The position numbers and the translations under genes are program-made. A DNA stretch of 51,839 nt. Source: Craspedostauros australis (taxonomy: Eukaryota). The notes beneath the pieces were generated by a model that saw nothing but the letters and a program-made list of their open reading frames with translations, was not told where the DNA came from and searched no databases. The first letter of the stretch is position 1. Each line of letters starts with the position of its first letter. The stretch is taken from the NCBI GenBank assembly GCA_030167865.1, contig JALAGF010000255.1, positions 1 through 51,839 of the forward strand. The letters run 5' to 3'. Of the stretch, positions 1 through 51,839 are shown in pieces.

Positions 1-2809
1 TAGCCAAGGCAGAATGCCAGAGTTTGTGCAGCAACCTGTAGAGGTCGAGCTATTGGTTGATTGTTGTTGCAGTGAGTGAGTGTGTGTGTGTGTGAGGTTG
101 TTTGATTGTTGTCCAAGTTGGGGTTTTATGATTAGATTTTATCGTATGATTGTTTCCTGCAATTTTTATTACGGTGCTATCGCGGCCCCCGTGTAAATTC
201 CCGCAGTAATCACTTCCGACTTTTGGTTTTCCTTTTTGTATCCTCTCCGTAGTATACCGTGTTGATCCGGTGTCGTCCCACGTGATTTTTCGTCTTGTTG
301 GTGTCGCAACGAGTCCAAACGTGTTGCACCAAAAGACGGACACTCTTCGAGTTTCTCCGATGTTCTTTTGAGTTTCCGAATTTCTCTCGTCATCGCACAC
401 AGAGAACATGACAGGATGTCCATTGCATTCCAACAATCATGTTCATTGGCGGCTCTCTCTGGCATGAGGTTGATGCCGGTGGAGCAACGGAGCAGACAGT
501 ACAGGTGGATGGAGAGGACTGCAACAGATGCGTGAGAGACTGAGAATAAGGGATCGGTCGGTTGCAACCGATATCCTCCCACTCCCATCGAATGCGTCTG
601 CAAGCCAAGCAGGCAACACCGATTGACATGGAAGCCCACTGCGTCGGAAGCAGCAAACATCATGCTGCGTCAGCGGCGAAAGCACAATCGGCGGCCACGG
701 ATCCGAGTATCAACTTGGACGAGGTTGCATTCATGAGCAGATCGACGATTATCCCATCCCATGCCATACATGCATCATCCACCGATGTCAACTGCGCTGG
801 CGTTGGTCGGAGGGTCGTTGCCACTATGCAGCACAAGACACCACGCAATCGCCAAGGCGCGCCCTCAAAGCAGAACCGGTACTGTGCCCACGCGATGCTC
901 ATCTGACTTCGCGTGGTTCATTCGAAGTACGCCTGCGCCATATCATTCTACTTCGTCCTCGATGGGTCAGCAATGTACTTGGTGGAAAGAAACAGGCGAC
1001 AACCCAATGCGTCCAGCATCCAGCACCCTCGTCGTCTTTTCATGTCTCCATCCAACCATCAGTGGTGCCGATGCGAGGATTTTTGGGCTTTGCACACAGG
1101 TCAAGAACGACGCGTCGTGTCCGCAAATGCTGCTGTATGCCCAGGCGGGACTGCAGCATCAAAAACAATGGAGACTCTCGTCGTGAACTGGACCGCCGGT
1201 GCTCTTTGTGAATTGAACATGCTCACACCCGTCGGCGCACATAACACAGAGCGAACGTGAAACAAATGATCGAACAAACACACAGAATGAAGCTCAGACG
1301 AAGGCGCACACGTCGAATGCAGCCATGAATCGATCGGTGCATTTACCACAAGGATATGGTATGTACTCGCATGAGCGAAGAATGAGCCGCAAGGCCACGA
1401 GCAAGTTCCATGAATCGACTCATCCAGAGGACATGGTTGACAAGCATGTTTTGGTTCGTTGCACCAACAAGGATTCTTGTGATGACTGTGGTTCTCTTTG
1501 TTCTCTTTGTTCTCTTCATTTTTTCCATCAGCGTCGTCATTCTCCACATCCCTTTGGCGGAGAGATCGCAACACGTTGCTTCTCCACACCCCGATCGCGT
1601 GGGTTCATCGCACAGGTACTCGCACGAGTATCTCCCACGATGGATAGAACGCACCAGCGACGGTCGCGGCGAGTGTACGTCCAAAGATCGACAGACGAAG
1701 GAGCAAGCACAATAGAGCGCGGCGAGGTGCGCACCATCCATTCCACACTTCTCGATCCCGCGTGATGTGCCAATTGCGAACCACGAAATGATCATCATGG
1801 TGGTTGCTTCGCAACTTCACGGGTACGAGTACAGCGATTCGGTGGACACCCACGGACATACGAGTAAATGGCACTGTTCAATCACATGGCCCACAAAAGC
1901 AGACAGGGGCATTCCGCTCCGCTGCCCGAGACTGCCACCATGGCGATTTTTCAATACACCATCGCTGACACTGGGCTCATCCCGTGAGTTGCTTTTGGAG
2001 CAGCCCAGGATAACGAGAGAGCATTCTTGCAATGGCTTTGGTTCTCCTTCCGCACTCATTCTTCATTCACCAAAGAGGGTGCGGGCGAGGCTGTGGTTGG
2101 TGGCAACGAACTAGCACCAATTACTGCTCGAAGCTGGATTTGTGAACTTTTGAAGTGCATCTCAGGCAGACCGACAGCATCGTGAAGCACAGAATTGAGG
2201 TCTCGCAGATGCCATACTATGCCATGCCATACACCAACAGCACGATAAACCTTTAATAATGTAGTGCTTCAGAGTCCATACTCCCATGCCAGCGAGAAAA
2301 TCCGTGCAGCAACATACGACCAACCAAGGAGAAATGTCGATTGAGCGCTAGTATGGACGTAGTATCCATAGATTTGGGTGAATGTCACGCTTTTCAACAT
2401 TTCAAAGCATAGTATAATAGGTTTGAACAGGAAACACAGCTGTCTTTCGCAGAGACCCTTGCACGCCGCCTTCGTTGGAGTTGATCCTACCCCTTCCATT
2501 TGGCAGTGACCGCAGCCCCTACATGAAGCTTTCAGCTCCTTCAAAAGTCTCATTCAAGCACTCGGTGGCAAACTCGCCAAGATCGTGGCGCATGTTCGAG
2601 CATCATATTCGTGCATAGATCCGGACTACAACGCAAGAGCTGTTCCGAGCCTTTGCACATCTCGTCAATGATATCGTGGTTCATTATAATACATATTATA
2701 TTAAAATAGAGTAATATTCTCCCGAGTAACTGCATGCTTTGTGACAAGCGCAAACGCACGAAATAGAAGCATCAGAGTCATGTCACGCCATCTCCATTTC
2801 ATCCAACGG

Positions 2810-4637
2810 TTAGATCGAAGCTTGCGATGGTGGGTCATCGTCGAACAGTGTTGTGGGCTCGAAATCTGTCTCTGGCGGAAGCTCGAATTCTCCGCCGTTG
2901 ATGTTGTTCGATGCTCGAGGGTCTGCGGCGACTGAGTCGAACAATTTGTCCAACCATGTATTCCCATACGTGTTGGTGATGCTGTTGGTTGTAGCAGTGA
3001 CAGCTGGAGCGGTGATGCCGTTGGTGATCCCGTTGGTGCTGCTGTTGTTGCTGCTGCTCTTTGGGCCGCCGAGGTTGTCCCAGTTCTGTGCATTTTGCTT
3101 GTGCTCGCCAACACTGTCACCAAGATGCCCCACGGAACTGAACAGCTTGTAATCGTCAGCAACCGGGATGGTCTTTGGCACTCGTAGACTATGCAGTGGC
3201 GGGTTGATTCCAAAATTTTGCCCTAGTAGAGAATCGGTGTCACCCGTGTCTTCGAGTTCAAACGGGATGTCGAAACCCACGTTGCTCCAAGAACCCCGAA
3301 GCTGCTTGTCGAAGGACCTCGATGGCTGACCTTGTTGGTCGACCATGGGGTGGCGCAATTGCGACTCGGTCGAGCTCGTTTGGGCGCCACAATGAAGATT
3401 TGTCATTCGCGAGTGATTCATCTGGATAGCGTTCGTCACGGCTGGGTTGCTCGGCACGATATCGCAAGAGGCAAAGGCTTCGTCGCCATGCTGTATCGTC
3501 TTTTGGTTACCATGCGGCCACTGCTGATGAACATCAATTGGCAGAGAAGTCCGCAGTGGTATGCCTGATGTAACTTGCTGCAACCCAGGAGCTACGGCAG
3601 CTTTCTTGGCAATGGGTGGCAAGTGGGCTGGTTTCGTACCTGCCGTCTTAGCTGCAGCGGACTCTTCATTCTTGACTTGCTGTCTCGATCCACCCCGTTC
3701 CTTCGTTTGGTGGTCGCAATACTCGCAAAACTTAGCATCCTTGTTTTTGCACTTCTTGATCTTAGTGCGGATCATGTTGTGGCTGAGCGCTGGCGCACCG
3801 CGAGCGAAGAAAGGGTGGAAGTCTGTGGAGGAGAGTGGGCGTAGACGGCGAGAAAGCGAGCAAAGAGCAGAATAAGAGATGTACAAGAACCGAAGCAGGT
3901 ATGTATGTATGTTAGCGAGAGATCTTGCGGGCGCTGCTGTCGCTTGCTATAGCGGCCAAGAGGTCTCTCAGATGAGTGCGATGCGCTTGGGGCATTGGTA
4001 GGTCCACGACGCGATACAGACGCTTCGTTTGGCAGAGAGCTTACATCGACGCCTCCGAGCCGTACTTACATGATCCGCGAACTGACTTGCCGCAGCAGGT
4101 GCGACAGGTGGTGAACCCCCAAAGATTGAGAGATCTCACGAAGCTCTTGTACTTGGATTGGTGGACGTACTTGGGCAGAATGAGCTTCAAGAAGAGATCG
4201 CGTTGATGGACCTTGAAGACGCGGCCACATGGCATCCAGGAGATGATGTTGGTGTTGTTGTCGTGCTCGGCATCCGAAAGCAGCTTGTGCAGGACCCAAG
4301 GAAACTGGAGTCGTCCGTCCTTGTAGGTCTTGGGAGCCTCAAGGTCGAACGTCTGGCCAACACTCCTGGAACTATGCATGCTCATGCTTTGGTTCTTCCT
4401 CTTTGCTCTTTGTGTGCCTGCAGATGGGAGATGGGCTCCTTGCCTTTGCTGCTGCTGAGGTTGCTGCTGAGGTTGCTGCTGAGGTTGCTGGTTTGTTGCG
4501 CAAATGCTTGTTAGATTTGTGTGGATATTGCCACGCTCGTCTGTTGTAGCATCTGCTGGTGTGGGCGAAGAAGAGCGTTTCCACTCTGGCATCAACTGTG
4601 CCCGCTGATGCTGCATGGTGTGGACGTACACGCGCAT
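2810..4637 (-). CDS. Heat shock factor (HSF-type DNA-binding domain) transcription factor; 2 exons (4637-4070, 3822-2810)
   Basis: HSF DBD motifs FPWVLHKLL..IISWMPCGRVFKVH..ILPKY..SKYKSFVRSLNLWGF. Donor T|GTAAGT at 4069 and acceptor CAG| at 3823 join in phase to give GSYFHPFFARG, the typical end of the HSF DBD. Q/P-rich N-terminus and low-complexity C-terminus. The start could be 4637 or 4616. Confidence 0.9.
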
Positions 4638-4754
4638 AGAGTATGGTAGGTATGGTGAGTGGCGTAGGTATGGGCACTATGCTTCTGTTGCGGCGTCTCG
4701 GTATGCAAGTACTGTTGCGAAAGTGGGGCTCAGATGACTGTGAAGACGAAGAAG

Positions 4755-4759
4755 GCTGC

Positions 4760-4790
<31 letters not shown>
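4755..4790. repeat. (GCT)9(GAT)3 microsatellite just upstream of the HSF start
   Basis: Directly visible. Confidence 0.9.
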
Positions 4791-4791
<1 letters not shown>

Positions 4792-7700
4792 TTGATTCTT
4801 GTGTCGGCGTTGTTATTTTATGATAGCGGTCAGTGACTTTGCCTGTGTACGAATGGTAACCGAAGTCGTCGCCGGAGACTTCAAGACAAAGTGCGTGCAG
4901 GGACTTCGATGGCTCGACGAGCGGTTTGGCCTGCCAGCGCTTCCCTTTCTCGTTGTACTAAACAGAGGGAGTGGTCGTGAAGCGGTACAACGAGGTTGGT
5001 GGATGAGAAACGTTATTTTGGTGTGTCTCTGCGGAGTCCTGGGAGAGATACAATTGAGAGGTGCGGCGAGAGGCAGGGAGGAGATTTTGAATGTCATTGA
5101 GCGCATTGGTGTATGCACGGTACCACACGGGTATGGCTTTTTGGAATGTGTAGATTGGTACGAGGAGTGCAGGAAGCGTGACCCTCAAGACAAAAGTCTA
5201 GCACGAGCACGTACCGCAAGTATGGCACATGTGGTAGCTCGTACGACTACTAGCATGCAGTTAACGGCGCACCGCTCGATACCGTGGTGGCCCCCAGCGT
5301 CTTGGTTTGTCGCTGTTCGGCGGGTTTGGCTTGCCTGTGCAATCTATTTGGTCGTGTTGTGTCAGCCACGGTCGAATTTGCAATGGTGCATTTGTCTTGT
5401 GTTGTGTGGTGCCTCTCCTTGGCGTTCCTGCTGGCTGGAGAGAGTAAATTCCACGTGTGTCTCTCTGTGCACTCACACAAGTTACGACTATAATGTGTCC
5501 GCGTACATGGTCGCCACACAGGCAAGATGTCCCCTCCCCACCAGCGCCAAGGGCCAAAGATTCCAGCCGGTCGCGAGAAATAAGACACGGAGCACACAGA
5601 GAGCGATGAACACAAGGCAAGAGAAGAGAAGAAAAAGAGGCGCGGCCCACATCCAAGCCATGCAACCAGAAAATGTCTCCGGAACAGCCCAACAAATCGA
5701 ACGCCAACAACAACGGCCGAACGCGAGAAGTATGCAGACCCAACCAGATAAGTAGTGACGTCGGCATATCACGTTGATGAAACATTGTCTTCTCCAACGA
5801 GTTCGCCTTTGTTCCGCAAAGAGACAGCGACAACAGAACCAAATAACCAAGGAGCCAAACCAATAATTATGGCCAAGTCCGCGCGTCTCGCATTCTGCAT
5901 ACGTTGACTACATGAGAAAAGTTAGGTTTGGGGGCACTATGATTGGTCATCGCGTCACCTCCGAAGTATCGCGCTGAGCCAGCGATTTCGCTGGCTGCGT
6001 TCCACTCTCCCAATCCGAACACAACAGTCTTAAAATTTCTCATCTCTTTTGGTCACGTAAGCGAAGTCGTCCCCAACGCCGCTTCACTGTGGAACCTTAT
6101 TGCGCGCAATGTACCTACGCACTCCAGCTCGTGCCCAAGATAGCTGAGAAATGTAACAATGGAGGAGAACAATCCACCAATAGAGTACGCGCAATCTACT
6201 CTACAATGCCCGACATGGTCAACTCCAGGCCACGTCGCTCCTGAACTATCTCTCCATGGAGACAGACAAGAATTGGATGAAGGGGTTGGGGCAACTCTGC
6301 GCCCAGACCATCCATACGCGATCTCCTCCGCCAATCATCTCAGCAGTCGGGATCCGAGTTGGGGTTGCGAATAGATGAAATTGTGACCGCTGCCTTTATG
6401 TCCTCGCCACGGCATGGGACTCTTGATCCACACTTGGATGGGATACTCTGGTAGATGTCTCTACCTGCTAGTTGATACATGTACAAACTGCATGGTACTC
6501 TGCTAAGATTTGCTCCTGTTGCTGAAGTCCTCATGCCTGCCCTCGCACTGTTCCCGCATCGCTCCATGGACATTGACGTTCAATTCCCATTCCATTTGAA
6601 GCGTCATGGGTACTATACACCCCGGTCTGTTCCGTTTCTTTTCATTCTTCATTCGTCTTCCTTGCTGTCATTGCGATGCAATATAGAATATTATACTATA
6701 CAGTAGAGTATGGAACTTCACCTTTGCTACCACATCTAATATGCAATAATACTACTACGACTCTATTCCACTCCACTGATGCTTGGTGCAACTCACTCAT
6801 CACCTTGGGCGCATAGTGGCATTTCCTCCTTGTCTCAACACTTGCAATCCATCTTAGACCTTTGCTGTTGTCGCTCATCCGAACATCACAGCAAATCTGG
6901 AACAATCGCGTTGCTGCTGCAGCTGTTACTTCTCTGCATGCAGTTGCTCTGGCGTAAAATAAGATTGAGGGAGTGCGAGTACAATCACGTCAGCTATGAG
7001 CTACTGTGTTCTACTCTGCTATGCCCGTTCTGCTTTGTTCTGCCACAGGTCCAACAGAGGAGTGTGTGCATGATGCGCCCCAAACCTATCGAAGGTAGCA
7101 AAAACGCACTACTGACTCGTCCTCAGGAGTGCCCCGCTCTTCTCTGCTCTGGTCTGCTATATCCAAGTTCGTGTTCTGAAAATGTTACCGCTACCTCGGT
7201 GTGTGCGTTCTTTGTGGGTGTTGCACAATTGTAGCGCGGGCCGACGTACATAGTGCTATGAGAGACAAAGGCAGACTGAGATGGTGATCGTCCTCGATTG
7301 AGGGGATGCGTGGTGGTCGCTGCAACTCAGCGACAAACGCAAAGATCACGCAAAACAATATGTCCGCTTCGCACACATATGGCATGACTATTGGTAAGAG
7401 TGCGAGTCGTAACTCATGCGCTGTGGATTCTTCAGTGCACGTCACCGTCGATGCAGAAAAGGTCCCCAACTCCGATAACACCAACGCAGAAATCCGACGC
7501 AATTTGATTCCACATGCTTCCATTGGGTTCCATCGTTCATTGATGCTCTCCTCATTGTTGGTACTTTTTTGTCAAACCATCGCATCACCACATCCGAGTT
7601 GTATTCTTTCGTTTGTCTTGTTTTTCTCACCATAGTTTTGCGCCAGATTTATCTTGACCGTCGCGGCGACACCACCAACCCCAGCCGCCTCTGACTTTTT

Positions 7701-9684
7701 CAGCCTTCGTCGTCGATGCGTGCTGAAGAGGTTCCGTTCTGTCGCCCTCCCACAATTGTCCCTGTTATGTTCGACGCCAATTCAGCGCCACTTCGCGACG
7801 TCGGCGGTCCGGTCCCGTGGCTGCTTCCGTCTCCATCCAGATTCGGATCGTGGGGCCTCTTGGTCCGAGCATGCGACGTGACCACTTCCGCGCTCTGGAT
7901 ACTCGCACACATTCCTGGCAGAGGCAGCGCGAATAGTTGCCTCTCGCTGCGATCCATTCCACCTCGCTTCAACCCGCGAACCCCTCCATCTGAGGACAAG
8001 TCGTATCACTTGTGCGGTCGTGGCGGTGGTTGCGAGATGTGGACGCGATACAGTACTCGCAGAGTATGTATTCCACGCTACACGTCCCCGTGAGATGCCT
8101 GCAGTACAAATCGTGCGCAGGTTAGAGTAGTTGTGCACCGCAAAAGGCAAAGACCAGAACAGCTCTTGGAACAGGCAAGAAGCGCATCACGCCACAGCAA
8201 TCTACCACAGCTCGTACGTTGTGTACTCGCATGAGGTCCCTCCCAACTCGGCATTGACCTCAATGCGGATACAAGGGTTCGAGGTGGACAGGTATCCTGC
8301 TGCTTTATCTTCTCTGCTATGGCTCAGCCCATGAACATTCCTACAACTGTGCGGCTCCCCGAAACTGCGGTGGCTCGCCCGCCTACTTCTCGTGTTATCG
8401 ATGCCATCTATTATATAATATTATACATACGACTCTGATGTCAATTGAGATAGTCACAGGCGACAGACTCTGCTCGTAGATGCAGTGCACAGTTTGTCTA
8501 CTCGTGCTTTCTCATGCTCCACCAACGTTGTTTCTTCAGAATGCGATTAATGCCACGATAGTCGGGTTGCTCTCCCTTCGCTTTGATCGCCGCATCCGGA
8601 CGACTGGAGTACCTTCGCGCAGAGGGCCATCCCCGCGCTGCAGCGTCACCTGATCCCAAGCGCGAGGCCCAACACGTGATCAAAATCGGAGAATACTGAC
8701 ATGCACAAACAGCCAAGGTTTGGTGGTACTTCAACAAACATCCATGGTATTTAAACAGACAGTCAATTCTCTTTCTTGCACAAACTGACGGGGCATTCTG
8801 TTAAGCCTGAGCAGACAATTCTGCACTGTTCGTTAATTGATGAAGGAGCCAAGAACAAGGAGTCGAGGCAGAAAAATGTCCGAGGAGAATGGGAGAAATA
8901 AGCCTGTTGGGGATGACGCATTTCGCCTCACAAGACCACGACATCGCATAACATCCATTCATGTTCTTTCACAAGACAAAGTGGCCTCTCTGTGTCGAGT
9001 TTGTGAGGTCATTCATCGCACCGCGCTCCGCTTGTGGCTTGTGCTACCGAGTTGAATTCGTGCGTCTCCGACCGCAGAGGCAATGGAGGAAGCATTTACC
9101 GCAAGTGGTGGAATCAACGCCGATCGTAGTTCATGCTCGTGCTCCGCTAGATACGACGTTGGATCCGTCCCTATGAGCTCTCCGGGAAACCGTACCAAAC
9201 AGTGCCTGTTAGGCCGGTGCCGATAGCCGCTGTTCGGCTTATCCTATCTCGAGTGCGCGATGACGGTACGGATACGTTCGATCTTCCATGCGCCCCCCGA
9301 CGACTTGTTGGTTGCTTCTCTGGAGGGACGGGAAGATCCCTTGCACAAGCGATAAAAAATGAACACCACGAGCGACTTCACAGCCGTCCCATTCAGTCCT
9401 CCCTCGCGGGTACAGTTGGATTTGTTTGCTTCTTGGATGTTGATTGCCTCTTCGAACCTACTACTATGGTGTAATGCTGTACCAGTCCTCGCACTTGTCC
9501 TTGTACAGGTTGCGGTGCTTTCCTTGGAATGAACACCCTTGCGTGTCCAAGTTGCGATGAGGATTCCGACATGATTGCCAGCGTCCTGCACCATCATACT
9601 CACACATGCAAAGGAGCCAACTATTCTCTCACACATACTCGTATGTAACATGTGCATGTAATTCGATACAAGAGGAGAGTGCCG

Positions 9685-9756
9685 CATCTACATTCACATC
9701 CACACTGACATCCACGTCCACACTGACATCCACATTCACATTGACCTTCACATCCA
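9685..9756. repeat. Degenerate hexamer tandem repeat (ACATCC/ACACTG/ACATTC) upstream of the ATPase gene
   Basis: cattcacatccacactgacatccacgtccacactgacatccacattcacattgaccttcacatcc. Confidence 0.7.
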
Positions 9757-9834
9757 TTTTCGCTTCCGTCATCACCATTTCCATTCGACGTTCTCAGCAA
9801 CCTTCGCTGAGCAATACCACTTTGATTTCTAACA

Positions 9835-12800
9835 ATGCCTTCCAGCGAATTGGGAAAGACTCTGACGAGCAGTTGGTATGGAAGCTTGATTCCCCTGAGT
9901 GATGCCAACATTAAGGTCGGCATCGACGTCACGGGGACGAACAAATCAAACATTAACGCATCGCTAACCGAAGAGTCGTCCATCTCCTACTCTTCCTTCG
10001 ATGATCACCAGCACGGATACTGTTTCAACTTTGAAAGAGCCGGGCTCATCGGACGGGACACCGAAAAGCGGGTGCTGTCGAATGCCATCGATCAATTGCT
10101 CAAGAGGCAATCAGCCGATGCCCAGGGTGATGGAGATGGCAGAAGGAGCAGCACCCGCCGACCTTCTCAGCGGCAGCACCAAAGCCAAGCATCGAGCACA
10201 GCTCTTGGCAGCCTCAAGACGCTGTGCCTCCTCTCCGGACTGTCGGGAACCGGCAAGTCCGCCCTCGCAATGCACTACCGACAGCACTGCTTGGACAAGT
10301 TCGGCTTCTCCGTGTCCGGAAAATTCGATCTGCAGCAAATGGAGGAACCTTACGCGGGCATCAAGAGTGCGATGGGACAGTTGATGGGACAGATCAGGGC
10401 CCTTCCATCCGACGAGGATACCGATGCGACGACGGATGATCCACGAAGCCTGTCGGCGTTCCAGCAAGCCATGATCCTAGGCTTGTCGCCAAGCGAACTG
10501 AGGACTCTGCACAAGATCATCCCTGGGCTGTCGCAGGTGATCACTGGGAATTATGCCACCCACAATGGCAAGGCGCAGGACGGTGGCAGCGTCAGTGATG
10601 GCGACAGCGCCCATTTCCCAGCGGACGAAGACAGCATGGGCGAAAGCGCGAGCGTGCAGTATTGGAACGCCCGTGGTCTCGTCAGGCAATCGTCATGCAC
10701 GAGCATGGCCAGCTCGGCGTCGGGCAGTGATGGGCGTACGCTGGCGATGGGAGCAGCGGGTGCGGTCACAGAAGGTTACCAGAACATTTCCGATCGGATC
10801 AAGCACGCATCCAAACGTTTTCTGCAGATCGTTTGCAAGCATGCCCCATTGGTGCTAGTCATGGACGACATCCAGTGGGCTGACAAGGCATCCCTCGATC
10901 TCATCCAAGCGTGGACCCTCGATAGCGAGGTTTCTTCGCTCATGATCATGGGCTGCTATAGATCGGATCATTTGGAGCACAACACCATGCTCCAGAACAT
11001 GATCACAACGTTGGAGGAGTCCAAACGCGAACGAGCCATCCGCATCATCAACATCTCGATGAACGATCTGCCGTTGGGAAGCATCCGCGAGATCCTCATC
11101 GAGATCATCTTGCCAGACAACGACGTTGATGTCAATGGCCTTGCAGACATCGTCTATCGCAAGACAGGCGGGAACGTGTTCTTCATGAAGCAGTTCCTCG
11201 AGTCGTTGGTAGATCAAAGGCTGCTATCGTTTGATGTGGACGGTGGCATGAAGTGGGTGTGGGACGAAGGCAAGATCATCGCCGAATCATCGGCCACTGC
11301 GAACATCATTGATCTCATGAATCAGAAACTGCACCGCGTGGACGCCGCTCGCCATGTGCTCCCGGTCGCAGCATGCCTCGGTTCCACCTTCTCAAAGCGG
11401 AAGCTGATTGTCGTGATGCGAGCATTGTCCATCCACTCCGATCACAGCGCTTTCTTCAGGGACCTGCTGATGTCGAGTGATGATTCCCTGTCATCGGACT
11501 CATCTCAAGACCCGTCGCTGGCCCCAAAACGGCAGCAGCCACAGCAAGGTCGGCGCCAATCTGACCCTGCCTCAAGCTCCAACATCCGCAAGAGCCTCGA
11601 TGTCTGCGAAAGAGAAGGTCTGATCGAACAGCACAACTACGAGTACAGCGATCAAGATTCTCGCCGACGACAACCACGAGGACGGCGAAAACAAAAGGAG
11701 CAGCAGCAGCAGCAGCAGCAAAGCTTCAGAAGCATGCAGACCAAGACGCAGCTCAAGCTGGCAGCCAGCGGAAATCGCGGCGATGCATGCACCTTCATTC
11801 ACGACAAGATCCAAGAAGCGGCATTGGCGCTGCTTCCTGAAGAAAAGCTCTCCGAGCTGCGATTCAGGGTTGGAGACGTTCTACTTGCTTCGAGCACCGC
11901 AGACTACATGCGAGAAGATGAAGTCTACGCGACAGTTGGTCTCATCAATTCAAGACTCGACCTTGTTCCCACCAGCACGCAACAATCGGCCCGTCGCACG
12001 AGAATCGCCATGCTCAATGCCAAGGCAGGCCAGCTGGCTGTCGAGTGTGCGGCGTTCTCCCCGGCATTGGGATACTTCAAGACGGCGATCAAGCTGCTGC
12101 CTCCCGACCACTGGAAGTCCCACTTCCATGAGAGCCTCAACATCTACTCATCAGCAGCCGAGTGTGCGCACATCATCAAGGATTCCGATGAAAGGAACAG
12201 ATACTGCTCCGCCATCCTGTCGTTGGATTGCCCCATCCTCGACAAGGTCAGGGCGTACCACATATCCACCGATGGGTTGTTGGCAGAGAAGCGGGCCGAG
12301 AGTACGGCGCAAGTCATCCCCATGATCCTCCAGTTGCTCGACCAGCTCGGTTGCAAACTTCCGAAGGGCACGTTTCGCAGGTCCATAAGATTTCTGCGCG
12401 GTCTCTTCAAGCTGAAGCGAGCGGCGTCGAAGTGGACCCTGCAAACGTTTCAAGACAAATCAACGCCGCCTGACGCGACGCAGGTTGCCATCACAGAGAC
12501 GTTGGAGAAGCTGGCGTTGGTAGCATTCCTGATCCGTCCAGAACTTTTCCCCTTCTTTGCGTTGGAAACCACTGAGCGGACTCTGAAGTACGGCATCATG
12601 CCAAATTCGTCGACGGCTTTGGCAGCCCTCGCTGCGATCGTGGGGTATTTTATGGGCGATTTTGAGGCTTCACGAAACATCAGCGAGATCGCGCTGCAAA
12701 TGACCGACCTTCCATCGAACCAGCACAGCAAATGCAGCGCGATGTTCACCATCAATGCTACCTGCCAGCATTGGATGAAGCCGCTCGGTAGCACAGTGGA

Positions 12801-13680
12801 CGACTATTGGAGAGCGTACGAGCACGGAATGGCTTGCGGGGACGTCGATTTTGGGCTGAGGAGCGCGGCGGGCCATTTGCAGGGCTGCTTCTACGCGGGG
12901 AGGCCGCTGGATCAGCTGGACGAGGAGATGGCGAAGATGTCCAACATCATGAAAGACTTCCAGGAGCTGGAGCAGAGGGACTTCCTGAGCGCCAACTGGC
13001 AAGCCGTGCGGAATCTCCGAGGCCTATCCAGCAACGAAACCAAGGTGGTCGGTGAGTTGTTTGACGAAGATGCATTCTCCAAGCGACCGTCGGAGGATGT
13101 CGATGAATTCTCAGCCCTCATGTTCTTGGTGTACCGCCAGATCCTCGCCGTGTTTTTCGGTGACTACGAGCTGGGAGCCAAGACATCACTTGATGTCTTC
13201 GATGAGCAGGTTGACAAGTTCGCTGGGCTCAGCTACCTCCCGATTGGCGCGCGCTATGGAGGCATCTGCTGCTACGTCATGTGCCAAAGGAGCGGGAAGA
13301 CTGCAAAAGCAAAACAGTATCGTAGACATGCTGATCGATGCCGCCAGATGTTGCGAAAGTGGAAGAAGTGGGGAAATCCGAACTGCGACCACGGCCTTGC
13401 CTTCTTGGATGCCGAACGCAAGATGGTGCAATCGAAGTACGATGCTGCCGTTGTCAGGTTCAATGATGCGATCAACTTGTCCAAGGCCATTGGCTTCACC
13501 CACGATCAAGCCTTGGCCAATGAGCGTCTTTCGGAATGCTTTATGAAGATGGGAATGAAGGGCGCTGCGCTATTGGCTCTGGACGAATCGGTGAGACTGT
13601 ATGAAGTCTGGGGTGCGACAAGGAAAGTCCAGAAGTTGAGCTTGAGTTGCGAAAAGATGCGAGTGGCGACACCAAGTTGA
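9835..13680 (+). CDS. STAND-class AAA ATPase with helical/TPR-like C-terminal region (COG3899-like), 1281 aa, intronless
   Basis: LIGRDTE, Walker A GLSGTGKS, SGKFDL..EPY, Walker B LVLVMDDIQWAD, KTGGNVFF, AACLGSTF, FIHDKIQEAA, ALANER and terminal YEVWGATRKV. These match the core of bacterial multi-sensor kinase/ATPase proteins. Confidence 0.85.
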   Translation: MPSSELGKTLTSSWYGSLIPLSDANIKVGIDVTGTNKSNINASLTEESSISYSSFDDHQHGYCFNFERAGLIGRDTEKRVLSNAIDQLLKRQSADAQGDGDGRRSSTRRPSQRQHQSQASSTALGSLKTLCLLSGLSGTGKSALAMHYRQHCLDKFGFSVSGKFDLQQMEEPYAGIKSAMGQLMGQIRALPSDEDTDATTDDPRSLSAFQQAMILGLSPSELRTLHKIIPGLSQVITGNYATHNGKAQDGGSVSDGDSAHFPADEDSMGESASVQYWNARGLVRQSSCTSMASSASGSDGRTLAMGAAGAVTEGYQNISDRIKHASKRFLQIVCKHAPLVLVMDDIQWADKASLDLIQAWTLDSEVSSLMIMGCYRSDHLEHNTMLQNMITTLEESKRERAIRIINISMNDLPLGSIREILIEIILPDNDVDVNGLADIVYRKTGGNVFFMKQFLESLVDQRLLSFDVDGGMKWVWDEGKIIAESSATANIIDLMNQKLHRVDAARHVLPVAACLGSTFSKRKLIVVMRALSIHSDHSAFFRDLLMSSDDSLSSDSSQDPSLAPKRQQPQQGRRQSDPASSSNIRKSLDVCEREGLIEQHNYEYSDQDSRRRQPRGRRKQKEQQQQQQQSFRSMQTKTQLKLAASGNRGDACTFIHDKIQEAALALLPEEKLSELRFRVGDVLLASSTADYMREDEVYATVGLINSRLDLVPTSTQQSARRTRIAMLNAKAGQLAVECAAFSPALGYFKTAIKLLPPDHWKSHFHESLNIYSSAAECAHIIKDSDERNRYCSAILSLDCPILDKVRAYHISTDGLLAEKRAESTAQVIPMILQLLDQLGCKLPKGTFRRSIRFLRGLFKLKRAASKWTLQTFQDKSTPPDATQVAITETLEKLALVAFLIRPELFPFFALETTERTLKYGIMPNSSTALAALAAIVGYFMGDFEASRNISEIALQMTDLPSNQHSKCSAMFTINATCQHWMKPLGSTVDDYWRAYEHGMACGDVDFGLRSAAGHLQGCFYAGRPLDQLDEEMAKMSNIMKDFQELEQRDFLSANWQAVRNLRGLSSNETKVVGELFDEDAFSKRPSEDVDEFSALMFLVYRQILAVFFGDYELGAKTSLDVFDEQVDKFAGLSYLPIGARYGGICCYVMCQRSGKTAKAKQYRRHADRCRQMLRKWKKWGNPNCDHGLAFLDAERKMVQSKYDAAVVRFNDAINLSKAIGFTHDQALANERLSECFMKMGMKGAALLALDESVRLYEVWGATRKVQKLSLSCEKMRVATPS

Positions 13681-13933
13681 ACGACGGGAGTAGAAAAGCG
13701 CCGTGGTAGTGCTGTAGATGAGCAAGTACATATTATATATACATAGAGAGCGATAAATAGCAATGCAGGTTTCGCCTTACTCTCTGGAGGATGATTGTGG
13801 ATGGCATTGTTGACTATCCTGAAGCAGCTTGCGCTCTCTGCCTCGCTCCCAGTCGTCGTTTGTGCACACCTGTTCCGTACAGACGAGCTGGGAGCACCAG
13901 TCTATCCCCGGGTATTCTTCTATTCCATCATTC

Positions 13934-14713
13934 TCAGTCCTGATGCGATCGAGGTGGCGAACGATGCAAGCACGATCTCAGCTTGTGCACTAGATGCTCC
14001 ATGGTCCGGCCGACAACCAAAGCGGCCACCTGCAGGAAGCGGGCGACGAGTTGGCGAGTTGGGTATGCTGTCGCTTGAAAGGAGCTGTGTGCAAGGCTCC
14101 ACTGCGGAGCAAACACGTGCACATCATTCGTTGGCTTTCCAGATGCTGCAGGTTGGATTGATGCTACCGGTTGGACCAAACCGCCAAATCGAGCGTGCAT
14201 TTCTTGTTGCGGATGGCTGTCCATCGTGCCGCTGTGCTGAGATGATCCGACGCATCGAACATCGTTCAATGCATGCGTGAATGCGACGATCCCGTCCAAG
14301 CTGTAGATCCGTCCCTTGAGGTTGTACTTGTCCTTCAGCCGGCGCGCCTCCAGCCCCGACCTGTAACCGATGGTGCAGTACGTCACCACGACCATGGAGT
14401 CAGTGCGCGCTGGCGGGTGTTGCGCATTCTGCGACCCCGGCTGCATCCGCTCGAAATCTTCCAAGGAGATGGCATCGCGAATCATGGACACGGCTCGTTC
14501 GGGCTGTGTGCGAACGTCCACGAGCACCGTCCTGCATGCGATGCTGCCAGCATCATCCGCGGCAGCAGCCTGCGATGGAACACCGTTCCCGTAGTCCCCA
14601 CTCAAGAAGTCGGACGATGACAATGCAGGGACTTCGGAGAACTTGGATTGGTAGAAGCCGCATGCCTTGCGGCACTTCCGAAGCTGCTCTGCGTCGTTGT
14701 CTGGTCCATCCAT
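13934..14713 (-). CDS. Rhodanese-like domain protein
   Basis: LVDVRTQPERAVSMIRDA, active-site loop YCTIGYRS, YSLDGIVAF. ATG in an ACA-ATG-G context. Confidence 0.85.
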   Translation of the reverse strand: MDGPDNDAEQLRKCRKACGFYQSKFSEVPALSSSDFLSGDYGNGVPSQAAAADDAGSIACRTVLVDVRTQPERAVSMIRDAISLEDFERMQPGSQNAQHPPARTDSMVVVTYCTIGYRSGLEARRLKDKYNLKGRIYSLDGIVAFTHALNDVRCVGSSQHSGTMDSHPQQEMHARFGGLVQPVASIQPAASGKPTNDVHVFAPQWSLAHSSFQATAYPTRQLVARFLQVAALVVGRTMEHLVHKLRSCLHRSPPRSHQD

Positions 14714-15103
14714 TGTCGTGGCTTGTTTGTGGTTCCCTGTGTCTGGTGAAGCAACCGGAGGACGACCTCGCGAGCAAATGATCAGTGTGCGGAATCACTG
14801 CCAGCAAAGAGACAAGTGCGGCCAACACCACAGTCCGGATGGGTGTTCTGTTCGTCACTATTTGGCCGTTTGTGATGTGGTGTCACGAATGAAGCAACGA
14901 ATCGTGTCAAGGCGAATCTTCAAGTCGTGATTTGATTAGATCGATTCGTGGTCACGACTCAAATCACCACTTTTTCTTGTGATGCGACAAACGCAACTTC
15001 CGCACAGACGTGAAGCCCTGCGCCCAACAATCCCACAAAACAGACAGTCTCCAAAGTAAAGTGCGAACCAACAAGCACACACATCATACTGACACCACCG
15101 ATC

Positions 15104-15973
15104 ATGGACCAACAGCAGCAACGATTTCTCCAGGACGATGGGACGCCGCCGGCAGGCCCCGGAATCTTCATCATCGTATTCGTCACGATCTTCTTCTTGA
15201 TCTGGAACAGCATTATGGCCATCAATGTCGTAGGCGCCATCTCGGGAGCTTTCCGAGGCAACTTCTCCGGTCTCCTCATCCTTGTTTGTCCGCATTGGCT
15301 GGCGGGTCTCATCATGCCAGTTTTCATATGCGGTATGCTTCTCGGGACCATCGGAACGGCAGTCGCATTGATCGTTCCCATTGGGATTCCGTACACTTGC
15401 GCGATCGTGTACTTCAACTGCGGATTCCACAATTGGCCGGATGCCGACAGCGACAGCGACGACAGCGACGACAATGAACAGCCAGTGGGTCACGTGCCCG
15501 AGAGCGACATCGAAGTCGTGCACAATGCAGATGATATGGACATCGAAATGGCCCAACCCGCAGTGGCGCCATCCGCGCCGTACGAGACTGATCCCATCCT
15601 GGAAAAACTCATTTTGAAAAAGGTCGTGAAGCACCAGCCATTCTCATGGACGACGTCCTTCACGACATCCTTCCGATCGCATCATCCAAAGACGGACATT
15701 GTTGCCTCATCGGTCGCAGAATCGACGATAAAAGACATGGCGCCGCACAAAGACACGGCGCCGAACAAGGACATGGCGCACAACCACATCTGTCAGCAGA
15801 CGCATGAACCATCGGAACGCGTTTGCACCATCTGCCTGGAAGGATACAGCGTGGGCCAGTCCGTGGCATGGTCCAAGAATGAAGAGTGCCATCACGTGTT
15901 CCACACGGATTGCATCGCTTCCTGGCTGCGCAATAGGAATGGCGACTGTCCGGTATGCCGCAGGGCGTACTGA
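15104..15973 (+). CDS. Membrane-anchored RING-H2 E3 ubiquitin ligase-like protein
   Basis: About 3 hydrophobic N-terminal helices. C-terminal CTICLEGY..CHHVFHTDCIASWL..CPVCR (C3H2C3). Confidence 0.9.
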   Translation: MDQQQQRFLQDDGTPPAGPGIFIIVFVTIFFLIWNSIMAINVVGAISGAFRGNFSGLLILVCPHWLAGLIMPVFICGMLLGTIGTAVALIVPIGIPYTCAIVYFNCGFHNWPDADSDSDDSDDNEQPVGHVPESDIEVVHNADDMDIEMAQPAVAPSAPYETDPILEKLILKKVVKHQPFSWTTSFTTSFRSHHPKTDIVASSVAESTIKDMAPHKDTAPNKDMAHNHICQQTHEPSERVCTICLEGYSVGQSVAWSKNEECHHVFHTDCIASWLRNRNGDCPVCRRAY

Positions 15974-16408
15974 TTGGAGGCGTATGAGCATCTGGTGAGG
16001 TGCCCCACCGTACGTCTACGACTACGAGCGTGGCAATTCAAGTTCGTTTTTGAGACGCAAGTGTTCCAGCTGTGGACAGGCACTTGTGGAGGTCGGCAGT
16101 CGATTGCGCAGTTCGTATTGAATGTGGAGCAGAATATTAATGTATATTACAATTTTGATTTGATATGATTCGTTTCGATTCACGTAGAACATGGCGCAGA
16201 GTATTCAAGTTGGTGATATCCCCCTGTCGCTGCGTGGCGATGTGTTGGCCATAGTCGTTGCTTGCGTTGGGATGGAGCCTCGTCGCGGTGGTAGGAGAAG
16301 TCTCATCATGCAATTGTCACCACCATGCGAGCAAGTGCGATGCGATCTGTGCGGTCGCACTTGGTTGCATCCCACTGCGCCATCGCACTGCGCCATCACA
16401 CGGCAGCT

Positions 16409-16861
16409 CTACTCCATCTTTTCCAACATTTTGACGCGATCCAGAATTTCACGCTTCGATGTTTCCTGAATCTCACCCGCCATCATGAACTCGTCGAGCA
16501 TGCCGTAGACCTTGTTGAAGTGAAAGACGATGTCGAGTTCGCAGACGTTGGAGAAGTAAGCATCGAGCAGTTCGACGAAGAGATGGATCGTTTCGAGGTA
16601 GCTCAATTCGTTGTCCTGCACGTCGACGGCGATCGTGAAGAAGAGACCGGCGTAGCGTCGGTAGATGAGCTTGTAGTTGTTGTATTCAATAAAGTTGGTG
16701 TACTTCTTGTCACGCGCCGTAACGAGCCTGTGGACCTCGGCTTCGACGCGGACCTTCTCCGCCTCCACCGTCGTGGCGCTGGACGCGTTGGTGGATGGCG
16801 GGATGTACCATTTGGACAAGCGCGTTTTGCCTTGCCGATTTTGCAGCAGGAAGAATCGGAT
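16409..16861 (-). CDS. AP2S1: AP-2 adaptor complex sigma subunit (main exon; the start codon lies in an upstream micro-exon)
   Basis: [80 protein letters not shown]. Acceptor TTCAG| at 16862 directly precedes Ile2. The candidate first exon ATG|GTAGTT at 17145-17143 is unconfirmed. Confidence 0.9.
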
Positions 16862-17896
16862 CTGAAGACGAGAGAGAGGGCAAGCAGGCCAATGGATTGT
16901 GCATAATGTGGCATGTGCGGGAGGGGAGTGATCGTGTTGTCGAGTGTGCATAATAGGCAAGACAGCATGTCAGCATCGGTGTGAGTAGCTCGCATGGGTG
17001 TCAGTATCGTCATCTTCATGGTCATGAAAGGCTTCGTTTGTTGGCTGTTTGGTTCTTCGCTTGTCTGTCGCAATGAAGGTCGATGGGAACGAGGCAGGCT
17101 TGGACGGAACCAACCATGGCGTTTGGCGTCGGCCACAACTACCATGCCTACATCCGCAGAGCGAGCTTCAACCATGGTCCTCGCAATGGAAGGCGATCTG
17201 CGGATGTAGTCTGAGCTTCCTTGATCGCCAACATCACAAAAGCACAACGCCTTCCCCGTCATGGCATCTCCGCCCGTCTGGACACCATCAACGCAACTGT
17301 CCCGCCTTCTCCCTTGCTGTCTCGGCCACAGCACCACATCATGACGGCATCATGGAACGATGCAGCCCAACGCACCATTGCGAAATTGGAAGCTGTTCGA
17401 AGGACTGTGATCTATTGTATGATACTTGTACTCCTGTAACTACTATATGCAATAGCTGGTTTGGACACGATCAATGTCGTTGGATGCAAGTGTGGGTCTC
17501 TGTGATGTTCTCCCAGTGTTCTTCTTGCGCTTGCTCCACTGCTGTTGATAGCGATGTTGCGCTGCGGTTTGTGCTGAATGCATGTGTTGGCAATCTTGTT
17601 GCTGAGGACGGTGATTGCTGCGATGACCGCGCTTCGCCGCGAAACACCGTCGCCATGGTCAATTCCAGAAACCGCAGCGCTTTCGTGTCGGTTTGGTGTT
17701 GTTGGCAGCAGCTTCCGTTTGGTAACTCTTCTGACCGATAAAGTCGTTAAATAACGGTTTAGTCTAAACGAAATTAGATAGACCAGAGTCGGTGCGAGAA
17801 ACTGTACTCTGCGCAGTTTTCGCCATTCCGACTGTCGGCACAATGGTGCAACATGCTGCATGCGGGAACACCTTCTCAATGCAATCCATACTAGCT

Positions 17897-19853
17897 TCAC
17901 TCATTGCCGCTGAGTTCATTCATGCGAGCCAAACGCGGAGCCATGAACGTCTGCACGGCGAGGCGCACTTCCTGCGTGGCCGTTTCCCGTTTGCGTTCCG
18001 AATCCCCCTTCCACGCTGTCACGGCCGTCCTGCCTCGTGCCTTGCTGTAGGATTGCGACATCCTTTGCATCGCCGAAATATTGATCTCGTCCTTTGGCAC
18101 GTGAAAATGGTTTGGCAGGACGCTGTCCCACATGATGTCTGGGAGCTGGTTGTAGTTCACGAAACGTCCCTTTCCTTTGCTTGCCGCGCGCTCGTATTCG
18201 GTCAAGGCGGATTCCGCCAGGCCGGCCTGGTGATGCAGTGGGCAGAGGCAGCGACGCGCCGCGAAACATCACGATGAGAGTGCGAGATTGAAAACGAAAG
18301 TGAGAAAGGAAATGAAGCGAATGAAATATACTGCAACACAGATCAACATCAGCTCTATCAACACGCCACGCGGATAGCTATAACGTACCAGATGCGCCGC
18401 ACAGTATTCCTGCTTCGTCAAATCGGACGGTGACGCGCGCTGCGCGCTCTTCACAACCTGAAGCGTCCACTTGGATTGCCTGCCCATGGCCTGATGGGAT
18501 GCGCACTTGACCTGCGCTCTCGCGGATTTGACGCCTCTCCAATATGACTGCATGACCTCAATGGAATCGCGGTAGACGAACACCCACGGCACGTCCGGCA
18601 TCGCCTTCGTGAAAGCGGCGATATGCTGCGTGGAGATGGATTGAAACTTGACGTAGTATCGGTGGTTGGATGACATGGCGTTGGACGCTGCAACCTTCTT
18701 GCGTCCCATCATGTAAAACACATCCTGGATCAGTTGCGCGTGTTTGCCGTCATCGCAACGATGGGCATCGACGCATGCTCGCAACGCATCGATGGGTGGC
18801 CGGCTTTCGGACCAGACGCGTGATTCGGAATAGTCAGGAATGTCCGGTGATTTCTGCGACGTGACCATCAGATTGGATGTCAGAGTGGACCCACAACGTG
18901 ATTGATGAAACACAACGCCAGTTGGTTGCTTCAGGCTGATGGTAGCGTGGCTGTCATCCTCTTCTTTCCCTGCGGTTGCCGCAGCGCCGTTTGCGTGGGA
19001 AGCGTCATGCGCTGATGCCTTCCGCGTCATATCCCACAGATCGACGGTCGTCATGGTTTCATCGCACAGCTCGGATTGGGTCATGAGATCACGGAACATG
19101 GGCACCTCGGAAGGATCATGTGCTTGCAACGACCAATCGATGTAGCAAAACACGCCTTGCACACCCCGGTAGCGCTTGGACATGTCGACATTTCCTGGAT
19201 TTGCAGAAGTATCTCTATCGTGGCGCGTATCTGCGTCGACCGCACCCGGTGGAACATGGAGCTTGACCAGAGTCAGATCGCCTTGCAGAATAGCATCGAC
19301 CTTGTTTCTGTATTTCGTGGGCGTGACAAAAAAGAAAATGGATTGAAGTTGAATCGGCGGCAGATCGATTGGTGGCAGTGTGAGCGGTCGTGTGGAGAAT
19401 GAAACATGGATTCGAACTTTGCAGCGACAAGCGCATGCGTCGGCCATCGAAAATAACCGCCGGCTCGATTTGATAGCGATGCTCCATCCAATGATATGAT
19501 GCACGTGTGCTGCATGCGTTCCGGAATCGCACCGCAGGGAAGTTCCGATCATCAACTCACGCTGGGAGATTGAGAAGGTTCTGGTTCCGCGATTTGCGAT
19601 TGAAGCCGTTGCGTTGGCGACGCTGCGCACGCAAGCGCCCCGGATGCTCGCCGATCAGATCAACCTCCGACATCATGGAAGGCACGACGAAGTTGTGCCA
19701 CATCGTCAACGTCATCAGGATGAAGATGGCGAGGTACATGGCGGTCTTGCTCCAGCTGGCCCACCAAGGACGCCGCGCGAAACCTGCGTCGTTGCTACTC
19801 CTGCCCTTCTTGCGGAGGTATCGAATCTCCTGCTGGATCTGGTTCGTCATCAT
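17897..19853 (-). CDS. Type II membrane sulfotransferase-like (P-loop, PAPS-binding) protein; 3 exons (19853-19561, 19307-18389, 18226-17897)
   Basis: N-terminal TM helix (MYLAIFILMTLTMW). 5'-PSB-like VFHQSRCGSTLTSNL and 3'-PB-like VFVYRDSIEVMQS. Introns GTGAGT..TACAG (19560-19308, phase 2) and GTACGT..CCAG (18388-18227, phase 0) both splice in frame (CAAHL|AGLAESAL). Confidence 0.75.
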
Positions 19854-21183
19854 GGTGGAATCTGTCGTTCAACGATAGAGAACGGTGCCGCTGATAGAGT
19901 CTGATGGGGTTTGGTGCTCTGCTCGTGTTGGATGGACCACAGCGATGCAAGCGATGGTTGCGTTGTGAGTGTGCGCAGTGTCTGATCTCTTCCACGTCTT
20001 GTTTTGCCAATGGCGCCCACCAATGCACGCCTTCCCTTTCTTTGAGCTTCTTTGTCGGCCAACGCAACGCATCCCGCTTTTGATCGTGTGTGTGCAGATC
20101 TTGTTTGCGTCGGTTTGCTTTGCTGTGGTCGACGTTCCGCGGGTCGTTGTGGCCATTCTTGGCGCCAACGCACGGAAATGCGTTCGGATACTATTTTGTG
20201 ATTGGACTGGAATGATTCACCGGACTCCTCAATTGTTAATGTGCTCAAACTGGTCAAAGAAACGAAACGTGATCGACGTGTCTTTTCCGCGATCTTGATT
20301 CCCGGGTTCGTTTCTCTTTTGTCATCACATGGAACAACCTCGCACGTCTCGACGCACGTCTCCACTCCTGGGTTGATCAAGATGTGGTTGATGGATCTCG
20401 AGAGGGAGGCGTTCCGAAGAAGGACAATCTGGAGCAATCGTATCAAATCGAAGGTCGCCACCAACATCCTCATCCTCCTTTGTGACAGAACAAACAACTC
20501 CAAACCATCATGATCAAGAGGCAACGTCTCGCGTTGTGTCGCAAGCAAGCAATCAATCGTGCATGCTGGTGCGGCATCTACTCGCACCACGTACCTCCAG
20601 CATCAGGGTATGCGGAGAAGGAAGGAATGTTGCATTTGCGGCTCATTCGAGACACTTTTCCATGCCGTGTCTGGCAATTGGAGACCGTGAGCTGGCACAC
20701 AGAAGTGTGCCTAATACGAAGTTTGGCATCAACCACGCTGTGATTGACAGCTGGTGCCAAACAAGATACCAGGCAGGGAAGCATACCCACTTCCCTCCGA
20801 ATCGTCTTCACAAAGTTGCATCAAATCCGATCCTTCGATTGTCCCAAATGAGAAATTTGCTGTCGCGGTGTCCCACAGCAAGCCAGGATACGTATGTATG
20901 GTAGTGGAGTGGTTGAAGGTGTCAGGGTTGCGAGCCACCTGATCTCATTCCGGAGTGATCCAGGAAGGGGCTCTCCTCTTGGGCACAGAATCCAAGCGCC
21001 CTCCCCAGATGTTCTGCGCAGGTCCGCAATGGATCCTTGCTGATGGATGAGTTCCCTTTTCTCGTACACCGCAGTATGATCTCTACGTTGCTCATCGAGA
21101 TGGTGTCAGTGATGTTGTATTGTCAGAACACGACAAGAGTACCATCACAGCCTCAACCACCGCGGACGGGAGGTTGAAGCGTG

Positions 21184-21184
<1 letters not shown>

Positions 21185-21214
<30 letters not shown>
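21185..21214. repeat. (CAA)10 microsatellite
   Basis: Directly visible upstream of the SLC13 gene. Confidence 0.95.
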
Positions 21215-21499
21215 CGACAAACGCAAATCGAGAAATGGAGTTGTCCTTCTCACAATTTCAGTTTCGCAGCCCAACCAGGCCACGAAATAACCCAGCACAA
21301 GGACGCACAGCGGAACGCCGTGCATCCAAAAACAGGGTCATCTCCATCCAGACACTCGTCTAAGCACGCATCCTAGCACACACACCATACTGGTACGTAT
21401 ACTATTATACACGCCCTCACAGTAACAGCAACAATAACGATAACAGAAGCGACAACGAATACACACAAACATGACAGAGTGAGCGCAAAGGAAGCAGGC

Positions 21500-23404
21500 A
21501 TGGAGCAAGGATGGGAGGACCATGGTGAAGACGCTGCCGACGATGACGCCAAGGTGATCGAAGAAAACGGCAGCGAGGAGTTCGAGCAAGGTCATGGTGA
21601 ACGTCACCATAATCGCCATCATGTCCATGAACCCCATCGCCGACACCACCCGTACAATCAAGAGCCAGAGCGCACTCTATCCGAGCTCGACGAAGACCTC
21701 GTTGAAGACGAGGAGGATAAGTACAGCCACGTGCGCCACCTCATGTGCGGTGCGGGCATGATCCTAGGCTTCGTCTTTTGCTTCATTGAGCTTGGCGACG
21801 ACCGCAAGATCAACCAAACCCTCGCCATCGCAGTTTGGATGGCAACCCTCTGGTTGACCGAGGTCATCCCTCTCGTCGTCACCGCGTTCCTGCCGATCAT
21901 CCTGTTTCCACTCTTTGGCATCCTGAGCAGCGCCACAGTCACCGCACAGTACGCCAACAACACGATCTTCCTGTTCATCTCCGGCTTCCTCATGGCGCTG
22001 ACCTTGCAGCGATGGAATCTGCACCGCCGGTTCTCCCTCAAGATCCTGTCCTGGTGCGGCGTCAACCCCGGCATCCTGGTCCTTGGCATCATGGGGGCCA
22101 CGTTCATCCTCTCCATGTTCGTGTCAAACACCGCCACAAGTCTCATGATGGTGCCCAACGCCCTGTCCATCTGCAAGGCCCTCGAAGAATCCGGCACAGG
22201 ATCCAACACCCGCGAAAGTCGTCGTTTCTCGACTGCCGTCATGCTGGGCATCGCCTACTCCGCCAACGTCGGTGGCATGGCATCTCTCATCGGCACCCCA
22301 CCTAACCTCGTCTTCCAGAAGCAGCTGGCCGCCATCTTCCCCGATGCGCCCGAAATGACCTTCGCCGTCTGGCTCGGCTTTGGATTCCCCATCGCCTTCA
22401 TCATGCTGCTCGTCATCTGGGGCTACCTGACCTTCACCTACCTTCGCGGTCTGGATATGGCATCCCGCGTCGATCCTGAAATCTTCAAGACCCAGTACAC
22501 TAACCTCGGACCTTGGTCGTACGAGCAGATCGCAGTCACCGTCCTCTTCACTCTCGAGGCCTTCCTGTGGATCTTCCGCAAGGATCTGGAATTCGATGCT
22601 GTCACCATCGAGGGCTGGGCCAACATCTTCTCGGAGCCGAAGCACATCGCCGATGCCACCGTGGGCATGACGATCGCTGTCATCCTCTTCATCGCACCAG
22701 GTCGATCCGCGTACATGGCTGAAGACGCTCCTGGATACGAAAAGGAAGAGACCGAGGAAGAGAAGGCCAAGGCTACAAAGAAGGAAGAAGTGGCCGACGA
22801 CAACGCACCGGCATCGAACGAGCAAGGATCGCAGTCCTCCAATCACCATCACCACCACCCTCGCCATCATCACCCCATGACGACGCTTCTCGATTGGAGG
22901 ACCGCCAACACCATGCCGTACAACATCGTCTTCCTCTTCGGCGGTGGCTTCGCCCTTGCTAAGGGCTTCGTCGACAGCGGTCTGTCCGCTTACTTGGGCG
23001 AGGAGCTCAAGGGGCTCGATTCCTTGTCTACCGCCGGCATCGTGTTCATCGTCATCACCCTCATCATCTGGCTGACAGAGCTCACATCCAACACTGCGAC
23101 CTCGAACATCATGATCCCAATCACTGCCTCTCTCGCCATCGCGCTCGAGACCAATCCGTACACTATCATGATTCCCGTCACCTTGGCATGCAGCTGCGCG
23201 TTCGCTCTGCCAATCGCCACTCCACCCAACATGGTCGTCTTCTCCACCGGACGCTTGCCGTTGCAAGAGATGAAGAAGGCTGGTTTGGTCCTCAATATCA
23301 TCTCCTCTGTCGTCATCCTCGGCTCCGCCTTCACATTCATTCCGTGGGTGACTGGAGAGGACGCGGATGGATTCCCAGATTGGGCCTTCACCCCATCCAC
23401 ATGA
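21500..23404 (+). CDS. SLC13/DASS family Na+-coupled sulfate/dicarboxylate symporter, intronless
   Basis: WLTEVIPLVVTAFLP, WNLHRR, SMFVSNTATSLMMVP, AYSANVGGMASLIGTPPN, LFGGGFALA, TELTSNTAT, SCAFALPIATPPN; many TM helices. First ATG is at 21500. Confidence 0.95.
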   Translation: MEQGWEDHGEDAADDDAKVIEENGSEEFEQGHGERHHNRHHVHEPHRRHHPYNQEPERTLSELDEDLVEDEEDKYSHVRHLMCGAGMILGFVFCFIELGDDRKINQTLAIAVWMATLWLTEVIPLVVTAFLPIILFPLFGILSSATVTAQYANNTIFLFISGFLMALTLQRWNLHRRFSLKILSWCGVNPGILVLGIMGATFILSMFVSNTATSLMMVPNALSICKALEESGTGSNTRESRRFSTAVMLGIAYSANVGGMASLIGTPPNLVFQKQLAAIFPDAPEMTFAVWLGFGFPIAFIMLLVIWGYLTFTYLRGLDMASRVDPEIFKTQYTNLGPWSYEQIAVTVLFTLEAFLWIFRKDLEFDAVTIEGWANIFSEPKHIADATVGMTIAVILFIAPGRSAYMAEDAPGYEKEETEEEKAKATKKEEVADDNAPASNEQGSQSSNHHHHHPRHHHPMTTLLDWRTANTMPYNIVFLFGGGFALAKGFVDSGLSAYLGEELKGLDSLSTAGIVFIVITLIIWLTELTSNTATSNIMIPITASLAIALETNPYTIMIPVTLACSCAFALPIATPPNMVVFSTGRLPLQEMKKAGLVLNIISSVVILGSAFTFIPWVTGEDADGFPDWAFTPST

Positions 23405-23424
23405 AACCGCCTCTGGTGCCAAGA

Positions 23425-23430
23425 AGAGAG

Positions 23431-23461
<31 letters not shown>

Positions 23462-23469
23462 CAGAGAGA
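23425..23469. repeat. Imperfect (GA)n microsatellite in the SLC13 3' flank
   Basis: Directly visible. Confidence 0.9.
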
Positions 23470-24880
23470 CGATGGACCATGGCCTCTCTCATGACTATGA
23501 TCATGACCATTCACAACGGGTCATCTGCATGTGAACATCTGCATGTGAACATCTGCGTGTGTGCACGTGCTAGCTTCACTTCGGGAGTATGCCTCTCCAC
23601 TTTGCCATACGAATACATACGATACGAGCTCTACACCACAAACGAGTAAGCATGCACATGGGAAGGGCCACCGGTTAGAGAGTATGGCCACCTGTGCATC
23701 CACTATCGACAGTAGTGTCACTAATCCACACTACATGTAATATTCTATAATACATCGAACAAGAACATCGCATTGTATTCAATCCAAGGGTACCTACTTC
23801 TGACCTACCTGGCCGAAAGCCATTCGCATGATGCATTTGTATGTGTGAAACACAACAGTCGGTGCGCATGCGCCAGTGCTCACAGAAAGTAGATGATGGT
23901 GCTGTGCTTTCCGGAGATCAGTCGGTGTTAACTCGCTTCAGTATCGTAGCCTCCCATGTTGCGATCGTTTGGACGAATGTCGCATCGTGATTCATATCTG
24001 ATCCGTGACTTCTCAGATCTTGGATCCTTGGCACGAAATTGTTGGGGTTAGCGCAAGACAACGAGAAGACGATGAACACAACAGAGAAACTGGCGGCAAC
24101 AGGCAACAACGAACACCATCCGCAACATTGGATCATTGATCATGAGACGCAGCATGCAGCGAATACAACCATAGCACGTGGACCATGAGCGGCGATGAAG
24201 CATTGAACACTGCAATCAAGAGGCGAGCGCAGGCATAGTCACAGAAAAGGCGGTCAAACGATGTCAATGAGGATGCCAGGCACTCTCATCTCCATCCACT
24301 TTGACGGATCGGTCCTGCAACGGCAATGATGCGGCAAGTTGGCGCCAAACCAATCCTTGGTGGCACATGCAAGGCGATTCATGGCACCTACTACTGTGCT
24401 GTTATATATTCATTGAATGTGATGGCGCCAACTCCGATAGCATTGGTTGGCATCAATGGAGCTCGCAAACACGCGAAATATATGGCAGACTTTGCCACCA
24501 CCACCACCAACAACAACTAGTGGACGGCACTCGCAACAACGATCGCAGCAGCAACTACTACACCACAGCTGCAGCACCACCACCACACCACTCCATAAGG
24601 TGCAGCCAACTTCCAATGCTCACAAATCAATCATTTCATCATCTGCACATATACCAAACCAATCAATCAACCAGTCAATCAATCAATCAAGCTAAGTCCA
24701 GCCAACACCACACTCCAGATCCAGCCATCATACTAGTACAACACATCCAGGAGATCCTCCTGTTGCGAATTGCTGCCAAGCTCGACAGAACACCACACAG
24801 AAGGTGGCATTCCGATCACAAGCAAACAGGAAAGATCGAAGAGCGACAGACACAGACAGCCTCCAACATCTCGAGCCATC

Positions 24881-27800
24881 ATGGTGTTCATCATGCAGAA
24901 GCGTGAGGTGGAGGCGCTGCTGCGTGGCGATCTTGGCTGCGAGAACTACCTCTTTGCTCTGGTGTACTACCTCATCATGGCATCCATCTTCGTTTTGTTG
25001 TACGAATTTGGGGTCTTGCAGGCGTACATCTCATTCCTGCTCACGGAGAAAGACTTCGTGCTGACAGTCCTCTTCGTCGCGAGCTTCGGGATCTTTCTCA
25101 TGCTTGCCCTCCTCCAGGCGACAACCCTCTCCGTTCGCCCGCTCGAGGAGCTTCCACCGACAGATCCGGCATTCCTCGATCAAATCGCAGTCATCATCCC
25201 CTGCCACAACTCTGCCGATTGTCTCGCCGACACGTTGGAGCGAGCATTGCGGCACTTCAGACCCGACCAAATCTTCGTTGCCGACAACAACCGCAGCCCA
25301 TGGCCGACGGACAACGCGCCGTTGATTTCGGAAGAATTCGGCGTCAATTACCGATACTTCCCCCATCCAGGCAAGACCAATGCGCTGTTCCAGATCGGCG
25401 CAGAACTGCTCGAGGAGTTCAACTACTTCCTTCTCCTGGACGATGACACGCTCCTCCCCAAGCATCTGTCGCTGGATGCCGGGGTCTTCAACTCCAATCG
25501 CAACGTCGCAGGCATGGGCCTCGGCATCCGCATCAAGGATCGCAGTTGTATTTCGCAGGTATTGGCGGATTGGGAGTACAAGTGCCTTTCCACACGCTGG
25601 TCCGTAGTGTCGCAGCTTGCAGGCACGGCGAAGATGGCACATGGGTAAGTGCGATGATGATCGCACACATGCTGTTGCAGTTCTCTAGCTGCTTCCCATC
25701 GCTCTGCTCTGCTCTTCTCGTCACCCTTGCGTTTCCTACAATGTCGACCCTTTCACGCACGTACGCATTCACTTGCACGCACTCACATCCAATACTCGTT
25801 TGCCTCCGCAATATGCTGCCGGTACACTGGATCTTATTACTAATTCACTCCATCATCGTATGGTACACATGCAGAATTGCCGTCCTGTACAGGGCAGAAG
25901 CATTCATGATCATATACGAAAAGAACCCCGCGAGAACCCGACTGCCTTTTGGTGAAGATGGCTGGTCTGGTATGATCGCTCGCCAGGAAGGCATGCAAAT
26001 CATCCAAGATGCCCAGAACTATGTCGAAACGTTCGCCCCCAGCCGCCTCTTCTACAACTGCAGAGACTTGGGATGGACATCGCCATCCCAGCAAAATCAA
26101 TCGTCAGCATCAGCATCCTCGACAACGCCCGCATGCATCTTGTCCAAATGCTGGCCAGGCTTGAATTTCCGCAATGCTAAGAATTCCGATTCCGCTGCTC
26201 CTTCCACACCGACAGTCGCCTCGACGCCAGGTTCGGCGTCTCTTCTCCACACCCCACAGGCAGCGCGCCAGAGCAATCAGATCTCAGGATACGATGCCAC
26301 GAACATGTGGAAACAACGGGCCCTGCGCTGGTATCGCAACTACCCCAAACGCATACATCTCGAAATTGGATTGTGCTTCACGTACGACGCGGGCGGTTTA
26401 TGGCGCAACATCTTCTACCGACTCTTCTTCATCTACTCCGTCCTTCTGGTCTACTGGTCCCTCTCCATCCCAATCACGCTCGTCACTCTGAGTATCGGGA
26501 CAACCTCGTCACGACTTTTCGGGTACTACACGGTCTTGGTCTACCTGTGCGGCATCGGCTGCACGCTGCTGCAGAACTATGTGGTGTTCCGCAGACGACC
26601 TGATCTTCAGTTTTCATCATGGAAGGTCCCCATCCTGTTCCCGCTCTTCACGCTGTACATCGCGATCATGAGATGTTTCGGTGCTCTCGGCGGTATCTTG
26701 TACTACATCCCATTTCGCAACTTTCCAAGCAACGGGAGCAGGAACAAAAAGCAAGCTCAACGCCGCAAGTCATCCCGCCAGATTTCTCCGAGCCAAACCC
26801 TCTCAGACGACTTGGATCATACGGTTGGCACGTTGGATTCCAACGATGGGACCACCGATTCTCTGGGAATCTCCCCATCATTCATGATGCACCGCCGTGC
26901 CAAGCCCTCTTCGAGCCTCCGTCAATTCCCCTTCGATTGGTCGCCAGGATCCAACGTTGACGATGACTACGTCGGCAGAGCCAACCGACGCAAGTACCAT
27001 ACATCCCCAGTGAGTTTGGACGCCATCGCCAAGGGTTCAAGTCTTCTCACCAGAGGATTCGGAAGCGGAGATGCTATCTGCCTTGATGAATTTGACGATA
27101 TTGCTCCAGACCTGGTCAACGCAGACAGCAGATGCAACAGCCGCAACGGTCGCAACCGTCGCAACGTCACATTCTCGGAGATCGTGGAGGTGGCAGGGGA
27201 GAAGCCAAGGGTGTTCCATGTTACCCAGCAAGATGGCTCGGTCAAACAGGTGTTCGGTTCGAAGAAGCTGAGCGGAGCAGGTGATGTGGGTGACGACGAA
27301 GATCGGCCAATGGGAGAACTCCATGGGATCCTCCACGCATCCACGGCCAACAGTGTACAAGATCACGCCAGTCTCGGCTCTGCGCTTCCCATGTCCCCGA
27401 CGGCGGCTGCTTCGATCGTTGAAGCTCGTTTGGAAGAGCTCAGCACAGTTTCGTCGAGATATGACATCGAGCTCCCCACATCGCACCAGGAAGCCTCTTT
27501 TTCTCCACCTCCCGACGCCGTGAATGCAGGATCACATGATCTCATTGAGAGATTGTCACAGAAGCACCGACGCAAGGAGTCATTTTGGAGATTGGTCCGC
27601 ATCCTCGTCGAGGTGCTGCGCCGGTACGATCCAGGCCTCCATGCACAGGCCAACGCGACTATTGATGACTGCGTTGCGAGATATCGGCAAGGGGATCCCT
27701 GCTACTTCCGGCTATCATCAGCAACCAAGAGCCGCCTCAAGCTCGTCATCCCACCTTCATACTGGAGGTTGGCACGACAAGAGCAAAACTGCTTCATGGG

Positions 27801-28425
27801 TCGAAGACTGCAAAGGCCAACCTCTGCCTCCATAGCAGTCCTACCTTCGTCATCGTCCATGGGTCGGAATATGTCAACAGACCCGCGCCATGATCGAGCC
27901 AGGTGCTCGGCGACGACGATCAAGCCCCTATCCTCCAGATCGATGGCCTTGGTACCGGGAAATCGTCAAGACATCCATTCTCGCATGGAACACGCTGGCG
28001 AAAATGCGATTGAAGTTGCTATCGTGTCGCCATCTGCAGCTCCAGCATGGAAGGATGATCGGCGCACCCACGATCGCGGCGATGATGGCTGCCACCATGT
28101 CGGTGACGAGGAGAGTTGCAAAGATCACAGCAATCCTTGGGATGCGAGCTTTGAGTCCAGCTCGAGCCATGACGTGAGATCTGATCTGGAAATGGCTGAA
28201 ATGGAAACGAGCGGAAGAAGCAGCAGCAGCAACAGCAGTCGAACTAGCTATGACGGCAGCCACTCTGAAAGTACCGACTCTGATGGCGACATCTTTGAAA
28301 GCGACAGTGCCGATGATAGTGTGGCCGATGCATCACGCAGCTCGCACTTCCTGCAGCGTCTGGATGCGGAGGCTGATGATGCGTCCCCAGGCAACGCACA
28401 CCATGCAAGAAGGAGTGACGTTTGA
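24881..28425 (+). CDS. Membrane-bound processive glycosyltransferase family 2 (polysaccharide synthase-like); 2 exons (24881-25644, 25875-28425)
   Basis: 2 N-terminal TMs; IIPCHNS, FVADN, GKTNAL, LLLDDDT (DxD), FGEDGW (catalytic base), KQRALRW; C-terminal TM bundle. Intron GG|GTAAGT (25645)..GCAG| (25874) joins in phase to give AHGIAVLY. Confidence 0.85.
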
Positions 28426-29437
28426 AGGGAACATTCGTAATCGGACTAGTAGAGATGCACTTGTAAGTGGACGTGGTGAGCGCTCGACGGCTCCCACGAC
28501 CCATGTGATCACAGCAGCAATAGACGATGTGTTGTGTCTGTATCGTGTATTATGTGCATGACACGGCAGCAAGCACCACCACGCTGGCAGTTGGATCGAG
28601 GTTGGCACCAACCAGCGAAGAGAAGAAACTGCGCTAAGATTCCAGACCAGGAAGTGCCTGCCTTGCTTGTGCGACAATACCATCCCGAAGTGCATTTTCA
28701 AGGTTTGGCTTCAGTACCAAAGAAGAAACGCACGGAAATGAAGCAAGATCAACCCTGTTGAAGTATCTAGCTTCGGTTCCATCCAGTACTCTCGCTCAAT
28801 TCTGTGCTGCGATGGGCTTAGCTGCATGTAGCTCAGCAGCGGTCCAACCGGATACGTTGACATCCCGGATTTCCCGCATGACTACATCAAGAAGGTCATC
28901 AACGAAGGGGTGGACAAGCACGAATGCAACGTCTACGAGGGACAGATCTTGACCTCATCACAGAAGTGCGATGCTCCGGCTGCACCTACTAATACAACAC
29001 TGACGGCCCATGCCAGGAAATCTGCACGCGCGCTTGTTTGCCGTACGAAGATGAAGCCACGCAGAGATCAATGAAGGATACGGACAAGGGCTGGGGACTC
29101 GGTCAACCACCCTGCCCTCATGGTCGGGAATACAGCATAGACAACTCTCACTTTGACTTGCCAATAAGAACTAACCATAGTTACATGTATTTGACACCAG
29201 TCAGCGAGTCCTTCATAGTAGTTCGTGGTGTGACATCGAATCCTTTGGCGTCACCAAAATCGCAGAGCAGCAAAACAGGAAGTCGATTTTTTAGCAGAAT
29301 CAAGGCAGGGTCAATAACAGCAGAGGAGAGCGGATTGGTGTCATCTCGGAGACAACCAGGAAGTAAAAAATGGAAGGCAGGAGCCATGGTGCATGAGATA
29401 TGGTGTGCAATTCGCGCCATTCGTGTGCCTCCTTCCA

Positions 29438-32400
29438 TCATTTGAGGCTACTGACGCTGTTGCTGCGCTTGTGCGATGACTTCATCCCACCAGGTTGCTT
29501 TCTCCAGAATTTGCCCTTGGGCGTTCCATTCGATTTCGGCGTGGTATCGATGGACCGACGATGATGGGAGGAAGACGTCGACAGGGTCGAGCTTATCATC
29601 TTCAACGATGCCGACAGCGTCGATCGTGCCTTGCGTAGCGATCCACGTTTCTTGTTGGTATCGGAGGGGTCGACCGTCGCGATTGGTGCGGGGGTCTTCT
29701 TCTTGCTGCTGTTTTTCGTTGGTGATGCCGTGATTTTAGCAGGCGCTTTCTTCAGCGATGACTTGCGTGGCACCTTCAAGGAGGTCATGGGCTTGGTCTT
29801 GCTGGAATCTTGGCTATGCACACCGATGCTGCTGTTGCTGTGATTGCCTTTGCTGTTCTTGGCATGAGCTCGGTCCTTTCTCAATTGATTGGATGCGGCA
29901 GAAGAAGACAACGATGGCAAAGATGTTCGGGTTTTGATACTTTGGCTGCCCGTCGAAGATATCGATGAGGATCGGATGGGTCCCTTCAGCAGAGAGGATG
30001 AAGGTGACGCTCCGGGCAATTTCAGAATAGATTTGGGAGTCGGCGGCGTGGAAATCGTCGGCATTTTCAGCATCTTCTTCTTGGACGACACTGGTGAGAT
30101 GATGGGCGATTTCAGATTCTCGCTCATCGAGTGCAACCGCGAGGTATACTTAATCCCCGTCGCTGGTTGGGCATTCTTGTTGTTCTGTTTGCTCTTGGTC
30201 TTGACCTTGGTCTTGCCCATGGTACTTGTGACATCGGCGGTGGTGCTGTTGCCGGTCTCGTCTGAAGCTGGATTTGGAGCCAGACCAGTTTCAGTTGCGG
30301 TAGCGGCGTCTGCAGCTATGGCTGGATCAGCACCTGCATTCATGTTTGCGTTCACGTTTACGCTTGCTTTTACATTGCTCTTGCTTGCGACGTTAGCATC
30401 GATGTTGGCACTCCCATCCACATCACTATTTTTCTTCAAATCCGGGCTCACTGCTGCTGACGTGGCGACCGAGGTTGAGGATTTGGGTTGTTGGAGAGGT
30501 TGCGGGAGACTCGATTTCCTTCTCATGGCAGAAGCTTTGGATCTCAGCGGCCCTTGTGTTCGCTTCTGGTCCTTGTCGCTTTCGGAAGAGTCGATGCTGC
30601 TGGCAGTGCTCTGCCGTTGTTGTCTAGCTCTCCAATGATCGTTGCTGTTCCGACGGCTATCCGTGATGCTGATATCTTCAGCGTCGAGATCTTCGTCGAT
30701 GTCGGTATCAGCATCATGACTGGCATTGTCTTTGTCTGTGAGCGCGCTCAGCAGGCTCAAGGTTGACATCCGCGGCGGTGGTACCTCGTCCAATATTTGC
30801 TGTGGCGGGAAATTTTGCGCCTCTACCTCCACCTTCGGCTGCGACTGTGACTGCGATTGTGCATGTGTATGTGGCTGCGCGTCTGCTAAGATAGTAGAGT
30901 TTGACGCAGATGCTCCCCAAGCGTTGGATTGAAATGTGTTTTGACCACTCGGTGGCTCAAGCTTGTTCCAAAGCTTGCCTGCTGCATTGGTACCGACGCC
31001 TTGAGAGGGCGTAGTTTGGACTGTCCGTAGGGGGTGGTCGGGTATTGCGCTTGGCAGCGCCAGTGGTAGCGACTGTCGCTGCGCAGCCGCTGCGTACGGT
31101 TGCGGTGGTGCAGGTGGTGGCTGCGGTGGCGTTTCGAGCATTGCGACAACAGGCGATATTTCCGTTAATTGCGGCACGGCAGCCGATCTCGTCATTTGGA
31201 TCGCCGTGGCTGTCATCGTCGTCGTCGTCGCCACGCTCGTCGTGATTGTCCCCATCGCAGTCGTTTTGGCGATATTGGTTGTGCGGAAGGTTACATTGGG
31301 ATTTGGCATCCTGGCTGCTGCAATGACGGCCCTTCGTGGTTGCGAGTTGTCCTCCCTCACTCCGTCCGGCTGTGAGTAGCCGTTGGATCGCTGCGATCTG
31401 GAGTGATTGCTGCTGAATTGCCGAACCGCCTGAGGTGCCATAGATACGGCAAACGGCCTTGTCGATCTGATCGGTGATCTGGCATGACCTGACAGACTCA
31501 GACGTGCTCGATTCTTCGAATGAGACTTGCTGTTTTCTGCCACCGGCTGCAACGGGCCTCCCATTGCAACAGTATTAACCTGCTGTGATGTGAGATCGAC
31601 TGTCCTTGTCTGCCTCATGGATTGCGACGCGGGCATGGATGATGTCAACGAGCGTGAGGGTTGCTGCTGGGCTTCTGAGGAATTGTTGCGAGCGACGCCA
31701 CGGATAGGAGTGCGGCTATGGTTCGATGCGCCAAGCGTTGCAGGACCAGGCGATAGCATGCGCGAACGGTCTCTGCGCAATGATCGCGAGCTGGCGGATC
31801 GGCTGTACGTCGGACGACCTCTCAAGGAATTCCTTGGGATGGACTGGTTCCGTGTGTGAGAAGATGACTGCATGCTGGACATGCTCCTCGTTTCATCGTC
31901 GTCGTGCGAAGATGATTTGTGGGTGTGCGATGACACTCTGTCTTCCTTGGTGATGATCCGCATGTTGTCGATCTGCGCCGTCGCACTCGTGGAAGATGCC
32001 GTCGTCGCCAACGTCCTGGCTGATCGGTTCGTGGCAAGGAAGCGTTCGCTGGACAAGGTGCTCCTCGAGGAACGCCGGCTTTCCGTCGCTTCCGGGTCCG
32101 GGATGGTGACGATGGCGGCACCTGACTCCGTGAGATCCGTGGTGCGACGCCCTCGCATCGAACGGAATGACTCGGTTCGCATCAACGACGCTCGTAGGTG
32201 GGACGAATGCGACGATCGCGCGGATTGGGCGGCAGAGTGTTCGTCGCGACCACGTGCTTTCGGGTCATGCCCTGACCAGTTGAGCGTATTGGGACCACCA
32301 CCCGCGGCATTTTTGTTCTTTGCGCGTTGGGCCTGGAAGAATGCCAAGTCCGAACGCATCTGCGTCCGCACCTGCTCTCTCCTGGCTTGTAAGCTGGCGA

Positions 32401-34987
32401 CCTCGGCAAGGACATGCGCGCGGACTTGGTTCTTCTTTTCGTTGAAGGATCCATCCTCGCGCTGCTGCTGTATGCGTCTCACACCGCGATCCATGGCGAC
32501 CGCGACCGCCTGTGTCATGGCCTGCGCCTTGATAGTTCGACGCTGGTGGACTGACTTGGTGACGTCCACATCCCGCGGCATCGATGTGTTGGCAGCGCGC
32601 GCCGTATCCTCCACTCGCACTGGATCTGCGATACGGACGCTACGATTCGTCGCCCACATCCGTTCTTCCCTCAACGCCTTCACTTGGGCCTCCAGCATAT
32701 CCATCCGTTTCATGGTCTCGAGACGTTCCTCCACCTGCTTGACAGCACCCATCACGGAGAATGCCTTGATCAGGGCATCACGTTCCTCCACTAACTCCTC
32801 CACACGTTTGTTGAGTATATTCACCTTCATCGTCATGAGATGATTCTCCCGTCTCAACTCCTCCATCTCTTCTTCATCGTCCTCGAGGTCCCCGCCTGTT
32901 GATTCGTCGTCATCCATGCTGATGTCCACGCTGTATCCCATGTTGTCACTTGGGGCGATGGAGACATCACCGATATCATCATCGTCGTCATCAGCCAGTT
33001 CATAACTTCCGTCGTGGATGAGATCATTCAATGGAATCTCTTTGGACTGATCGTCCATTTCATCCGCCAGCTCCTCGTCTTCATCCTCGTCAGTGTTGCT
33101 GCCGCTGCCTGTACTGGCGCTACTGTTATTGCTGCCACTGCGGCTAACGCTGTTGCTACCGCTGCTGCTGCTTTGGTCATTCTCATCTTCTTCCATGATA
33201 TCATCCAAGTGATCATCGTGCAAATCATCATGCAAATCATCGGAGCTGTCATCGTTGTCTTCCTCATCTCCTTCCATGATATCATCCAAAAACTCATCAT
33301 TAACTTCGTCATCCTCTTCTTCGGACGTGTATTGCAACGCGAGTTCCTCGTCGCTGTAATCGCTGTCGGACTTGGTGGGATTGAAAGTATCGTCGTCGCT
33401 CGACACGTACTGCGGCGGCTGCGGCACGCTGTCGGATCCGGTCGACACATCGTGGCCGCTGTCATCATCGAGGAGCATGTCGCTGCTGATGGAATCGTCG
33501 AACCGATCCTCCATGAAGTCATCTCGCTCGCGTGACGCGCGTGACACCTGCATGGCCAACGTGAGGGCGACGCGACACATGTCGACGGGGTTCTGCTTGA
33601 GCACGATATCCATGGCCGATCCGCGCACCGACGTGCCGAAGGCCAGGAACAGCGCGATGGCACCATCCGTCGTGATGCGGTTGTCCTGCAAATTCAATTC
33701 CTGCAGCTGCGACGACGTCGCCGCGTCGCCCAAGCGACCCATGGCCGTGGCGCAGTCATTCTCCATAGCGTTCCTTGAAAGATCCAATCGTTCCAAGTGG
33801 CTGCGGCCCGTGCGGATGGTCTGCACGAGGATCTGCATGCGATCGGCGTCGAGGCCTATATTTTCCAATTTGAGGTACCGCAATCCGCTGAGGATACGCA
33901 GGGCGCCGCACAGGCCGCGGTCGGCAAAGTCCATGTCCGACAGCACGGGGCTGCCGGCAAAGACGATGGACTTGAGCTGCTTCTTGCCGTTGCGATGCAT
34001 CTTTGTGGCCAATTCGAGCAAGCCGGCGCATGGCAGACGCGTGGAGATGACGGATCGGCGTCGGCTGCGGCCGGAGCTGCTGCGGCGCGATTGGCTGTCA
34101 TCGTCCGTGTCGTTGCCATTCGCGTGCGTGAGAGTGACGGCGCCGAGGTGGGTCCATTGCAGCGTTTCCAAATTCTCGCATCGTGACAGGAAGCGGTTGG
34201 CGGATTGCACGGCGTGGGACACGGCGAGGGCGTCGATCTGGTTGCTCAATGAGAAATACTGCAGGGATGCGGCGGAAATCTGCTCCTGAAACGTGACGTC
34301 CATCATGATGAGACTGCGCGGATCGAGGTGGACGTTCTCCAGGATGAGCTTGCGGAAGCGCTGCTGCTGACCCAGGCATTTCCAGACCGTGAAGGGCAGG
34401 ATGTTGTGCGACAAATCCAGGACCTCCACGGGGCTATTAGCATAGACCGAGACGAGATGATTGAGAGTGTCCTCGTCTGTTTTGGGTGGCGGGACGCCAG
34501 CGAATTCATCCATGTCGGGCAGGGCGACGATATCATGCATCGTGACGCTCCAAACGTCGCGTGCGTGGTCGGCCAGGAAGATGGTGAAGCATTCCAGAGC
34601 ATCCATTTCGAATCTGAGCCCTCGCATGGAGATGACGTCCACGACGAGATTGGGAATGCGTTGCAGAGAGCGGAATTCCCGAGCAAAGGCGTCCACCATC
34701 GTGAGCGCCGTCTGCTTGTCGACCATGCTGGGCAACGTGATGGTGATCGTGGCCCTCGCAAAGTTTCGTCTGCGATGGAAGGAGGAGGACATGGCATGGT
34801 GGTGGTGGTTGCTGTGCGTGCTGCTGTCGTGGTCGCGAGTGTGCTGCCGCCGATGATGGCTGATCTCGGTGGCAGCAATGTCATCGCCCTCCGTCGTCGC
34901 TATCCTCGTGTTGCAGGTGGGCGGTGTGCCATCTTGGTGATTCCCAATGATCTCGACGGTCACGGGCATCTCAAATGGCTGGACCAT
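29438..34987 (-). CDS. RNI-like/RanGAP-like leucine-rich repeat protein with acidic tract, coiled coil and long disordered tail (1849 aa)
   Basis: Single long ORF. LRRs include VEVLDLSHN, LRYLKLENIGL, LERLDLSRNAMENDCA and LQELNLQDNRITTDGA. These are followed by a D/E-rich tract, a heptad-like segment (EELRRENHLM..EELVEERDAL) and an S/R/K-rich tail. Confidence 0.8.
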   Translation of the reverse strand: MVQPFEMPVTVEIIGNHQDGTPPTCNTRIATTEGDDIAATEISHHRRQHTRDHDSSTHSNHHHHAMSSSFHRRRNFARATITITLPSMVDKQTALTMVDAFAREFRSLQRIPNLVVDVISMRGLRFEMDALECFTIFLADHARDVWSVTMHDIVALPDMDEFAGVPPPKTDEDTLNHLVSVYANSPVEVLDLSHNILPFTVWKCLGQQQRFRKLILENVHLDPRSLIMMDVTFQEQISAASLQYFSLSNQIDALAVSHAVQSANRFLSRCENLETLQWTHLGAVTLTHANGNDTDDDSQSRRSSSGRSRRRSVISTRLPCAGLLELATKMHRNGKKQLKSIVFAGSPVLSDMDFADRGLCGALRILSGLRYLKLENIGLDADRMQILVQTIRTGRSHLERLDLSRNAMENDCATAMGRLGDAATSSQLQELNLQDNRITTDGAIALFLAFGTSVRGSAMDIVLKQNPVDMCRVALTLAMQVSRASRERDDFMEDRFDDSISSDMLLDDDSGHDVSTGSDSVPQPPQYVSSDDDTFNPTKSDSDYSDEELALQYTSEEEDDEVNDEFLDDIMEGDEEDNDDSSDDLHDDLHDDHLDDIMEEDENDQSSSSGSNSVSRSGSNNSSASTGSGSNTDEDEDEELADEMDDQSKEIPLNDLIHDGSYELADDDDDDIGDVSIAPSDNMGYSVDISMDDDESTGGDLEDDEEEMEELRRENHLMTMKVNILNKRVEELVEERDALIKAFSVMGAVKQVEERLETMKRMDMLEAQVKALREERMWATNRSVRIADPVRVEDTARAANTSMPRDVDVTKSVHQRRTIKAQAMTQAVAVAMDRGVRRIQQQREDGSFNEKKNQVRAHVLAEVASLQARREQVRTQMRSDLAFFQAQRAKNKNAAGGGPNTLNWSGHDPKARGRDEHSAAQSARSSHSSHLRASLMRTESFRSMRGRRTTDLTESGAAIVTIPDPEATESRRSSRSTLSSERFLATNRSARTLATTASSTSATAQIDNMRIITKEDRVSSHTHKSSSHDDDETRSMSSMQSSSHTRNQSIPRNSLRGRPTYSRSASSRSLRRDRSRMLSPGPATLGASNHSRTPIRGVARNNSSEAQQQPSRSLTSSMPASQSMRQTRTVDLTSQQVNTVAMGGPLQPVAENSKSHSKNRARLSLSGHARSPIRSTRPFAVSMAPQAVRQFSSNHSRSQRSNGYSQPDGVREDNSQPRRAVIAAARMPNPNVTFRTTNIAKTTAMGTITTSVATTTTMTATAIQMTRSAAVPQLTEISPVVAMLETPPQPPPAPPQPYAAAAQRQSLPLALPSAIPDHPLRTVQTTPSQGVGTNAAGKLWNKLEPPSGQNTFQSNAWGASASNSTILADAQPHTHAQSQSQSQPKVEVEAQNFPPQQILDEVPPPRMSTLSLLSALTDKDNASHDADTDIDEDLDAEDISITDSRRNSNDHWRARQQRQSTASSIDSSESDKDQKRTQGPLRSKASAMRRKSSLPQPLQQPKSSTSVATSAAVSPDLKKNSDVDGSANIDANVASKSNVKASVNVNANMNAGADPAIAADAATATETGLAPNPASDETGNSTTADVTSTMGKTKVKTKSKQNNKNAQPATGIKYTSRLHSMSENLKSPIISPVSSKKKMLKMPTISTPPTPKSILKLPGASPSSSLLKGPIRSSSISSTGSQSIKTRTSLPSLSSSAASNQLRKDRAHAKNSKGNHSNSSIGVHSQDSSKTKPMTSLKVPRKSSLKKAPAKITASPTKNSSKKKTPAPIATVDPSDTNKKRGSLRKARSTLSASLKMISSTLSTSSSHHRRSIDTTPKSNGTPKGKFWRKQPGGMKSSHKRSNSVSSLK

Positions 34988-37040
34988 GCTGCCATCTCCC
35001 GATGATCAGCGATGGAGCCGTTGCGTCAGTTCGTTTGTTGCGTCTGTTGCGTCGATTGGCGTCTGTTGCGTTGGTTGGGTATTAGAGAACGATAGACACT
35101 CGTGCTCAGCGAGGTGGTGTGCGTTGTGATATCAGTGATGCTGGTGCTCTGAGTTGTGTTGTCCTCTTTTTCTGTATACTCAAGTCAGAGAGAGAGAGAG
35201 CAATGCTATTCCGAGTGCGGGTTGCCGATGGATGGTGGTGGTCTGGGACGCTGCCTTTCGCTACAACTCCGCCTCTCTTTGATATTCCGTCTCTTAATAG
35301 AATACTATACTATACTTGACAGAAGTATCGCACTTGTCGGGTATGAGTGCGTACTCGTATGTATTGTATAGCAATATAATGTAAAAATACAATAGTATGT
35401 ATGGTGTGGAGAGTTTGCAATGTGATGGAGAAATGTTGATGAAATGAAGTGAAGTGAAAAGACGTCTGCTGCGTTGGGTTGTGATGTGATGTGTTGTTTC
35501 GTCTTGTGGTGTTTCGTGTTGTGCTATGTGAAATCGAATGGAAAGTAATGACGGTTGGCGCGGTCCGATGACGTCCGTTTGGCTGGGCTCGTCCCTTGTC
35601 CCTCGTCACCTTGGCGGGCTGGCAGGCTGGCACGGTTTGCGCTGCTTCAGTGGCGGAGAGAGATGGTCGTGGTGTTGGTCGTGATGATGGTTGCGACGAC
35701 GATCTCCTCCACGTTCAATGTGGGCGCAATTCGAGTGCAATGCAATTTGATGGGATAGGATGAGTAGCCTCGTTCTTCTGATTTTTGTGGCTGATGATGT
35801 TGATTCACCGTGGACGTGTTTATCGGTAATGGAGACAACTCCGCCCTTGTGTGATGGGAGTCGTTGGCTCGGTCTTTGGTTTTGGTCGTGATGCCAAGAC
35901 TGTTACTCCGAGATGGCAACACAACACAAAACCGGTTCCAACAGAGAGGGTGGGAGGTGAAGCAGAGAGAGAGACACAAAAGCCAGAGATGCGGCAGCAG
36001 ATGTCGGTGTCAATTTCAATGCGGATGTCTGCCACCAGATTTCAAAGGCCTGCCAACCAAGATGGAGTACGAATCCTTCCTTGGTCGACCACAGAGTGCC
36101 GGTATCGGTATTGTTGGGTGACGCTTGTTGATGATGGCGCAGAGTGATGCTTCACGCAAGTGGGGAGGACTGCCTCTCTCTCTGTTGATGATGTTGAGCG
36201 CGATACGGCGGTCTCCAATGCTCAAACTGGTGCACTCTTGCATGGTAGTACACGTATTACAAGAGCCAGAGTAACAATTGCGAAGGTCGGTATAGACAGC
36301 TTCGAAACATCAATCCAGACCAATCATTTCTCTGGACTCTCTCTCCCAAGACACGAGAGGGGTGGACGGCTCCTTCTCGTCGTTGTCCATGTCCATGATG
36401 GTGGCGCCTCGACAGTTGATGGACGCACAACAACACAAGAGAGATGACTTGGTGACACATGGAACGAGCCAGAGAGTGAGGACGTGTGACGACTTCTCTC
36501 CCTTCCCCGTGTATTTGTACCCCTGGGTGGTTACTTGTTTCTTTGCGCCGCTGTCACCATCGTTGTGGCCGCCATTTTGCCGCCATTTTGCCTTCCATCT
36601 GTCTTGTGCCCCTCTCGCGCGTATTCGAAGTTGTGTGAGACTTTTTCACCCACCGTTCGGATAAATCCATATCACGTGTGACGTCATCAGTACCTCGAAA
36701 TCCACAACGGTTCAGTCGCTTCCGATGATTCGCCGGACAAGGCAATGCGGGCGTCTTTCAACACGCTTTGGCAGACGACTCATCCGACCATACGCAACAA
36801 CAAAAACAAAGAACAACGCACAAACGCAGAATGCAACGAAAACGAACACACACAGCGAAAGGATCGACCATGGCGACGGCAGTGATGACAACAGGGGCAA
36901 CCACGATGACCGCAACGGCTCTTTGCCAACGTTGATGGTTCACAGATACTCGCCCAAAAACCGCGGCAGGCGCGACATACTACACCCAATCATCAGTGTC
37001 AACATCAGCATTGTTCATTCCATTGACCCACTGCCCAAAC

Positions 37041-37670
37041 ATGAACATCATCACGGTCGCGTCAACGATCGCAAGGAGGAGACTGGTATTGCGGCAGTTG
37101 CCCTCGATCGCGTTTTCGCGATGCGTCGCCGTCGGTGGCAACAGCATCACGTTCGCTGATGCGACAATCGCGGCATGGAAACACGAACCGCAGACGCACA
37201 TGCAGTACCACACGACGGCACCGCATTGCCAGGCCATCCGCCGACGACGCCGCAGGGTCAAGGAGGATCTGTCCTCGGCCGGCAGTTCCGGCGAAGGTGG
37301 CGTGCGCGAGAATCCATTGAAGCACGAACCCATCACGGATCCTTCGCAATTCCGACAATCCGCAGGACAGCTCATGCAAAAATTGGAGACGGCATTGCGA
37401 CCCATGCAGGCGGTGAACGACGTCTTTGAGATTACCAGTACACCACCCAGCCTCTTTCGGATCGATCTGGCTCCCGTCCACGGGTCGTACATGTTGGAGT
37501 TCCACGTGGACGAGAGTACGATGGAATACACGAGTCCCATCAGCGGCAAGGTGTTGTACGTTCTGAGTGCCAAGACGGGAGAATGGGTCGGCATCGAAGA
37601 CGGGCATGTCTTTGAGGGCATCCTCGTGGGCGATTTGATCCGCCAATGCAAAGGGCTGCCCAATCTGTGA
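37041..37670 (+). CDS. Frataxin/CyaY-like protein with a mitochondrial-type presequence (divergent)
   Basis: Arg-rich N-terminus MNIITVASTIARRRLVLRQ. C-terminal LMQKLETAL..FRIDL..GSY..TSPISG..Y..GEW..DGHVFEGILVGDL pattern of the frataxin fold. Confidence 0.7.
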   Translation: MNIITVASTIARRRLVLRQLPSIAFSRCVAVGGNSITFADATIAAWKHEPQTHMQYHTTAPHCQAIRRRRRRVKEDLSSAGSSGEGGVRENPLKHEPITDPSQFRQSAGQLMQKLETALRPMQAVNDVFEITSTPPSLFRIDLAPVHGSYMLEFHVDESTMEYTSPISGKVLYVLSAKTGEWVGIEDGHVFEGILVGDLIRQCKGLPNL

Positions 37671-39304
37671 GGAGGCAAGAGAATAGTGGTGTTTGGTAGC
37701 GTACAGTACCATAGCTCGTCAAGCATAATAGCACTCTACTATAGTATTCGACTCTCCTCGACTATATTCAATTCCATTCCCTTGTTCCGTTGCGCATGGC
37801 GTACTGCCCTGCGAGAATGTGTGTGAACAGGATACACATGCGCAAAGCTTCGGGCACGGATCGGCTAATTTCGGCCACCACATCGAACACCTGGAGCGGG
37901 AATTCAAAATTTGAACAGTATTGCTGCATGTGCTCGGACGCAGACATTCTGATACATCCAAGTTTGTTAGCGAATTCAATACCGATCGCAACGCACGGTG
38001 ACATTCCATTGGATTGGGTGCCTGGCGCCAAACAGCAAGGTGTTGGCGTTTTGGACGAAGCCGACGATGCAGATACGGAAGGAACATGAGTATGACGCAG
38101 CTTCCAAGCAGATTGAGAGCAACGTTTGCATGCCGCATCAGTGGCGACGGACCATGAGTAAGGCCTCATGTTGCCGCAGCAGATGAATCTACTCCATTCT
38201 CCAATGGATCATGGCACTTGTTGTATGTGACTGTTTTCACACACAATCACGATTGCTCTTGGGCCCTCTCCAAAGAGAGAGCGGAATGCTTCGAGGTCAA
38301 CCACGACCAAATGGCAGAGATGCTTTGCGCTTCCGTGACAACAACCCCTCCGATCCTTGCGGAATGACGGCATCATCTCCCACTGGGGTAGATCGTTCAG
38401 TGAGAGAACAGGATTGCCTTCACTGAAGCAATTGGCACGATCCATCACTGACGAATACTCTTCGCATCATGTCGGCGGACTTGATGCCCAAAAAGTGTTA
38501 CCCACATACATTTCCCATGACCACTTGCCAAGAACGCAACCAAGAGCACAAAATTCGTTCTTTGCACCCATTCATACCGCCGCACTCCATTCTCTGTGGC
38601 GGGATGCGAGCCAGAACAAGGCGGCATGGAGTGGAGAGGGACATCCAGGATACCGATGGCACTGTTAGCACGACAAGGGGGACATTTGCCGAAATTTGTG
38701 GATGTCATCGCAAAATGTGAGCGCGGTGTGACCTCGTGTGTTTCGTTTATGTACATATTCCGACACGGATATATTCAATGGTCATTAATGTGACAGCGCG
38801 CCCAGGATCTCACATTTTCTGTCCGTTCCTATTCTTGGAAAATGCGCAAGTTTGCATGTCACGCTGTCACGCTTTCATGCCGAATCCATCAATGGAGACA
38901 AACAGAAAAGGAGAGGAAGCGGCATCCTTGACCTCTGCAATTGCCGCCGCGAAGTAAAGAACAAGGCGTACTCGTACGACCCAGTGTGGAGAGCAGAGCG
39001 AAAGTGGAGGGGGACTGGAGGGAGGTCGGAGGGAGAGCGACAGGAGATCAAAGCAGAAAAGAGCACAGCACAGCAGAAAAGAGAAGAGAAACGAAAGACG
39101 CGATCTGTTGGCGGCATCATGATCGATCGGTCATAGTGCGAAACCCATTGCAATCGATTGGAAGGAAGGTCTCTTCTTCTCTCTCTTTGCTCCCTCCAAC
39201 TTGCTTCATCTGCATAGTACCACGTTGCGTTGCAAGGTCCGAGCAAGATGATGACAACGACACCAAATAGATGCAACGAAACGATTGGGCACCGAGCGCG
39301 CAGG

Positions 39305-42300
39305 ATGAGCATCCTCGTGTTGATCCTGTGCCTGCATGGATGCTCGGCCACCATGATATTCCGCAATCGCATGATGCGCTGGTCCGAAGCCGAGCCTGAA
39401 GTGCAGAAGCACAAGCATGCAGGTCTGCGGCGACGAGATGCAATTGGGCGGCTGGAAGCGGAGGACGATGTCGATGTCGAGGAATACGACGATGAAGACG
39501 ATGAAGACGATGATGATGACTACGACTACGACAGTGATGATGATGAAGATAGTGATGATGGTGACGATGATGGTGATGACGATGATGGTGATGACGATGA
39601 TGAAGACAGTGATGACGATGACGACGACGATGATGATAGCAACGACAACGACGATAGCGACGACGACAGCGATGACGACGACAGCGATGACAGCGATAGC
39701 GACGATCATGATCGTACGCATGCCACCGCCACACATCGCAGAATAAGGCGTTCCACTTCCTTCGACGAATTTGCTCATGTGAGGACGAAGTCGAATCACG
39801 GTGCCGCCACCTACGAAAGGGCGGAACTGTTGGTTGAATCCAAGTCTCTCGGACGTGTGCCAACGTCCCAGCCGACCTACGATCCCATCGATCCCGTGGA
39901 CCTCAACCCAACAACATCCTTCGACGAGACGGAGACGCCGACCACCGGTCCGACCAGAAGGCCAACCTCATCGCCGACCTCATCGCCGACCGCCAATCCA
40001 ACATTGCGACCGACGAGGATCCCAACCTCATCGCCAACTCACATTCCGACAATAACACCAGTTCCATCGGATGACACTGAAAGCCCAACTGGATCTGACA
40101 CGGCCAGTCCGACCTCGCTGGACGACACAGCCAGTCCTACTTCGCCGGGCGACACCGTCAGTCCGACCTCGTTGGATGATACGGCCAGTCCTACTTCGCC
40201 GGGCGACACCGTCAGTCCGACCTCGATGGATGATACGGCCAGTCCAACTTCGCTAGACGACACGGCTAGCCCCACCTCCTTGGATGACACAGCCAGTCCT
40301 ACTTCGCCGGGCGACACCGTCAGTCCGACAGCGATGCCAACGATGGACGACACCATGCCAGTCACCCTCATGCCGACGCACGAATCCGCGCCGACGGCTG
40401 ATCCGCACACCAATGCACCCACCGAAGGTGAATGCGTCGGCAAAGGCAAAGGCAAGGGCAAAGGCAAGGGTAGCAAGAGTTCCAAGACGTCGAAGACTTC
40501 CAAGAGTGACAAAGGCAAGGGCAAAGGCAAGGGAAGCAAGAGCCCAAAGAGTGATGGCAAAGGAAAAGGCAAGGGTAGCAAGAGCTCGAAGAGTGGTGAT
40601 GGCAAAGGCAAGGGGAGCAAAGGCTCGAAGAGTGGTGATGGTAAAGGCAAAGGCAAAGGCAGCAAGAGCCCCAACAGCGATTCTGGCAAAGGCAAGGGGA
40701 GCAAGAGTTCCAAAAGCGATTCTGACGAAGGAAAAGGAAAAGGTAAAGGCAGCAAGACTTCCAAGAGCGATTCTGGCAAGGGAAAAGGCAAGGGCAAGGG
40801 CAGCAAAAGCTCGACAAGTGATGAAGGCAAAGGCAAAGGCGAGTGTGTGGAGCCCAGCGAAGACGGCAAGGGAAGCAAGAGCTCGAAGAGTGATGATGGC
40901 AAAGGCAAAGGCAAAGGTAGCAAGAGCTCGAAGAGTGATGATGGCAAAGGAAAAGGCAAAGGAAGCAAGAGCTCCAAGAGCGACTCTGGAAAGGGCAAAG
41001 GTAAGGGCGACAGTGACGGTAAAGGTGACTCGGGAAAAGGCAAGGGCAAAGGCAACGACGGTAAAGGAAGCAAGAGCCCGAAGAGCGATGATGGCAAAGG
41101 CAAGGGTAAGGGCGACAGTGACGATGGAAAGGGAAAAGGTAAAACAAGCAAGGGGAGCAAGAGCAGCAAGAGTTCCGACGATGGGAAAGGTGGCAAGGGT
41201 TACGACGCACCAAGTGCCACCAATTCACCCAGCGGCAAAGGGTACCAGGGCAAATACCCCTACAACTTTACGAAATCCAGCAAATCCTTTAAAGGTGCCA
41301 AGCACTACAAGGAAGACGAGAACGCGTATTTGTACCGAACCCACAGCCCAACCTTGTCACCCTTCGCGAACGGCGGAGATGAGGCCAACGCGATCACAGA
41401 TGGCAATTCGGCCAACGCAACCGAAGACATTATGCCTTCGCCTGCGCCCAGCACCTTAGCCATCGATACTATGACCAGCGGACCTACAGGGCAGACTGAC
41501 GCAGATGAGGGCAACGAGAATGTCGACCTTGGGTCGCATGCACCATCACTCCCTCCAACACGATCACCCTCGAAATCACCAACAGGTTCACCGTCTCGGA
41601 TTCCAACGGGGTCGCCCACCAAAAGACCGACCAGGCTTCCATCCGTATCACCCACCGTATTGCCGACCGTCCTTGCGTCCCTTTCGCCCACAGGCCGGCC
41701 CACCTCAAGACCAACCAGGGACATCACGATCGAGCGCAACACAGATTCCACGAAGCGGCCATCCGGCTCGCCAGTGGCAAGGCCAACAAGGAGCCCATCG
41801 CGACGGCCATCGTTCGATTCCACCAAGAGACCAACGGCGCGCCCAAACGTGGAACCAACGGACAATCCAACCAGACGTCCGAACGTTGAGCCGACAGAGA
41901 ATCCAACAAGACGTCCGAACGTGGAACCAACAGACAATCCAACCAGACGTCCGAACGTTGAGCCGACAGACAATCCAACAATACGTCCGAACGTGGAACC
42001 AACAGACAATCCAACCAGACGTCCGAACGTTGAGCCGACAGAGAATCCAACAACACGTCCGAACGTTGAGCCGACAGAACGCCCAACGGCACGACCAAAT
42101 GTTGGCTCGACCAGCAGTCCAACGCAATCCATGTCGGCCACGCCGACCAGAACACCGTCGGCTGATTCCTCAGAGACGCCAACAGGCACGCCTGTCATAG
42201 TTTCAGCAGCACCAAGCACTACACCTAGCACTGAACCAAGTACGGCGCCAAGCACTGAGCCAACAAGTCTTCCGACAGGGTCACCAACCTCCATACCGAC

Positions 42301-44048
42301 GGAAGCACCATCATCTACGCCGACGACATTGGCTCCAACGAACCTTCCCTTCATATGCGAAGCATTGCCAGCCGACGAGGCGTTGAAAGAAACATTGAAT
42401 GACATCACACCTGAAACTCTCCTCGATGACCTCGACACTCCGCAAGGTCAGGCATTCGATTGGATGGTGTCGAATGATTTGGGGTCGGGCTTCGTCGACC
42501 CATGCACGTATGAAACGCTGAAGCAGCGATATGCGCTGATAACCCTCTTCTTTGCAACCGACGGGAACGGTTGGTCGGAAAGCCAGGGGTGGTTGACCAG
42601 CATCCCAGAGTGTAGTTGGGCGCTTCTTACCTGTGTCAATGGCAATGTGACATCATTGGATTTGGGTAAGTGGAGAAACTGAACTGGTACCATGTGCTGC
42701 GATGGAACTTGCGAGGTGTTCGTGTGCTGTAATGCCTGCCTTGTGAAGTTGTTATTCAATCAGAGCAATGCTCGATGTTGTGGGTCGCAGCCGTCAAACA
42801 TTGAGACAGTAAAAGTTGCTCTGCTCTATTTGCCATGCATTCTCGTCTGAGAACGGAGTGTCTCACCCCATTGCTTCCACTTCTGGCTTCGCACACGCTT
42901 TCCATAATACACAACATGGGCGAGCCCATACCATACCTGCACCACGCACAATCCACACACACTCTCTCTATATATACTCGTATATACACATGTGCACTAC
43001 CTATCAAACAGACCAAAACAACCTCGATGGCTCCATCCCAGATGAGCTCCAGGTGCTGGATATGATCGCCGAGCTCAACCTTTCCAACAATACGCTCAAG
43101 GGCACCATCTCATCTTTCCTCCCAAGCCTCGCGGGCCTCCAAACGTACGATGTCGCCTTCAACCAACTGACCGGCACCATCCCCACATTCTTGGGCGCCT
43201 TCTCAAATCTCCAAGAGCTCTCGCTCAACAACAACCAGCTCACGATGACAATTCCAACGCAGATCGGAAATGCGAAGGCCTTGGTGACGCTGCAATTGGA
43301 CGATAATCTCTTGACCGGTGCGATCCCGTCCGAGCTTGGCCAATTGAGCGATACTCTGACGACGCTGTCAGTTGGGATCAACGACCTCAGAGGAGCCATC
43401 CCTCTCGAGTTGTACGACCTGACGTCTTTGATGGAAATGGTGCTGGAGGGCAACAGATTAACTGGCATCATCAGCACCAGCGTTGGCGATTTGGTAAGCC
43501 TGACGACCCTCGATCTTTCCAACAATCAGCTCGGTGGCAATCTGCCCATCACTCTGGGCAGGTTATCCAATCTGGTCACATTGGACTTGGCAAGCAACGA
43601 TCTCATGGGAACGCTCCGGGATACTTTCGCTCCCTTCACCCAGCTGGAGACGATCGACCTGTCATCCAACGAGATCCAGGGTCCGCTGCCATCACGGCTG
43701 TTCGATTTGCCCAACATCCAGACCATCCTCCTGGACAGGAACAGGTTCGATGGCGTCATTCCGGAAAATCTTGGCAATGCGGAGCAGCTTCAGCAGCTCT
43801 TGCTGTCCTTCAACCTTCTTTCAGGAAACGTACCGGAAATCGACATTGGCAGTTTGGCGCAGCTGCAGAGCATCGAGCTGCGGAATAACCAGCTGACAGG
43901 AAGCATGGCGGCATCCATCTGCCGTCTGCGATCTCCTCGCTTTGGATCCTTGACCGAGCTGACATCGGACTGCTCCGGTCTGGCAAACCCTCGCATCGAT
44001 TGCGACCTGCCATCCTGTTGCACGGCATGCTTTCCACTGCGTGTGTAA
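39305..44048 (+). CDS. Secreted mosaic protein: signal peptide, poly-Asp tract, Pro/Thr/Ser repeats, Lys/Gly/Ser tract, LRR N-cap and plant-type LRR domain; 2 exons (39305-42665, 43012-44048)
   Basis: Hydrophobic N-terminus MSILVLILCLHGCSA (alternative ATG at 39248). N-cap TPQGQAFDWM..QRYALITLFFATDG..W..GWL..ECSW..C. Intron G|GTAAGT (42666)..ACAG| (43011) joins in phase to give SLDLDQNNLDGSIP. About 12 LxLxxNxLxGxIP repeats and a Cys-rich C-cap (CCTACF). Confidence 0.9.
39461..39712 (+). repeat. Coding GAT/GAC-rich low-complexity tract (about 80 aa, mostly Asp with Ser/Glu)
   Basis: EDDVDVEEYDDEDDEDDDDD..DDSDSDDHD. Confidence 0.9.
40070..40335 (+). repeat. Coding 27-nt tandem repeat, about 10 units (DDTASPTS[L/P], GDTVSPTS)
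   Basis: Visible in both DNA and translation. Confidence 0.9.
40439..41202 (+). repeat. Coding GKGKG / KSSKSD degenerate repeat region
   Basis: Repeated ggcaaaggcaaggg and agcaagagctcgaagagtgatg units. Confidence 0.9.
41837..42103 (+). repeat. Coding 36-nt tandem repeat, about 7 units (RPNVEPT[D/E]NPT[R/I/T])
   Basis: Contiguous units with no spacers. Confidence 0.9.
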
Positions 44049-44803
44049 GTACAAGTACGGTAGGCAGTCTGTGCTCGATGCACACGCACGAACGCACGAG
44101 CGCAGCACAACACAACATGGTGCACGTCGAGATGGGAGAGGTCGATGTTCGAACCAAGGGAAAACGGATCGGGCCTTGCCTCAAAGTCAGCAGCGTGCAC
44201 ACCCACACACACTGTGTACATATCCACATTGATTGAGCAATGATTACGTGAACGAAGCACTACTCTATACATGTTTGCATTTTATACCTCCTTCTCTCCA
44301 CGCGTACAAGTACGAGTAGGGGGATGGCTATTATTCTATTAAGTTTCATTTTCCATACCAAGGCGACTGCTTCGTGGCAAAGAAAAATACCGACCCATGC
44401 GGATGAGAATCAGGCGTAGCCATCGCCATTGCTATGATACAGCAAACCATGAGCGAGACCACTGGCCGCCGTTGCGCACATACTCATGGCAACCACCGAA
44501 GCCCTGACGCTGTTTTCATTGATCAAATTGAAATATTCATGGTTTAGTATTTACTGTTGTATTGGAGTGTCTGGTGCTGGCACGTCCTCGTACGGCATTA
44601 CTCTATCACGGCCATTCTTTTTTCTTTGGCAGTCGTCGTGACAACAGCAGAGACACGGAGGATGCCCTTTCCCAATGCACCTGCTGTCCACGACCATTCT
44701 TCTTTTGTCTTTCTTGTTGTTCTCGATCCCCTCTCCTTCTCCCCCACAAAGATGGGGAGCGTCATGCAAATGGTGGCATGTTATCATACAATGCACGCTT
44801 CAC

Positions 44804-47182
44804 TTAGCGTTCGGCAATCTTGCGGTACTTCAATGCCAAGTAGGCCATGTAGCGTGGCACGACGCCCAGCACGATGAGCATGCCGATATGGAACCCGAGC
44901 GTCGCTTCGACGTCCAGGAATTCCAACAAGTCATCCTTGGCTACGATGGTGCCGACGCCACCTGCGCATAGATCTTGCAGGTTGCCGCTGCCATCGCATC
45001 GCATGTCGCGGTCGAAAATGACGAAACGGGAGGCGTCGAAGGCGTACTTGAACGGGCTGAGGTACTTGGCCCATTCAACGAAAGCCGGAATATTCTCAAC
45101 GTAGAATCCTCCCATGAGCATGGTGGTCAAGGTGAGGACGGTGGCGATGGTCAAGGCACGGTCCATGCGGTCGATGGAGGCTCCGATGAGAAGTCCCATC
45201 GACTCTCCGGCCACGACGGACAGGAGGGAGATCAGCGTGCTGGACAGAAAGACCGTGAACTTGGAGCTGATGCCGGCCATCCAGAAGGAGATGATCATGT
45301 AGAGGGTTGGCAGGATGAGTCGCGTGGGAGCTTCGCTGGTCGTCTTGGCAAGGAAGTAGGCGCTGAGGTGGTAGGACGAGCTGGCACGCTCCTTGGCGAT
45401 GATGGCCTTCTCCATGGGGAACGCCATGAGGGCGCCGAACATACTGTCGAAGACCCAGTAGGTCATCGTGAAGAAGATGTAGGACGAGCGGTCGTGGACC
45501 GTCTCCTCCGTGTAGTCCAATCGAAACCACAACAGACCGGCAACAATACCAAGCACTGCGGACTTGATGAGGTTGAGGGGCGTGAAGATGGCCGTTCTGG
45601 AGTTCTTCATGGCGCGGTGCGTGAGGACGCGGTACTGGGTCATCCAGCTCGTGCCGTACTTGGATCCCTCCATGCCGGATCCCGAAGCTCCGTGGTCGGA
45701 GGCTCCGAGGGTGGATTCCCGCTTGGGCTCGTTCTGCACCTGGTCTTCGATCTGCTTGGAGACGACTTCGCCATCCCATGCAGCGATGAGCAGGTCGCGG
45801 TTGGTGACACCGGCGAGGTCGGTCGAGGCGGACTTTTGGGTGCTTTCGCGCGATCCGGCACCCACGTTGGAGCCCTTCTTGCGACGGCGCAGCGTCGCGC
45901 CCTGGTTCTCCTCGTCGTTGTCGTTGTTGCTGCCTTCCTCGCTTTGGTTGGGCGAGTCATTTTCGTCGAAGGTGGTGGTGACGAGGAAGGGGTTGGTGCC
46001 GTTGGCCTCCTCATCGACCTCGTCAGTGTTGTCGGCGACGAGCAGATCCATCCAGTGGTCGGCGAGGTTGTATCCCTCGGGGCATGCCATGCCTTGGTCC
46101 TTGAGGTAGGGGATGGACTTTTGCGGCGTGCCGAAGTAGACCACGTTTCCCGATGCCATCATGAGCAAGCGGTCGAAGCTGAGGAAGAGGCCCGAGCTGG
46201 GCTGGTGGATGCTGACGATGACCGTCTTGCGCTGGTAACGTGCCAGATTCTGCAGGATCTTGACCAGCGCGACGGCGTTGGTGGAGTCGAGCCCGGAGGT
46301 CGGCTCATCCAGCAGGAGGCAGGATGGGTTGGTGAGGAGCTCCGTGCCGATGTTGACGCGCTTCCTCTCTCCGCCGCTGAGCATTCCGATGGGAGAGTTC
46401 TGTACCTTGGTGAGGCGCAGCAGGCGGATGATGTTGTCCACCTTGTCGAGCTTCTGCTGCCTCGCCCATTCTTGCGGCAGACGCAGGAAGGCCGTGTAGG
46501 CGAGCTGGTCGCGCACGCTGAGGTCGTTGAAGAAGATATCCTGCTGTCGGACGTAGGCTACCTGCGAGACGAACCGCTTCATGGCGCTGCTGGAGTTGGA
46601 CACCGGGCGGCCATTGACGGAGATGACTCCGCTCTCCAACGAGAGGCGGCCGCTGAGGGCGTTGAGCAGGGTGGTCTTGCCACTTCCGGACGGGCCCAAA
46701 AGCGCCAGCACCTCACCTGGGGCCGCGAAGGCGGAAACCTGGTTGAGAATGACCTTGGAGGTCGGACCGGCCGAGGAGCGTCTGCCACCGGGGGCGTCGC
46801 CACCATCTTCGGCCTTCGCGGGACCTGCGATGGAGCTCCTCATGAGACCCGCCTGGTTGTCCTGCACCATCACGACCTTCTTCAATCGGCTCCAGCGCAG
46901 GATGATTGACGAATCTGGTGCTCCAGCGGCAGTCTCCGGTGCTGCAGCGGGGCCCTTGTTGGATGCCTCGTCGCTTGGGGCCGCGTCCGGGACGGCACGG
47001 TTCGATGCCTGCACCGGAATGACATCATCATGGTTGGTGGACCCAAAGATGATCTCTTCTTCTTGCACGGTGCCCACAATGTTCCCCAGGCCTTCGCTGT
47101 GTCGGATCTCGAGATCTTCGCCATCAGTGTGGGTGCTGATGTCGGCATTGGGGCTTGCGTCTTCCTCCATCGTTGAACTCAT
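44804..47182 (-). CDS. ABCG (White-type) half ABC transporter, NBD-TMD, intronless
   Basis: Walker A GPSGSGKTT, signature LSGGERKRV, Walker B LLLDEPTSGLD, H-loop SIHQP, CPEGYNLADH, KERASSSY, C-terminal TM helices. Likely ATG at 47182. Confidence 0.95.
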   Translation of the reverse strand: MSSTMEEDASPNADISTHTDGEDLEIRHSEGLGNIVGTVQEEEIIFGSTNHDDVIPVQASNRAVPDAAPSDEASNKGPAAAPETAAGAPDSSIILRWSRLKKVVMVQDNQAGLMRSSIAGPAKAEDGGDAPGGRRSSAGPTSKVILNQVSAFAAPGEVLALLGPSGSGKTTLLNALSGRLSLESGVISVNGRPVSNSSSAMKRFVSQVAYVRQQDIFFNDLSVRDQLAYTAFLRLPQEWARQQKLDKVDNIIRLLRLTKVQNSPIGMLSGGERKRVNIGTELLTNPSCLLLDEPTSGLDSTNAVALVKILQNLARYQRKTVIVSIHQPSSGLFLSFDRLLMMASGNVVYFGTPQKSIPYLKDQGMACPEGYNLADHWMDLLVADNTDEVDEEANGTNPFLVTTTFDENDSPNQSEEGSNNDNDEENQGATLRRRKKGSNVGAGSRESTQKSASTDLAGVTNRDLLIAAWDGEVVSKQIEDQVQNEPKRESTLGASDHGASGSGMEGSKYGTSWMTQYRVLTHRAMKNSRTAIFTPLNLIKSAVLGIVAGLLWFRLDYTEETVHDRSSYIFFTMTYWVFDSMFGALMAFPMEKAIIAKERASSSYHLSAYFLAKTTSEAPTRLILPTLYMIISFWMAGISSKFTVFLSSTLISLLSVVAGESMGLLIGASIDRMDRALTIATVLTLTTMLMGGFYVENIPAFVEWAKYLSPFKYAFDASRFVIFDRDMRCDGSGNLQDLCAGGVGTIVAKDDLLEFLDVEATLGFHIGMLIVLGVVPRYMAYLALKYRKIAER

Positions 47183-49631
47183 CTTGTCAGACCTTCGTTT
47201 GATTGTTTGTTTGATTGTTTGATTGCTTGTGATGTTGAGTGGTTGAGTGAGTGTTGGTTGGGTGAGTGAGTTTGTGCACGGAGGCAATCGTATTGGTATG
47301 GTAGATCGTTCTGGCACGGGCTACGAGTGTGTGCGATTCAGAAAGCGTCGTTGTTGTTGCTTCTGCGATTGTGGTTGTGATCGGTGATGGGCGCAAGGCG
47401 AATTCGGTGGATGCAACTCTGGTGATGTGAGGAATCAATGAGAAAGACAAGTTGAACACAGGCAAATCGTGGAGCCCCGTTGCCGTGGTGAGTTGTACGC
47501 GGGCCTGTGCACGATTGAGGGCACTTGGTTGGTGTTTGGACGATCGTGGGGTGACGGAGATGGTAATGACCCTGTTGTGACTGCGGCTTCTCTCGTCTTT
47601 CTCCTCTTTCCTTCTCTCTCCTCGGCACGTGGAGGTTTCGTGCAGAGGTTGGCGCGACAAGGCCACGCAAGAGCTCTTTCGGACGCTCCTGGCTTCGTTC
47701 TTGTCCGGATGCGTGTGCGACTTGCTTGGATGCAAGTATCACGCAACAGCGGGCCGCTCTCTGTTCCTCTCTGTTGCGTGTGGCACATCGCTTGTGTGCT
47801 GCAGAGTACGGTATTTCGCTTTCTGTGCGTGCCTGTTGGGCGCAGCGACAGTGGAATGGGGGTGGTGGTTACGGGAAGCACAAGTATTCTACGAACTGCA
47901 CGATCGCAAGGGAGCACAAGAGCGTTGCATGCGCCCACATCGATGGGAAGAAGAACGTCTTTCCTGTTCCATGAGCGTGATGTGGACCGTGCAACAACAG
48001 AGCAGTTCCTACCGCTGACTTGGTGTGAAGGACTTTCTGTTGCGTGGTATTAGGGTACTAGAGGACTCTTCGCACTCTATTTCCGACAACTTTGTTGTCG
48101 TGGATTGTTTTGGCGCGCAAAGTCAAACACTTGCAAGCCGTGCCAAGCTGTTGACATGGTGAGCAACTGAAGGGCCTTTTGTCGAGTTCGTTTTGGGCAG
48201 CGGCTTCCTTACCTACTCCCCACGCTCGTCCATCATGTTTTGGTGAGTCATTTGACAAAGTCACATGCAACGAAACCGCCATGTCAACTTCGCATCGAGT
48301 TTGTCATTGGCGGGATTGCTGTTCTTGCAAGCCAGAGTTAGCCAGAGTATACATGTACAAAACTAGAGATGGATGTGCTGCTCAGAACTTGGTATCGACG
48401 CCTCTCGTTCAATGGCGCCCAAACATGGTGGCCCCAAGGTGTTGTGGTGAGCACTGCTCGTAGCTCGCAGAGTGGTACAACGTCGTCGAGCAGAGAGGCT
48501 CGATTGACAAACGAGTTGAAAATAGGGCAGAGTAAAGCCTTCTGCTCACAATGAGTCTGGTCACAACAGGTGTACTTGCAGCACCGGCCACTGTTGCAGA
48601 AGTGGGTGCATTTTGTGTCAAGTCACCATGATTCTCGTCTTCGACAGTCGCTGTCATTTGAGGTCCTCCACGCAGTGGCCTCTATGGTCCTTTTTCGCGC
48701 GCTGTGGTACCGACACTCAACTCTATTCTATTCCACTCTGCAATACACAGTATATTATGCCACACTATATTTTACAATATGTAGTCGTATGTGTACTCGT
48801 AGCTGTGGCCGTCTTGGCTCCAGCACAGTGAAGTATGACTACTCACAATCGAAGACGTTTTGCAAGATCCAAGAGAGTTGGACCGGGAGTTGCGGTGATC
48901 TATTCATTCGTGCCACAATTATCCAGGTGAAACCGTTAAAATGGTGTTACGATGCGAACACGGGTGTCGCTTGCTAATATGAGCAACCAACATTGGAGCA
49001 AAGCAATGCATGCGTACGATTCGATAAGCCTCATAATCTGCATCTGTATGGCTTTGCCACCTCTGTTTTGGGTTTCATGCGTGTATTGACTTGAAATGAT
49101 TCCAACACAACACAACAGGACAGGTAACTTAGAGAAGGGAAATGAGCACTTGCGCAAAAATGTCTCCACCACCTCGATTCGACCGGCTACAATCAGAACA
49201 GAAGTCCGCCTAGATCCATGCCTGTTCCAAGCGATACAGAGAGTGCTTGCGCGCTCACCACCCATTATCATCCCGTCACACACACGCCGAATGGTGAATG
49301 TGGACAGCGTGTGTTATGCATGCGCTGCCTGCGGAGTATGGCGGTGACCAAACTGTTCAATCAGAAGTATCATACTGGAAATAGATAGCAAAGCAAGGCA
49401 CGTTTGAGACAAAGAGTACCCGTGCGAGCTGCTCGAAGAGTTTCTTGCGTCACGCTAGTTGACTGTTTTCTGTTTATCGCACGAATTCTTTTGGGACCGC
49501 TCCTGGTCCGAATTCATGAAGGTCAAAGCTCTGGACGAGATGTGTGGTGGAGATGGACGTGCCGGGTCTGATGCCTGTATATTCGCATTGAGTGAAACTC
49601 AGCAGGGTGTCATCGCTTGAGTTTCTCCTTC

Positions 49632-51192
49632 CTATTCGTCTTGAATGCGTGGAAAGACAGGATTCTCCACCACCTTCAGCCACCCATTGTCGTAGAGTGT
49701 GTCGTAGCGAACGGAGCATATGAAAAGAACGGCCAGCATGCGATTGAGTTCACAAAGATCCTCCACAGCCAACATCTTCAAGTATCCAAGTTGCTCCGAA
49801 GTCGTGCATTCGCCGATGTCAACACTGTTCATGTTGGCTCTTGCATCGACCAAAAAGTCGTTCTCCAAGCTTGCCTGTTTCGCCGCCTCCATTAGGTAGA
49901 TCTTTGCATTGTTTCCTGCCTCGCGAGAGTCGGACCGATACTTTTGTGCGATCTTCCTCTCATCCTCACCCGCCTTTCGCAATCCAGCAACGGGTTCAAG
50001 CACTGCTGCAGCCCTAGCTCTGTATGCGACAGCCAGGTTCTTTGCAGCCGCAATCTCGTCATAGACATCATCTTCGGGCTTGATATTCTCAGCAATCGCC
50101 TCGGCTTCCTTGGCAAGCACCTTGGCTTCCTTGGCACACCTCTCGGCTTCCCCGACACACTTCTTGGCCTGCCTGCCGAGCTTCTCGGCTTGCCTGGCCT
50201 TCTTCCTCAACTTGGTCTTGATCGACAGCTGCTTGTTTGCTTTGTCTCTGGCTTCCTTTGCTTCGGTCTTGGCGAGCTTCGATGCAGCGAAATTCTTCTT
50301 TGCTTTGGCGAAGTGGTCCAGTTCGTCCTCCATGCCGTTTCTTGCTTGCTTCTCCGAAGGCGCGGGGCCATCGACAAAGGCTTTCGCGCGCGTGTACCTG
50401 CCTACCGTGATCTGCACATTACCCCAGGTCTCAAATGCCGAGTCCTGGTATATGTTCACTTCATCCAAGAGCTTGAACTGTCGAACGTTCTGGGCGAACC
50501 TGTCGGAACCATTCGAGCTCTCGGTGGAAACTCTGAGCCCGAGTTTCTCGACAACGTCCAGAGCAGACTTAATTGAGTCCAATAGATCTTTCGGGATTGT
50601 CCCATGTTCGGTGCAAATGAATATTTTCTGCGATGTGCGATTTGCACGGCGATGAAAGGAAACGATGTTCGTTGCAAGAATCGCATGTTGCAGTGGATGG
50701 TGAGATATCGTCCAGCGCCCCCCAAACCCATCGATGTGGCTATCGACAAACACACCTCCCGGATCTCCGAAAATAGGATCACTTCACGATCCACGAATGC
50801 AACACCGTGGCCAGCACGCATCAACATTCACATCTGTGCAGCAATGATCGCTGCACGTCGACCTCATAGAATCATGTACTTACGTCGATACCGATTCTCA
50901 GCTCCGATCGAAGCTTCGACATGTCATCTTTGCCTCCCCCAGCTGCATATTCAAAGTTGAGGCCTTTCCCAAACACATCGAGGTTTTCCGTTCGCTCTTT
51001 TGTTGCTTCGAGTGCAGATGGACTGGCACGGAATGACACAGCGATCGATGCTGGCTGAGCACGACGAGCCATAGTGATGGATGGAGTCAATCCCACCGGA
51101 AATCCGTCAACGCTGGTGTTGCCACTGTCGTTCTGAATGCTGAACGCAGTCACCATGGCGAAGGCGAGAGAGGGGATAGAGAGGAGCTTCAT
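49632..51192 (-). CDS. Hypothetical Ala/Lys/Glu-rich coiled-coil protein with a signal peptide; probable exons 51192-50884 and 50627-49632
   Basis: MKLLSIPSLAFAMVTA-FS presequence. Donor GAC|GTAAGT at 50883 and in-phase acceptor CGCAG| at 50628. Long heptad-like region AKTEAKEARDKA..AKEAEAIAE. The exon structure is tentative. Confidence 0.55.
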
Positions 51193-51839
51193 CTTGATGG
51201 TTGGTTGGCTGAATGTTGGCTGATTATTGGTGTTGGCTAGTTGATGTTGGATCGTTGAAGGTTGTTGGTTGATCGTGAACAACCGTTGGTGGCTCTCCGT
51301 GTGATTTCTCTCTGATTGCTCAGATTTTGATTTTGTGAGGACAAGGGATCTGCCCGAACGATCTCTGTTTTAGCCACATCATGTGCTCCTGTTTCGCAGG
51401 TCGTATGTACGCAACACGTGGGGACAGCCCTGTTTTCTGACCAATACGTGGTCTTCGGCCTCTGTTGTCGCCAAGCCATGACTACCGTCTGTATCTGCAT
51501 GGCATGGCATGCCATAGCCATGATCACGGATGGGATAGCATAGCGAATGAATGCAAGATCATGTACTTTTTGCAAGATCATGTATGCGGTTTGGATGGCA
51601 TGGGGCGTTTGCATAATAGATACAGGAAGGGCAACGATGATCACATGCTGCATAACGGATCAGTTCCGAGAAACATTTCATTCAGACTGACCTGCCGAGG
51701 CCGACCCATCCGCTGTGCAAGGATTGATCGTGTGGGTTTGATCTGCTGAGAGGAACATAGTCCGACAGTATCCTGGCGATGCTGCAGGAGCGTTTCTCTC
51801 TGTTGTGTCAGCTCCTGTGATGGGTCGATGTCGAGTCGA

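Follow-up and report, generated by a model that had tools for sequence, protein, structure and literature searches.

A two-exon gene in the 51,839-nucleotide stretch of DNA analysed here (the window) encodes a predicted secreted diatom LRR protein, which runs from a hydrophobic N-terminus through a poly-Asp block, a P/T stalk, a K/G/S block, a Tyr/Lys segment, and a second P/T stalk to an N-cap, 13 LRRs, and a C-cap. The sequence points to a wall- or frustule-anchored secreted LRR glycoprotein built as anchor, stalk, and binding head, a reading that is held tentatively, at a probability of about 45%.

The gene lies at 39305–44048 on the forward strand, with coordinates and a spliced model identical to those of the original prediction. 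ORF and splice analysis placed exon 1 at 39305–42665 (+) and exon 2 at 43012–44048 (+), separated by a 346-nt phase 1 intron at 42666–43011 (+) of the form GTAAGT...CAG (GT..AG). Translation begins at the ATG at 39305 and ends at the stop codon 44046–44048, and the joined coding sequence of 4398 nt yields 1465 aa with no internal stops; read through the intron, the frame meets a stop at 42680–42682. A second in-frame ATG is found upstream at 39248, the use of which would merely extend the n-region. A single 1351-nt contig from run X1, its kind guessed to be RNA, spans 43011–44300 with no differences and continues for 61 nt beyond, marking a 3′ untranslated region (44049..44300, +) that reaches at least to 44300.

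The single-gene model is supported by the alignment of the spliced product to the transcript-derived protein P0364 of Cylindrotheca fusiformis, a single HSP (residues 995–1461, 38% identity, E 5e-86) that crosses the junction without a gap. A mis-join of two separate genes, exon 1 ending at the intronic stop and an independent LRR ORF, is highly improbable. It could draw on the fact that the one sequencing run recovered reaches no further than exon 2 and the 3′ end, its contig beginning at 43011, and that 47 of 68 homologue entries likewise finish just past the N-cap (at most 45 aa beyond the N-cap match). However, these shortened entries finish in intron-like read-through, which is consistent with an intron position common to the family, and the transcript-derived or annotated proteins P0364, P0344, P0320, and P0392 are uninterrupted at that point; Nitzschia inconspicua P0320 is a single protein with N-cap, LRR, and C-cap (45% identity over 274 aa, E 6e-72). 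Moreover, the intron splits LRR 1, whose motif is completed by splicing alone with the frame preserved, and neither an N-cap that lacks LRRs nor an LRR array that lacks a signal peptide would be structurally sensible.

The start codon and signal-peptide-like N-terminus (residues 1–16; 39305..39352, +) comprise an h-region, ILVLILCL, and small residues at −3/−1 (C-S-A, then T). The 19-aa Kyte–Doolittle maximum, 2.13, falls at residue 1, and windows above 1.2 start only at residues 1–3; such windows reveal no second hydrophobic segment, and hence no TM, in the 1465 aa. The hydropathy scan finds no hydrophobic C-terminal tail, which leaves that end, too, without a TM or GPI-type signal. A Met followed by a hydrophobic stretch also begins 48 of the 68 family members. 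Hydropathy, the small residues, and the homologues thus bear out the signal-like N-terminus claimed originally, as hydropathy and composition do the block order and the absence of a further hydrophobic segment, and the product looks secreted, with a predicted signal-peptide-like N-terminus and no membrane anchor. An LRRR site (39425..39436, +; RRR at residue 42) is the only multibasic run in the protein and a diverged counterpart of the LRRKR motif that the family carries directly past the signal peptide, an acidic/aliphatic stretch coming next. The pattern R[RK]xR occurs in 25 of the 48 homologues with complete N-termini, mostly as xLRRKRxx[LV]xI[DE]D, and LRRR is a possible kexin-type propeptide site.

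The poly-Asp block (residues 51–135; 39455..39709, +), whose DNA consists of tandem repeats built from GAC/GAT, contains 66% D, 11% S, and 9% E and has a net charge of −64. The first P/T/S-rich stalk (residues 186–376; 39860..40432, +) was delimited by composition and by 27/54-nt repeats encoding (D)DTASPTS(P/L)(G)DTVSPTS, and the second, P/T/S/R-rich stalk (residues 745–1007; 41537..42325, +) by composition and a Pfam PT repeat match (E 4.6e-07); the 36/72-nt repeats of the latter encode RPNVEPT(D/E)NPT(R), with 95% matches at period 72 in the tandem repeat 41846–42078. The low-complexity blocks are all tandem DNA repeats (periods 27/54, 39–45, and 36/72 nt; 67–100% between-copy matches) and are recent expansions.

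The K/G/S polyelectrolyte block (residues 377–640; 40433..41224, +) extends over 264 aa with a net charge of +46 and a composition of 30% K, 28% G, 23% S, and 10% D (S 25–28% and K 29–32% in windows of 100–200 aa). Its repeat units resemble GKGKGKGSKSSKSDD, and a GECV motif opens it (Cys 377) and recurs midway (Cys 514). The 33 KxxK motifs of the protein all lie between residues 388 and 666, 29 of them inside the block, which agrees with the earlier description of a ~250-aa segment rich in KxxK. The pentalysine-cluster scan advised at that stage found three strict matches (K..K..K.{1,2}K..K) in the whole protein, besides 12 lysine-enriched regions (LERs); 11 LERs and two of the clusters are in the block. 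Composition-preserving shuffles gave 22.7 ± 3.3 KxxK motifs in the block, 77 of 2000 reaching 29, and a strict pentalysine count close to that observed, whereas KK dipeptides, ~22.7 of which were expected, do not occur in its 264 aa. What is non-random is therefore the composition and the strict spacing of the lysines, the KxxK number being only modestly above the shuffles; since the KxxK and pentalysine counts are near the compositional expectation, the “motifs” may have arisen incidentally from a K/G/S minisatellite. The third strict cluster sits in the Tyr/Lys segment (residues 641–684; 41225..41356, +), which takes the place of the hydrophobic Met/Ser-rich “MSMSMP” junction motif of the homologues. 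With 44 aa, 6 Tyr, 7 Lys, and no W, it lacks the length for an alternation of the cingulin type.

Published in-silico criteria for silaffin-like or frustule-targeted proteins name a signal peptide, no TM, and LERs or pentalysine clusters (PMC9650480, PMC5501833, bioRxiv 10.1101/2021.09.18.460806); the window protein presents a signal-like N-terminus, no TM, 12 LERs, and three pentalysine clusters, so that the silaffin-like description of its K/G/S block stands. Thalassiosira pseudonana silaffin-like proteins and cingulins (CinW2, CinY2, Tp12162, Tp5357; TpSil1-4 with pentalysine clusters) likewise combine a signal peptide and no TM with K-(S/G)2-K clusters, and the LER examples in Table 1 of PMC9650480 share KSSK/KGSK words with the window protein. 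The latter differs from them in having no RXL and no alternating W/Y-rich domains, in the (GK)n and 10% Asp of its block, and in bearing an LRR on the same chain. Silaffins show, to our knowledge, no detectable sequence homology to each other, and the likeness, known here from sequence, is therefore one of compositional membership only.

In the favoured wall-anchored arrangement, the protein would enter the ER and possibly be trimmed by a kexin-type protease at LRRR. By analogy with the pentalysine clusters and LERs of T. pseudonana silaffins and cingulins, the lysine-cluster block, zwitterionic if its Ser residues are phosphorylated, would hold the N-terminal end in the wall by binding biosilica or a polyanionic organic casing. 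The two P/T-rich stalks, probably O-glycosylated, would act as extended spacers, and the C-terminal LRR solenoid would face outward as a ligand-binding head for partners, microbes, or substratum; the poly-Asp block would most plausibly neutralise or pair with the polycation, in transport or in the wall, and in this it recalls the acidic domain at the N-terminus of the silaffin precursor Sil1p. The strict pentalysine regex is reported to match 29% of silica-proteome proteins versus 1.5% of background proteomes (bioRxiv 10.1101/2021.09.18.460806), both proteins tested from a screen for signal peptide, no TM, and LER or UM motif are described as frustule-localised (PMC9650480), and P/T repeats occur together with KXXK in 14 silaffin-like proteins, TpSIL1 among them, according to PMC5501833. 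Against this reading, the silica-targeting experiments come from a centric diatom, the family being documented here from pennates only. RXL is reported for silaffins, cingulins, silacidins, and all ten new KXXK proteins in the papers' accounts, and its absence from the window protein (0 matches anywhere in 1465 aa) counts against wall anchoring; LRR has 0 occurrences in the main text of the three-species silica-proteome preprint.

A stronger version, put forward originally, has the polyanion and polycation blocks precipitate silica in the silica deposition vesicle, where the LRR would position them. Charges of −64 and +46 on one chain and the silaffin-like S and K contents speak for such a scaffold, as does C. 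fusiformis Sil1p, reported in PMC4557024 to place an acidic N-terminal domain behind a signal peptide and ahead of strongly basic repeats in one precursor; such a pairing therefore has a precedent. Sil1p, however, is a precursor of 265 aa that is processed into peptides at RXL-type sites and has neither stalks nor LRR, whereas the window chain, with no RXL site, probably stays intact. The description of the acidic block as silacidin-like also weakens, as it is Asp-rich and Ser-poor, the protein has no RXL, and an acidic stretch (at least 12 D/E in 20 aa) turns up in just 1 of the 68 homologues examined. The K block holds 10% Asp, and an LRR protein goes unmentioned in the main text of the silica-proteome preprint. 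We regard the scaffold as improbable. In vitro silica precipitation is a property of many polycations, and a positive result would be unspecific.

The LRR N-terminal cap (residues 1008–1120), together with the first β-strand (LDL) of LRR 1, is encoded at 42326..42665 (+); each of its four Cys is conserved in 8–9 of 9 aligned sequences. The solenoid, whose repeat 1 begins in exon 1, continues in exon 2 (43012..43934, +; Pfam LRR_1, E 1.7e-29; LRR_8, E 1.6e-24; LRR_4; LRR_14) and consists of 13 repeats of 24 aa (residues 1115–1428) of the plant-specific LxxLxLxxNxLxGxIP type. It is followed by the Cys-rich C-terminal cap (residues 1421–1465) and stop (43911..44048, +), with six Cys (...DC...C...CCxxC...), all conserved in 9 of 9 aligned sequences; the same cap without a hydrophobic C-terminal window ends 6 of 9 long family members, and the other 3 end otherwise. 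The folded LRR claimed at the outset is thus predicted to comprise 13 plant-type repeats flanked by disulfide-type Cys caps.

Exhaustive search with the N-cap gave 4412 proteins at E ≤ 0.001. In the 68 members examined, many of them fragmentary entries, the plan is signal peptide, LRRKR-like motif, (K-rich segment), (Met/Ser junction), P/T stalk, N-cap, LRR, and C-cap. An LER or loose pentalysine window precedes the N-cap in 31 of 68, N-terminal to the stalk in 29 of these 31, so the lysine cluster is a positional family trait; it is absent from 37 of 68 (many entries being fragments), and any anchoring role is therefore not family-wide. The strict regex matches 8 of 68 members versus 6 of 335 other compared proteins, all six diatom-type relatives or cluster mates. 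The N. inconspicua proteins KAG7369106.1 (P0320) and KAG7348403.1 (P0388), annotated with the apparently spurious name “RHS repeat-associated core domain containing protein”, share the order hydrophobic N-terminus, short K/S segment (2 LERs), long P/T/S stalk, 4-Cys N-cap, plant-type LRRs, and 6-Cys C-cap, with no TM; identity is 45% in the final 274 aa and 40% across the end of the stalk and the N-cap. They differ in length (699/719 aa), have no poly-Asp block, a single stalk, and a K segment that measures tens of residues and not hundreds, and the LRRKR-like motif was not found in them by regex. The architecture, first taken as unrecognised, is thus no singleton: it matches many diatom secreted LRR proteins, and the window gene is an exceptionally enlarged member of an extensive family that has received little study. 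An LRR fused to silaffin-like blocks was not found in print.

Function could instead reside only in the N-cap/LRR/C-cap head, acting with a membrane co-receptor in mating, microbe, or stress sensing, the charged blocks being neutral, fast-evolving minisatellite spacers. All blocks are indeed tandem repeats, the acidic one is nearly private to this gene, the K-rich span (318 aa) exceeds that of every homologue (next 210), motif counts approach compositional expectation, and the head alone is alignable between species. The pennate LRR receptor-like proteins MRM2 and MRP2, implicated in mating-type recognition in the accounts of bioRxiv 10.1101/2024.04.15.589526 and PMC6261938, and the “plant-specific” diatom LRR class (Schulze et al. 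2015, as cited in that preprint) share NxLxGxIP repeats, an extracellular LRR, and diatom/pennate restriction. But MRM2 and MRP2 carry a TM helix, whereas the window family has no TM and bears N-terminal low-complexity modules, and neither the recurrence of K-rich segments at one position ahead of the stalk nor the complete avoidance of adjacent lysines is easily produced by neutral drift alone. A receptor-like role is judged unlikely.

By sequence, the closest solved structures are the plant receptor-kinase ectodomains MIK2 (E 3.1e-127), GSO1, FLS2, and PEPR1 (down to 3.2e-91), which have 24-residue plant-type repeats and Cys caps as well; the window protein has no TM or kinase and far fewer repeats (13), and the high scores sum over repeats rather than indicate orthology. 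Plant LRX (PDB 6qwn; same LRR type, E 2.1e-29) likewise joins a secreted LRR head to a lengthy wall-anchoring part that is Pro-rich and glycosylated. The order is reversed, the putative anchor of the window protein being N-terminal, with lysine clusters proposed in place of the Tyr-cross-linked extensin of LRX and with no SPPP(P) extensin motifs; the likeness is one of analogy, not membership.

The same anatomy, anchorless with a signal peptide and long P/T stalks, would also suit a secreted mucilage, adhesive, or EPS component that is not embedded in the wall, with K/G/S and Tyr/Lys parts binding polyanionic polysaccharides or surfaces, mucin-like stalks, and an LRR cross-linking matrix partners in a benthic raphid diatom. 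LRR-containing proteins are reported as the commonest predicted secreted class in Nitzschia putrida, with a suggested attachment role (PMC9054022), and a neighbouring gene finds its nearest named relatives in benthic raphid diatoms. Against this, neither “LRR” nor “leucine-rich” occurs in the main text of the adhesive-trail preprint, a Tyr/Lys segment of 44 aa with 6 Tyr is short, and the present evidence singles out neither matrix binding nor silica binding; this role is considered somewhat unlikely. The neighbouring gene, an SLC13 gene, has its best named matches, at 65% identity, in Seminavis robusta and, at 54% and 50%, in Nitzschia sp., and the three organism-named family members are all pennate diatoms, which together support the origin of the gene in a diatom, taken to be a raphid pennate.

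The LRR locus is covered by two long forward-strand open frames, 39218-42682 and 42813-44048, which join into a two-exon gene (39305-42665 and 43012-44048). The ATG at 39305 is the first to lead into a hydrophobic stretch, and the upstream in-frame ATG at 39248 would merely add an Arg-containing n-region. Exon 1 ends at ...TTG GAT TTG G/gtaagt and the intron (42666-43011) closes with a pyrimidine-rich tract and CAG; with 42665 joined to 43012 the reading frame is maintained and a canonical repeat, ...NVTSLDL/DQNNLDGSIPDEL, is restored. The CDS of 4398 nt encodes 1465 residues (the window protein) with no internal stops, and its coordinates are identical to the 39305..44048 of the original prediction. 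The claim that this is one spliced ORF was borne out by homology: the product aligns with P0364, a transcriptome-derived protein of Cylindrotheca fusiformis, in one HSP (residues 995-1461 against 74-558, 38% identity, E 5e-86) that is gap-free at residue 1120/1121, and N-cap, LRRs and C-cap lie on a single chain in the stored homologues P0320 and P0388 (both Nitzschia inconspicua), P0344 and P0392. Since homologues run unbroken through the splice point, the locus is taken as one gene; a wrongly joined model is very improbable. Among 68 examined members of a diatom family of secreted plant-type LRR proteins, the database entries of 47 end at most 45 aa past the N-cap match, often in a 'GK...' read-through like that of exon 1 (GKWRN followed by a stop). 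This is indirect evidence that members share an intron placed immediately behind the first LxL strand of LRR 1, one that prokaryote-style gene callers cannot cross.

A single sequencing run, X1, guessed to be RNA although not on record as such, yielded a 1351-nt contig that covers 43011-44300 with 0 differences and extends 61 nt beyond, which makes the 3' UTR 250 nt or longer. Over exon 1 and the intron the run offers just two 20-nt repeat matches, both from an unrelated contig, and this gap is evidence neither for nor against expression or the join. The unrelated contig (761 nt) has only 20-nt words in common with the lysine-rich block (40445-40464 and 40562-40582), and its loose end carries more K/G/S-type codons, which hints at similar lysine-rich repeats in other expressed genes of the X1 organism. 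Minus-strand ORFs over the repeats (e.g., 40039-41199, reading 'PLPLP...') were rejected as mirror images of the repeats. The rest of the window contains no paralogue of either the N-cap or the lysine-rich block.

The window protein starts with a signal-peptide-like segment (residues 1-16) that, judged heuristically, is hydrophobic at residues 3-10, ends in C-S-A at the predicted cut, with small residues at -3/-1, and reaches a Kyte-Doolittle value of 2.13 in a 19-aa window; 48 of the 68 members are alike, with a Met start and a hydrophobic N-terminus. Windows above 1.2 start solely at residues 1-3, so hydropathy agrees with the predicted single N-terminal hydrophobic segment and no other transmembrane segment. 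A GPI anchor was rejected because the C-terminal tail is not hydrophobic. ASAFAP-type plastid motifs have an aromatic residue or Leu at +1; the predicted +1 residue here is Thr, and plastid targeting was rejected. Downstream lie LRRR (residues 41-44), the sole multibasic run, a poly-Asp block (residues 51-135, net charge -64), a first T/P/S stalk (residues 186-376), a K/G/S block (residues 377-640; K 30%, G 28%, S 23%, D 10%, net charge +46) with units resembling GKGKGKGSKSSKSDD, a Tyr/Lys segment (residues 641-684; 6 Y, 7 K) and a second P/T/S/R stalk (residues 745-1007; Pfam PT repeat, E 4.6e-07). The LRR head comprises an N-cap (residues 1008-1120, 4 Cys), 13 LRRs of 24 aa (residues 1115-1428; 12 found by regular expression and one read in register; Pfam LRR_1 E 1.7e-29, LRR_8 E 1.6e-24) and a C-cap (residues 1421-1465, 6 Cys) with no hydrophobic tail. 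Two GECV motifs, at 40433-40444 and 40844-40855, flank the first half of the K/G/S block, thus bounding and bisecting it; their cysteines, Cys 377 and Cys 514, the only ones from the signal peptide to the N-cap, could form a loop or intermolecular cross-links.

The reading that we favour, tentatively and at a probability of about 0.45, is that of a wall-held LRR protein with a lysine-cluster anchor, stalks and a distal binding head, a wall-display hypothesis for which the evidence is composition and family anatomy. The protein would enter the ER, with possible trimming at LRRR, and its two stalks would be O-glycosylated. The N-terminal lysine-cluster module would retain it in the wall, on silica or on a polyanionic organic layer, and the disulfide-capped LRR solenoid would be displayed distally as a binding surface. 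Judged from a neighbouring SLC13 gene, the organism-named relatives of the LRR protein and a gene-dense window with long exons, the source is a diatom, most likely a raphid pennate, and therefore a silica-related reading is at least admissible.

Silaffins proper are tightly associated with biosilica, carry polyamine-modified lysines and phosphoserines and precipitate silica; according to a preprint introduction they have no mutual sequence homology. Silaffin-like response genes are those co-expressed with sil3 or induced by Si resupply or valve synthesis. The in-silico screen for silaffin-like proteins (SFLPs) combines a signal peptide with repeated K[SG][SG]K (Brembu 2017, PMC5501833), the class being characterised by KXXK (X = S/G) repeated with 1-6 residues between, or by lysine-enriched regions (LERs). 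An LER contains two or more K(X)2K motifs spaced by at most 4 aa, and a screen for a signal peptide, no TM segment and an LER or UM motif led to two tested proteins, both found in the frustule (Fattorini & Maier 2022, PMC9650480). The pentalysine cluster has five non-consecutive Lys in 12-14 residues, and 29% of soluble silica-proteome proteins carry its pattern K..K..K.{1,2}K..K, compared with 1.5% of the background (bioRxiv 10.1101/2021.09.18.460806). The window protein contains 33 KxxK motifs, 23 of the form K[SG][SG]K (8 consecutive pairs overlapping, 2 pairs 1-6 residues apart), 12 LERs and three strict pentalysine matches (residues 388, 391 and 657), with S 25-28% and K 29-32% in 100-200-aa windows, and thus passes these screens. 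P/T repeats are also present in 14 SFLPs, and RXL sites in all ten new proteins of that screen (PMC5501833); R.L has no match in the 1465 aa of the window protein. The silaffin-like nature proposed for the K/G/S block therefore stands as far as the screens go, but not for RXL nor for the motif counts, which are largely due to composition, being close to those of shuffled blocks: 29 KxxK against 22.7 +/- 3.3 (29 reached in 77 of 2000 shuffles) and 2 strict clusters against 1.01 +/- 1.22 (2 reached in 525 of 2000).

The silacidin-like reading of the original prediction did not hold, nor did a cingulin-like one. Silacidins are Ser-rich phosphopeptides (Ser/Asp/Glu-rich) released from a repetitive precursor (PMC4557024), and the acidic block, proposed to be silacidin-like, is D 66%, S 11% and E 9%, lacks RXL and is absent from 67 of the 68 relatives. 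Cingulins alternate KXXK-rich domains with W- or Y-rich ones; the first 1000 residues here contain one 44-aa segment with 6 Y and 1 W, and no alternation. Sil1p (PMC4557024) is a known precursor in which an acidic domain precedes basic repeats. A genuine silica-forming scaffold, to which the lysine-rich and acidic blocks might point, is an improbable reading next to the zero RXL sites and the Asp-dominated composition of the acidic block.

All the low-complexity blocks are tandem DNA repeats, triplet-based in the acidic block and with periods of 27/54 nt in stalk 1, 39-45 nt in the K/G/S block and 36/72 nt in stalk 2 (95% matches), and are thus evolutionarily young expansions. Such blocks might be functionally neutral spacers in a recognition protein, an alternative that we rank among the unlikely ones; adjacent lysines are entirely missing from the K/G/S block (0 KK, about 22.7 expected), a spacing that composition does not explain.

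The wall-held reading also draws on the family. An exhaustive HMMER search of representative proteins with the 113-aa N-cap gave 4412 matches at E<=0.001, of which 568 reached 1e-10 and 9 reached 1e-30; a large number of single-copy matches have 43-56% identity across almost the entire query. The 68 members, many of them fragments, have exactly one long N-cap match (>=85 aa), preceded by more than 60 aa; partial (~45-aa) bacterial-type caps and multi-cap proteins were left out. The window protein matches the N-cap pattern C...TPQG.A..W...DPC...QRYAL..L.F.T.G..W....GWL....EC.W..V.C (~110 aa), whose four Cys columns are kept in 8-9 of nine aligned full-length relatives, the six Cys of the C-cap being kept in all nine. 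Its head is likewise that of the family, with 24-aa LxxLxLxxNxLxGxIP repeats, a ...DC...C...CCxxC cap and no TM segment; six of nine long members end in a Cys cap with no hydrophobic window, and the C-terminal ends of P0367, P0378 and P0038 differ or are truncated. The family plan consists of a signal peptide, xLRRKRxx[LV]xI[DE]D, a variable region with K/S/G/A-rich runs (frequent among members, not universal), an 'MSMSMP' junction, a P/T/S/A stalk, the N-cap, the LRRs and the C-cap.

At least one LER is found in 28 of the 68 members and at least one loose pentalysine window in 27, one or the other being present in 31; in 29 of these 31 the lysine cluster is N-terminal to the most P/T/S/A-rich window. 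The strict pattern occurs in 8 members and a K-rich span in 35. An LER or loose cluster occurs in 29 of 335 other stored proteins, which are mostly LRR proteins from bacteria and plants and are generally longer. Six of the 335 show the strict pattern (P0146, P0162, P0395, P0399, P0403 and P0404), and each of these is a diatom-type relative or shares a cluster with a family member. By these counts, the LRR fusion and a lysine-rich module upstream of a P/T stalk belong to the family as such. Peculiar to the window gene are the extent of its K block (a K-rich span of 318 aa, against a longest of 210 aa among the homologues) and its poly-Asp block, a stretch of at least 12 D/E in 20 aa being found in one of the 68 members (P0298).

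In 25 of the 48 homologues with complete N-termini (e.g., P0291, P0298, P0301, P0312, P0318, P0325, P0340 and P0367) the motif xLRRKRxx[LV]xI[DE]D comes right after the signal peptide, and R[RK]xR lies within the first 130 aa of 32 of the 68 members (25 of the 48 with complete N-termini). A possible counterpart in the window, LRRRD (39425-39436), is ~25 residues past the predicted cleavage site. The motif resembles a propeptide or sorting signal of the kexin/furin type, and differs from the RXL site of silica proteins. A Met/Ser-rich hydrophobic junction ('...FSMSMSMP...') separates the K-rich region from the P/T stalk in many members (e.g., P0273, P0291, P0301, P0310 and P0312); at least two Met/Ser words are found in 31 of 99 single-hit proteins of a wider set, and the window protein has the Tyr/Lys segment at this position instead.

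Organism names were obtained for three among 20 clusters looked up: N. inconspicua, C. fusiformis and Grammatophora oceanica. P0320 and P0388 (KAG7369106.1 and KAG7348403.1) are labelled 'RHS repeat-associated core domain containing protein', at odds with their sequence, which comprises a signal peptide, a K/S segment, a P/T stalk and plant-type LRRs; this name of the closest annotated relative is evidently spurious. Searches of a 5.8-billion-protein set with the LRR domain, for longer proteins as well as for those of near length, were dominated by LRR proteins of bacteria and plants with many repeats; they gave no self match and nothing above 50% identity, and were of no use for orthology. 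The K block had no usable match in the ESM Atlas.

Pfam and PDB sequence matches already settle the predicted fold of the LRR head. The closest PDB sequences are ectodomains of plant LRR receptor kinases, MIK2 (E 3.1e-127) followed by GSO1, FLS2 and PEPR1, and a pollen LRX also matches (E 2.1e-29), these scores being sums over repeats that indicate the repeat class and not orthology. In plant LRX proteins the LRR is N-terminal and an extensin domain with SP3-5 motifs is C-terminal, whereas the order is reversed in the window protein, which contains 0 SPPP motifs; the resemblance is one of functional analogy only. The plant-specific repeat class of the window LRR is also that of MRM2 and MRP2, mating-type-biased TM proteins of pennates (bioRxiv 10.1101/2024.04.15.589526, PMC6261938), in which, unlike in the window protein, a single TM helix anchors the extracellular LRR. 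LRR genes are described as expanded in tandem in S. robusta, and secreted LRR proteins are the commonest in the predicted secretome of Nitzschia putrida, for which attachment and environmental signalling were proposed (PMC9054022). A role as a mucilage or adhesive component would accord with such attachment, and is the least unlikely of the rivals to the wall-held reading. A broader and rather doubtful extension of the wall-held reading is an entire, as yet undescribed pennate class of frustule-anchored LRR receptors or adhesins, with a silaffin-type lysine-cluster module, sometimes with an acidic block, in the silica wall, glycosylated P/T stalks and a plant-type LRR head outside. Such a class would be the silica-wall counterpart of plant LRX by analogy, with the window gene as its most extreme case and LRRKR as the family's propeptide or sorting signal.

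Silaffin-like lysine-cluster proteins and diatom plant-type LRR proteins are each of a known kind. No record of the two fused, or of a family plan that combines LRRKR, N-cap, C-cap and a conserved intron, turned up in the literature searched, nor did any paper on diatom leucine-rich repeats together with silaffin. Among the matches listed, the silica literature has no mention of LRR; a search for diatom leucine-rich repeats and frustule gave, by title, none on wall proteins, the two terms being unrelated in the available text of PMC9054022, and one for diatom biosilica proteome and leucine-rich gave only an unrelated match. The main texts of the silica-proteome and adhesive-trail preprints contain 0 LRR mentions, and their supplements could hold LRR entries. 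The window gene and its family place on one chain two features known apart in diatoms, lysine clusters of the silaffin type, a type that targets proteins to biosilica, and the LRRs of the abundant plant-type LRR proteins. If the lysine module truly anchors the protein, it would show how a glass-enclosed cell presents recognition or adhesion domains at its surface, and would offer natural modular silica-display scaffolds. If the blocks are neutral spacers, a large diatom-specific secreted LRR family is still cleanly defined, with conserved N-cap, C-cap, intron position and LRRKR and with poor database annotation, such as 'RHS repeat-associated'.

The window is gene-dense, with long exons, and 6 of 14 long ORFs scanned in it have no Pfam family. 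An ABCG-type half transporter (ABC_tran and ABC2_membrane; 44804-47320, reverse strand) is convergent with the LRR gene, ~750 nt from stop to stop, and matches only generic ABCG clusters in the ESM Atlas, which say nothing about lineage. An SLC13/DASS sodium-coupled anion symporter (21377-23404, forward; Na_sulph_symp, E 1.4e-66) has its best named matches in Seminavis robusta (65%) and Nitzschia sp. Nitz4 (54% and 50%), with bacteria and animals at 43% or less. Pfam also identifies a 1284-aa AAA_16 ATPase-domain protein (9826-13680, forward), a rhodanese-domain protein (13934-14794, reverse), a RING-finger protein (15014-15973, forward) and a GT2 glycosyltransferase (24737-25648, forward). 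Finally, a 1855-aa open frame (29438-35005, reverse), otherwise unannotated, has as its sole Pfam match one LRR_6 repeat (E 7.9e-07), of a ribonuclease-inhibitor-type class unlike that of the LRR gene.
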